A DNA stretch of 60,581 nt, filler included, from Dimargaris cristalligena (taxonomy: Eukaryota), in assembly GCA_003614675.1 (NCBI GenBank). It is 10 parts of 10 records of this genome, joined end to end, with 100 filler letters (N's around TTAATTAATTAA, not from the genome) between each part and the next. Parts side by side here need not be neighbours in the genome. Positions count along the whole stretch, not along the records: positions 6,131 to 12,125 come from ML003561.1; 9 more parts are not named here. One strand, written 5' to 3'. Made by a program: the position numbers and the translations under genes. Below, piece by piece: positions 1 to 60,581 of the stretch. Under the pieces are notes generated by a model. It had not been told where the DNA came from and did not search any database. It worked only from the letters and a program-made list of their open reading frames with translations. Numbering within the stretch: position 1 is the stretch's first letter; each line of letters begins with the position of its first letter.

Positions 1-1432
1 GAGATAGATGTGGGCCAGGGTGAACAATGCGCTGGTGTACGAGCGTTCATCCCCTAGGTAGTGAAGCATCCGGAGGGCTTCGCTTACCAATGGCTGGATA
101 ACGGGGGGCTCTTCCAAGTCGGGCCGATCAAGGGCGTAGGGAGACACGTAGGCATCCAGTTGAGGGTCCCGTTCGCTTAGGCGAGTCTTCGGGGGTTTGG
201 ACCGGGACGGCTGGCCCCAGCGGGGTTGATCGGACTGTTGCCAGATATACTGCTGGATATAATCCCGGACAGTGTCGGTTAGGGGCATTACAGTGGACAA
301 ATACATTTGGCGGAGAGTCAGTCGTATAGACTTGGGTAGCATAATAAGATACGACAGTGAATCAGAATCGACCCCGTGTGCGGATTGGTAGGCAGGGCTG
401 GCCTGCTTGTCAAACTTGTCCAAAATTGACATGGCCTCGGTGTAAATTTCTGTGAAATACGTACATGGTTCCAGGAATGCAATGAACATATTCCCCCCAA
501 AAATCAATGGTTAGTAAATGCAAATGTAAATTCGATTCGAATCGGGGGTGTTACACTCCAGTTGGAAATACTATGACCGGGATGCTATATTTAGCCAGCC
601 ATTGATCAACACAGCCTGCTGGTTTTAACTTGCGATGGCACTAAATTTAGTTGACGGGCTAGGTGATAATTTAATGAATACCTTCTGATGATAATCGAGG
701 GACGGTGTCTTCGGAAAATGAATCTACAGACTGGAGTGGGGTGCGAGTAAACGAGACCAATGGGGTGCAGATACAAGTTGTAATTAATGAGTAACTCAAT
801 AAATGAACGACGGAGATATCACTGCATAATCAAAGAAAGCCATGACATTGCAATGAAATTAAGAGTGGAATAGCAGGGGGAATCGGAAATTTAGTTATGC
901 CTATAAGGCGGATCTAGGTATGGTTAATACAAGCAGTCTATTTTACCTTGGCTTGCTCCGCCGTAGACTGGGGGATGGCACCCTGCTCCTCCGCCGCCGA
1001 ACATACGGGCTGCCATGTGGTCAAGGCAACGGATAGAGCGAGGAATACTGGTGGTGTCACAGCCGATTTGACGCATTAAAATACACATGTTAGAATGGCA
1101 GTAGTGGATTTAGCAACCGGTCAGTCTAAATGAATGCTCGTCTCAGACGTTCGGGACAAACGAGTTCTTAAGTCCACACTTCAACAGGTTGGGAAATAGG
1201 GAGATGGAGTAGGTGAGCCCTGACCAATTCACTCGGCTTCTGAGCATCGCGAGTGAAACTACGCACTGCCAAGAAAGGGGGTAAACTATTTACACAATAA
1301 GCCTGAATGAGCTCGCTTCGCGGGAATACACTGCATAGCTGTCTATGTTAGTGGGCTTGAAGCATCTGGCAAATGCCACTTGGCATGTTGTGCGCTAAAC
1401 TTACCAGCCGCATGGTAACGATGAAAGCGCAT
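1..1432 (-). CDS. Sel1-repeat secretory-pathway protein (HRD3/SEL1L-like), 5' part; 4 exons 1432-1405, 1047-947, 730-682, 449-<1; truncated by window edge
   Basis: Hand-spliced at GTAAGT/GTAAAA/GTATTC donors and CAG acceptors with matching phases (1,0,1). Gives MRFHRYHAAVFLALSVALTTWQPVCSAAEE (signal peptide)…EIYTEAMSILDKFD…ALRMLHYLGDERSYTSALFTLAHIYL, the last part resembling a Sel1 repeat start. Family call is by recognition only. Confidence 0.65.
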
Positions 1433-2935
1433 TCGGAAAGGGCCAATCGGGCACAATAAGCGCAAATACTGTCAAGGTCGAGGGCTGAACCTGGGATGAT
1501 GAGAAGAAAGGTGGGCCTAGAATGGTGTATGCTATTTAAAAGTAAAGTACGGTATAGCTAGTAATACATGAAAGAGGAAATGAAGCTAGTGCATCCTGCT
1601 GACGACTGCTTGAACCAGAGCTAAAGGTAAGTTCCGAAACCATTCGATGGATAGGCAGAGACCCCCTCTCCGCTTGTTAAGCTAGTTTAGGCGGCTGATA
1701 AAGCTGCCACGTCAAGCGAGGTTAAGACCGCTAAAGTGGGACTCGCCCATTCTGTAACCAGATTAACCTGAAATACAAAATATCCCACCGTGGGGATAAA
1801 ATAACGGATCATCCTAGATATACGATGAAAGTTTACGATGCAGAGGATGCGAAGCAACCTACCAATATGAGAAGGGAATTAAATTATACTCGAACTTTGA
1901 ATTTAAGGATTCTGTTAATATTACCAAGTAATATTCACCCAGATTTTCAACTATCTATGAAGCATGGTTAATCTGTATCTTGAAAATAATAGCAAAATTT
2001 ATTGTAAAATAATTTATTAAACGGGGTTGTATAGAAGCAATGCAGAACTTGACCGTCTTTCCTCATTTAATCACAGGGGGGAGGTGATGCCTCTCGGAGA
2101 TGGGATATTGTTCGATGCCCCGTTATCGAAGCAAGCGCCAACGCTTAGGCAGCGTGAAATATGACACTCATTTACGCAATATATGGAGCCCAGTGTTCCA
2201 GTAGGGGAACTCCTCTCCAACGGCAACAGTATCACTGGAAAAGTATGATACAAACCCGCTGTTGGACAGTTGTATTTCCAAATGGGCCGATGCTACCTCC
2301 CGAAACCGGCCGTATTTAGAGATAGTGAAGCGAAATCCTTGAAGAGTGAATAAGATTATGTACGTATACCTTTTAGGGCCACTACTCTAGAACTAATCAA
2401 CCCATTCCAACAGTAACCATTTCGAATAATAAAGTGAATTGTTTCAGCTTTTCCCATAAATGTCGGATTAAAACACCTCAAGACCCAAATCCAGTGGTAG
2501 AAATGCCAATTACGCAGATTAAATTATTTGACAAGTATAAACAAAAACCACGATTGACTAGGTTATACACTCGGGCCAAAGAAGAGAATGCTACATTACT
2601 CATACCAGTGAATTTAGGAGCACTTTGTGAATGAATACGGCCCAGTTCACACCCACATGTGCATCGCAAGGCCATACTTCTACAGGCATGCTTTACTTAC
2701 TAGTGCAATATTCCTTGAACCAATGTATTATCCTGAAATGGTATTCATGGCCTCCTAAGATATACAGCGAAGCCTAGAGATTGCCCTAGTATCTACCTAC
2801 CAGAATGTCCGACCTGACTCTAGACCAATAAATGAACGGCTATCATACTTTACTTAGGGACCTGGTCACCAGGCTTACTTGGAATTGGGACACTCTGGCC
2901 TATGCGTATGCCTTCATTCAAAACCACCCCCTGGT

Positions 2936-2943
2936 TATAAATA
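2936..2943 (+). promoter_or_regulatory. TATA box of small secreted peptide gene
   Basis: TATAAATA about 150 nt upstream of the ATG at 3095, followed by a CT-rich leader and a CACA-ATG start context. Confidence 0.55.
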
Positions 2944-3094
2944 CAGAGACTCTGGCTCCAAAGGGAAAAATTTATTTGCATACATAATAACCTTGTAGTC
3001 CACTATTACCACATCTTCCGGTACCAGTGCTCCTCCTATCCAGTACTTCTTATATTCTCTTTACACCCTGATACGCCTCTTTACCTTATCCACA

Positions 3095-3232
3095 ATGCAG
3101 GTCATTCGTTACTTTATTGCTGCCACCATGGTTATTGTCGCTGTCTCGGCCGCTCCCCAACCCGCCGAAGAGATTATCGGCAGCATTGCTGACAGCACCA
3201 ACAATCGCATTATCTGGGGTTCCGGCTGGTAA
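3095..3232 (+). CDS. 45-aa small secreted peptide precursor
   Basis: MQVIRYFIAATMVIVAVSA-APQPAEEIIGSIADSTNNRIIWGSGW*. Has a clear signal peptide with VSA/AP cleavage, C/T-ending codons, TATA box and good start context. Below the 60-aa cutoff of the ORF track. Confidence 0.75.
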   Translation: MQVIRYFIAATMVIVAVSAAPQPAEEIIGSIADSTNNRIIWGSGW

Positions 3233-5869
3233 GCAACTCTCCCAGCTCAACATTCAGGACGCCTACCGACCCTAACGAAGCCAAGCATCGGCAGACGACT
3301 TACGGCCATCACCAGTGTCTTGGCGGTAACCTATCACTCGACCTCCACCCAATTTTAAGTGGGGTTAATGCCCCCCGCTATAATTTCCCGGTTAACGGAT
3401 TTATGAAATATCCTATTATAAGAACATATTAAATTTATGCTTACTAGATGCCTGGTCAAGCTATGGTATTCACTATAATAAATAACATTTAAGCCTTTTT
3501 AATTGTCCGAACTTTATTATATAGGGACTTGCTTAAGACATCTCGACGTTAATTAAACGGGAATGTGGTATTGCGGGCCCGCCCTAAGCAATATTGTGGT
3601 TGGTATAATCTATGCCCACTTTGATTATTTAAGCATGTGGCTCCCCTCAAGTACGGCATAATGATTTCTACAAAGACCAGTTCCAACAAATGATGATCCT
3701 GTCCAATAGACGAAGGTTCACACTATTTCCCCGCAGTGCTTATCCCCCCGCCCCATCTTAATTCGCCTGACATTTTGTCTAGCAGAGTGTATATTTCAGT
3801 TTTATAGAACAAGGCAGTCGGTAGTGCGAGGGATTCTAAACCACCTGATTTGTGGATGGAGGTTATAGCAACAGAATATGCTTGCTACAGTTGGAGGGTA
3901 TTATCCCACCCTGGTTTAGGCCAGAGGGTTTGAGGCAATGGATGGGTACTGGTGACCCCCTGGCCAGGACCATTTATGATCACCCTACTTCGAAATGAGC
4001 AATACCTGAAATAATAAGCAACTGCTGTACTGGGCAACCTTAATTGCTAACTGCCTTTGTTTCACACTCGTCGGTGGTATTATGAATCAACTCCGATCAA
4101 TCTGGGAGGTTGTAAATGTTGGAAGTAGATGGTGAAGTCTAACTAGGCCTTAAAGCGTTACGTTTTACTGACAAATAGTAGAGTGGCATGATTGACCCCC
4201 CACCCCGGTCATTTCGCTAGGCTCGCCCTAAAATGAAGAAACTACCAAGTCCAGGTTGCTGATCCCTTGGAGTGGTCCAATTAAACGGGTGCCGCCTTTC
4301 GCCTCCCCTAACGAGTAGCCAATAACCTAGGATCGGCGACTGTCGATCTCTAATGGCGCCCACCACCCCCACCCACGATGTCCACATCAGGACTGCCCCA
4401 TTAGGCGGATAATTGAGACCATGGAGGGGTCACCTGGGAAACTAGGCCACTCTAGATAAAATTAGGAGTAGAATAATCGTGCTTGACCCATACACTGCAC
4501 TGTTTCAATAGACTGCCCGATTTGACTAGACATGGTACCAACTGTAATATAACGGTCTGTCAGCACCCATTAGGTCGATCATAAGGTATGTAGAAGACGT
4601 GATTTAAGTGGGACAGGTGATAATTGACAGTGGGAATACAATACTGGCTCTTAATCACTGTGGATAAGGAAACTATATCAATAAGGTTGATATGGGAGTA
4701 TTTAAATAAATACCCATAAATACCGAATAGATAAAAATATAACCAACCATATAAGTTAGTGGCATATCGTCCCACCTAACATAGTACGTTGATCTCCGAG
4801 CTGGCTAATTATGGTGGCCGAAAGCAAGGGTTGTAAGCAAGAGCCACCTTTGCTTTAAACTACAATATGCCATTATCATGGTGGCTTGTAAGCGAGTGCC
4901 TATTTCTCTCAATTTAAACAGCAGCAAGCCAGTCGCCACCTCATTTGAAGTACCCTTTGCCCAAAGGGCAACGCAGCCACGTGGTAAGAGGATAGTTGAG
5001 AGAAGAGGTCAGATTGCCCTGAAAACCCTGACCCAAAGTGGATGCGGTACTGATTATAGGGGACCGCATTTATCTATCTGGGTAGGGTTTAGGCGGGATG
5101 GCTAACCAATAATCTAATAAATAAATACTTGTAAACATCACGTCGTACGGACCGATTGCTCTTGCAATACTTAGGAGGAAAGCATCCCCCTTCCCAACCA
5201 ATAAATGATCATCAGAGAGGCAGTATTGGATTGGTTCTGCCATATTAGATATCCTCTAGAATTACACAACGCCCCTCGCATTGCCCTTAATACTCCCTAT
5301 TTATATAGATTACTACACTCCACTAATGTCACGAGTTTATATTCTATTGTAACCAAGTGGGCCGAGTAGGGCCAAGAACTATATGTAGAATAACAAAGGA
5401 TGCCGAGTGGGGCAGGTAGATAAATAATGACTATAAACGAGTTTGAAATGTAAGTTAAGTATTTATTTCTAAGACAAGGGACAAAGCTGGCCACTCGGGT
5501 CGGTGTATTTTATTCCTCCTGGATGAGGTGCTGCTCTTGTGCCGTTGGGGGGATGGTGTCCTCTTCCATTAGGCGGGTTGGCCTTTCTCTGCCATAGTCC
5601 CGTAGGTCTTCCTCCCTCAGGGAGGAGTTACTGTGGGAGAGAGATCGGCCTCCATCCTATGGGGGGGGGGAGGCCTCCTCTGGTTGCACTATAATCTAAA
5701 ACATGGGTGAAAGTCAGCCCAGCTGTAAAAGGTTTTAAATGATACTGGTAAAGGACTCATCCACAACCAGTCATATTTGCCTTATCCAACGGATTTTTCT
5801 CTACGCCAACTGGATGAATACTTCTCCTACATGATTCGTTGAAGATTCAAAATGTTAACAAAAACAGGA

Positions 5870-5941
5870 CTCTCCAACAGGGAATTGAACCCTGGTCTTC
5901 CGCGTGACAGGCGGAGATACTCACCACTATACTATTGAAGA
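5870..5941 (-). tRNA. tRNA-Asp (GTC)
   Basis: TCTTCAATAGTATAGTGGTGAGTATCTCCGCCTGTCACGCGGAAGACCAGGGTTCAATTCCCTGTTGGAGAG, 72 nt. Acceptor, anticodon (TCCGC-CTGTCAC-GCGGA) and T stems pair, discriminator is G, and a T5 Pol III terminator lies at 5864-5860. Confidence 0.93.
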
Positions 5942-6030
5942 TGTTCCATGGTATTGTGGTAGGACCTGAGACTAGTTAGTTAACCGCAGTATTTCTTTAT
6001 TAATCAGTTCCCATTACTATATCCTTTTAT

Positions 6031-6130
6031 NNNNNNNNNNNNNNNNNNNNNNNNNNNNNNNNNNNNNNNNNNNNTTAATTAATTAANNNNNNNNNNNNNN
6101 NNNNNNNNNNNNNNNNNNNNNNNNNNNNNN
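6031..6130. other. artificial contig spacer
   Basis: 100 nt of N with central TTAATTAATTAA (stops in six frames). Confidence 0.97.
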
Positions 6131-6362
6131 AGGGAGGGGAGTTCCCAGATAATAGTATTAGTCATCACAAAGGATAGGTAATACTCAGGTAACCAATAAA
6201 TTCAATGTGAAATAATAGAAGGGAAAAAAGGAATGGGAGAAAGCTATTTGTAGTTATACTTTGAATAAAAGTGTAATTGGGCCAGGGGCAGTGTTAATTT
6301 AAGGGTATAGTCCAGTTAGGGGTATATATAGGAAAATACTATACTAATAATTTAGGCTAATT

Positions 6363-6484
6363 TGACTATACTTATTAGGGGCAGGGATAGGGGCTTATTT
6401 ACTTATTAGGGGTGTATTTCCAATAAGTGTAAAAAATAGGTAAATAATAAAAATATATAAAAATATGGTAAGTTTACCACAATT
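6363..6484 (+). repeat. dispersed repeat family 1, more mutated copy
   Basis: Aligns with 30520-30642. The first 77 nt are ungapped with 15 differences, all transitions. Confidence 0.9.
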
Positions 6485-6587
6485 AGTAAGTATATTTCCT
6501 TCATATCCCTTACATATTCCTGCCACTAGCTTTTATAAGTTGGTATTATACCCTGTACCTGATATTAGTGACCCACTTAGCTAAGCC

Positions 6588-6660
6588 TAAGCCTTACCTA
6601 CCATTAGAAGCCTATCCTTAGGACTCTTAATAGACTAAGAGTAGTTAACCTAGGTAACAT
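6588..6660 (+). repeat. dispersed repeat family 2, more mutated copy
   Basis: Ungapped 66/73 identity to 36561-36633. Confidence 0.92.
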
Positions 6661-7863
6661 ATTATGAGTAATTATTTATTTAATTTAATTTCTGTAAAAA
6701 TAAATATAGTTATATGTAAAGATACAGGACCCCCCTTCCCTGTATCTAGGTACTGGCTAAGGGTTATTGAAATACTTATGCCACCTTTGCCTATCAAGTA
6801 TTCCACCTTATCAGGTCTCAAATATGGAACTATTCCAGTATAATATGCATATATCCCCAAGCAGATACTACAATGTTGATTTCAGTACTCAGAAGGAATC
6901 ACACTTCTTTGGCCTTTTAGTTTCTGGCCTAATAGGAGCTCTGGCACAGAAGTCTGTACAAGTTGTACTATGAGTAATATTTAATGTCTAGATTTATGTA
7001 CTATTCAGTACCAACAATGGTGAATTAAGTAATCAGTCCAATGGACAAATGAGTGACCAATGTCAGTGCAGCCCAGTTGGGCCATAATGGTACCATTGGC
7101 ACATATGAGTAGTACTGAAATAGGTGCTAAATAGTTTAAAATCAGCAAAGTAGACCATCAGGCATCTAAATAGCTACAGCCAAAAGAGAGGCTTATTAGA
7201 CACTGCAGCTGAAGAGAGAAAATGGGGTGGAACAAGCCAGCTATAGTCAAAATAGTTATCATTTTTTTTGTGCATTTATTACTAGACTTTGACTATTCAG
7301 TTAATCTATTGCTGACCCTAATTTTAGTAACCCCATGTGTACCTCCAAGGTTGTGAGACTGAAGGGGAATTCTGGAAGAAATTTAGAACATATTGGTAGC
7401 ACAGTTACTGTAAGGTACTCTCAACTGGGTGAACTAAGAGAACGTAGCCTCAGCTGACACAAAGCATTTTCCTGATGAACAGATCCTTCGCTATCAGTTT
7501 TTTGGATTATCTTGGTCACCATACCCATTGCAATTAATACAAAGGATTCCTGACATGGTCCATTCATTATACCATTGACCAGCCAGTTGTTCCATTCTTG
7601 GGCCCCAGTCTGCGTCCCTTTAACTTTGGCACAAAAGCAGTGATGGGTCTATATTTTCATACTGCTCCATAGTTACGTATTACTATGATAACCTATAACC
7701 GAGAAGTGCAGGTCCTCTGGTGCAGTATTCTGGCCCTAAACTTTTTGCTGTCTTTTTATAATTATTTTACTTTTTTTTGTTTTAACAGCAAGGCGAGATT
7801 CCTTTGGTATACTTTTTAAAACTGCTTATTCTTTCTCACTCCTCACCTCTATTGCATATAAGG

Positions 7864-9438
7864 ATGCGAACACACCTGGGCCACCCGCATACTCGGTACT
7901 TTTTCCGCCATTGCCCGACCAGCCCCCAGAACCGGTCGTTTTTGCATTTGCCCTCCCCTGACCTTTTCTGCCGCCGGACCATTAATAGTCGGGCCACCTC
8001 TATCCCGGATTCCCCACCGCCGTTGGCTTCCTTACCCGTACCAAGATCCCCCCCGCCCCTGGCCATTTACGTTCACTGGCCGTATTGCCAAAGTCACTGC
8101 ACCTATTGCAATTTCAACAAGTATGTAGTGGCCCAGCCGGACGTTGAACGACTCACGTCGGCCCTAGACCGGGAGCTACGGACCAGCCTGGCCGAACGCC
8201 CCCCTAACCAAGTGGTACGTAGTATTTATTTCGGCGGGGGAACCCCCAGCTTGGCCCCACCCGCCACCCTGGCCAAACTTTTGAACACGGTGCAACACTA
8301 CTGCCGCATCGATCCCGCAACAACTGAAATCACTCTTGAAGCCAACCCGACCACCCTCGAGACGGGGAAATTACGAGCCTTCCGGGCGCTAGGGATCAAC
8401 CGACTGTCCCTGGGGCTCCAGGCCCTCAATGAGCCGGCCCTGCGGCAGTTGGGGCGGAACCACTCCGTCACCGAAGCCCTGCGGGCCTTGGCCCAATGCC
8501 ATGCGCTATTTCCCAGTGGTGGTGGAGGAGGTATGGGTGTGGGTGTGGGTGGAGTGACGTTTGATTTGATCTACGGTCGACCGGATCAATCGACCGTCTC
8601 CGACTGGGTGAAGGAGTTAAACATAGGGCTAGAGTGTGCTGGGTCGCACATGTCCCTGTACGAACTAACCTGGAAACGCGGCACGGCCCTATTCCGGGCC
8701 CTCGAGGCGGGGAAACTTCAGCGGGCTAGCGACGACTTACTCTCGGAGATGTATGAGGCCACCATCGAGACATGCGCCGCCCATCGGTTCCATCACTATG
8801 AGGTATCTAGCTTTGCCCGTCTGGAGGCGGCGGATTCCTTTCCCGGCCCGGGCCCTACTAACCCACCGGACCTAGTGAACAACGGCTCTACTTTATTAGC
8901 GAATCCGCAGACGTGGCTGTCCTGGCCCCATCAAAGTAGCCACAACTCAGCTTACTGGCGGGGCCTGGATTACGTGGGCATCGGACCCGGGGCCCATGGG
9001 CGAGTTACGGATCCCCAGACCGGCCGGCGGAAACGTACCATCCGTATCCCCCACCCACCGACCTGGATGCAACAGTGCGAAGAATTGGGCCACGGTTTAC
9101 GGCTCGAGACGGAGCTCACCGACCAAGAGGCCCGGGAGGAGTTGCTGATGTTTGGCCTCCGGATGCGGGAGGGTCTGCCTTTGAGTCGCCTCCGGCGGTA
9201 CGGAAACACCAACGATTTGGGCGAGATGATCGATATGGCACGGATGCAGGAGCTGGTGGAGAGCGGGCATTTAAACTGGGGTACCGCCCGGGTTTTCGAC
9301 GATGCTCCCCCCAAAGCTAACCTGACCGCCGAAATAGTTGAAACGTTGCCAGTTTCCATGACCCTATGGCCCACAGCCAAGGGGATCGCCCTGGTGGATA
9401 GTATTTTACCCCGGCTACTCCACGATAAGACCACTTGA
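7864..9438 (+). CDS. RSAD1: radical SAM heme chaperone HemW/RSAD1 family, probably mitochondrial
   Basis: YVHWPYCQSHCTYC (CxxxCxxC), YFGGGTPS, EITLEANP, RLSLGLQ, YEVSSF and the HemW-type HNxxYW motif (HNSAYW). Arg-rich, acid-poor N-terminus from the ATG at 7864. Confidence 0.9.
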   Translation: MRTHLGHPHTRYFFRHCPTSPQNRSFLHLPSPDLFCRRTINSRATSIPDSPPPLASLPVPRSPPPLAIYVHWPYCQSHCTYCNFNKYVVAQPDVERLTSALDRELRTSLAERPPNQVVRSIYFGGGTPSLAPPATLAKLLNTVQHYCRIDPATTEITLEANPTTLETGKLRAFRALGINRLSLGLQALNEPALRQLGRNHSVTEALRALAQCHALFPSGGGGGMGVGVGGVTFDLIYGRPDQSTVSDWVKELNIGLECAGSHMSLYELTWKRGTALFRALEAGKLQRASDDLLSEMYEATIETCAAHRFHHYEVSSFARLEAADSFPGPGPTNPPDLVNNGSTLLANPQTWLSWPHQSSHNSAYWRGLDYVGIGPGAHGRVTDPQTGRRKRTIRIPHPPTWMQQCEELGHGLRLETELTDQEAREELLMFGLRMREGLPLSRLRRYGNTNDLGEMIDMARMQELVESGHLNWGTARVFDDAPPKANLTAEIVETLPVSMTLWPTAKGIALVDSILPRLLHDKTT

Positions 9439-9638
9439 ATCTTCCCTGAATGATAAGTATAGTTTAATCCTTCTATCCGATGCTCCATAACTCCCATGTA
9501 TAATAATTACATTACATTCAGTTAACTTTTCTTCCATATCTCAAAATTTAGTATCGGTGGATATCAGCGGATCTGTAAATAGCAATATACCAGTCAGTAT
9601 CTAATTATAACCAAGCTCGGAGCCTCCCAATGTGTCGC

Positions 9639-11233
9639 TTACAGTCGGGGTTGAAGGGCAGGCGGGCCCTTCTGCCATGCTAGACCATGGCCGATGAAAC
9701 GGGAAACCTGGTCGGCTATTGTCTGGGGGGACTCCATAACCACCATATGCCCTGATTGGGCGATGAAATGCAAATCCGCCGTATAGCTGGCTGATACATG
9801 GGCTTGGGCAAACCGGTCGTTAGGACAAATATTGGAATCGGTCCCCATAATATACCGCAAAGGGCAGACAATGTCAATCAGTCGATTAAAAAGCCACACC
9901 CCATCAATTGCCCCCGCTAGAAATGCTTGGTGCTCGACTTCGGGGGTGCATTTGAAGGTAACGGCGATCGGGCCCGGGTCTTGGCCGGAGTTCCGTTTTG
10001 TCGAGGATTCGGACTCTGCGCTCCCACCGCTGGACAAGGGGTCAGCGGTCATTGGAGTCAATCCGTATTGGATATAAATGGCCAAGGACCGGGGGTCCCA
10101 GCTTTGGTAAAAGGGGTGTTTCTGAAAATATGCCAGGGCCGATGTATAGTCAGGCCAGACGCGTTTGCGCTTTAGAATGAAATCGAACCGCATTTCCCAG
10201 TAGTGACGCCCGGCGAAGGGAATGGCGGGCTCTATCATAAGTAATGCGTCGAATAGCGTGGGCCACATAATTTGGGCCAGTAACCTATTGCCCAGGGGGG
10301 AAGGGTTGGTGATAGTCATAGAAACTTAAATTATTATTATTTAAAATAAATAGAAAAATCACAGCACCTCTGGGCTACAGATAGGGTGTGTACTCAAAAC
10401 TGATTGTGACTGACAGTGATTACGATTATGATTAACAACGACCCCATTCAGGAGAAAATATGATTGAGATCATCTCGCTTACATTGAAGTGGCGCCATAA
10501 GAATGGCCTATGCCGATTAGGGCGCCTCTACAGCTTAGCTGGTCCACCAGGGCAATAATATCGCGGGCATTGTCAAACCATGTTGCTGTGAATGCCGGTA
10601 CAATGGGGGTGATGGCAGTGCCGTGGATATGGTTATCGTGCCGGTCGTTTCAATCCAATACGTTATTGGGAAGGGGGTTGGGAGTTAGTTCAAGCGAATT
10701 TACCACCTGCTCTCCATGCATAGGGGGGGGATCAGTTTAGAGGACATCCATGCTGGTGCCGGCGAGATATCTGAATAGGAAAGCTTGGACTTACTTTTCG
10801 AAGGGAGCGTCGGCTGGTTCAGGGCCGCGCTATCCCCGTGGTCGCAGACGTCAAAGACTATGATGTGGTGAATATACCAGGCTGGCCCAGGGGTAGGGGA
10901 GGTTTCGTCGCCGGGTGTGGCCGACTCTCCTCGCTTGGGTTTCTGGAGTCGATTGGGGAAAGCCCTGTACGCCCGAACTCCCGCATCATAGGGCTGCTCG
11001 GCCCATGCGGCGCTGGTTAGGGACAGGTCGTTGATTATTGGATACCAAACCTCTTTGTGAAATCCGGAAGCGTGGGCCATAAGCAAGGTAACCGGTTGCC
11101 CAGGCAGGGTTGGCCCTGCCTCGGTGGTAAGAGAATTGGGCCGGAATACCTCGGCCACGAGCCTTTGGCCCGGTCGCGCGCCCTTGACCATAGGACAGGA
11201 ACTGGTGAAGCGGCTTGTGAGTTCGTTACGCAT
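9639..11233 (-). CDS. alpha/beta hydrolase, Lpx1-like, with PTS1-like C-terminus; exons 11233-10795, 10585-10483, 10284-9639
   Basis: Splicing at GTAAGT/CAG and GTAAGC/TAG joins HASGFHKEVW, HGDSA, GHSYG (nucleophile elbow), LLMIEP and SGHMVVME in frame. Ends in -PRL. Confidence 0.85.
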
Positions 11234-12125
11234 CGGCTATCAGAGAAGGGAAACAATGGACTAGTTTATCCGATTTACAATATGAGGCGAGGAGCCAAAT
11301 AAAGAGAGAACGCTAGGTGGGTTGGAGCAGTTCGGAGGAATACGTTATATTGTTGGAAAGCGACGGGTGCACGAGGTATGGGGTAAGGGAAGTGATTGTG
11401 AGTGGGGGATTGCTGCCCCCCTCTTCCCAGCGACGTGTCACATTAATATAGTAGTCTATACGAGACTGTTCACCTCAACATGTGATCTTTGTAGGCGCAG
11501 AAAAGGGATTACCAAACCATATATGTAAACCCAGTGCAAATAAATAACATTTCTATTCTTTACCCAACCCAGCCCACTGTGAAGTACATAGAGCATATCT
11601 TTATAAAGCGTCGGCTCAGCCGCTTATCATAAATGGCCGGAAACTTGGGGCATCTTTCGGGAATAATACCACCGAGATGTGGCTACTGCCCAATCCGATG
11701 CATGTTAATAATAAAGGAGGGGGGGATACATTTCGTGACTATAGCATTGTGGTTGATTTTCTCCGCCAACCCCCCTAACTCGCACCCCTCAACGATTGGT
11801 GCAAATGCGACAAGTCCCACTAATTTGAGGAATTGCCGCAACTTGGAACACCCGGTCTCAGGCAATTGGCCAAGGAAAGCAATTTGGCCAACAGACAATA
11901 GGTCACACTGTATCCGCTGGGAAAAGAGTGCTGCTTAACATCCATTGTGAAAGTCAGAGTCGGCCAGTTCACGATATCAGGTAGTGATAACCGGGTCAAT
12001 ATGGGTGAAATTCAGCTTGGTTGTATAAGGTTTTAACAGATATGCGTATGGGAAAATCAGTGGGATATTAATTTTCAACCAGTAGTATTTGCCTCATCAA
12101 ATGGATTTTTCGTTATACAGCCTTG

Positions 12126-12225
12126 NNNNNNNNNNNNNNNNNNNNNNNNNNNNNNNNNNNNNNNNNNNNTTAATTAATTAANNNNNNNNNNNNNNNNNNN
12201 NNNNNNNNNNNNNNNNNNNNNNNNN
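12126..12225. other. artificial contig spacer
   Basis: N run with TTAATTAATTAA. Confidence 0.97.
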
Positions 12226-13055
12226 CGATGCGGAACTGACCCAGGGCTGGTTTCAGAAACCTTAGTGGAGTCTCCAGCGTCTCGTCACTATTACGGCTGG
12301 TATGTAAACTACCCCTGTCGGATACCTACCAGGGCTATTATCTCTCTATTGAACTCGCTAATCTTTTAGTTTAACTATTCACCTAATTCCGCTGGGTTAT
12401 AGTCTAGAACGCCACCAATCAACTGGGGGGGTGGTCATTGGTAGCCAGTGTGCTGAACAGAGCCGCTGTAGATGTATCATGTCAGTTAGATTCACAAGCT
12501 CTTTGGCAACATTGATAACGTTCACTTTCTATATTCCATACTATTCTATAATTTCTTTAAAGCGATACTACGGAGTACGGCAAATACTATATCTTGAGGC
12601 GCAGTACCTTATCTAGTTTAAAGAAGCATCTGTGGGACCAACGCGGAGGTTTCAATGTACATAATACAGTTTACTAATGATAGTCCTATAGGAATATCCT
12701 ACCGACACTCCTGTAGGGTAACTAACAATAAAGAAAATACCACACATTACGCGTATAATTTAACGTGATCGCGACGAGTAGTGATTATCTCGTCGTTCTA
12801 AGCCTGTAGTAGACTCCCAGCGGCTAAAACACATTCCCCGTGGAAACCACTATAACCATACAACTTTTTTTATTTAATATTCAATTGACCTAAGACCTGG
12901 GAATTCTCCATCTTTCAATTACCACTGTTAACCTGTGTGCACCCATTATTCCGTTTGATTCCATTGCAGCTCCAACATTAAATAGTTCTTATCAAACCAT
13001 TTCCTTTATCCCTTTTCTCTTCCATTCCTACTATACCCCCCCCCTCTCAGCTTCA

Positions 13056-16000
13056 ATGGCGGGTCCAACAGACGATCCCTCGGCGCCTGCGCCGCCCCGG
13101 AGCAAGAAATTATCCTCCTATACCGCACCTCAAGAGTTTCTGGACGAGATAGTCCTGACTGGTGCGGATGAGGCCGCCGATCCGTTTGCCGAATACCGTA
13201 AAACCGAGCGGGTGATCGCTAAACGGGAGGACGAGTACCACGCCCGGCGTTTGAAGCGCACGCTTTCACCCGAACGGGCCGATCCATTTGCCGATACTGA
13301 CGCTGCGGCGGCGGGTGGCCGAAGTTATGCCGATGCCATGCGTGAGGTGGAAATAGACCGTGAGCACCAGCGGGTTTTGCGCCAAGTAGCCGACCTGAGT
13401 AAGAAGGCCGGGGAAGAGGGCGCATCCAGTAGTGGCCCTGCGGAGCCCACGGCCTCCGCCAGTGGTCGGCGGCGTCGCCGTTGGGATGTGGCTACCCCCG
13501 TGCCACAATCAGGCCCAGCAGCTGACCACACCGAAGCCGCAGCTTTAGCCGACTTGTCGAAAAGCCGCTGGGACGAAACCCCCCGGGCCGCCCCCGTTAA
13601 ACGCAGTCGTTGGGATGCCACCCCCAAGTTCGATGCGACGGTTGAGGACACTCCGAAACGGACCGCCCGGTCCCGCTGGGACGAGACCCCAGTAGGTGCT
13701 TCGGGCACCCAGTTTGGTGAAACGCCTGTGGGTAATCTAGGACTGGTTACCCCCGTCGGGGGTTCAGCCGGAATGATACCCATGACCCCCACTAGTCAGT
13801 TTGAGCGTGAACTCGATACGCGGAATCGGCCCCTAAGTGACGCCGATTTAGACGCAATGCTGCCCAGTAAGGGCTACGAGGTCATCGAGCCACCAGCCTC
13901 ATACGCACCTATTCATACCCCGTCCCGTAAACTCATGACTACTCCGACACCCATGGGTGCGGGAGGATACACGATGCCCGAAACCGAGCGTCGCCAGCAG
14001 TTCGACGTGCCTCCCGAAATCCCCGGCTTACCCTCACTGAAACCGGAGGATATGGAGCATTTCGGCAAATTAACGGACCAAAAGGACGAGTCCGAACTTA
14101 CCGCCACGGAGGCCAAGGAACGCCGAATCATGAAACTTCTCCTCAAGATCAAGAACGGGACTCCGCCTATGCGCAAGGCCGCTCTCCGCCAAATCACTGA
14201 CAAGGCCCGCGATTTTGGGGCCGCCCCTCTTTTTAACCAGATCCTGTCCCTGCTCATGTCACCGGCTTTGGAAGATCAGGAACGCCATTTGCTGGTCAAG
14301 GTCATCGACCGCATTCTCTACAAACTGGATGATCTCGTCCGGCCTTTTGTGCACCAAATTCTGGTAGTGACTATGCCCATGTTGATCGATTCGGACTACT
14401 ACGCGCGTATCGAGAGTCGCGAGATCATTTCCAACCTGAGTAAGGCGGCGGGATTAGCCACCATGATTGCCACCCTGCGCCCCGATATCGATTCCACCGA
14501 CGAGTTCATTCGTAATACGACGGCGCGGGCCTTCTCCGTGGTGGCCTCGGCCCTCGGTATCCCAGCTCTGCTCCCGTTCCTCAAGGCGGTGTGCAAGAGT
14601 AAGAAGTCCTGGGAAGCCCGGCACACGGGTATCAAAATCATTCAACAGATTGCCATCCTGATGGGCTGCGCCATCTTGCCCTATCTCAAGGGTATCGTAG
14701 ATATCATCGCCCACGGCCTGGAGGATGAACAGCAAAAAGTGCGGACCATGACCGCCTTGGCCATCGCTGCCTTGGCCGAAGCGGCTGCCCCCTACGGTAT
14801 TGAATCTTTCGACTCCGTTCTCAAACCCCTCAGGACCGGTATTCGTAAACACCGCGGCAAGGGCCTGGCCGCCTTCCTCAAAGCCATTGGCTACATTATT
14901 CCACTTATGGAGCCCGAGTACGCCATCTACTACACCCGGGAGGTGATGGTGATTCTCATCCGCGAATTCCAGTCGCCCGACGAGGAAATGAAGAAGATTG
15001 TGCTCAAGGTCGTCAAACAGTGCGCGGCCACCGACGGGGTGGAGCCCCAGTACATTCGCACGGAAATCCTACACGAGTTCTTCCGTAACTTCTGGATTCG
15101 GCGCATGGCTCTCGACCGCCGCAACTACCGCCAGGTGGTTGATACGACGGTGGAACTGGCCAATAAGGTTGGCGTGGCCGAAATTGTGAGTCGTATTGCC
15201 CAGGACTTGAAGGACGAGTCGGAGCCGTATCGCAAAATGGTCATGGAGACGGTGGATAAAATTGTCAGCCAGCTGGGCCTAGCTGACCTGGACGACGAGC
15301 AGCTCAAACACCTATTCGACGGGATCCTGTACGCTTTCCAAGAACAAACCGCGGAGGACGTGGTGATGCTAAACGGGTTCGGCAGTGTAGCCAATGCCAT
15401 GGGAGGCCGACTGGAGCCTTTTGTTGCCCAATTGGATGTGCTGATCCGCTGGCGGCTTAATAACAAGTCAGCCAAGGTACGGCAGCAGGCGGCGGACCTG
15501 GTGGCCCGTATAGCGGCCAACGTACAGGCCTGCGGCAAGGAGGAGAACCTCCGGCATTTGGGTACCGTCATTTACGAGCATCTCGGTGAAGAATACCCCG
15601 AGGTCCTGGGCTCTATCCTAGGCGCCCTGAAGGCGATTGTCAATGTGGTCGGTATGCACAACATGACGCCACCCATTAAGGATCTGCTGCCCCGCCTCAC
15701 TCCCATTCTGCGTAACCGGCATGAAAAAGTGCAAGAGAACTGTATCGATTTGGTCGGCCGTATCGCTGATCGAGGCGCTGAGTTCGTCAGTCCCCGGGAA
15801 TGGATGCGCATCTGTTTCGAACTGCTGGATATGCTCAAGGCCCAGAAGAACGGTATCCGGCGTGCCGCGGTCAACACTTTTGGTTACATCGCCAAGGCGA
15901 TCGGACCCCAGGACGTCCTGAGTACGCTCCTGGACAATCTGCGGGTCCAGGAACGGCAGAACCGGGTCTGTACCACCGTGGCCATCGCTATTGTGGCCGA

Positions 16001-16553
16001 AACGTGTGCCCCGTACATGGTCCTGCCGGCCCTGATGAACGAATACCGGGTGCCGGAACTGAATGTCCAGAACGGGGTGCTCAAGTCACTATCGTTCCTG
16101 TTCGAATATATTGGGGAAATGGGCAAAGACTACGTCTACGCCGTGACACCCCTCTTAGAAGATGCCCTGGCCGACCGGGACCTGGTGCATCGCCAGACCG
16201 CCTGTGCGGCTATCAAACACATGTCCCTGGGCGTGGCCGGACTTGAATGCGAAGATGCTCTCACGCATTTGCTCAACCTCGTCTGGCCCAACATCTTCGA
16301 AACTTCACCCCACGTCATTGGCGCGGTTTTGGAGGCCATCGAAGGGTTACGGGTGGCCCTCGGCCCGGGGGTCCTTTTACAATACCTATTACAGGGGCTT
16401 TTCCACCCCGCCCGTCGGGTCCGTGAAATTTACTGGCGTATCTATAACTCCGTGTATATTGCCAGCCAAGGCGTGTTGGTTCCATATTACCCACCAGTTG
16501 ATGACGATAAACATAACCATTATCGCATTCCTGAATTGACCTACCTACTCTAA
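13056..16553 (+). CDS. SF3B1: U2 snRNP splicing factor 3B subunit 1 (Hsh155/Prp10), intronless
   Basis: RWDxTP repeats, RNRPLSD p14-binding region, and a HEAT region closely matching SF3B1 ([49 protein letters not shown]). Confidence 0.98.
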
Positions 16554-17881
16554 GTCAGGGCAATATGTATTGTTCTATGGGTTACTTCTCCCTCGCTTTT
16601 TTATTATTATTATTAATTATAAAATTGTATTTCAGTTGCGGTGGTGTGTTTTTTTTTTGTTCGTTAAAAAATGCCATTTACATACACTACTTCACTTAGG
16701 CCAATGATCAGACAGTATAATAATAAAAATGTTTATTGCGTGGAATAGAATAAGTTGAATTACTCGCTGATCTCTAATAGACAACCAGTTTCAATAGAGC
16801 GATTATGGTTTGAACACCAACACTATACTAATACCAAAGACTCGGGGATTTGAGAGGATTTATCATGGCCCTGAATGGTTGAGGAGTATTATAACATAAG
16901 AATTCCCCAAGAAACTTGCTTTGTTAAGTATTGTTGGTAATGTTAAAGCAAATATCTATTCCAATTATGTAATGGTAGTATTTGTAGATGGGTAGGAGTG
17001 CAAAGTAATGGTGATGTAATGACGGCCCTCTTCAACCTTTGCCAAAGGGCATTCTTTCTAAAGAATCGGAATGGTCATTGTCATTTATATGAAAATACCG
17101 AGTGGTTAAGTAAAGATGGGGAATACTAGAAATGGGTAGGACAGTGATAATTTGAGTTTATAAATAGTCTTAATAATATCCCTGTAGATTGATATCGTGG
17201 TTGTCCCTGTGATCAGCCACTCATATACCAAAGAGTCCACACAAGTGGGCTTATAGTGCGTGCAGCAGTATCGGAGGTTGTCTCAGCCAATTCTTGTCTA
17301 ATAAGGAATGAGAGGTAGCGGGATAACAAAAAAAATACCACTGCACCCATTTGTATTACTATCAGGACTCGATATTCTAGTGCAAGGCTTGCGAATGTGA
17401 TTGGAGGTTGTGGGCTCCTTTGTAGGGCGTTCTGGCGTCGGAGGGGGAGTCTTCTAGCCGACTGAGAGAGAGGGAGGTTGGCCGCGTTAGAAGAAACAAG
17501 GCCGGGATGGGTCAGTGGCGGTTAATCAATTGCCAAAGGGAAGATGTGCCGCGTTCTCAAATAACATATATTTTTCAATACACAAATATTTTGGTGGATA
17601 TAAAGCTGTAAAATCCAGGGAAAACCGTGGGCATAAAACTATTATTTGTTTTAAAGAGGGCCCCTTGATTTAGGATAGTAAAGAAATCGAATTAAATATA
17701 CCAAATTGCATTCTACATGTCAGAAAAATATAATAATCGTCAAAGCACTAGGCTCTTAAAGCAATAGTGAAAAGGTGAGATGCGTCATAAACCTCCCGAA
17801 AGCATAGAAATATTCACAATATTCATCATGTCTGAGATAAGTTGTCAGCAATTGAATTAATATATAATCGCCAGGTGCGGC

Positions 17882-18061
17882 ATGGTAATTGCCGGCTGAA
17901 CTGATGACGAGCGTTATAGTCTTCTCATTAACCGTCTCACGGAACTACACTTTCATATCATCCCTCAATATTGTGACACTCTGCTAACCGATCTCGTTAA
18001 TCCGAAACAGTGACTGCGTTGATGTAGTGCCGTGAGAATGTTGGCTGACAGCCTTTACCAT
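17882..18061 (+). ncRNA. candidate structured box C/D RNA (orphan snoRNA-like)
   Basis: TGATGA at 17902-17907 and CTGA at 18045-18048 are closed by GGCTG/CAGCC and an outer ATGGTAA/TTACCAT stem. Internal 14/15-bp helix 17935-17949 with 18023-18037. TATATAA at 17861-17867. Confidence 0.5.
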
Positions 18062-18216
18062 CCGGCTATCAATTTATCCGCCGATTCTTATGTTGAACTG
18101 ACGATTATAAAAATTACAATGCTTACAGCTGTTTTTTTTCTTATCATATACTAACGATTACAACTGATATGACGAATTTCATGAGAAATATTCCATGCCT
18201 TTTGGGAAGTCAACTC

Positions 18217-18316
18217 NNNNNNNNNNNNNNNNNNNNNNNNNNNNNNNNNNNNNNNNNNNNTTAATTAATTAANNNNNNNNNNNNNNNNNNNNNNNNNNNN
18301 NNNNNNNNNNNNNNNN
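18217..18316. other. artificial contig spacer
   Basis: N run with TTAATTAATTAA. Confidence 0.97.
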
Positions 18317-18641
18317 AAGGAATCAGGTAATTAAATATACTTCCAGTTACCTGCACTCTGCAGCACCACACAACCATCAGAGGGAATCAGTCCCCCCGAA
18401 CTAGAGTGGTCACCTGACTCCCTCAGTGAGAGTGCACCGCCAAGCGGGGAGCGAACAGTTACAAGACTTACCATCAATACTAATTTGCCTAGAGGATAAA
18501 ATAAGGATTAGCGCGCTACAACGTGGGTTCTTTATGTTCTAATAAGATAACTATGTATATCTTAAAAACCCCACGCCCTACTTGGATTGTTAGGGTTAAT
18601 GGGGATCAATGTTGCCTCATTCCCGGATCTAGTGTCGTTGC

Positions 18642-18773
18642 TATATATATATATATATATATATATCACTCACAATTATATTTTGTATTAATTGTCATCA
18701 GCAGGCATGTCCAAGCCCCCTTTCCATGTTTTCAACCGAGTGGTATTCATGAATATATATATATATATATATA
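18642..18773. repeat. two (TA)n microsatellites (18642-18666, 18753-18773)
   Basis: Direct reading of the sequence. Confidence 0.9.
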
Positions 18774-19357
18774 AGTATAGATGGCTGTGGAGTTGATTCG
18801 GGGGGTCACAATAGTTATTTGGTAGGGTTGGCTCCGACATTGTCAGGGCAAGTCGTGTGGGTTATACCGGTGCCAAATGCCGGAGAAAGACCTCCCTTGC
18901 AATTTCCTACCCAATAATGTAAATTGAGGTCGACTGACGGCAGGGGGGGGATGTTTAGATAATATAGTGTGGAGTTGGTAGAAATGGGCCTTGTTTACCG
19001 ATTCGGCACTATCCGCACCAGAAGCACCAAGGCTACTAATACTCGCTAACTGGTCGTTTCGCTTGCCGTGGTGTATTCCAAGCGGGCCGTCACGCTGGGT
19101 TTGCAAGCGAAAATCCCCCTGGTCTGGGGGGCCCAACCTAACCACCCTAACTAAGCCTGGGGCAGGGGAACCTGTCTCAGACCGCCGCGACGACCCACTT
19201 GGCATTGCCTTACCTCTCCTCCCTTCCTTGCCTCTTATTAATGCATTCGTCTAATCCAACCTATACCCTAATATAGTCTCATCTTAGGCCTTTGGCAACC
19301 TCCCCCCCTCCCCGTCACCCATACCTTTCCTACTCTCCCACCCATAGTCCGGCCACC

Positions 19358-22300
19358 ATGAGCGGGTTTGGGTCCTCCATCATGACGGAGCTGGCCTCCC
19401 TTTCCAGCGAGGCCCGACGCAAGTACCCCGAAATTAAAGAAGCGTCGGAGCGGGTTATTCTACTCATCCGGTCGTCCAAGAACAAGCCCCCCGCCGACCT
19501 GGCCCTGGAGCTGGCCCATTCGGCCGACACCATATTACCCTTTACGCTCGCCTGTACCACCAAGCAGGTGAAACTGATTACCATCGCCATGGGCTGCATG
19601 CAACGACTTACCACCCATTCGGCCATCCCCGCCGACTCCATCGCCACCATTCTAACCACCCTCAATGACGTGGTGTCCCTGGGCGTGGAAATCCAGCTCC
19701 GCATCCTGCAGCTCCTCATGCCCCTCTTATCCAACTACGAGTCCGTCCATGGCCCGGTGCTGGCCCAGGCCCTCAAACTGTGCTTTAAATTACAGGAGTC
19801 CAAAGTAGGCGTCGTCAATAATACCGCCGCCGCCACCTTGCGGCAGCTGGTGATCCTCGTCTTTGAGAAGGTGGGCCGGGAGGACGAGGCCCTGCCCCCG
19901 ACCCTGACGGTATCCCAATCGGAGTCCCCGGACCCCGGCCTCAGTTCCAGCGCCCGGGACGCCCTCGCCGTTTTCCAAGACCTCTGCCTCTTGACCGGGG
20001 GCCTCTCCCCGCAGTTTATTGATATTGTCGGATTGGCCCGTACCTTTGGCCTGGAGCTGATGGAGTCGGTCCTCACCTACCATTCGTCCGTGTTCCGTCG
20101 CCACCGCCCGTTCGCCGCCCTCCTCCGGGACCACATGTGCCCCGTCGTCATTAAGTTGTTCTCCGATAGCTCCGATTTCCCCAGCTACATGCGTCTCATG
20201 CGCCTGTTCTTTATCTCCATTAAACAGCTACGGACTCTGATCCCCGTGGAGTGCGAAATTTATATCACCATGCTCATTCGTTTGCTCGACCCCGACTACC
20301 CCATGTGGCAGCGGGTTCTCGCGATGGAAGTGTTCCGGGGCATGTGCGGGGACGGCGAGCTGCTTCGGTTTCTATACTCCGAGTACGATCTACGGGAGCG
20401 GGCCAAACCCGTCTACGCCGACTTTATCGCCGCCCTCGGGCGCATCGCGACCGAGAAGCCCAATTCCATCGGTATTGCCAACGGGTCGGCGGCGACTCCC
20501 CAGCCCACGGGGACCGCACTGACCACGGCGGCGGAGGCCCCCGGCGGGAATGGCCCCGAGGGGTCCGACTCCGTGGACCCCTCGGTGCTCAGTCGGTCCC
20601 TGGCGCTCGTGCGGGTACAGTGCCTCGATCAACTCGATAAAGTTGAGCCACCGCCCATTCCCGACTCGTATTTGTTCTACCTGAGTATGATGTGTCTAAC
20701 CGGGGTCGTGGACAAGCTGGCCGCGACCACCCTGCCTTTGGTGACGCAGTCTCTCCCGCTGGCGGCCAGTGGGGCCTCACCTGTTCCCGAGCCCCTGTCC
20801 GACCCCACAGTACCGGTGCTCACCCGCGGCCTGAACCTCGACCAGCACGCCCACGGTGCCCTTCTGCGAACCGTCCGGGGGATGACCGATGCCGCCTGGC
20901 CCGCGCTACTGGCCGCGTTCTCCTTTTACCTCACCACCCGCCTGGACGACGAACTGTTCCGCCAGCTCATGACCGCCTACCAGCATCTCACCAACCTCTC
21001 GGGGGCCCTTGGCCTGGGCACCCCGCGGGACGCCCTGCTTACGAGCCTGTGTAAGCACTGCCTCCCGCTGACCTCGGACAAATTCACTCCCCTGCGCGAC
21101 GCCCCCAGCGTCAGCCACGCCTCGGCGGCGTCGATTCGGGCCAATTCCATCTCCTCTGAGTCCGTCCTGTCGCCGGGCAAGCCCCGGCTCCCGGCCCTGC
21201 TGGACTCGGCCAAACAAACCATGTCCAGCACCAGTGGCGCCATCAACCAACTGGTCACCTCCATCACGGGGGCCAGCTCGGCCCGGTCCGCTCTGATTGT
21301 GCCCCCCTCGGAACGGAACCTTTACTGCCTCCACACTTTGATCCAGGTGGCTCAGTTTCTGGGGGATACCCTCAACGGCTCCTGGTACATGATCCTGGTG
21401 ACACTTCAGCAGGCAGACGAACTCATGGCCGCGGGCTCCGCCGATGGGCGATCCGGGTGGGACCTCGCCAAGCGGCTGTCGGGACCCGATGCCTCCCGGC
21501 ACAACAGTATTCGTTCCGGGGACCCTCACTTCCGGCGTCGCGACACCGCCATGGGCCACGCCTACCCCAAGCCCGGCAGTCGGACCAGCTCGATTTTGAG
21601 CACCCTGGGCCCCGGCTCCGCACCCCTGCGTTACCAGCACTACGCCGAGCTCTGCCAGCGCCTGTTCGATCGGGCGGTTCATTTAGCCCCGACCTCGTTT
21701 CTCTTCTTCATTCGGGCCCTGTGCGCCCTCTCGTGTGACCTGAGCGGGGTCCCCCTGCCGGCGTGCGACGCCGACGCGTGCCGCCAGGTCCTCGAGCAGG
21801 GGGGCATGCACCGCAAGGTCACGGTGGCCGACCAGCCTTCCTTCGCGCTGGTGTACCTGGAGTACATTGTCATCCATAACCTCCTAACTCTGGTCCGGGC
21901 TGACGTTCAGGCAGAAAAGGAGGACCCGTCCGACGAGACCTCCTCCATCACCCCCTTCCAGCTCATTATGGCCCACCTGGTCGACGTCGCTACCGGGGCC
22001 CCGCCGGTCCCACCCACCATGGCCCTCCAGGCCTGTGACATTATCACCGAGATTGCCGAAGTGGCGTTAACCACCGTCGACTGGTCCCTTTCGGGGGGTG
22101 ATTCGGGGTCCACCCCCTCCGAGAAACCGCAGCCCTATCCGTCGTGGGGGGCCATCCAGAGCCGGGTGCTGGAACCACTGGCCCGAATTGTGCACCAGGC
22201 CATCCCCCACTCCACTTCCCTGGCCCTGGAGCCGGATAATGCCCTTCGCATTCAAACCGACCCTCCGACACCGTCACCCGAGGGTTCCCGCCCGGGGTGG

Positions 22301-24305
22301 TCGTCGGCTTCCCAACTCGAAACCGCCCAAATGGCCCTAGAAACCCTGAACCGGGTCCTCCACTCCGCCGGCCACTCCATCGAACCCAGCGCCTGGGCTA
22401 TCATCTTTGATATGATCGCCATTGGCTATGACGCGGACCGCTCCAACGACTCTGACGACTTGGCCCCCAGCGACTTATCCGCCGCTATGTCCCACATGGC
22501 CCAAACCCTGGCCCAGGGCCGGCGGGCCGTGGCGGTCCCCCGCGGACCCAACCAGACGGCCCTCATTCGCCATGCGTTTCCCTGTCTCCAGCTAGTGTGT
22601 ACCGATTTTCTGGCCTCCCTGTCCCCGCAGTGTCTCGGTCGCTGCATTCGCCTTCTGGGATGCTACGGCCATCAGCCGTGTGACGTCAATGTAGCGCTCA
22701 CCGCCATTGGGCTTTTTTGGAATTTTTCCGACTTTCTGCAAACCACCCGTGGCGCCGCTGTCGACTCCCCCGCCCCCGCCGGCGATCTTACCCAGCATCC
22801 CCTGTCTACCTGCGACCAACTCTGGTTGCTCCTGCTGCATCGCCTCTCGATTCTCTGCGTCGACCAGCGCCCGGAGGTGCGCAACGGGGCCAGTCGAACC
22901 CTGTACCGCACCCTGGATTTGCACGGCCACGCCCTCAACGGAACCGTGTGGGAGCTGATCTTTTGGCATATCCTGTACCCCCTGGCCAAGGCCGTTTTGC
23001 GCAACCGGGATCAGCTCGCCGGCCTCGGGACCGCACCCGTTGCCGCCGGATTTAATCTGGAGGAGGGCGATTTACGGGTCCGAAGTCCTTACACCGACCA
23101 CATTGGTTACCACAATCTAGGGGAGTCGGCCGACCCGCCGGCTAATCCCCCCGGCGACTGGATTAACGCGTGGAACGAAACCGTCACCCTGACCGTGACC
23201 GGCCTGACCAAGGTGATTCGGCTCTACTGCCTGCCCCACGCCCTCCGAAGCACCCCTTTGGCCACCATGTACCCCATTTGGCGCTGGTTCTGCCGCTATT
23301 GGGAGGTTTGCGTGTCGCACAGTGCTAACCTCTACCACACACCCGAGGTCACCAAGGGGCTTTTGGGCAACCTTAAACCCTCGTGGCCCCTTTGGATGCC
23401 ACGGCCCCCGCGGACTCCCTCTCCCCGGCGGCGTGGTTCTGGTGGCAGTGTGCTTGGTTGGCCTGGTACAACTGTGGACGTGCCCTGGTGGGCCGGCTTC
23501 CGACAGATGCTAACCAGCAGCCCGCCATCACGGCTGACCTAGCCGCCTACCGGGTGGAATTTCCCTCCGCCGCCGCCGCCCCGCCGGCCTTTGATTTGGC
23601 CGAGGAGGCGTGGCCGGTACTCCCGGACTCCGTACCAATCAACTCCCCCCTATCCACCTCTCCACCTGGCTCGGCCACTAAGTACCCCCAGGAACTGCTA
23701 TCCGATTACTTGGGCATCTTCCATGACCTGGTGGGGTTGGCCAGCTGGATGGGCGGGGTGACCTCCCCCGCTGACTCTGAGCGTACGCTCCGGTTTATGG
23801 TGGAACGCCCTGCGACTCATCTGGGGCCCCTTTTGGCCAACGTGCAGGCCGTTGCCCTATACCGCCACGCCCTCTGTTTTGCCTCCGACGCTCAGAAACT
23901 GGGCCCGGCCCAGGCAGCGGCCTTGAAAATCCAGAAATGGGTGGCCCGCACCGTCTTTTGCCAGTTGCCTGTGCAGGCCACCGAGCCGCACCCGGCCCCC
24001 GCGCTGGAGCTGGATCCGTCGACTCACGCCCAGGTACTGGCGATGGTTGTCTCGAGTTGGTTCAACTATTGGGCGGCCCCCTTGGCCTGCCTCCTTGACC
24101 CGCCAACGAATGCCTTTCCCTTCCTGACCGGCCGGCGATGTATCGGTGAGACAGGCGGAAGCCAGTGCTAGCATACCCGTCGCCAACGCCAAAAAGGTGG
24201 GGGGGTGCTGGCGACGCTGGTAGCGCTGCGGGGCGGAGGCTGGGGGAGGACTAGGGGTGGGGCGGAAATAAGTCTGTAGACGTAGGTAATCCCCCAATTC
24301 GGCCG
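19358..24305 (+). CDS. MON2: MON2 (Sec7-related endosome/Golgi trafficking protein), 3'-truncated, with 1-bp frameshift near 23378 and inverted terminal 24128-24305
   Basis: LSSEARRKYPEIKEASE N-terminus, VNNTAAATLRQL, RTFGLELMESVL, CLDQLDKVEPP, LQLVCTDFL, DVNVALTAIGLFW and DQRPEVRNGA are MON2 hallmarks. Coding continues in the 23383 frame. Confidence 0.92.
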
Positions 24306-24405
24306 NNNNNNNNNNNNNNNNNNNNNNNNNNNNNNNNNNNNNNNNNNNNTTAATTAATTAANNNNNNNNNNNNNNNNNNNNNNNNNNNNNNNNNNNNNNN
24401 NNNNN
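24306..24405. other. artificial contig spacer
   Basis: N run with TTAATTAATTAA. Confidence 0.97.
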
Positions 24406-24639
24406 CTATGATATAGAAGGTGATAAATGGATATAGCTATGATATGACATTGCAATTGATAAACTAAGCTAAATATAGTAAAACGGTAGTAATTTGATTA
24501 ATGGACGTTAGGTACATCATCGGTGACATCACCAAAGCTTAAGGGTGTTCAGTACCTGTCACAACACAATTATTCAGTTATGGCCATATGCACATTTCAG
24601 CACCGTATCCCGTTAGATCTGCGCAGTAAAGTATGTGAC

Positions 24640-25420
24640 AGTTGATTTAGTACTGAGGTGGGTGACCACTTGGGAATAGTCAATGCTATAACTTTTTCAA
24701 CCTAATCTAAAGAATTACTTTTGTACTAAGTGATAAGTAGGCTTAGTGTTGTCCAGAAGTGCACTGTAAATAGGGCAATGAATATTTTACTTATGCTTGT
24801 ATATTTATTCTTTCATTGATTTTGAATGCCCATCTACCTATATCACATTTTAATGTAGGGTTTTCTGATCATTAGCACTAATTATCCCAATCTGTCAGAG
24901 CCCGATCCACACCTTCTATCTTCAAAACCTTAAACCTTAGTCTAAACATCTGATTGAGACTTGTGGTGCCTGGATAAGCCAGCTGAGTACTTCACTATTA
25001 CCTTAGACTACCAGGTCTGACCACTGCATACAGTTGACCAATTAGTTTTTGAGAGAATGCTATAGAGACCATTAATTCCTAGCATTTTATTCAGTTTCTA
25101 TACACCCTTTAGCCCACAACATTTAATTCTATAATAAGGATCCCACCAACCTAGGCCCATAGGACTACTGTGCATATTCCTCGCACTCTATAACTAACCA
25201 CTTGATTATAGAGTCAGTGGTAGAACACAAAATAGCATTATTTAGGTTAGCAATTTCCTTCTATGCCTGGTATCTCAGATTATTGATTCTTTTGAGCTCA
25301 TATATTTATATTCTCTGAAATCTGTTGAAAAAGTAAAGACTTGGGCAAACTGTATTAGGATAGGGCTATAATTAGTATCATATGATGTATAACTATGGAA
25401 CATGCTTTAGTTTATTTATG
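24640..25420. repeat. CpG-depleted AT-rich tract, probably decayed repeat
   Basis: Only about two CpG seen by eye. Same composition as 6131-7440, but no second copy is visible in this window. Confidence 0.45.
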
Positions 25421-25612
25421 AACTGCGCCCGTTTTTGAGCCTCGTGATACACCAATTTATATGAAAGTGATTATGGAGTTTTATGTAATATATATATCTA
25501 TCGAGCAGTGACCCGCAATCTGCCAAGTTACAGAGGTTTTTTTAAGTGGCAGTAGACCGGTACCAAAATAAAATTTATATATAAAGTATGTAAACAAGAA
25601 GAATCGGTAGAG

Positions 25613-28600
25613 TTATAAACGACGCTCACGAAGTAGTTGTAGTCTTTCCTGAATTGACCGGGTAGTATGCACGCTGTGGGAGTTTCGAACCAGTTTAGGG
25701 TCCAGGTTTTTCGATTTCGACCCACCTGTCCTATCAGCCGCCGTACGGGATGCCAAAGCGGCTAGGCCAAAGTTGTTATTACACGATCGCTTACGTACTG
25801 GAATATCTTTCTCACTCTCCTCGAGCAGCACAATTTGGCCTAACCCTGGCCGGGTGTTTTCGTCTGCGACTGGGCGACTGGAGCTACGATTAAGGTGAGA
25901 TAAGGCAAGGGGTCGTCCAGGGTGTACGGATGATTTTGTAGACGCCAATACTTGCACCGGTTCTGTCTCAGGTGTGAGTGTGTGTGGGGCCGGGGCCAGC
26001 GGGGAAGTGTCCCGTTTTCGTTTAGCTCCGGTTGGGGTTTTATTGAAGCGGATGGGTTCAGGTGGGGTGATCGTTGTCGTTGTCATTGTCTTGAGTTTTG
26101 TGGGCACAAGTGGTTTAGATATGATGGTGGTTTTGTTCGGCGACCACATAATAGCGGTGCGCCGAAGTTGAACTTTTTTCATTTCCTGCAGCATTTGCAA
26201 CATCTTATCCTGGGCCTTGTCAGTTGCGCCATTTGCTGCTCCGGAATTGGCGGGCTGGAGCGGATTTTGAAAGCGGTGCAGGGCTGAACCCACCAGTGGA
26301 TTGGCACGGGGCGATCTAGAGGGACCGGCTTTGGTGGCAGATTGCAAACCAGGAGCCGTGTTTTGACTCTGTGACCGGTGGATTTGATCCGCCCGGTCCT
26401 GGATAGACTGACACATACGAAGCCCCGAGGCCATATTCGGGTTAGAAACACCATCCGGCCCGCCACTCGAATGGGCTAAGGCGAACACCCGCAAGAAGCG
26501 GCCCATGGCTGACGAAGGAAGAGGTGGCGGTGGTGGAGGAGGTGGTGGGGGCGGCGGGGGTGGTGGGGCAGCAGTCCTAAATAACAGGGAGGCCGCTGAA
26601 GATATGGGAGTATGCGTGTCGTTGGGAGGACAGCTACTCCGGCCACCAGGTCCGATATTCAGACGACCGAATGAATTATGAGAAGTAGCTGGGCTGTTTT
26701 GGGTCAATTTGGACAACTGCTGTCTAAGCAGATGTACCTCTTGTTCAAGTTGCTGGATTTTTCGATTCTTATCGAGTAGCAGCTCATCTTTGACTGGCTC
26801 CAAGGTGTGCCGGTGGGACTCGCTACTTGGATGGTTAATGGCCGTTTGCGAGGTCCCTGAAGATAGCTCTAGGTGGGCCATCGGGGAATGTTTGGCCGTA
26901 CCACGTCTAGCATCACAAGTACCACTGATACCACCATCACCTGGCCGATCAGACCTGGCTTCTGGCGACTGATGCATGGGACTACCCACCGGCAAGTCCA
27001 TTTTAGGAGGCGAGACGGGATCGGCGGTTGCCGGTGCTTTGCCCTTACGTAAGGATTTGGAACGGGGGGAGGGAGTGTCGGGAACCGAAACCACGTCATG
27101 GTCCATGCCGGGGGTAAGCCGAAGGAGTTCCTCTGGTGGGCCGATAGGGTGATCAGCTATAGGAAGTCGCACGACAGAACCAGATAAACGTCGGGCTCGT
27201 GGTGGGGGAGCATATTCAAGTACTTGGCCACGATCGGCATGGTGCGGAGGGATAGGGGGTCGCGGGGCCTGGCTATCTACACTGTTATTACGGGGTCGAC
27301 CGGCAGGACGGGCTGTGGGCAGTTTCAGAGCCGGGGGCGGGGAGCCCCAAGTACTGAGGCTAGGTCCTAAAAAGGGTTGGATGTGGGAGCCCGGGGATGG
27401 AATTCCGCCATAATGGGAGGGAGTGTTTTCCCCACCATTTTCCTGATTTAGAGAGTTCCATCTGCCCTCTCCGATATCCCCGGAACGACCAATGGTTTGA
27501 TTGAAGGTAGCTTTATCACTGCTGATGGCCGATTGTGAATTAGTGATAGTTAAGGGGGGGCGTAAGCTCCGTAAGGGAGGCGGCATAGATAAATTGGCCA
27601 TATCCTGTCTACGCTTACGTGTACTAAGATTTGAGGCTACCGACGGAACGGCCGGTGGTTCGCCACCCGGGTTGGCTATTGCACGGGTAGGTACTTCCTC
27701 GGGGGGGATAGCCGGGGATGGTTTGGAGCCAGTAGCATTTGAACTCGCGGCTACCAAGGGCAGCGGGTTAGCCACACGGGGACGAATTGGGGCGGTCCGT
27801 CGAAAAGTGCGAGCACTTGTCGGAGTAATGTGTGCCGGGGATGGATGGAGATTCGGCCGCCAACCTGCAGGCCGGCCTGCTGACTGGGATGATACCTTGG
27901 AGTTAATAATATCCTTCCAATTAAAAAAGACACCCGATGGCTGGGGAGTGACACTGCCGCCGGTAGCTGTGATCGCCACATCGGTCGGAGTCGGGGTGCA
28001 GGAAACGGGCCCCACGCCGGAGGAGGGGTGCCCCGATGAACTGGATCGCTGTTGGAGATGCCGGGACCAATGGCCAGTAGAGGGGGCCGTAGTCTGAGGG
28101 GCAGCAGTCCCCACCGGAAGGGTCGGCGTGGATATAGGGTTGGAGACTACTGCTATAACCTTAGGGGCCTGGAGAGCAGTACCCGAAGGACAACCAGTCT
28201 GAGAACTTGGTACTGGCTGGGGGTCTGGGATATGGATGGGGGTATTGGCCTGGTGAGTCACGGGTACAGGAGTAGGGTTCTTGGGAATAAACTGACGCTG
28301 AATCGGTATAAATTGGGGACGAGCAGGTGCAGCCTGGAAATCGTTCGTTCGACGCGTCACGGGGTGAGATAGCGACGCTTCGGACGATTCCGATTCACTG
28401 CAGATGGATTCTGCTTCGTCACCCTTTGGGGCTTCCGTTTCGGAAGTATACTCCGATCCATCTTCTTCCGGTGGTGGGCCGGCCATGGCGGTGGGCCGAC
28501 TGGTAGGTCGTGCGGAGCGCCCGTAAGGCTCCTCACTATCAGCGCTGCGGGGACTACTGTCACCGGGCGAAGAGAACCAGTCAACCACCTCGGTCCGAAT

Positions 28601-28792
28601 CGGGTGGGGCGTAGTGGTAGAATGGGCTGCGGCAGTTGAATTCGGATAGCCCAGTATGTTAAGGACGGACGAGAATAGGCCCCGCGACGAGGAAGAGGGA
28701 GTGGAGTTGGAAACCCTTAGCCCGGGGCGCTGGGCCGGCATCCGACGAGCACCACGGACTCGCCGGTCTCTGGGGTGACGTGGGGTAGTCAT
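25613..28792 (-). CDS. large disordered Ser/Pro-rich protein with coiled coil, polyproline and WH2-like motif (MTFR/PRR11-like C-terminal module)
   Basis: Uninterrupted 1059-codon ORF from ATG 28792. Contains KIQQLEQEVHLLRQQLSKL, a long poly-Pro run and MLQMLQEMKKVQLRRTAIMWSP. Confidence 0.75.
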   Translation of the reverse strand: MTTPRHPRDRRVRGARRMPAQRPGLRVSNSTPSSSSRGLFSSVLNILGYPNSTAAAHSTTTPHPIRTEVVDWFSSPGDSSPRSADSEEPYGRSARPTSRPTAMAGPPPEEDGSEYTSETEAPKGDEAESICSESESSEASLSHPVTRRTNDFQAAPARPQFIPIQRQFIPKNPTPVPVTHQANTPIHIPDPQPVPSSQTGCPSGTALQAPKVIAVVSNPISTPTLPVGTAAPQTTAPSTGHWSRHLQQRSSSSGHPSSGVGPVSCTPTPTDVAITATGGSVTPQPSGVFFNWKDIINSKVSSQSAGRPAGWRPNLHPSPAHITPTSARTFRRTAPIRPRVANPLPLVAASSNATGSKPSPAIPPEEVPTRAIANPGGEPPAVPSVASNLSTRKRRQDMANLSMPPPLRSLRPPLTITNSQSAISSDKATFNQTIGRSGDIGEGRWNSLNQENGGENTPSHYGGIPSPGSHIQPFLGPSLSTWGSPPPALKLPTARPAGRPRNNSVDSQAPRPPIPPHHADRGQVLEYAPPPRARRLSGSVVRLPIADHPIGPPEELLRLTPGMDHDVVSVPDTPSPRSKSLRKGKAPATADPVSPPKMDLPVGSPMHQSPEARSDRPGDGGISGTCDARRGTAKHSPMAHLELSSGTSQTAINHPSSESHRHTLEPVKDELLLDKNRKIQQLEQEVHLLRQQLSKLTQNSPATSHNSFGRLNIGPGGRSSCPPNDTHTPISSAASLLFRTAAPPPPPPPPPPPPPPPLPSSAMGRFLRVFALAHSSGGPDGVSNPNMASGLRMCQSIQDRADQIHRSQSQNTAPGLQSATKAGPSRSPRANPLVGSALHRFQNPLQPANSGAANGATDKAQDKMLQMLQEMKKVQLRRTAIMWSPNKTTIISKPLVPTKLKTMTTTTITPPEPIRFNKTPTGAKRKRDTSPLAPAPHTLTPETEPVQVLASTKSSVHPGRPLALSHLNRSSSRPVADENTRPGLGQIVLLEESEKDIPVRKRSCNNNFGLAALASRTAADRTGGSKSKNLDPKLVRNSHSVHTTRSIQERLQLLRERRL

Positions 28793-30390
28793 GCTCACGG
28801 GAATGGGTTATATAAAGCAGAGGATTTGTAGAAATATACCAGGAGAAGCAAAGTACAGGATAAAAAAAAGAGGTATGTGAAGGTATATGTTTTCAGGGGT
28901 GGAGCCGGCATACGTGTGAGAGGTCACGGCGGCAGGGACATATATACGGCCAGACGACGCGAGAAGGGGAAGTGAATGAGTTGCTCATAGAGCAGCCAGC
29001 ATTTACAAACGATAAGTACTATTTAAAAAGGAATGGAGAGTGGGAAAAAGAAGGGAGTACCAGAGTACTTCCAGGCTACGCGATATAAACGTAATTCAAA
29101 CTCAGATGCCAGACCCTCCTCTCCTTCCGGATAATGCTTTGGCTGTGAGAGTTGCTGGTCTGTTAGTCAAGGGCCCAAACTAAGTGCGCTTGGAAAGAAT
29201 ATCCCATGGTTCAGTGTTTACCTCCCACCACACTGGAAACTATTATTAGTGGCCCAGCTGGATACCAAGGGGCTCACCAGGTTAATCGAACGGCACAAAG
29301 TCCAAGCCAAACTCCAGACTCCGACTGTTGCTATTTCCGCAATCCCATGGTTACACAGCTTATATACTGGATACAGGCGTATCTGGTGTTATTGACACTG
29401 GGTGATTAATACGACTATAGACCTAGCGGCCGCATATCTAATTTGTAAAGGCACCTGGTCTATACTTAGGGCAGGTAGTGCCTATACAAAACAAAGTAAT
29501 AATACAAAACATCTCAGAGCATAAATCGGCTTCCCGAATAGGCAATACCAATAAGATCTGTAATACAAGACTCGAACGATTGTCCAAATGATGGCAAGTA
29601 TTATATATACGCGTCCACTTTATCCAGTATTCAACTCCACTCGACTACACTATTGTTTGGTCCAATTCCATCAATGAGGCGCCCTGATATCAATGCCCGG
29701 TGAAAATTATCGTCAGAAAAAACTCTCAACATACTATATTCCCACAACAATAATACAACATTACTTACCCACAGGTTCTTATACCTATTAAAATGGCTAC
29801 GGTGCAGCCCAGCCCCTTTAGCCCGAATCGATTTATCGGCTCGATTACAGCAGACAGGTCTCGATACCCCCAAATCTACCGCAATCTGTATCCGTATCGT
29901 TCGTGCATTGATCTAAATCGGAGAAGTTTATTCGATAACCAGAAATTTATGGAGCCATAACAACATAGTGCTGCGGATTTAAAATTATTTCTAAGCCAGT
30001 GCTACTTGGATGTCATATGGTGTTCTCTATTCGCAAACGAATGAGAACTTCAGTCATGGATATTCCTGTAACCTCTTCAGATAATTCCCAAAAGAAATAT
30101 ATTCCATGGTTGACATTTACCCCTGATCGCAGACATCCAGAATACCCTTCCCCCACACACGCACACCTACACACCATCTCTTAGGAACATTTTGTTATAA
30201 ATGCTAGGAAAAACCATAAATTATGTCAACAGCATATCGAGTGCCTTTAAAATGTTGCTGCAGGACTGTTTACACAACCCACGAATCTGAACAGTTTACT
30301 GGCGGGTCAAAAAAATCTAGGTAAAGATACTCTTTGTCAGCACCTTATAATGATTACCTCCAGCCAGTCGGGACCTCTTAATATCAAAAA

Positions 30391-30490
30391 NNNNNNNNNN
30401 NNNNNNNNNNNNNNNNNNNNNNNNNNNNNNNNNNTTAATTAATTAANNNNNNNNNNNNNNNNNNNNNNNNNNNNNNNNNNNNNNNNNNNN
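30391..30490. other. artificial contig spacer
   Basis: N run with TTAATTAATTAA. Confidence 0.97.
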
Positions 30491-30519
30491 ACAATATAAT
30501 AATGAAAATGGAGGAAAAA

Positions 30520-30642
30520 TGACCATACTCATCAGGGGCAAGGGCAGGGGCTCATTCACTCATCAGGGGCGTACTTCCGATAAGTGCAAAAAATGGATTA
30601 AAAATAAAAGTAGGTAAAAAATGTGGTAAGTTCACCACAATT
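30520..30642 (+). repeat. dispersed repeat family 1, less mutated copy, possible element terminus
   Basis: Homologous to 6363-6484. Internal CTCATCAGGGGC duplication. Ends in hairpin TGTGGT-AAGTTC-ACCACA, after which homology stops. Confidence 0.85.
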
Positions 30643-31230
30643 TCCAAGAAATATTACCCCTTCTACTAACCAGTTGTCTTTCTTGGGCCATGCTGCCCTC
30701 ATTCCCCTATTTGCTACTTTATATGTAATATAAGTATTCACCATTCCCAAAAGTATTAGTACCATCTCTGATTTATTATAGTCCTCTCTTGTAGCCTATT
30801 TGCTACTTCATAAGTATTACCTTTGAAACTATTTCTGAGAATTATGAAATCTACCATCAACTGGTTATGTTGCTAGGGCCATGCTGCTCACTATCTCTTA
30901 TTTGTTCTTTCACAAGGATTACCTTAGTAGGTATTTCCCAGAAGTAAACTACTTTCTTTTGATTAGTAGGCTTCATATGAGACCATGCTTCCCCCTCTCT
31001 TTAATTTGACTATTTACTATTGTCCATTTATATTATCATGTGATTATAATAAAATCCAGTTTACTAAAAGAAGATATTATCCCTTTCCCTACTAACTCCC
31101 ATCTGACACTATCCATATCCAAAATATATATAGCAACCTTTTTCTCCCTTCTTATAGTCAATATTGTCTATTATCATTACCTCTCGCCCACCAAGACTGC
31201 CCCCTGCCCACCAAGACTGCCCTACCCACC

Positions 31231-32295
31231 ATGACTGCCCCCAACTCCCCTACCATGAGTCCCCTCCCTACCAACACTACTTCCCTGAGCCCCCTCCCTA
31301 GCATCACCCCTCCCTCCAGTCCCTTGTCCACTACCACTGAACCAGAACCTATGGCCACTGAGTTAGCCACCACCACCACCACCAAAGATCAGGACCCCCT
31401 CCCTGCCAAGATAGTTACCACCACCAGTACCAACACTGCCACCACTGACCTGGAACCCAAGCCAGCTACCACCATGACCACCATGACCACCAGCACCAAG
31501 GACCAAGACCACCTCCCTACAAAGTCAGCCACCACCACTGCCACTGCCACCAGGAGATCCAGCAAAAGGCCCCTTCCCCTCAATAGGGCTTCCCTCTTCA
31601 AGCCCTTGAAGTATCATATGGTGTCTTGTTTGGAAGGTGCTGACATCCTAGACAAGACCCATGAGGGCTGTCATTATGGCCCCTATGTCCTATATGACAG
31701 ACTTTGCAGCCAGAATGTCACTTGGAAGACAATTGGTCTTGATGTTTTCACTATCACTGCTGAGTGTGAGATATGTAAGTGGGTAACTACTTCACCGTAT
31801 TTCCCCCCACCCCCCCTGCCTTAGGTTCAGGCAGAGTTGGAGTATTATTGTCTTCCCTCCACTTGTCAGGTAGTGCCCCCTCCCTCACCTACCTCCTCCC
31901 AGTCCAGTCCTTTTAAGCAGCCCAAGGTGCCCACAGTCAACAAGTCCACCACCAGTCCCACTAGGCCCACTACCAGTCCCACCAATAGTAACACTAGGTC
32001 CACCATTCTCACTGCTTCCAAGAGGTCTGCTTACAATGATGTTAGTAGCTGCAGCAGTTTCACCAAAAGGTCCTACATTAGTGACTCTGAAACTGAGTGG
32101 TCTGATAGATCATCTTATTCTGACTTCAGCCATGTGTCCAGAGGCCCCAGATCTAAGCTTCCTGGAATCCCTAAGCACATCTTCAAAGTGAGGCCCAAGG
32201 ACCCCACCTTTGGTCCCCCCGTTGTCAAAAAGTTAAAGACCAAAGAGGGTGAAACTACTTATAACACAATCTATAACATCAACTATTATAAATAG
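31231..32295 (+). pseudogene. Thr/Pro-rich protein with integrase H2C2 zinc-binding domain, interrupted at TAG 31822-31824
   Basis: ILDKTHEGCHYGPYVLYDRL…VTWKTIGLDV…CEIC (31642-31779) fits the retroelement integrase HHCC fold. ORFs 31231 and 31837 share a frame. No DDE core is visible. Confidence 0.6.
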
Positions 32296-32699
32296 AGGCA
32301 TTCTTTTTCTTTGTCATTTTTCTTAATAAAATTATCATTAGATTTATTATGTACTGGTTGTTTATGATGGTTATGATATTGACTATGCCTTTATTATATG
32401 TTTAGATGATGTGGTGAACAAAGCAAGTTATACTTTAGAAGTTGAGTTCCCTGTAATGTAGTAATTGTGAGATATTAGTAATAAAGTGCATACCTTATTG
32501 AAACAAAGTGAATTACTGATGATGGATTAGTATTAAAAATTTGGCTATGTCATTTGAGTGACTTGGGTGATGAGACTATTAATACTATGTCTTTGACTTT
32601 TTGTATAGTAGTAGAGCATATATAGAAACTAGATTATTCACTTATCAACTATACCAAGAGACCATCTCAGTAATAGACAACTATTTTCCTATAGTAGTC

Positions 32700-33600
32700 T
32701 TGCCAATAGGATGGTGGGTATGCCTCTCCTACCTTCCTTAGTTAAGGGTTACTGAGTAGCTACTTGGAGTGTAGCAAGTAAGGGATAGCTAAATAGCCCC
32801 CTTATCTCCTATACTAGGCCACTGTCATGGTAGACTACTGCAACTGTCTCATAGTTGACATTGCCTTTAGAAAATGGGGTATGCCTCTCCCCCCTTCCTA
32901 AGTTGTAGTAAACTAGATAGTCACCTAGTAAAGTAAGTAAGATACAGACTCATTCCCTATCTACCTTACTATATCACTGACTATACTGAAAACTACCACT
33001 AGCTTATAGTAGTCTGGCTTACTGAGTGACCAGCTCAGGGTCTCTTTTAGGGCTTACCTCCCTATGCCAAGTCTTACAATAGACAGTGGGTGATAGTCAT
33101 AGTATCCCCTTAACTGCTATACTGAGTAACTGCCTTAGTATAGTACTACTATAGTCTCATAGTTGACTTAGTCTTAGGAAAGAGTGTATGCATCCCCCCC
33201 TCCCTAAGTTGTACCACTCTAAGTAGCTACCCAGTTTAAGTAGTGAGTTAAAGTTATACTATTTCCCTAACTGTCCTATGGTGCCATTGTCTTTCAATAA
33301 GACTGCTACCACTACATAGCACCCTGGCTATAGTGAGGAGAGTCTGCCTTTCTCCCCATCTACTTGGGCTAACTGAATGACCAGCTCAGAGCCTAACTAT
33401 ATCCCTTACTTCATACTATGTAGATGACATTAGTATAAGAGAACTACTATCTCAGTATACTACAGTATATGGTTAGAGGGTATGTATCCCCCCCTCCCAA
33501 GATTATAGTGTTCCAGGTAGTACTCCACTACTATACCAAGACCACCTACACTATACCCCACCTAAGGCTGTGGCATAATGAGTGACCAGCCCAGAGCCCA
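32700..33600. repeat. degenerate tandem array (about 150/300-bp period)
   Basis: GGGTATGCCTCTCC(C)n-CCTAAGTT-like motif recurs near 32716, 32877, 33184 and 33478. GTCTCATAGTTGAC occurs at 32846 and 33153. TGA(G/A)TGACCAGC occurs three times. Confidence 0.7.
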
Positions 33601-34196
33601 CCTAACTAGCTGCTGCCTCAGCTATCTCTCTTCATGCCCTACTGGGCCTTTGCCTTGAGGGAGTGATTATCTCTGCCCCCATTTCCCAGCCCCACCCCCA
33701 AGACTGGGAGGCTAGCCATACTTCAGACCCCAAAAAAAGTATAGCTGCACCATTCTGGGTGCCCCCTTTCTCAGGCTATCCCTGTATGCAGTTTAAGGAC
33801 TTACCCAGGTCCATGTATTATGGCCTCACCAGGCTGGGGCTTAAGGCCCCCCAGGCCATGATTGTAAGGGCCCCCACATCCCCAGGTACCCTCCCAGCCC
33901 CCACCCAGGTAAGACTCCCCTCACTACCTTAAGAGGGTTGAGAGGCCATCTGCCGGAGACCCCCTTCTCATGGTTAAAACGGGTCATTCAGGCAAAACAA
34001 GTCTGCAGCTAAATTTCATGGTATATTATTAAATTCTCAAACTTACTGAGAGCCTATAATTAAATATAGAAATTCTTACTGATCATTCCCATAATTTGAT
34101 GCATGCCAGCTCAAAAAAACAAATGTAAACAACTAAATATTATTGTAAGCAATCAAAATGTAAATAAATAAATTTAAAGTAAACAAAAACATAAAA

Positions 34197-34329
34197 ATAG
34201 ATAACAATTATAGATTCAGACTCAGAAAAGATAGGGGATTCAAACTCAGCATAGATAAGATATTAAAACTCAGCATAGATAACAATTATAGATTCAGACT
34301 CAGAAAAGATGGGAGATTCAAACTCAGAC
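34197..34329. repeat. direct duplication, 78-bp period, with AAACTCAG submotif
   Basis: ATAACAATTATAGATTCAGACTCAGAAAAGAT at 34201 and 34279. Confidence 0.85.
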
Positions 34330-36460
34330 CCAAATAGATATGAATTTCAAACTCAGACTGAAAAAAAAATATATAGGTATATGAATTAGGAAAAGTCATT
34401 ACACTATTTTATTGCAATAAAGGGAATAGTTTTATAAGCTAATTTAGGTTATTTAAGAGCCAAAACAGGTGTCATATTAAAGATTGAGTAGCTCAAAGTA
34501 GGTTAAAATAAAATAGTAAGATTGTAATAGAATGGAAACTGTAATAACATTGTGGGGAGTAAAGGTACATTTACAAAAGTTTGATAGAAAATCAATTCTT
34601 AATTGAGCTATCATCTAAGCTATTGTGGGTTATTCTAGATCAAGTGGTTGGCACAGAAATAAAATACCAATCACTTTTGTATATAATTGAGATGTGGGTG
34701 GTACCAGTGGTTGGTATAGTCTGTACTAAACTTTGTAAGATGGTTTTGTTACTGGGTAAAGAGGTGAGTAAGTAAGGACAATAAAGCTGAAAAAAGTTTG
34801 TTTAGAGTATTAAGGAGCATTTCTGGAGGGGTCCACATAATCAGAATTGTGATTGGGGCATTTAATGCATTCCTATGAGAGGTTATTAATAAGGAAGTTG
34901 CATCTATGCACATAAAGTTCATATTTGATGTAATGAAATGGACTGTTAAGGTTCTTTAGTCAAATTGAAACTTAGCTAGGGTGATTTTCAAGTCTAACTT
35001 ATTCCATGTGAAACTCTAGCTAATCTTTAAAGAAGCTAAAGAGTGAGACCTTTATAAGATAGTGTGATGATCAGCAGCATTGGAGAGGGTTTGGGGGTCG
35101 TGAAGTAGAGTAACTAGCCTGGGAATTATTCCATTGTAATTTTTAGGCTAGATTTACTATACTCACCTCTTTAATTGCCATAGCTAAACAGATTTTTAGG
35201 CCTCAAAGGGTCATGATATGTACAGTCCTGCCAGCATCAGTGGACTGTACCTAGTATCCTATATTTATTCTATATTACTTTTTTATACTATATTTAATTC
35301 TATTTAACTCTTTATTATATCTATATCATTATTGTATTTTATGTGCTTAGTACATGCCCATTTGGTATACTATACCCTGTTCAACACCCAGTTAACCATG
35401 AGTCATTTGCCACTTGGTTTATTTTATTATAAGTACCTCCCATACTTATACATATATAACTCTTAGTAGCCTCTTTCTATTTACTCTACACGAGCCCCCA
35501 TTCTAGCTGTATTATAAATTTATTTATTCAGGGCATTGGCCTGTCTCTTCTATGTAAGTCACATTATTATTCTCTATTAATATTACATTCTCTATCTTCT
35601 CTTTTATTACATCTCTGATCCTTTATTTTGTACTATTACCGGAGTTCCCTTGGGCCCTGGATCATTGATTTAATAAAACCAATTCACTTTTATAAACTAT
35701 CTCATGGCCTCCCTATACGCCCTGTTAATACAGTAAGATATATGGAGAACCCGGGCTGGCAGGGCACAATGCCACTAGATGGAGCTGTGGCTGGTAGAGC
35801 CCGCTACATACAGTAAGGGTTCTTTAATTCGGGTCATCCATTTACTAATGAAGCTACTCTACACTTATTCAACTATTCATTCTTTATTTACGAGGGCAGT
35901 TTATTACATAATCGTAGCACTAAGGAAAATAACAAATAGTAATAAAGGCAAGCTGTTTATGCATATTTTGAGAGGGTCAGAGTGGTATTAGTTGGAGGGA
36001 ATTAGAAATGGGATAGGGTTAGTTGGCTAGGCAAAAGTACAGGCGGTCTGTGCGGTACCTTTAAAACCAAGGCTCGGTCAGGGAAACGGCTGTGGCGGCT
36101 GGATTCCCCGGGTCGAACTGGCCTAGAGAAGCTTTTTAAAGGCCTGTCTAGTCCGAATTCGAAGTCCGAGTGGAAAATCGAATGGACATTGGGCCAGCTA
36201 GGACATACCACTTCTTGTTTTTGGGTAGCGCCAGCAGCCACCTGGACCCTCCAAGTAGAACAGCTTTAAAAAATAGTATAGCAAAGCCCTTCACCTGGGA
36301 AACACAATAACCCATCTACCACGTCTCTACGACCACTGGTCACTGAGACACGCCGTTTGAAAAGGGCAAAAAAAGGTCGACTTTATTAGCGAATAAATAC
36401 CAAACAAATAAACCAAATACAACAAAAAAGACACCATTGGAAAGCCCTTGACTGGGCCTA

Positions 36461-36560
36461 NNNNNNNNNNNNNNNNNNNNNNNNNNNNNNNNNNNNNNNN
36501 NNNNTTAATTAATTAANNNNNNNNNNNNNNNNNNNNNNNNNNNNNNNNNNNNNNNNNNNN
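36461..36560. other. artificial contig spacer
   Basis: N run with TTAATTAATTAA. Confidence 0.97.
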
Positions 36561-36633
36561 TAAGCCCTGCCTACCATTAGAAGCCTATCCTTGGGACTCT
36601 TGATGGACTAAGAGTAGTTAACCTGGGTGACAT
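36561..36633 (+). repeat. dispersed repeat family 2, less mutated copy
   Basis: 66/73 identity to 6588-6660. Confidence 0.92.
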
Positions 36634-37144
36634 CAATGAAGTGAGTTTAGGGGTCTGCTGGCTAAGGAAAGGAAGGATCTAAGTTGACCAAGTATGCCAC
36701 CCTTCTTGAGCAATTCAAGGACAATAAGAAAATTATAAAAGCCCCTACCCAGAAATGGTTAGTTCCCTTGGTGAAGGTCAGCTGAGTAGACCAATCTACC
36801 GACACAGACATCCAACCCAAGGCCAGTGGCTCGGGTATTAGAGGCATGGTCCTCCAGCCCCAGTACCCCAACCCCAATTACAGGAGACCGTGGGTAGAAA
36901 CCCCACCAAAGGAAAAACTGGGCCACCTCAAGCCGGCCCAGCTGATCAGCATGAAGTGGCTCAGGCTATAAATTACCAATGTAACCAATGTTCCAAAGGA
37001 TATAGTTCCCGATTTAACCTCGCTTGTCATATGAAACTCCACAATTCGGAAGCTGATTCGTACCCCTGTCCGAAGTGTATGAGAAATTATAATCGTAAAG
37101 ATAATTTAGGTAGGCATATAGGCCGATCCCCAAATTGCCAATAA
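36563..37144 (+). pseudogene. two-finger C2H2 zinc-finger gene with upstream in-frame stops
   Basis: YQCNQCSKGYSSRFNLACHMKLH and YPCPKCMRNYNRKDNLGRH are intact. There is no ATG between the TAG at 36839-36841 and the fingers, and further stops lie upstream in the same frame. Confidence 0.65.
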
Positions 37145-38328
37145 CGTCCTCGATTACCGCCAACGGATGAATAATCTGATCCGCCAATAGCTTAATCTTT
37201 TGGATCGATATACCTCGCCATTTTCATATCAACTCAGATTCGAAAACTTCCGCTATATTATCAGACGCTCACTATTGAACAGATTAATTATTTCCTCTAA
37301 ATTCTACCCGTTAAATAAATTCACGAGTTGTCTGATATATTCCAATAAATTGAATACTGAGTGGTGCGTGTTTGCGTAAAAATGGCCGCTAGACTACCCT
37401 ACTAATCTATATATAATTAGGAAGGTGGTGGACACCTGGTCGTTTGTTGGCACTCCGGGTCCAAAGCTACCTCTACTACATTTTGATTTGAAGTGTCACG
37501 GTGATTGTAGGTCCCCCTGAGTTGGCCTTCCATAACCGCACTATCCCACTTTTAAAATGGTATTATTTCGATTCATCGCCGATTGGTAGGAACGAATATT
37601 AATAATAGAATATATCGGCCGATTTAGAATTGCGGGGTAGTTCCCAAATTAACCGGCACATTACTTATAAACGTGAGGTTACCGGTGCCTTGATTAGGGC
37701 TAGCTAGGTATATATTACCAATGGAATCCTGAAGGCAACAGCTATTACTAAATACACTTCTTTTAATAACCCCTAAACCCATACACCTTTCTAGCATGGA
37801 TAACCCAACCGGTTATTATATTATCAGCGATTTCAAACGACGCACCCAAAAAAATAATCAATGTCTATTTATCAAGAGCATTGCCAATCCACTGTACTTC
37901 TGCAATACTGACATATCTTAGTTTCTGATAGTTTGGTTATTCAAATCCAACCACGGCGGACCTCCCCACTTAATTGGATCAACCTGTAGGTGCCTAAAAA
38001 CTCATTTATCAATAAATCCAATCAGCGGCACCCCGAACTTCAGAAATCAACACGGGTACTTTATCAAGGGATATTTATTTTACAGGCTCTGCGGTATAAT
38101 CTCGGCCAGTTAATCCGAGGGAGCTTAGAATACTAAAAAGAAGTCAAGTATATAGTTCAAAAATTTACGCAAAGTATCACTGCAAAGAGCAAGGGAAAAT
38201 GGTGGGTAACCCCCTCCCCCTGTCCCGGTGGCACTCGAAACAATACAGACATGTAAGCCTTACGACCAGTAAGGATGAAAGGCGGGCGGGAGGGAGGGGT
38301 AAATATCGGATATTATTCAGATACATTA

Positions 38329-39147
38329 CTAAGAGCGCTTGCGGTTGTCGCGACGACGCTCCCGGTTCTCTTCCTTCCTGAGCAGGATAATGAGCAGGCG
38401 CACAAAGACGGCAAAGGCATCGGTGTACAGTTCGAAGGCCTGGCCCGCGGCGTCCAGGTAGCCCATATCGATTTGGTGGAGGATTTTCTGGGTGTCGTAG
38501 ATGATGTAGAAGCTAAAGATGGCCAGACCACCGTACAGTTGCAGGGCGAACAGAGCCTCCGAGCGCAGGAACAGCCCATTGACCCACGACAGCAGGGCCA
38601 GCACCGAAAGGGCCGAGCCCAGGAGGCCCCCGAAGTACAGGCCGACGCGGGAACGGCTGAAGATGGCGCTGGCGGTGAAACAGGTGAACACGGCGAGGGT
38701 GCCGGCCAGGGCCGTGGTGACGATGCGGGGGTCCACGTAGAGGGCCACGTTGAGGAGGGACCCGATGGCGTTACCCTGGGTGAAGGCGACGGTGAGTAGG
38801 GCGGTCTGACGGATTTGGGCAGGGGAGGCCCAAAGAGCCGAGGGGGCCGGGGGGCCGCTGAGGTAGAAGACGCTGGCCAGGGACAGGAGCAGGGTCGCCC
38901 ACACAGGGAGTTGAAGATAGCCGGTAATGAAGGCGTACGAACCCAGGGCGGCCGAACCGGACGCCAGGGCCAGCCAAGTGTAGACCCGGGTGAGATGGCG
39001 TTGGGCCAGGGGCGAAAGGGGGTTCGTCTTGGTCAGGGTTTCGAACGAGTAGGAGTAGGTGGGTCGGGCACCCTCCCCACTCCCACCACCGGCGGACCAA
39101 CTCGGGCCGGCGGTGGACGAAGAAGAGGTATAGTAGGGGGTGGCCAT
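38329..39147 (-). CDS. Bax inhibitor-1 (TMBIM6/BI-1) family membrane protein, 272 aa
   Basis: QRHLTRVY, multiple transmembrane segments, FTCFTASA, YIIYDTQKI, LYTDAFAVFVRLLIIL and a basic C-tail. ATG at 39147. Confidence 0.93.
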   Translation of the reverse strand: MATPYYTSSSSTAGPSWSAGGGSGEGARPTYSYSFETLTKTNPLSPLAQRHLTRVYTWLALASGSAALGSYAFITGYLQLPVWATLLLSLASVFYLSGPPAPSALWASPAQIRQTALLTVAFTQGNAIGSLLNVALYVDPRIVTTALAGTLAVFTCFTASAIFSRSRVGLYFGGLLGSALSVLALLSWVNGLFLRSEALFALQLYGGLAIFSFYIIYDTQKILHQIDMGYLDAAGQAFELYTDAFAVFVRLLIILLRKEENRERRRDNRKRS

Positions 39148-42100
39148 GCTTAGTTGTTCTTTGTTTTTCCTATTTGCCAAGGAATGCAAAAGGGGGGGGG
39201 GATAAGGTAACAACGACGTAATGTGACTGTGCCGGATAATAGATGTTGCTGGGGGTGGGTGGGATGAGGGAGGAAGGGACACAACCGACGAGGTTGCCGG
39301 TAGAAATGAACAAAATTAGGGAAAAATAGATAAGCAAAGGACTAAAATAGTCGAATGTTTCAAAGGTCGAAATTGGGAAATGTGGGAGTAAACTAAGAAA
39401 CTTATTTGAGTTGTTAAGGGTGTGGATATAGATATAGATAAGCGGCCTGCAACAACAGCCTGGAGTGTGGTAAAGCGGTCTTGGCGCAGCCAATCATCGC
39501 GCCCGGAAGCCTGGCACCACCAACCGGTCGACTGGCGCCACGTAGCACACACGTATTTTTCGGATATCCCCGTACCCTTCCTTGTCTTATTATATTTATA
39601 GCTTGTCTTATTTTATCTATAGTTAGTCCCAAGTAAAGAGGGAATAGATATCGGCCTGAAGTAGCAGGTCCCAATGACGTCGTTGTCCACCAAGTTCCCA
39701 CTCGCACTGTGTGGCCTTAAACTCTATCGACCCGATGTTTTCGATAAACGTCGGTCTTGGCGAACACACCCAACCAAAATCGCGCATCCCCCGAATCAAC
39801 GTGGTAGGGTGATTGGGGCCATAATGCCGCCCCAGTGTCGCTCGACTAAATTGGGCAATGTCGCCAGTCGATCTCTCCTCCCCCGACCTTGGGATCTACC
39901 GGCAATAGGAAAAGCCGAGAATATGGTGTGGGTTATTTGACTCGACCGAGCGGCACTTTCCGAGTGTATCGAGCCCTCGATGGGGGGGAGAACCCCCCGT
40001 TCGTGCGGGGTCGACCCTCTTTTGTGCCTATTTGTCTTTTTGACCCTCCCCTTCGGACTTGTCGTGTTGGTGGATAACGAGTGTGGATGAGTTGATTCTT
40101 ATCGATCACCTTTCTTGCTTGGCTAGTCCCAAGTAATCTCGCTGCCATCCCCACCAATCATGCCTCCTAATATTATGAACCGAAGGAGTTTTGACAGTGA
40201 ATGCGTGACACTGCGATGGCCAATGCTCGGAGGAACGCTCCATCGGTTTGTGTAGGTTTCGCCAAGGCTCTTTGGACCCGTTGCGACCAACTCGCACGGC
40301 GGTACATCCCAGTTATCTATTTATTCACCTCGGGATTTGCCATGGAATATTGGTCCAACCATAATTCGGGATCTAGCTTATCACCGTCCGCTGCTTGCGG
40401 TATGGCCCCTTTAGGCGTGGGTGTGAGTGTGAATGTGAATGTGGGTTATATATATATATTGTTATTTTCGCGGTGCTGCAGAATTAGTATAGTGGGCAGT
40501 ATGGTGTTTGTGGTGGTCGTAGAAGGGGTACACCTGCTTCCAAAAACATCCTCCCCCACTGCCTCGCTGACTAATCCAATGCCCCCCACCCCATATTGCT
40601 GGTGCGGACCACATCACGCACCCGGAGTCTGGGAACTTTATTAGGTCAGCCACTATCCACTAGGTTATTATAACTTAGTCAGGACATATTATTTCCTCCG
40701 GGAACCCGTTTATCCTGAGGATGGCTCATTTTCCGCTGCAAATGATGAGACTCCGCCGCCGGGTATTTTGGGTGCATTTGTTATGCAATAATCCCAATTA
40801 CCCTCTCTATTTGTATACAAGGCCCCGGGCCAAGCCTTTCTAGCTAACTACGCTCCTCTGGATTTGTCACCTCCAATCCTCCGTAAAATAACCCAGTCTC
40901 TCTCTCTCACTTGGGGGATAGTCGGGTGATCAATATTTGCTTATAAATCGCCGCAGGCTCTTGGTGGTTTTCATAGACGCCATACACTTGATGGCAATCG
41001 AATTGGGATAGGTTCAATCCAAGAACCGTATAGCTCAAAATCCAGCCGATGAGACGCGAATATTACTGGGTAAAGGTAGGAATCGCCCGCCGACTGTTTT
41101 CCCAGATTCTAAACATTTAAAAAGCTTAGTCAGTTACATTTTATTTTCACCAACGGTCTATCTACACAGAGAAGACCATGCCGACAACACTTGGCCCATT
41201 TTGTTGAACCCTCCCCGGCTCAATAAACAAGCGTATATCCCCCCCCCACACACCTGGTAATATTGGCATAGTTAGAGGCCATACCCTCCCTTCCTCCAGA
41301 CGTCATGCCCACAACACCGATGATGCCTACTTGGGCGACCGGGGCCTTGGCAACTCCGGCATGCCCAAGTGGGTATAGCGGGGGTACCCTCCGATGAATT
41401 TCCCGGACAGTCCTCAGGGAATAGAGGATGACTGTGTGAATACCCCATATCGAGTAAGACCAGTGACGGATGGGGGTTTTTTTAGAATGAGAATAGGTAT
41501 ATAACCGTGATTTGGTGTCCAAGAATACAACAGAGATAGAGGACGGACTTGGCGATTTCCAGGATACCGGCTAATCAATTACGCGCCAAAACGAGCTGGC
41601 TTGATTGGCATCCGTTTTCGAAGTGCCCAAAAAGAGACGAACCCCCAAAAATACTTAGGCGACTATAGAGGGGACTGGGCACTTGACCTATTTTCCTCCG
41701 TTCAACAATCAACTTAAAGGGTATGTGGCTATAGGGGATTGGGAGGGGGGCGACAGCCTTCGTACTGCAGTCCGAACTGCGGCTGTGGTGCGACTATAAT
41801 CCCCGTCGGACTGTGCGACCGCCACAGGCATTTGGCCCTTCACTGCCACCTCCCCATATGGACACACCAATGGGCCGGGCAGACGATGGCCCAAAATGAA
41901 ATCGGGGGTGCCTCTCGCTCTCTACCCTTTATGTCTCTGCCCCCCCCCACCCCATACATGTACACACCCACATATTAATACTGCACCCATTAGTATCGCG
42001 GTCACTATGACCCTTAAAACCAGAAGGGTCTAATCTAGCTATACGCTGTGAACAACCACCACCATACACCCCCCTCTTTCAAGGGGCCCTCCTCTTACTA

Positions 42101-42515
42101 ACCTAATGGGCACTTTTCCGGCCGGGTTAGTTACTTTGTATATCGCGCAGCAAGGTTATTGGACCCGGCTTACTAATACACACGTCTACTATTGGTGGAT
42201 AATTTCGGACAGCCAGTAAATCCGCTTGAAGAAGGTTATAGTGGTGGTAGTCCGCAGCACACATCTCTGCGCTCGTTGTTTTCCCGCGTGGGGGGGGGGT
42301 GCTTCTCTCCCACTGTTGGTAAAAAAATCCTAATTGCGGCGACAATACACCACCAACTGATAATTCACTGACTAAGGCAGCTCTGGCCGGAATTTTCCTC
42401 ACTTCCCACATTGCACGCTGGCTGGCTCGGTGGTGGTCCCTTGCCCAATTTGAATGCCGAGCTCGACGCGTATGAATGAAGGTGGTTGCGGGACCCTCTT
42501 TCGCGCTCAAAATCG

Positions 42516-42615
42516 NNNNNNNNNNNNNNNNNNNNNNNNNNNNNNNNNNNNNNNNNNNNTTAATTAATTAANNNNNNNNNNNNNNNNNNNNNNNNNNNNN
42601 NNNNNNNNNNNNNNN
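42516..42615. other. artificial contig spacer
   Basis: N run with TTAATTAATTAA. Confidence 0.97.
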
Positions 42616-43072
42616 GGGCTATTGGGAGGGGGGGGGGTCAGAATAAATCAATCCGTGGATAAAATGGGACTAGGGAGTAGCACTATTTCAAAATGGTGTA
42701 GCCAAAATAAAGATATGGCATCCAGCGTAGACATGAGGTAAAATCTTGAGAGCAGAAGAATTCCTTCCATTCAACCTAGATTGCGGACTAGTAGGACACG
42801 GTCAATACAGTGGTTGGCCTATCCCCCCACTACACTCCTTAATTCGTAGGGGAAGGTCAAAACTAAGAAGTTAAATAACTGTTTGGGTAAGTTTTTATTT
42901 GAGTTTTATTATATATCACACTCCATGGGTCAAACGTATAGCCCATCTAGAAATCTGGTAACGTGAATACAGATGCTTGACAATGCATCAGACCATGCTG
43001 GGCCTCAATTGGAAATACATGTGGGTGTGTAGGAGATGGATGAACGCCTTGGAGGTTGACAAATAATTAGAA

Positions 43073-43732
43073 TTAGCGACTGTAAGTGGCTAGACGCGCC
43101 ACAGCTCCCTCTTGGTAACGTTTAAATGCAGGGTCCAGCTCTAAAGTGGCCTGAAACTTACGCAGACCCTCGCCCACATGTTCCTCTAGGATTTCCTTGT
43201 AAAAAGGCACTGTGGCCAGTCTTTCGAGACGCATGTACGCCACAATATCGGCCAGAGTGGTTTTGTTACCGACGTAGTGGCCGGTACCGTTGCGGAGCAG
43301 CAGTTCGTCATGTTTCTTCAACAGGTGGATGGCCGCTACGCCGAGTTTCTTGAAAGCGGCCGCCTTTTCTTCCTCAGCCTTGGCGATATATAAAGCTTGG
43401 AACATGAGTACCATCACATCATTACACTGACCAAGCACCGCGTCCTGCTGGGCGTTGGACCGCACATCGGCGGGGCTCGTCCCGTAAAGACCGAAGCGGG
43501 CGGCCAGGTAGCGTTGGATGGCATCGGATTCGGTTAGGATAAACGAAGGCTCCGTCGAATCGGATTCAAATTCCTTGAGCACGGGCAGCTGACCGAAGGG
43601 GGTCTGGCTCTTTTCGGCGGGCTATTGGGTGGCATAGATCGATCGGTAGTCGGCGTTGGCATATTCCAGGATAGCGCGCGAAATTTCGCCACGGCCGCTG
43701 GCTTGAAAATACAAAAATTCGAGGCGGGTCAT
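43073..43732 (-). pseudogene. glutathione S-transferase (Tyr-type, sigma-like) with in-frame TAG at codon 37
   Basis: MTRLEFLYFQASGRGEISRAIL…ATQ*PAEKSQTPFGQLPVL…LTESDAIQRYLA…TLADI. 220 codons in one frame, with the TAG at 43624-43622 as the only visible lesion. Confidence 0.85.
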
Positions 43733-46006
43733 GCTGGATAATAGTTAGTCAATGGGGTAGAGAGAGAGAGAGAAGTGGCACTGGGGGACGGAGAAACAGA
43801 GTTGCAGGGGCAAGGAATAAAAGAGTAGCTCGAGGTTTTTATTAGAAGGCGAGGCAAGTGCCCATTTTTATAATGGATTACGAACTAATGGGCCTGGCTC
43901 ACCGGGGAGGTATCAAGAGAGTCGGGGCCCCTCTATGGTTAGACATAGACCCACTGACATCCATTTACACTTAGGGGAAATGGCTGACTTGGCCCAAAAT
44001 AATCTGTAATAGTCTGAGATGAAAGACCCAGGTAGGTTGGTGAAGGGGGTCCTCAATCTATTAGTCAGCCATCCGGTGGATTGACCGGCCTGAATTACTT
44101 GTATTACGTAAGTGAGGGAACTGTCTCACCGCGTACCAACCGCCGTTTATCCTACTCTAAGAAACAGCCCCGCAAAGTAGAGCAAGTCTTACCTACTACA
44201 TGGGGCTGGCATTATTGGGCAATATTCTCTCACTGGCTAAAAATCCAGTAAATACATTTAAGAGGAATATGATTAGAACTCCGACTCCCCGGTGCTGTTC
44301 GTAATTCCCGAATAAAAAATAGGCATGTAGTTGGGGATTAATTAGGATGTTCCAAAACCCCGGATAATTTAAGTTATGGTCGGCCTAAAGAGCCGTACGT
44401 TTTCGCTGCAACTTGTACCAATGACCTGAAACGCCTCATGATCCCACTTTATGTCAATTTGAATCGGCCCTTTATCTTTGGGTCGGCGTAGGGCCCTTAT
44501 TCCACAATATACAGGAGGGGACACCCTCATTTGTCATCATTACCGGTTTGATATAGTTTGCGAGCCTAAACGTACACTGTGGCTAGACTGAGTGACAACT
44601 GGGAAATAAGCCAGCGACTAGGAAAAACATTAATATACAATAAGACTGATTGTGTTCAAGTAGGAAGTCTCCCAAACTGATCGGTGGCCCCAATATACCT
44701 GATGGGCCCGACGGTTGCATTCTAGAAACGAGCTGGATACCGAATAGTTACAAGTGAATTGGCAGTCATGGAAGGTGCTAACCCCGTATATTTCCTGTTA
44801 TAATCCCCCAAATTGGGTGAAAGCCAATGGCATCACGAACCTGATCTACGACATTAATGTGGGCGGCCGTCGCCAAAGTACACCACATTGGATTAATACC
44901 AAAATCTGAAGGGGAATGCTTGTTGTCATAGTATGCTTCGGTGGGGTATCGGCCAACCAAACTGTTCCTAGAGTATACATGATGCTAAACGGGTATGCCC
45001 TGTCATAAATAAGATGCATGTAAAAATGTACCTAACTGGATCATTTATTAATTGATAGATAGTTGGGTAAACTCGCTATATTTGAGCAGTAATATCAGTC
45101 TCGTTAATTGGATACTTCTGTAAATAGCATGATTGAGCCTTTCCAATCTATAATACAGGTCCATGTAACAGGAATATATATATGACACATGTAGTTGTAA
45201 TAGTTATAGAAATGTAGAGGGACTTAATGAAAACCCATCGGGGTGCTGCTCTTTACTAAATTTTATCCAATGCAAGGGGAAGATGTAAACTGCCCCCCTC
45301 ACACAAGATGATCCAATAGGACCTAGTATAACTCCTCACCTGGGATAGTTAAAGACCTACAATGCTACTATTTATTTTTACCTTTACAAATGAATACATA
45401 TCACTATTTATAATTAATCTGTAGAATATAATGTGGCTCAGTGGTCAATCCGCCCTAGCAGGATCTAGGAGAACCTTACTATGCAAACCATTCATTTTAG
45501 GTCTTATTGTGCTATTACATATTTAATTTTCCAGCACGTTAGCTATTGGCCAATTTAATTAGTTTGCCCACGACATTATGGCTGACGGATAACATAGTGC
45601 AGCAACTTCATCCAGTCAACTAAATGAGATACTGGTGATGGCTCGCAGGTTGCCTTGGAAAACACCCAGATATTCCTCCCACTTCGCCAAGTCATTTTGA
45701 TATCAGATGGTACATTATTTGGTCCCATTTCTTTTTTTTTCTTTTTTTAGTGAAGGACTGGTTAGTGAAAATTTTACGGCATTCGAGAGTTGGAAGCAAC
45801 GAACTCAGTTTGCCCTTTCAAGCCAAGGGCTGGAAGCCGATAAACAGTACATACTATATTCCAAAGTCCAAACCGAAGTGACCTTTGTTTACTATCAAGT
45901 TTTGTAAGCCAGTTCCCTTTATTCGGATTAGGTGTATTCCTTCTTGTGCTGCGACACATTCTCATATCTTCTTGTTCGATTCGACCCTTTTCTTAAAACC
46001 CACAGC

Positions 46007-47794
46007 ATGTCACTCGGCGTACCACTTTGGTTCTCGAGTCCGACCGTCGTCTCCCCGAGCCAGGAGCTTCCCCTCGGCAGCCCGGAGGTGCCCCTATCGG
46101 CCGAACTCACTGAGTGTTGCCAACGGGAGGGCATTGCCCATTTCTTCGCCGTCCAAGCCGCCGTCCTCCCCCTCCTCGTCCAGTCGGCCCGCAGCGTAGC
46201 CACCCGCCATCGCTTACCCGACCTGTGTGTCTCGGCGCCCACCGGGAGTGGTAAAACACTAGCCTACCTTTTGCCGATCATTGAGAAACTACGCAGTCGG
46301 CGCATTCGTCGCCTTAGGGCCCTCATCGTCTTGCCCACCCGTGATCTCGCCCTACAGGTCAAGGCCGTGCTGGACCGGTTTACCCAGGGTACCGATTTGG
46401 TCAGTGCGGTGATTGCCGGTCAAGTGCCCTTGGCCCAAGAACAGGAATTGCTTACTGGCGGTTGTCCGACGGGGGCCGAGGACGACGACGACGACGACAA
46501 CGATGGCAATGACAACAACGTCCCTAATCATAATAGCAACGACAGCGCCTTCCCCGCCGCTTTAAAGGGCGGCCATAGTGCCGTGGACATTATGGTCTGC
46601 ACTCCGGGGCGGTTGGTCGACCATCTCCGCTCAACGAAAAACTTTACCCTGCAACATTTGGAGTTTCTGGTCATTGATGAGGCGGATCGTTTGTTGAATC
46701 ATAATTTCCAGGATTGGCTGCCCAAAGTGCTGGAGTCCGCCGATGCTGCTACAAGCATGTCTGATATGCCTACTACACCCACCACAGTTGACCGCTGGGG
46801 GCTACCCGTCCATGACGCCGTGACTCGCCCCTCAGGCGGGCTGAACTCCCATATTTTCAATCGTCCTACATCTCGGGTAAGTCTACCTCCAAGTATTGAT
46901 GATCCCGTGTTTCTAAGCTAAAATATATAATCAACCATATTTATTTGCGGACCCTGATTTCATAATCCAAATCCTTACTTACCATCTTAATAATTTTACC
47001 ATCACTACCACTCTTCCGCCTGGATCTTGTAGATGCAAAAACTTCTCTTTTCGGCTACTCTATCGGACAACCCGGCCATCCTAGCCGCTCTGAAGCTATA
47101 TAGCCCCCAATACATCTGCATCCGCGACGATTCTTTAGCCACTGAAGACGGCAACTTGGCCAACCCCCGGCAAATTACGGTACCGCCGACCCTCAAGGAA
47201 TACACGTTGGTCTCCGACAGCGACACCAAACCCCTGGCGCTGGTTTATCTCATGTATCACCTCCAATTGGGCACCACCCTCTGTTTTACCCGTTCGGTGG
47301 AAGCCGCCCATCGGTTGTTCCAAGTGTTGGACGCCTTTAACCGAATTTATACCGCCGAACGGCAAAAGCAGCAGCAACCCGACGGACCGGAATTCAAACC
47401 CTTCACGTTGGCCGAATATTCGTCCGATTTACACCCTAGTGAACGCGAACGTTTGCGCGATCAGTTCGCCCGCGGAGAAATCCAACTCCTGGTGTCGTCC
47501 GATATGATCGCGCGTGGGTTGGATATTGAACAGGTTGGGGCCGTGATTAATTATGATGTACCGCGGGGTATTCAGACGTACGTGCATCGTGTGGGGCGGA
47601 CGGCCCGTGCCGGTCGGGAAGGGGCCGCTTACACCATTTTGGAATCCCAGGAAATCGGTAATTTCTTCTCCATGATGGACCGCGCTAAACATGCGGAGAA
47701 AATCATTAAGTTGGAAACCGAGCGGGGAATCAAGGGGGGCTACCAACACGCCTACAAACTGGCCCTGCGTCGCATGCGCACCATTTACAAATAA
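46007..47794 (+). CDS. DBP6: DEAD-box RNA helicase DBP6/DDX51; exons 46007-46876 and 47033-47794 (start uncertain)
   Basis: FAVQAAVLP Q motif, DLCVSAPTGSGKT, PTRDL, TPGRLVDHL, DEADRLL, QKLLFSATL, ARGLD, YVHRVGRTARAG. GTAAGT…TAG phase-0 intron. A CAG just before the ATG may indicate an upstream exon. Confidence 0.9.
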
Positions 47795-48185
47795 CGGCAG
47801 GGAGTGTGTGTTGACCCCCTCCGTATGTCCGGTGGAATCGGGTGTATTGAATCGTCTGACGAGGTTGGTGGGCTACTGATGTCACAATGATGAATGATAT
47901 TTATTTTTATATTGATGCTGATATCCGCCTCCCTCAAGTCCAGCTCAAGAATGAGGGGTAAATAAAATTAAATCAGAACTAATATAAAAGCCGATTATTA
48001 AGCCCTGCTAAACGGCAGAAAGAGGACGAGCGAACATATATCTACAATTTAAAGGTGGGTTCAGGAAGATGGGATATGATTCAATTAACTGTCTCCGGTG
48101 AACTGTAGGTGGGCTTTCCTGGTATATTTCATATATATATATATACATATATATAAACAGGGAATGGCCGGTGTTAAGTAACAGT

Positions 48186-48513
48186 TCAGTAGGGTGGCGG
48201 AGGGGGAGGATGTGGATAATAGGGACTGGGAAGTCCGGGTGAAGGGATGGCCAGTGATGAGGGTGGTGGCGGAAGTGACTGCTGTTGGGAATGGAATTGG
48301 TGGTAGTGGTGGTGGTCCGGCCCCTAGCAACCTGACGTACCCCCCCATAGGTCATTTTACTCCTCCCCCGTATTCCTCTCACCCGCCGACACCCGTTCAC
48401 CTCAGCCGTCGTGAAAGCTACCCTTCTTCGCAGTCCCCGGGGCTAATGGGCTACGGTAATATGCAGCCCCACCACTCGACGCATCCCCCGGTATCTGAAT
48501 ATCCCTCTACTGT
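48186..48513 (-). CDS. 3' fragment of a Pro/Ser/His-rich protein gene, with 48292-48513 inverted
   Basis: Minus strand reads SQQQSLPPPPSSLAIPSPGLPSPYYPHPPPPPPY*. Plus strand 48292-48513 reads a similar Pro-rich sequence that joins it in frame when flipped. Confidence 0.55.
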
Positions 48514-48613
48514 NNNNNNNNNNNNNNNNNNNNNNNNNNNNNNNNNNNNNNNNNNNNTTAATTAATTAANNNNNNNNNNNNNNNNNNNNNNNNNNNNNNN
48601 NNNNNNNNNNNNN
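48514..48613. other. artificial contig spacer
   Basis: N run with TTAATTAATTAA. Confidence 0.97.
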
Positions 48614-50727
48614 CCCTGCGAGGACTGCTGGGCGTGGCCCGGGACTGACGAGCCGTACATGTCGTACATGGACGGGTTCGAGGCCATCCCGTTGTGGGTG
48701 ACGGGTACCGGAGGCAGCATCGACTGCAGTTGCTGGTGGGTCATTTGGGGGCTGTCCATCATCATATAGGGCATATTATGGGAGAAGGCCATTTGGGAGT
48801 GACCCCCTTGCTGCAGATGGTGGGGATGGGCCGAGTGGGTGGCCGGGTGCGTAGGGGGGGCGTGGATCGATGGCCGGGCCTGGGGGTGGCCAGAGGGATG
48901 CGGCTGGTGGTGGGGGTGTTGCTGCTGGAACATGGCATGTGAGAAGGTGTGTCGCCGGGTCATGTGGGACTTTTCGTGTTTACGCAGGGAGCGGCCATGG
49001 TAGTAGGCCTTGCCACACCCCCGCACTGAACACACATAGGGCCGCACATCTGAGTGGGTTTTGACGTGGGTGGCCAGTGAGTCCGGCCGGGAAAAGGATT
49101 TGCCGCACCCTTCGACGGGGCAGGGGAAGGGCTTCTCGCCGGTGTGGGTACGCAGGTGGTTGAACATCTTGTGGCGCTTGGTGAACGGCCGGTGGTGGCG
49201 GTTACACCCCCGCCAGCCACACACATAGGTCGACTTTCCGCTTCCAATGTGGTCGCTGCTCAGATGGTCCACCAGGGACGCCAGGGAGGGGAACACCAGG
49301 TTGCAGTCATCCCACTGGCACGGGGAGTCGCCGGTGTCCAGGTCACCGTCACTCGGGGTCAAAGACGTGGCCCGCATATCCATCATGCCACCTTCGTCGT
49401 CGCTCTCGACTTGGCTGAACGTACTGGCGAGTGAATGGCGATGTAAAAAGGATCGCCCCACCATGGATTCGGCGTATGTACTATCACTGTAAATCGACTC
49501 ATTGTCCGAGAAATTGGATTGGTGGTGGTGGTGATGGTGGTGAGCGGCGTATTGTTGGTGTAGGTGGTGGTGGGGGTGACCAACCGGAAGTCCGCCCATC
49601 ATACTACCGTCTAGGGAACCTTCGGACAGGTCGAGACCGCCCGCGGCCTCCCGACTTAGGGATAGGCTGGCCTGGTATTTACGCAGGTCGCCCATAATGG
49701 CCGGTTCGGCGGAGGTGTGCCGGCGGGGCCGGGCAATGCTCATAAGGGGCGAATTCATCAGCGCTAGAAGGCTCCCGGAAGCGGGCGTGCCGGAAGTTTC
49801 TTCGATGGGCTGGGAGGCATCCGCACTGAGCAGAGCCCCGAGAGATGCACTCGTCGAAGCACTCGCCATGGATGGCATCTCACTTACCGACGAGTCCTCC
49901 ACTTTAGTCAGGGTTCCGTCAATGAGCAGGCTGGCCAAGTCGCTACCGGACGAGACGGCGGTGTCGGGGGACGATGATGTGGTCCAGGACAATGTTGGTT
50001 CGGCGGCAGCGGTCGAGGTAGTAGTGGCGGTAGTGGTGGCACCGGTGTTAATAGTGGCGATAAATGGGTTGTTTTCACTAGCAGCAGGGCTGGCCTCGTT
50101 ACCGGAGGTATCACCAGACGTCTCGTGACGCAGTGGGGAAGGACTGTGGCTTGACAAGCTGCGCATACCGGTGTGGGGGCTCGTCGAAGGAGAGGCGAGG
50201 CGAGGCTCGGGTTTATTAAAATCGTTGGGGACACCACCCAAAGAGGCTGTGCGGTCCATGAGTTTCGTGGATTCGTGGGGGAACGGAGAGTTGCTACCCA
50301 GCATGAGGGCGGAACGCTGCTCGTTGGACAACTGGGCGAAAACGTCGACGTTGGCGGCGTAATTAAAAGTACCGAGGGTGGGCTGGGAGAGCGTGTGGGT
50401 AATCAAGTGGGACTTGTCGGTTAAATTCGAATTGGTGTCCGAGCCGCCGGAAGTACGAGTGGAATTGCGAACCGTATCGGTATGGTCGGTGGCGGGGGCA
50501 GTGAGGGGGTTGTTCTGGGGGAAATTTAAAAGGGCGTCCAATTGAGCTTCGGTAGCCTCGGCTGATGACGGGGACGACTTGGGTTCCGCAGGGGGTGAAG
50601 TTACTGGTTGGATATCAAAATAAGAATTAGAGGCCAAACTAGTTTCGGAGTCAACTGGTATGGCGGGGGATAAAACGGCACTGTATGGGCTCATAATGTC
50701 AAAGGCCTGAGTGGGTGTGTGGAGCAT
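48614..50727 (-). CDS. GLI/GLIS/ZIC-like C2H2 transcription factor, four fingers, 3'-truncated
   Basis: Tandem CWCH2 fingers (CQWDDC…H…H, CGWRGC…HLRTH), a TGEKPFPC linker, and two further fingers (CGKSFSRPDSLATHVKTH, CGKAYYHGRSLRKHEKSH). His-rich and Ser-rich flanks. Confidence 0.9.
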
Positions 50728-53700
50728 AACCGGAGTGCGGGGAAGCAGTGTGGGTTACCAAATGGTTGTATCAGGTTATTTTTTACAGAGATAGGAGGAG
50801 AAGAAAGGGCACCAAAATAATAGATCACTCAAATCATGCAATGCAAGGAAGGGTGGATACACCGGGAGTGTGGGTAGAAATATAAATATAGAGTGAATGA
50901 AGTGTGGGGGTTGCCGGGATCGGGCGATAATCACTGAGCTGGAGCGAGTTAGCAGTAAGCCCCAGGACTGAGCGGGGAAAAGAAGCAATGCAGGGGGGGG
51001 ATAAAAAGAAGGAGTGATATATCGTAATATATATGTATGTTGGTCCGCGAAGAGCGAAAGAGGGTTGTATGAGGCGGCAGTGAGAGGATTAATAAATCAG
51101 GTGAAGTACCGGGGGGTGTATGGAGAGGAAGTCCAATGGTAATTCGGGAATGGGCCGAGAAAGGAGTAACACGAACAAAAGGATTTGGGATCTTGTCCAA
51201 TGATACGGATGGCTTGGGGACCTTGTGCACACGGGAAAAGGAAGAGGAGGGGCGGCGGCGCTCGGGTTGGCTGGTGGGTACAGCGGACTGGGGCGGCAGG
51301 CGAACTATAGAAGATTGGCAAGGGTGACAGAGGTGTCCCGAGTCGGGGGCAGTAAATGGGTATGATCAGGCGGGGTGTCAAGCGCAGTGTCGATACGGCG
51401 GGCAATAGTAAAGGGGAGAAAGTAGAGCCAGAGAGAGAGAGAGAGAGAGGGGAGCCTGCGAGGGAAAGGGAAGGGAGGGGAATCCGGGAGGTGGGCAATG
51501 CCGATAATTGGTGGAATTCGGGTGTGGCTTGTGTTAGCTTAGGCGGAATATGGAGGGGGGAGTCGCTGGTTATTATAGAGAGCACCGGATACGAGTTAGG
51601 TAATACACAATGGGGTACGAATATAAGAGAGGCGAGGGAAACGGGGGCAATAAATAAGACGAAGAGTTTCAGTAGAGAGATACAAAAGGGGGCCGAGAAA
51701 GCAGACCAAACGACGCTAAAATGGGGAAAGGCGATGGCAGCGGAGTCGCTGGATAAATGGTTAAGCCAAAGCAGGGCGAAGATAATATATATATATGTAC
51801 ATGGTAATTTTTAGATTCGAAAATCACAGAAGGGCGCGACAGGGACCCGTTATATACAGAAGGGGAGGAAAGGGGGGAGGGATCACCGCCGGCGATAATA
51901 ATGAACTGGAGGAGGAGGGAAGAGTAAATCTCACTCGGGGAGCAGGCCAGCGAGAGGGAAAAGAGAAACGATGGAAGCCGCTGAGTGGCCGATGGGAAAG
52001 AGGGGAGTACAACACAGCGAATGGCTGGGGGGGTTTCTAGGGTGTTTAATAAAGCAACCGACGATCCCGCAGGCGGACAGGCCATTTCACTACAACCCTA
52101 CCCTATCTCTTCTACTCGGCCCTGGTGGTCGTCATTTCGAACTAAAAATACCGCCCTGCTTCTACCAAACCCCTGGTCATCAGCTATAATACTTTACAGG
52201 CTGGGTGTGCTCCAAACCGGTCGAGGAATGCCTGTTCGCACTCTCCATCTATTCAACACGACGGCCCAGTGGGGTCAAGATAACCTAAAAGAAACTCCAT
52301 AGCTAAGTCGACGCAAACATACTATTACTGTTGGAACAGCTGGAGGCGACAACAACAGCTGGTATTTTTGATATCCAAGTAATTGCACGACACCGCCGGA
52401 CCATGGTGCTCCCCCACTGGCCTATCAAGTCGCAAAACCCCGTCTGTCGCTCGTTCGTCCCACTCATTTACCAACTGTTGGGATACAGTGGGGTCGAGAT
52501 AGTCCCCCCTAATTGGCGAGCAAATGGCGGGCTGGCCGGAAGAGGAGAGGGGCGGTTGACAAGCAATCCTTTTATTTTATTGCCACGGCCGTGGTTAGCG
52601 TTGAAACTTTTGAACTCCGGTATGCTCCCAACATAAACAGGGATCGGTCATTCAATTCTGGCGATCTTGTATGTAAGTTGGCCAACACCCCCTCGCCATC
52701 CCCACTTGCTCTCCTCTCCGCTTTTTCCCCTTCTTTCTCCAAATGACGAACCCCCAATCGCATATCTCATCCTCCTCCTTCCCTTCTCTTTACTCTCTAT
52801 TTCCAAATAGATTGGCTATCGGGCGGACAGTCTTGGCCGCATCCTTAGTATATATTATTAGTAACTATAAAGTGGTCATGAGATAGGCCAAGCACAGTAG
52901 ATGAATAAAGAGCCGTCCGTACATTTACACCCCTCTCTAAGATAAAATAAAGACAGAGGAAAGGCAGAGGGCGAAATAAAAAGTCAGCGTACAGAGGGAT
53001 ATGCTCTATTAACCGAGTGGGTATCTCACGTACTCTAATATACTGGACCAGCCACAGCCATAGTTGCTGTGGGCGATGGGATCGACCGATTGCAGGGACT
53101 GGGATCTCAGATCCCTCACTGCCGAAAATACAAGAAAGCGGGACGGGGCATAAATCCGTCAGTTTGCCCTCCCTCTTCCTCCAATACATTCTCCCTTTCC
53201 CTGACGCTCCGTCTCCCCCGCCCCGCTTCACTTACCCATGGGGAAAACACCTTAAGTGTGCGCGCGTGTGTGTGTGGGGGGGGGTCAAATCCAACATATA
53301 TCCGCATGTCTGAAATGAGTTCACCCAACCAATCCACCGGGTGTGGCTGGGACGTATTGGTCCGACAAGGTTCACCTAAATGGGCATTAAATCCGTATAG
53401 TAAACAATTGATTTGGTATACCTCGTTACTGTTCTCCAGAAAATTGGACCCATCATCACGGCAGAGCCTTGCCATGGCTAAGAGGGGTGCCATGGACCAA
53501 AGGCCCTTCCCCTGCTTCTCATCGACTAAAAAAACGTCTTAGTCTAGGGATGCTACCAATTTCATCTCCGCGATAGCGGAAACCCATTATATTGGACTTA
53601 ACCCGTATAGCCCCAACCAAACTAACGGACTCACACTCCTGGCCTTCATTGAAAATTCTAATTGAAAGTCCATGACCAGCCACTGTTTTACTATAATCCC

Positions 53701-54549
53701 TCCCCCCCCCCATTATCGGCTGATCATTCATACCGTAGACCCTTCACTGGCTCTTGACTAGCTGGAACTCTATTCATGTAACACCCCCTAATGGCATTTA
53801 CAGAGCCGCTTTCTTCGCACTCCCACTACATCCCTTTTGGCCACTGTAACCCCCCCTGTTAGGAGGCGTTTCGAGATATTCTAATTCCAGTAGTATCTTC
53901 CCTTTTTCGTCGCATTTTTTTGCGCCCGAGTGGTAGTTGTACTGTTCTAGGTTCCCGCACCCCGACAATCGGCCAGGTCATCTGCTTAACGGAATGGAAT
54001 TCGGTGGGAAATGCAGCTACCCACATATCCTTTAGGAAAGGGCGCGGGAGTTTCCGCCCAAACCCCAGGCCCTTGATATGGGGCTAGTGTTAATCACCAA
54101 ACGGCTCTACTCAAATATGGTATTACTAAATTGCATATTCCCCAAAATTATCGTACCGGGGTTACCCCCCCCACTCCTTCTCACCTCGGCCGGCTAAATG
54201 AGTTGTAAAATTTTGTGGACAGTCTCTTGTTCGTGCCACCAGTCTTTGCTTTTGGCTGGCGGTGGTCAAGAATAACACACCGAGCCCTCGATATGAACAA
54301 GACGCTCCAGTTCAAATAATAAGTGGGTCTAATACAAAAACAGATTTATCGGCGCTAACGTATGCATAATTTGGGTATCGATTAACAAGGTGTGCCTTTA
54401 GTTGCCGGATTAACGGGAGTAATCCGGGGAATGTGAATCTACTGGTCAGCGGTACCATAAGCATTACTATATTTTTATCATAGTAAAGGCCGATAGGGAA
54501 AGAAAAGGGAGAGGGAGCATGGTATTAATCGACTCTTAACCTACTATCA

Positions 54550-54649
54550 NNNNNNNNNNNNNNNNNNNNNNNNNNNNNNNNNNNNNNNNNNNNTTAATTA
54601 ATTAANNNNNNNNNNNNNNNNNNNNNNNNNNNNNNNNNNNNNNNNNNNN
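54550..54649. other. artificial contig spacer
   Basis: N run with TTAATTAATTAA. Confidence 0.97.
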
Positions 54650-54822
54650 ATACACCCCCTGCCCCTGACTGGATGATACCCCTGCATTCACACTGCCCCT
54701 GGCCTAACTGCTTGCCCATGGCTTTTTATTCAACATAAACCAAAAACAACACCACTTCTTATTCTTCTAACATTTTTACATATTTATCTCCTATTTCTTA
54801 GCTAACGGGTCGATTATAAGCC

Positions 54823-57806
54823 ATGAAGAAGGCTGTTACTGATGCCACGTCCACTATGGCAGTCACCTTTAAGTTGGCCAAACTTTGGTGGGAAGGCATC
54901 ATTTTGGCGGTCGGCTTGGCCCTGTTGTTCCAGGTTTCCCCTCCCGACGGTTTCCATATGCATCCGATGGGGATGACCTTGGTATACCTCACTACCGTCT
55001 CTTTTTTAATTGTGCGTCGCTACCGCTTGGGCCACCACTTGGCCAAACCACATGGAAGCAAGGGTAAGACCACATCCGGCCGAACAAGGATAAACATCTA
55101 GCATATTACCTCACTCCACTATCCAAGTTGATTAAGAACCCTAACCTATATTGTATTGCTTGACATATGTTAATCATCCATTTTTGTATTGCAGGATTTT
55201 GGTCGATTTATTACGGAATTCCTATTCAGCCGAATGGTTTTGGAATATCCTGGCTATACGCCATCCAAACAGTGATGGGGATAATATTCATATTTATGTA
55301 CATCGAGGTCGCCTTAGTCCTATTCGCCACTTACATTGACCCTGCTTCACCGGCGGACTGGCATCCCTGGCTCACCTCGGCAATAATTCAACAGGTCGCC
55401 CTTGCCTTCTCTGTCGGGTTCTACCATTTTCTGTACTCCGAGGCCGATGCTCAGTCTATTATCCAAAAGAAGCCTGGTCTGTTTCCCCACTGGCTACAGC
55501 TCTGGATCGTGGCGGCTGCTTTTCATGCCTGGGAGCTCTACCAGATTTTAATGGACGGTCAGTACTCGAAAAATAGTCGCCTTAATGCCTATTTATTTGC
55601 ACGCTACCTGACACTTAGTATAGTAGTCGCCAAGCTACTGTTGGCCATTCTCAGCGTAGCTATCCCAATCTTTACCATGTGGTATCACACTGTGGGAATT
55701 TTCTCGGCAGCCGACTCACCCCAGGACCCGAGCACATCGAAAGACAGGGGGAAGGGATCTATTGTGGGGATAAATGTCTCGGATTATGATCCTTGTCCCC
55801 ACTACTCGGTATGGGTGGCCTATACCCGCATGTTTCGCGTTGTTTATGGCCTGATGTTTCCATTGGACGTTTCCTTGGCTTATCAACTAGTATGGAATTG
55901 GATGTTCGAGTTCTGTATTCAATGGGTCCAGATCCTTGAACCAGGTTGCTATAAGATCCTTCTCGACTCGTTGGCTAGCCATGAATTGGTCTTCCCCATT
56001 TTAGCTAAATACGGTGCAGTCTGTATGTTCAATGCAACATTGAGGCAATATGGCCACCGCCCTTCCACCCTCGGAATACTCATCCAATCGAAGTGCGGGG
56101 TGTTCGTCTTCTCGGTCATGCAGGCCAAGTCAATGCATTTTCACACCAAAAACAATGGTAGATACATTCCACTAACTAACTTCTCTGCCACCAAGGGGTT
56201 GAGTGGCTTTGTGGAGCTCGTTTTTGTTAATTTAGGCCCCACCCTGTTGGGGATGCTGGTGTCTGTATACCAGCTCCATTGGTTTTACAATCCGTACTTT
56301 ATGACCCTCTCTTTAGCCATGGGTATATGGGATTTCATCACATCCATTGTAATCCAACCAACTCGTAATAGGACATCCTGTCCCACATCTGATCCAATAA
56401 CGCAGGGACTCCGTGATTGCCGCTCTGCCTTTGACAAGTCTTCCCTGGTGAAGCAATATGCAGGTGAAAAGTTTCACATTAATAGACATCAGGAGTCCAT
56501 TAGCAAGGAGGCTAACGGACCTACAGGGGGCTTCAGCATGCTCAGCCCTTTGGCGACCTTTGACATTCCCCAGATGATCAAGAAGCTATTCCAATTTATA
56601 GGTACCATTATGTGCCTGTGACTTCTTGCCCGGGGCGAAATGAAATCTACTGATATTATGCTCTTTGTGACCCATTTTCGCGTAACCTATCGCCCCTTGT
56701 CACAATTGAGCACACTCATCTACCAGATTGTACAAGTCTATGAACATGGCCATGACCTTATTTGGCTTATTGATAATCACAGTGATATCTGTGACCCTGA
56801 CGAAGCCGCTACCGATTGGGATATTTCTGATGGCACCATTGAGTTTAAGGACGTTTATTTCGGCTACAACCCTAAGCGCCCGGTGCTAAAGGGAATCGGC
56901 TTTAAGGTCCAGGGTGGCACCACCACGGCGATTGTTGGCGAGACCGGTGGGGGTAAAACTACAATAACCAAATTAATTGCGCGCTTTTACGACGTTAGCC
57001 AGGGGAATGTCACTATTGACGGGGTCGATGTACGCCATGTAAAGCAAAAAGACCTCCGCAAGTCCATTTCGATAGTGCCGCAGGTAAGTTATTATGTTTG
57101 CTATAATTTTAGTATAATTATATATTTATATGCATTTTCATGGCCATTCATCTAGTATAAATTTCACTAATACCGATCTGTTCAGCTGTGTTTTCTCTAC
57201 TTGAATGGTATTTGCTCTAACCATTCGCCTTCTGCCTTCGATTTATTTGCCCGACCTGTAAATTCGGATTGAAAGAATGCTAATATGCTGTATTCAACCA
57301 TCCGGTATAACATTCAGTACGGGTTAGCCTCCACCAGCATGAGTGCCACGTTGGAAGATGTCCACGAAGCCGCTCGTAAGGCGCAAATCCATCAAAAGAT
57401 CGTATCCCTTCCCAATGGCTATGATTCGGTAATTGGCGGATCAAGCATTAGGCTTAGTGGTGGAGAGCTGCAGCGTATCAATGTTGCGCGGGGTTTGGTA
57501 CGACCCCACAAAGTACTTCTTCTGGACGAAGCCACATCGGCCCTGGACATGATTACCGAGCGGAAGGTCCAGGGAGCGCTCAAAGACGATAACCAGGGTA
57601 AAACCTGTGTGGTCATTGCCCATCGCTTGTCTACCATTATTCACGCGGACCAGATTTTAGTAATCCAGAATGGAGGAATTGCCGAGCGGGGCACATTTGC
57701 TGAGTTAATTGCCGTCCCCGATGGTGTCTTCAAAGGGATGTGGGACTCTCAAATGAACACTTCCAAGGAATCCAATACCTCGATAATCTTGGAGTCTTCC
57801 GTGTAG
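54823..57806 (+). pseudogene. HMT1/ABCB6-like ABC half-transporter with in-frame TGA at 56619-56621; exons 54823-55063, 55195-57083, 57276-57806
   Basis: N-terminal membrane extension plus TMD. NBD has GETGGGKT, VPQ, LSGGE, LLLDEATSALD and IAHRLST. Splice phases are consistent (887 codons) and one internal stop is present. Confidence 0.8.
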
Positions 57807-59348
57807 GGCGCTATAGAAAGCAACTGTCCTTCTATTTCTGTATGTTTTGGTTTGATCAACAGTGGTATTGTTGAAAGATATGTCCCAATGGGTGTATTAT
57901 TATATCACATTTCTGACTAATTATGGCATTTTATTTAGTTGTTATTTGTCTTCTCATTTTACTTATTTGAAATTACCCCTACTAACTAGACAAACTAACC
58001 ACCTAGAGGCATGTATCTTTCTCTAGCTGTCTTCTTCCCTTTCACCCAGTTTCATTGATACCCCTTTAGTATTCCTAATAGTACCATTGGCTACCCCTCC
58101 CTTCAGCTAGATTTTGAATAGTGGAACCTCTAATTATCCCTTGCACATAGTTACAGAAATACTGGGTAACTATACCATTAAGCGCAGGCACATTCCTATC
58201 GGTCGCTAGAAGCAACTAAAACCCACAGTTAGAGTGCAATATTGAATCTTTGGATAGAAATGTACATTTACTACTAAGCGGCCCTAATCCAGATACTATG
58301 GCTAGGCCTTAATCAGCTTGACCAGAAATTTCCTATTTGGCTACGAAAACGTGACCTATAGAGCAAAAATAAAATAAAATACTATTACAACCTGCTTACT
58401 GACGAGCCATATACCATACCCATATTCTTTTATAAAGTTACCTCGGTCGAAACTGTCTATAACCCAATATATACATGCTAAGATAATGTTGGCATCTTGG
58501 AAACGGGGAAGGGCTATTGCGCCCACGTTAATGCCTGTTAGGGTGTCATCGTAGTTATGTGTAGATGGAATAAATGGACAGGATGGTGAAAGTAGATGAC
58601 ACGGAAGGAAAGGGCAGAATGGGATGAACTATATCTAGTCTTTATAGTTTGTTAAGCACAATAATGGTTAATTGATCAAGATGTAAATAAACCGGTTGGG
58701 TGATCCCGGCGGCTCATTTCTTGACCAGAGGAAATGCAGCATTGAATTACATCCAAAGCAGACGGGAAATCCGATAGATAAAATTTGAAGAATAATACGA
58801 GAAAATAGGCTGAGTAATCGGACTATCTAGCATAGCAAAAGGAGTGGTGCGAGAGAAACTGATCGGCATTACACCACCAATTTCTTTGAGAAGCAGCAAC
58901 TCAATTTGTATTACAATGGCTTGGCCCCAAACTCGAATGACAATTCCCATTATATCACGAAAATTGAGGGAAACTCAGTGGATAATCTTATAAGCGACCT
59001 GCATCGGCAGCTTGTAGAGACTATGCTGTGCTTGCCACCCGCAAGGCAGCTCGACCAGAGACAGGAGTGAGGCGAGGAAAGGGGGATAGGTCGACTACCC
59101 CGACTCTGTACAACTAAGAACTGGCCGGCTATAATTATAGGACCAATCCCTTTATTATATTACAAGGACGGAAGTAGTAGGAGGGTGGAGAACTGTTGGT
59201 GGCCAATTAGTGACCACTCATTTACGATAAATCGAGAAGTGCCCACTGAGACTGTAAATATGATTATCTGCGGTACGACGAGTTCAACGATACAAAAGAC
59301 CAACAAGGAGCCTACCCAATCCAACCTAGCAATCAATTGCCGAACAAC

Positions 59349-59358
59349 TATATAAATA
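59349..59358 (+). promoter_or_regulatory. TATA box of small secreted protein gene
   Basis: TATATAAATA about 180 nt before the ATG at 59536, followed by a CA/CT-rich leader. Confidence 0.5.
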
Positions 59359-59535
59359 CCCCAGACAGCGCCTCATTTCTAATCAGTATCCACATCATTT
59401 ACACCCCACTCTATTTACACAGCCCTAATCACATAGCACTATTTCCCCGACATTGAGGAGTTTACAGTTCTTCTACTCCATATTCTGATTACATTATTAA
59501 CAGCTTCATCACACCTCTCCTCCACCACCCCCAGC

Positions 59536-59838
59536 ATGGTTCGCTTTAAACAACTGCTCATCTCCGTCGCGCTAATCGGGGTCATCCTGCTGACGGCCTC
59601 GCCCATACCGCAACCTCGTCCGGCCGTATGAAAATAACTAAATAACCAACTCACTAAAGCTAAAGAGAAATCGAAATCGAAAGATATCTTCAAAAATATC
59701 AAAACTGCCATAAAAAGACCAAAAACTCAAGCCACCCCCTCCGTGAAGAGTAGTCCAGGATCAACCCCCGAGAAAAATGAAGACCGTGTCCCGTATTATT
59801 ATTTGGAGCCGGCAGGTCCCCCACCAGCTGCCGTGTAA
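59536..59838 (+). pseudogene. small secreted Lys-rich protein, 100 codons with two in-frame stops (59629, 59635)
   Basis: MVRFKQLLISVALIGVILLTA-SPIPQPRPAV*K*LNNQLTKAKEKSKSKDIFKNIKTAIKRPK…PPPAAV*. Clear signal peptide, and the frame stays open for 66 codons after the stops. Confidence 0.6.
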
Positions 59839-60581
59839 AAACTGGCGGGCCAAGACCAAGTCCCTGTGAATGGAGGTAAGGATATGGTCGCCCCTAACGG
59901 GATAGCTAATGGGGCCACTACTTCCACATTGGGAAAGGCTGACTAAGCCATACGTCCTGCCATCAAAATAAGTGACGATGTCGTAACATGTTATTAAGAA
60001 CAAGGTCGGTTGTGCCGCGGATATCGTAATGAACAAGGCCGGTCAAACCACAGTCCCTATGCTGGAGAAATTTCGCCAATCCCCTTTTTTGACAGTAGTT
60101 CTCTCCGCAGAGTGGAGATATATTAGCGGGTGTTTGTTTGATAGGCCGCAATAAGGGCCAGTGTACTCTAATGGTCCAGCAATTAGTTGGGGCCAGCCAA
60201 ACATCATAGTAGTAGCTTATCATCTCCGGAAATCATGTTTCGATTACTCTTGCAACTTGAACATGTACATTTACTAAACCTTTTTACCTTTTTATTTTCA
60301 TCTTGATTGTGTAATGCCGAGACCCGGTGGACCGGTTAGGTCGGGGATTACGTCATGGGGGGAAAAAGCCGGGAAAATCGGCGGGAGGTTCGAACCACTA
60401 TCAGGGATCTCGTTATTGGGAGATTGTAGTGGAGCCAATGGTGGGGTTGTAGAAGCGCTTTGCAGTGAGAAAGACATTGTGGTTTTTTTTACAAATTTAT
60501 TTACTAAAAAGAAATAGAGCAATGTGAAAATAATAGACTAAGTGAAATATAAGAGAATTGAAAATAATGTGTGAGGAAAAT

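What the first reader, a model, noticed from the sequence alone, without database searches (positions are those of the whole stretch)
6363..6484. RIP-type CpA->TpA hypermutation between two repeat copies in an apparently non-Dikarya fungus
Seen: 6363-6439 aligns without gaps to 30520-30596 with 15 differences, all transitions, 14 of them toward A/T in this copy. They are 9 CpA->TpA, 1 TpG->TpA, 2 at CpG and 3 others; 9 of the 10 CpA sites of the other copy are converted. Known: CpA->TpA is the signature of repeat-induced point mutation in Neurospora and other Pezizomycotina (RID/Masc1-type C5-methyltransferase), while ordinary 5mC decay hits mainly CpG. Inference: the gene set suggests an early-diverging fungus, where I do not know CpA-directed RIP to be established. 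This could be an undescribed repeat-targeting mutator or strong non-CG methylation.
Basis: partly seen in the sequence, partly recalled or inferred. Interest (0 to 1): 0.85.

Follow-up and report, generated by a model that had tools for sequence, protein, structure and literature searches.

The report
RIP-like repeat hypermutation in a zygomycete
Short repeated DNA in a fungus of the order Dimargaritales, far from the ascomycetes where repeat-induced point mutation is established, carries C-to-T changes concentrated at CpA sites, but only a few hundred bases could be examined.

Summary

The pattern extends to two neighbouring repeat fragments. Pooled, 20 of 35 CpA/TpG sites are converted against 8 of 77 other cytosine contexts (Fisher p=3.8e-7).

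The window is ten ~6-kb contigs joined by N spacers. The less mutated copies all sit at contig ends.

The organism is not Dikarya. MON2 and a radical-SAM gene on the repeat-bearing contig match Dimargaritales best (47-52%, next 33-43%). A tree places the latter inside Dimargaritales with 100/100 support.

Composition is RIP-type only at 6131-6730 and 32501-33500. CpG is almost erased over much larger repeat or transposon-like blocks (9 seen against 198 expected in 30491-35500).

Best reading (0.55): C-to-T hypermutation of repeats at CpG and CpA, linked to a cytosine methyltransferase. This would be a new lineage for a known kind of process.

No genome was available, so the enzyme, genome-wide generality and mutation polarity remain open.

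The parts
6335..6484 (+). AT-shifted copy of a low-copy repeat. The finding's core is 6363-6439.
   Evidence: Aligns to 30493-30642 at 76.8% over 151 columns. The core has 15 of 15 transitions. Summed word depth is about 7 times single copy in run X5.
30493..30642 (+). GC-richer copy of the same repeat, at the 5' end of contig piece 6
   Evidence: It keeps 10 CpA and 2 CpG in the 77-nt core.
6503..6660 (+). Copy of a very abundant short interspersed element (E1). The core is 6576-6659.
   Evidence: loose ends lie before 6576 and behind 6659. Summed depth is 83,910 against 201.8 for single copy in X5. It differs from 36561-36633 at 7 sites, 6 of them G>A at TpG.
36561..36633 (+). GC-richer E1 fragment at the very start of contig piece 7
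   Evidence: 90.4% identity over 73 nt, E=2e-22.
6147..6322 (+). Copy of the most abundant short element (E0)
   Evidence: summed depth 280,119 against 201.8 in X5, and a 154-nt contig lies on 6147-6298. 6277-6322 matches the reverse complement of 54662-54707 at 82.6%.
54662..54707 (-). E0 fragment at the start of contig piece 10
11998..12125 (+). Copy of a third abundant short element (E2), at the 3' end of piece 2
   Evidence: loose ends lie before 11999 and behind 12123, with depth 129,858 in X5. It matches 5700-5799 at 69% with gaps. The differences there are mixed, not specific to CpA.
6131..6730 (.). Block with RIP-type dinucleotide composition
   Evidence: TA/AT 1.44, (CA+TG)/(AC+GT) 0.67, rho CpG 0.00, rho CA+TG 0.65, rho TpA 1.44.
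6731..7785 (.). Single-copy non-coding flank that is depleted in CpG only
   Evidence: rho CpG 0.13, rho CA+TG 1.21, rho TpA 1.00. It is single copy. Over 6131-7785, 5 CpG are seen against 53.7 expected.
30491..35500 (.). 5-kb transposon-like block that has almost no CpG
   Evidence: 9 CpG seen against 197.8 expected. There is a weak Integrase_H2C2 match in ORF 31096-31824 (E=0.0011, 19.5 bits, below the 25.5 cut-off).
32501..33500 (.). Second block with RIP-type composition, made of degenerate internal repeats
   Evidence: TA/AT 1.77, (CA+TG)/(AC+GT) 0.78, rho TpA 1.51, no CpG. Internal repeats are shown.
7786..9438 (+). Radical-SAM (RSAD1/HemW-like) gene on the same contig as the mutated repeat. 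It serves as a taxonomic marker.
   Evidence: Pfam. Best foreign hits are three Dimargaritales at 51%. The tree gives a 100/100 clade.
19277..23542 (+). MON2 open reading frame, a taxonomic marker
   Evidence: the five best hits are all Dimargaritales (47-52%), and the next are 33-37%.
12894..16553 (+). SF3B1 in a single open reading frame
   Evidence: the best foreign hits are 70-72% (Glomeromycotina, Basidiobolus, chytrids, Mucorales). No Dikarya appear in the 120 rows listed.

Best explanation
The stretch is one degenerate copy within a cluster of short interspersed repeats in the genome of a Dimargaritales fungus (Kickxellomycotina, Zoopagomycota).

I infer that this copy, together with the neighbouring repeat fragments, underwent directional C-to-T mutation. 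The mutation was aimed at cytosines followed by A and by G. It converted most CpA/TpG sites to TpA and removed every CpG.

The most likely cause is a repeat-directed system that depends on a cytosine methyltransferase of the DNMT1/DIM-2/RID superfamily. Repeats are marked in CG and non-CG (CpA) contexts, and the marked cytosines are then deaminated. This could happen in a RIP-like burst or at a greatly raised rate, as described for Dim2 in Zymoseptoria.

**Shown:** the repeat status, the taxon, the context bias, and the regional composition.

**Inferred:** the polarity (C>T rather than T>C), the link to methylation, and whether homology is the trigger.
For: **Spectrum**
- 28 of 38 pooled differences are C>T or G>A toward the piece-2 copy. 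Four are the reverse transitions and 6 are transversions.

**Context**
- CpA 20 of 35 against 8 of 77 for other contexts, p=3.8e-7.
- The base after the C decides: TCA 10/13, CCA 5/10, GCA 4/8, but TC followed by any other base only 1/10. A rule set by the following base fits a methyltransferase-type dinucleotide target better than a deaminase that reads the preceding base.

**Near saturation with little background**
- In the 77-nt core 9 of 10 CpA are changed with no transversion.
- In 6588-6660 all 6 TpG are changed with no transversion.

**The affected DNA is repeated**
- 1222-1814 contigs per run lie on the two ends of piece 2.
- The 5.2-kb body is single copy, with 0 differences in X1, X3 and X4.

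**Composition**
- RIP-type indices occur only at 6131-6730 and 32501-33500.
- Unique non-coding DNA has rho CA+TG of 1.1-1.2 and rho TpA of about 1.0. The bias is therefore regional and not the genome's general spectrum.

**Evidence for past cytosine methylation of repeats**
- CpG is almost absent: 5 against 54 expected in 6131-7785, and 9 against 198 expected in 30491-35500. Genes keep 0.85-1.0 of expectation.

**Literature**
- 5mC restricted to repeats is reported for the kickxellomycete Linderina (PMC11258239, passages read).
- Dim2 promotes C>T at CpA in transposons during mitosis (PMC8016269, abstract read).
Against: - Only 242 aligned bases in three pairs carry the signal.
- **Polarity is not proven.** It rests on assuming that the GC-richer state is older. 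One search lists other copies with C or G at only 7 positions in 6363-6439, and only 6 of those are among the 15 differences. For 5 of the 7 E1 differences no row was displayed. The table was truncated (60 rows hidden), so the TpA state may be the commoner one among the abundant E1 copies.
- **Abundant families are less clear.** Across E0 and E1, differences between the piece-2 copy and the other copies are mixed in context. The excess of A>G and T>C over C>T and G>A (about 2.2-2.7 to 1) is close to what the 31% GC content alone would give.
- The E2 pair shows no CpA specificity.
- The elements are 85-155 nt long and very abundant, with many copies at 95% identity or more. That does not look like an efficient Neurospora-type defence.
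- Strand coordination is weak (p=0.27, 0.036 and 0.5).
- No methyltransferase gene could be looked for.
- A kingdom-wide k-mer screen found RIP-like signatures only in Ascomycota (PMC12543289, abstract and section 9 read). That screen used only scaffolds above 50 kb.
- Reviews describe 5mC as scarce in Zoopagomycota (PMC11258239, PMC13297926, passages read).
Confidence: 0.55

Rival explanations
1. Ordinary divergence among old repeat subfamilies. On this reading the differences are a few inherited diagnostic substitutions plus slow CpG decay, and the CpA excess is a small-sample accident or a consequence of the element's own TCATCAGGGG-type motif.
For: - The sample is small.
- The core contains an internal duplication of a motif with several TCA sites, so the sites are not fully independent.
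- Differences in the abundant families are mixed in context.
- Many variants exist in the runs: 460-571 laid contigs are under 90% alike.
Against: - Fisher p=3.8e-7 for CpA against other contexts.
- The same bias appears on the opposite strand in a different element, where 6 of 6 TpG are converted.
- Two separate blocks show TpA excess with CpA/TpG deficit, while other non-coding DNA does not.
Confidence: 0.15
2. Editing by a single-strand cytidine deaminase of the AID/APOBEC type, for example on replication or reverse-transcription intermediates of the elements. This would give strand-clustered C>T changes.
For: - TCA is the most converted trinucleotide, at 10 of 13.
- One segment changes almost only on the top strand and the next only on the bottom strand: 10/13 against 2/5, and 0/2 against 6/6.
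Against: - TC followed by C, G or T is converted only 1 time in 10, whereas CCA (5/10) and GCA (4/8) are converted. The preceding T is therefore not the rule.
- The complete CpG loss in the same DNA is not explained by such an enzyme.
- That fungi have such deaminases is recalled, not checked here.
Confidence: 0.1
3. Reverse polarity. On this reading the AT-rich state is the older one, and the GC-richer copies gained TpA>TpG / TpA>CpA changes. One route would be A-to-I editing of an RNA intermediate, which prefers a preceding U, followed by retro-copying.
For: - For 5 of the 7 E1 differences the runs showed no displayed row. The TpA state may therefore be the majority among the abundant copies.
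- The strand-limited pattern would suit an RNA-level process.
Against: - The AT-rich copy is the compositional outlier: rho TpA is 1.44 against about 1.0 in other non-coding DNA. That points to a process which makes TpA rather than one which removes it.
- The two CpG/TpG and CpG/CpA differences lie on both strands.
- The piece-2 block has lost all CpG, which fits C>T.
- Heritable A-to-I hyperediting is not known in fungi outside sexual-stage mRNA editing in ascomycetes. This is recalled, not checked.
Confidence: 0.08
4. A technical artefact: cytosine damage during amplification or sequencing, or mis-assembly of repeat variants.
For: The contigs are short (~6 kb) and the repeats sit at contig ends.
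Against: - A contig of run X4 reproduces 6329-6612 with 0 differences.
- A contig of run X5, from another study, reproduces 6204-6347 with 0 differences.
- The 5.2-kb single-copy body has 0 differences in X1, X3 and X4 and 4 in X5.
- Random damage would not spare unique DNA.
- Caveat: X1, X3 and X4 may be the source sample, so they are not independent.
Confidence: 0.03

Closest known systems
Repeat-induced point mutation (RIP) of Neurospora crassa and other Pezizomycotina, dependent on RID/Masc1 with a DIM-2 branch
   Same: - C:G to T:A transitions, with CpA as the preferred target.
- Near saturation of target sites.
- Affected DNA is repeated.
- TpA/ApT is high and (CpA+TpG)/(ApC+GpT) is low, with a positive composite index in the affected blocks.
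   Different: - The host is a zygomycete of the Dimargaritales, not an ascomycete.
- The elements are 85-155 nt long and persist in very large numbers. Classical RIP needs duplications of several hundred bases (recalled).
- CpG is erased even more thoroughly than CpA.
- No RID homologue, premeiotic timing or homology dependence could be tested.
Dim2-dependent C>T at CpA in transposons during mitotic growth of Zymoseptoria tritici (PMC8016269, abstract read)
   Same: - A CpA-directed C>T bias confined to methylated repeats.
- No sexual cycle is needed, which would suit a mycoparasite whose sexual stage is probably rare (recalled).
   Different: - It is an ascomycete system.
- Whether this genome has a DIM-2-type enzyme or non-CG methylation is unknown.
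RIP-like TpCpG hypermutation in Pucciniomycotina (PMC3318451, abstract read)
   Same: Hypermutation of repeats by C>T outside the Pezizomycotina.
   Different: The target there is TpCpG. Here CpA dominates, and TC followed by a base other than A is spared.
Composite-RIP-index signal in Zoophthora radicans, Entomophthorales (PMC11105155, passages read)
   Same: - The same phylum-level group (Zoopagomycota).
- The authors suggest that RIP may act outside Dikarya.
   Different: - That evidence is a compositional index only, and the authors state caveats.
- Here there is alignment-based, context-resolved evidence, but only on a tiny sample and in a different subphylum.
CpG decay of methylated transposons (DNMT1/DNMT5-type CG methylation)
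   Same: Near-total loss of CpG with raised CpA+TpG in 6731-7785 and 30491-32500, while genes keep their CpG.
   Different: It does not explain CpA>TpA in 6131-6730 and 32501-33500, where CpA+TpG is depleted instead of enriched.

Membership tests
RIP (Neurospora/Pezizomycotina type) | Differences between repeat copies are almost only C:G>T:A transitions | tested here: met
   - Core: 15 of 15 are transitions and 14 go toward A/T.
- Pooled: 28 of 38 are C>T or G>A, 4 are reverse transitions and 6 are transversions.
- Polarity is assumed.
RIP (Neurospora/Pezizomycotina type) | CpA is the preferred dinucleotide target | tested here: met
   CpA 20/35, CpC 2/41, CpT 4/32, CpG 2/4, p=3.8e-7.
RIP (Neurospora/Pezizomycotina type) | RIP indices: TpA/ApT above 0.89, (CpA+TpG)/(ApC+GpT) below 1.03, composite index above 0 (thresholds recalled) | tested here: met
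   - 6131-6730: 1.44 and 0.67.
- 32501-33500: 1.77 and 0.78.
- Other non-coding DNA: 0.94-1.08 and 1.21-1.25.
RIP (Neurospora/Pezizomycotina type) | Acts only on duplicated DNA above a length and identity threshold | tested here: inconclusive
   - The affected DNA is repeated, and the unique flank lacks the CpA signature.
- The individual elements are only 85-155 nt long and remain abundant, with many copies at 95% identity or more.
RIP (Neurospora/Pezizomycotina type) | A RID/Masc1-type C5-methyltransferase is present in the genome | not testable with these tools
   No genome is held for this window. None of the ten contigs carries a DNA_methylase domain among the 10 long ORFs scanned.
RIP (Neurospora/Pezizomycotina type) | Occurs premeiotically in the sexual phase | not testable with these tools
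   This needs crosses or mutation-accumulation lines.
RIP (Neurospora/Pezizomycotina type) | The host belongs to Pezizomycotina (the known range of RID-dependent RIP) | tested here: not met
   - MON2: the five best hits are Dimargaritales at 47-52%.
- RSAD1-like gene: Dimargaritales at 51%, in a 100/100 clade.
- No Pezizomycotina appear in the 120 rows listed.
CpG decay through CG methylation of repeats | Strong CpG deficit with a matching CpA+TpG excess, confined to repeats and transposons | tested here: met
   - 9 against 197.8 expected in 30491-35500, 5 against 53.7 in 6131-7785, 4 against 26 in 36561-37000. Genes keep 0.85-1.0 of expectation.
- rho CA+TG is 1.17-1.21 in the blocks that are depleted in CpG only.
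AID/APOBEC-type deaminase editing | The target is defined by the base before the C (TpC or similar), whatever base follows | tested here: not met
   TC followed by C, G or T: 1/10. CCA 5/10 and GCA 4/8.
AID/APOBEC-type deaminase editing | Strand-coordinated clusters | tested here: inconclusive
   Top-strand against bottom-strand CpA conversion: 10/13 against 2/5 (p=0.27), 0/2 against 6/6 (p=0.036), 2/6 against 0/3.

The most novel reading that the evidence does not exclude
A genuine repeat-triggered C-to-T hypermutation defence that prefers CpA operates in Dimargaritales (Kickxellomycotina, Zoopagomycota). If so, RIP-type genome defence either predates the Dikarya or arose a second time in zygomycetes. 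It may use a DNMT1-superfamily enzyme that is not RID, and it acts alongside complete CpG erosion of repeats.
Probability: 0.22. Interest if true: 0.8.

Novelty: new member of a known kind. Interest (0 to 1): 0.58.

Why it matters
RIP and its CpA signature are treated as a hallmark of filamentous ascomycetes. A 2025 kingdom-wide screen again found such signatures only in Ascomycota (PMC12543289). Reviews describe early-diverging fungi as nearly devoid of 5mC (PMC13297926).

An alignment-based CpA>TpA signature in a Dimargaritales genome, next to kilobase blocks that have lost almost all CpG, would have three consequences:
- Cytosine-directed genome defence is, or was, active in a lineage where it has not been described.
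- It would give a concrete place to look for the responsible enzyme.
- Screens that drop fragmented assemblies can miss such cases.

If the signal does not hold genome-wide, it is only a curiosity of a few short repeats.

Tried and rejected
- **Whole genome.** None is held. No genome-wide alignment of copies and no search for DNMT, RID or deaminase genes could be run.
- **Public metagenome contigs.** A scan for a 23-nt invariant core of element E1 found 0 matches, so no extra copies could be fetched.
- **Earlier notes of this scan.** Nothing was found by place, by words or by sequence.
- **Structured RNA as the origin of the repeats.** ARAGORN and Rfam found only a tRNA-Asp and a 5S rRNA elsewhere, and nothing on the repeats.
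- **Polarity from decayed coding sequence.** The open ORFs of piece 6 gave only a sub-threshold Integrase_H2C2 match, with its zinc-binding residues intact. No polarity information came from this.
- **Degenerate internal repeats at 32640-33595.** Aligned. C/T or G/A differences with a conserved neighbour were YA 53, YT 23, YC 22 and YG 0. The alignment is noisy (223 transitions, 260 transversions) and the counts are not normalised, so I do not rely on them.
- **Majority rule from the sequencing runs as a polarity test.** Rejected. The table was truncated, a saturating process would make the mutated state the majority, and the overall A>G+T>C excess is close to what base composition predicts.
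- **Protein Atlas and PDB for taxonomy.** Not informative.
- **Copy numbers.** The figures quoted are ratios of summed word depth. The tool warns that these are not true copy numbers.

Full report
**1. What the window is**

The 60,581-base window is not one locus. It is ten pieces of about 6 kb, joined by identical spacers of 44 N, TTAATTAATTAA and 44 N. Piece 3 is 5,991 nt long. The database records the window's own SF3B1 protein on a contig of exactly that length, so the pieces are whole short contigs.

The finding's two copies therefore lie on different contigs: piece 2 (6131-12125) and piece 6 (30491-36460). No whole genome is held for the window.

**2. The observation**

6363-6439 aligns without gaps to 30520-30596 with 15 differences.
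- All are transitions, and 14 go toward A/T in the 6363 copy.
- Nine are CpA>TpA, one is TpG>TpA, two are at CpG and three are others.
- 9 of the 10 CpA sites of the other copy are converted.

The pair is highly significant in a self-comparison of the pieces (E=1.1e-25 over 123 nt).

**3. The pattern extends beyond the finding**

The same AT-rich block of piece 2 matches the first bases of two other contigs:
- 6588-6660 against 36561-36633: 90.4% identity, with 7 differences, 6 of them G>A at TpG.
- 6277-6322 against the reverse complement of 54662-54707: 82.6% identity.

Pooled over the three pairs (242 aligned bases):
- 28 of 38 differences are C>T or G>A toward the piece-2 copy. Four are the reverse transitions and six are transversions.
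- By context, 20 of 35 CpA (counting both strands) are converted, against 2 of 41 CpC, 4 of 32 CpT and 2 of 4 CpG.
- CpA against the rest gives Fisher p=3.8e-7.

The base that follows the cytosine is what decides. TCA is 10/13, CCA 5/10, GCA 4/8 and ACA 1/4, while TC followed by any other base is 1/10.

Within the 77-nt core and within 6588-6660, the target sites are nearly saturated (9/10 and 6/6) with no transversion at all. This argues for a much higher rate at these sites than elsewhere. The edges of the longer alignment (6335-6362 and 6440-6484) do contain transversions and an indel, so the copies are not very recent duplicates.

A fourth pair, 11998-12111 against 5700-5799, is only 69% alike with gaps and shows no CpA specificity.

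**4. Repeat status**

Five public runs hold contig piece 3 (SF3B1), the stretch that was searched. Four are from one sample that may be the source. One is from another study.

Contigs of four of the runs were laid on the whole of piece 2 at 80% likeness or more.
- Between 1,222 and 1,814 contigs per run were laid, almost all on the two ends of the contig.
- The summed word depth in run X5 is 201.8 over the single-copy body. It is 280,119 over 6131-6330, 1,443 over 6331-6530, 83,910 over 6531-6730 and 129,858 over 11931-12125.
- The tool warns that this is not a copy number. As an order of magnitude, though, three short elements are present in hundreds to more than a thousand copies. Loose ends place them at about 6147-6322, 6576-6659 and 11998-12125.
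- The repeat of the finding (6335-6484) is low-copy: 1-11 contigs per variable position.

The less mutated copies sit at contig ends because the assembler broke there.

The single-copy body has 0 differences in three runs. It has 4 in the run from the other study, all transitions: two of CpA/TpA type and two of CpG type. A contig reproduces 6329-6612 exactly. In the independent run another reproduces 6204-6347 exactly. Sequencing damage or mis-assembly is therefore unlikely.

**5. Polarity is the weak point**

That the GC-richer state is ancestral is an assumption.
- For the finding's repeat, other contigs carry C or G at 6387, 6388, 6396, 6400, 6407, 6413 and 6431, in varying shares. The copies are mosaics of C and T at CpA sites.
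- For 5 of the 7 differences in the abundant element no row was displayed. The table was cut (60 rows hidden), so the TpA state may be the commoner one there.
- In the abundant elements, the displayed differences between the piece-2 copy and the rest are mixed in context.
- The overall excess of A>G and T>C over C>T and G>A (about 2.2-2.7 to 1) is near what the 31% G+C of the block predicts.

Composition supports C>T. The piece-2 block is the outlier, with TpA in excess at 1.44, against about 1.0 in other non-coding DNA.

**6. Composition of the window**

Two classes of unusual DNA exist.

*Class I has lost CpG only.*
- 6731-7785 is single copy, with rho CpG 0.13.
- 30491-32500 has rho CpG 0.06.
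- 36561-37000 has rho CpG 0.15.
- In all three, CpA+TpG is raised (1.09-1.21), as expected from decay of methylated CpG.

*Class II has lost CpG and also CpA/TpG, with a TpA excess.*
- 6131-6730: TA/AT 1.44, (CA+TG)/(AC+GT) 0.67, rho CA+TG 0.65.
- 32501-33500: TA/AT 1.77, (CA+TG)/(AC+GT) 0.78, rho CA+TG 0.88.

*CpG counts.*
- 5 against 53.7 expected in 6131-7785.
- 9 against 197.8 expected in 30491-35500.
- 4 against 26 expected in 36561-37000.
- Genes and the other contigs keep 0.7-1.0 of expectation.

Ordinary AT-rich non-coding DNA shows neither signature strongly (TA/AT 0.94, ratio 1.21, rho CpG 0.60). The CpA signature is therefore local to some repeats.

Piece 6 carries a sub-threshold match to the retroelement integrase zinc-binding domain (E=0.0011), so it is probably a decayed transposon.

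**7. Taxon**

- SF3B1 (a single 1,219-codon frame) is at most 70-72% identical to any foreign protein. The best are Glomeromycotina, Basidiobolus, Bifiguratus, Neocallimastigomycota, chytrids and Mucorales. No Dikarya appear in the 120 rows listed.
- MON2 gives five Dimargaritales as its best hits: Tieghemiomyces, two Dimargaris and two Dispira, at 47-52% and 849-1303 bits. The next are 33-37% and at most 763 bits. Agaricomycetes appear only low in the list, and there are no Pezizomycotina.
- The radical-SAM gene on piece 2 itself gives three Dimargaritales at 51%, then Basidiobolus at 42%.
- In a maximum-likelihood tree of 25 sequences chosen from that list, it falls inside a 100/100 clade with them, sister to Dimargaris at 92/86.

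The contig that bears the mutated repeat thus belongs to a Dimargaritales fungus (Kickxellomycotina, Zoopagomycota). It does not come from a host or a contaminant.

**8. Mechanism**

My best reading (0.55) is a repeat-directed C-to-T process that targets CpG and CpA and is linked to a cytosine methyltransferase. The reasons are:
- the target is defined by the following base;
- it co-occurs with erased CpG in the same DNA;
- it is regional and coincides with repeats;
- it is close to saturation.

I cannot tell a homology-triggered burst (RIP proper) from a strongly raised deamination rate of densely methylated repeats. The latter has been shown for Dim2 at CpA during mitosis in Zymoseptoria (PMC8016269, abstract read).

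5mC confined to repeats has been reported for the kickxellomycete Linderina. CG plus CHH methylation with DIM2 and DNMT1 has been reported for Phycomyces (PMC11258239, passages read).

Rivals:
- subfamily divergence plus chance (0.15);
- a deaminase that reads the preceding base (0.10), disfavoured by TC-not-A at 1/10;
- reverse polarity through RNA editing and retro-copying (0.08);
- artefact (0.03).

**9. Against a Neurospora-like defence**

The elements are short (85-155 nt) and extremely abundant. Hundreds of laid contigs are 95% or more alike to the piece-2 copies. If a RIP-like process exists, it is weak, length-limited, or extinct.

**10. What is in print**

- A kingdom-wide k-mer screen concluded that only Ascomycota show repeat-enriched RIP-like signatures. 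It used only scaffolds above 50 kb, which would exclude an assembly like this one (PMC12543289, abstract and section 9 read).
- RID-dependent RIP was found only in Ascomycota (PMC4352252, abstract read).
- TpCpG hypermutation occurs in Pucciniomycotina (PMC3318451, abstract read).
- My searches for RIP with Zoopagomycota, Dimargaris or Dimargaritales, or early-diverging fungi found no report for Dimargaritales or Kickxellomycotina.
- Supplementary tables could not be opened and may list this lineage.

**11. Verdict**

- The taxonomic premise is confirmed.
- The mechanism is plausible but rests on 242 aligned bases plus two compositional blocks, with polarity inferred.

It is best filed as a probable new lineage for a known kind of process: cytosine-directed hypermutation of repeats. 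It is not a new kind of system. It is worth a genome-wide test.

Noticed in passing
6031-6130, 12126-12225, 18217-18316, 24306-24405, 30391-30490, 36461-36560, 42516-42615, 48514-48613, 54550-54649: Nine identical spacers (44 N, TTAATTAATTAA, 44 N) show that the window is ten separate ~6-kb contigs strung together. Distances and synteny between the pieces mean nothing.
   Followed up: yes
6147-6322, 6576-6659, 11998-12125: Three short interspersed elements of about 85-175 nt have a summed word depth hundreds to about 1,400 times that of single-copy DNA in all four runs. Their type (MITE- or SINE-like) is unknown. ARAGORN and Rfam found nothing on them.
   Followed up: partly
30491-35500 and 6131-7785: CpG is almost completely lost: 9 against 198 expected, and 5 against 54 expected. 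Genes keep their CpG. This suggests past or present CG methylation of repeats in a lineage where 5mC is described as scarce.
   Followed up: partly
24576-24694 (+): A full-length 5S rRNA gene (92 bits) stands alone in an AT-rich, CpG-poor stretch: 14 CpG against 37 expected in 24406-25600. It is a dispersed 5S gene, not part of an rDNA unit in this contig.
   Followed up: no
5870-5941 (-): A tRNA-Asp(GTC) gene lies about 70 nt downstream of an E2-type repeat fragment at 5700-5799.
   Followed up: no
31096-31824 (+): An open frame rich in proline, threonine and serine ends in a sub-threshold retroelement Integrase_H2C2 match (E=0.0011). This is probably a relic of an LTR retrotransposon.
   Followed up: partly
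25613-28807 (-): A 1,064-codon open frame has no Pfam match at E up to 0.001.
   Followed up: no
12894-16553 (+): SF3B1 and MON2 are each uninterrupted frames of more than 1,200 codons, so the genome is poor in introns. The SF3B1 search listed no Dimargaritales among its 120 rows, although the MON2 and radical-SAM searches did.
   Followed up: no
10073, 11228, 11678, 11781: The run from the second study differs from the window at four single-copy sites. All are transitions: two in CpA/TpA-type and two in CpG-type contexts. This is too few to say anything about the spectrum in unique DNA.
   Followed up: partly
18629-18780 and 48119-48155: (TA)n microsatellites with similar flanks on two contigs.
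   Followed up: no
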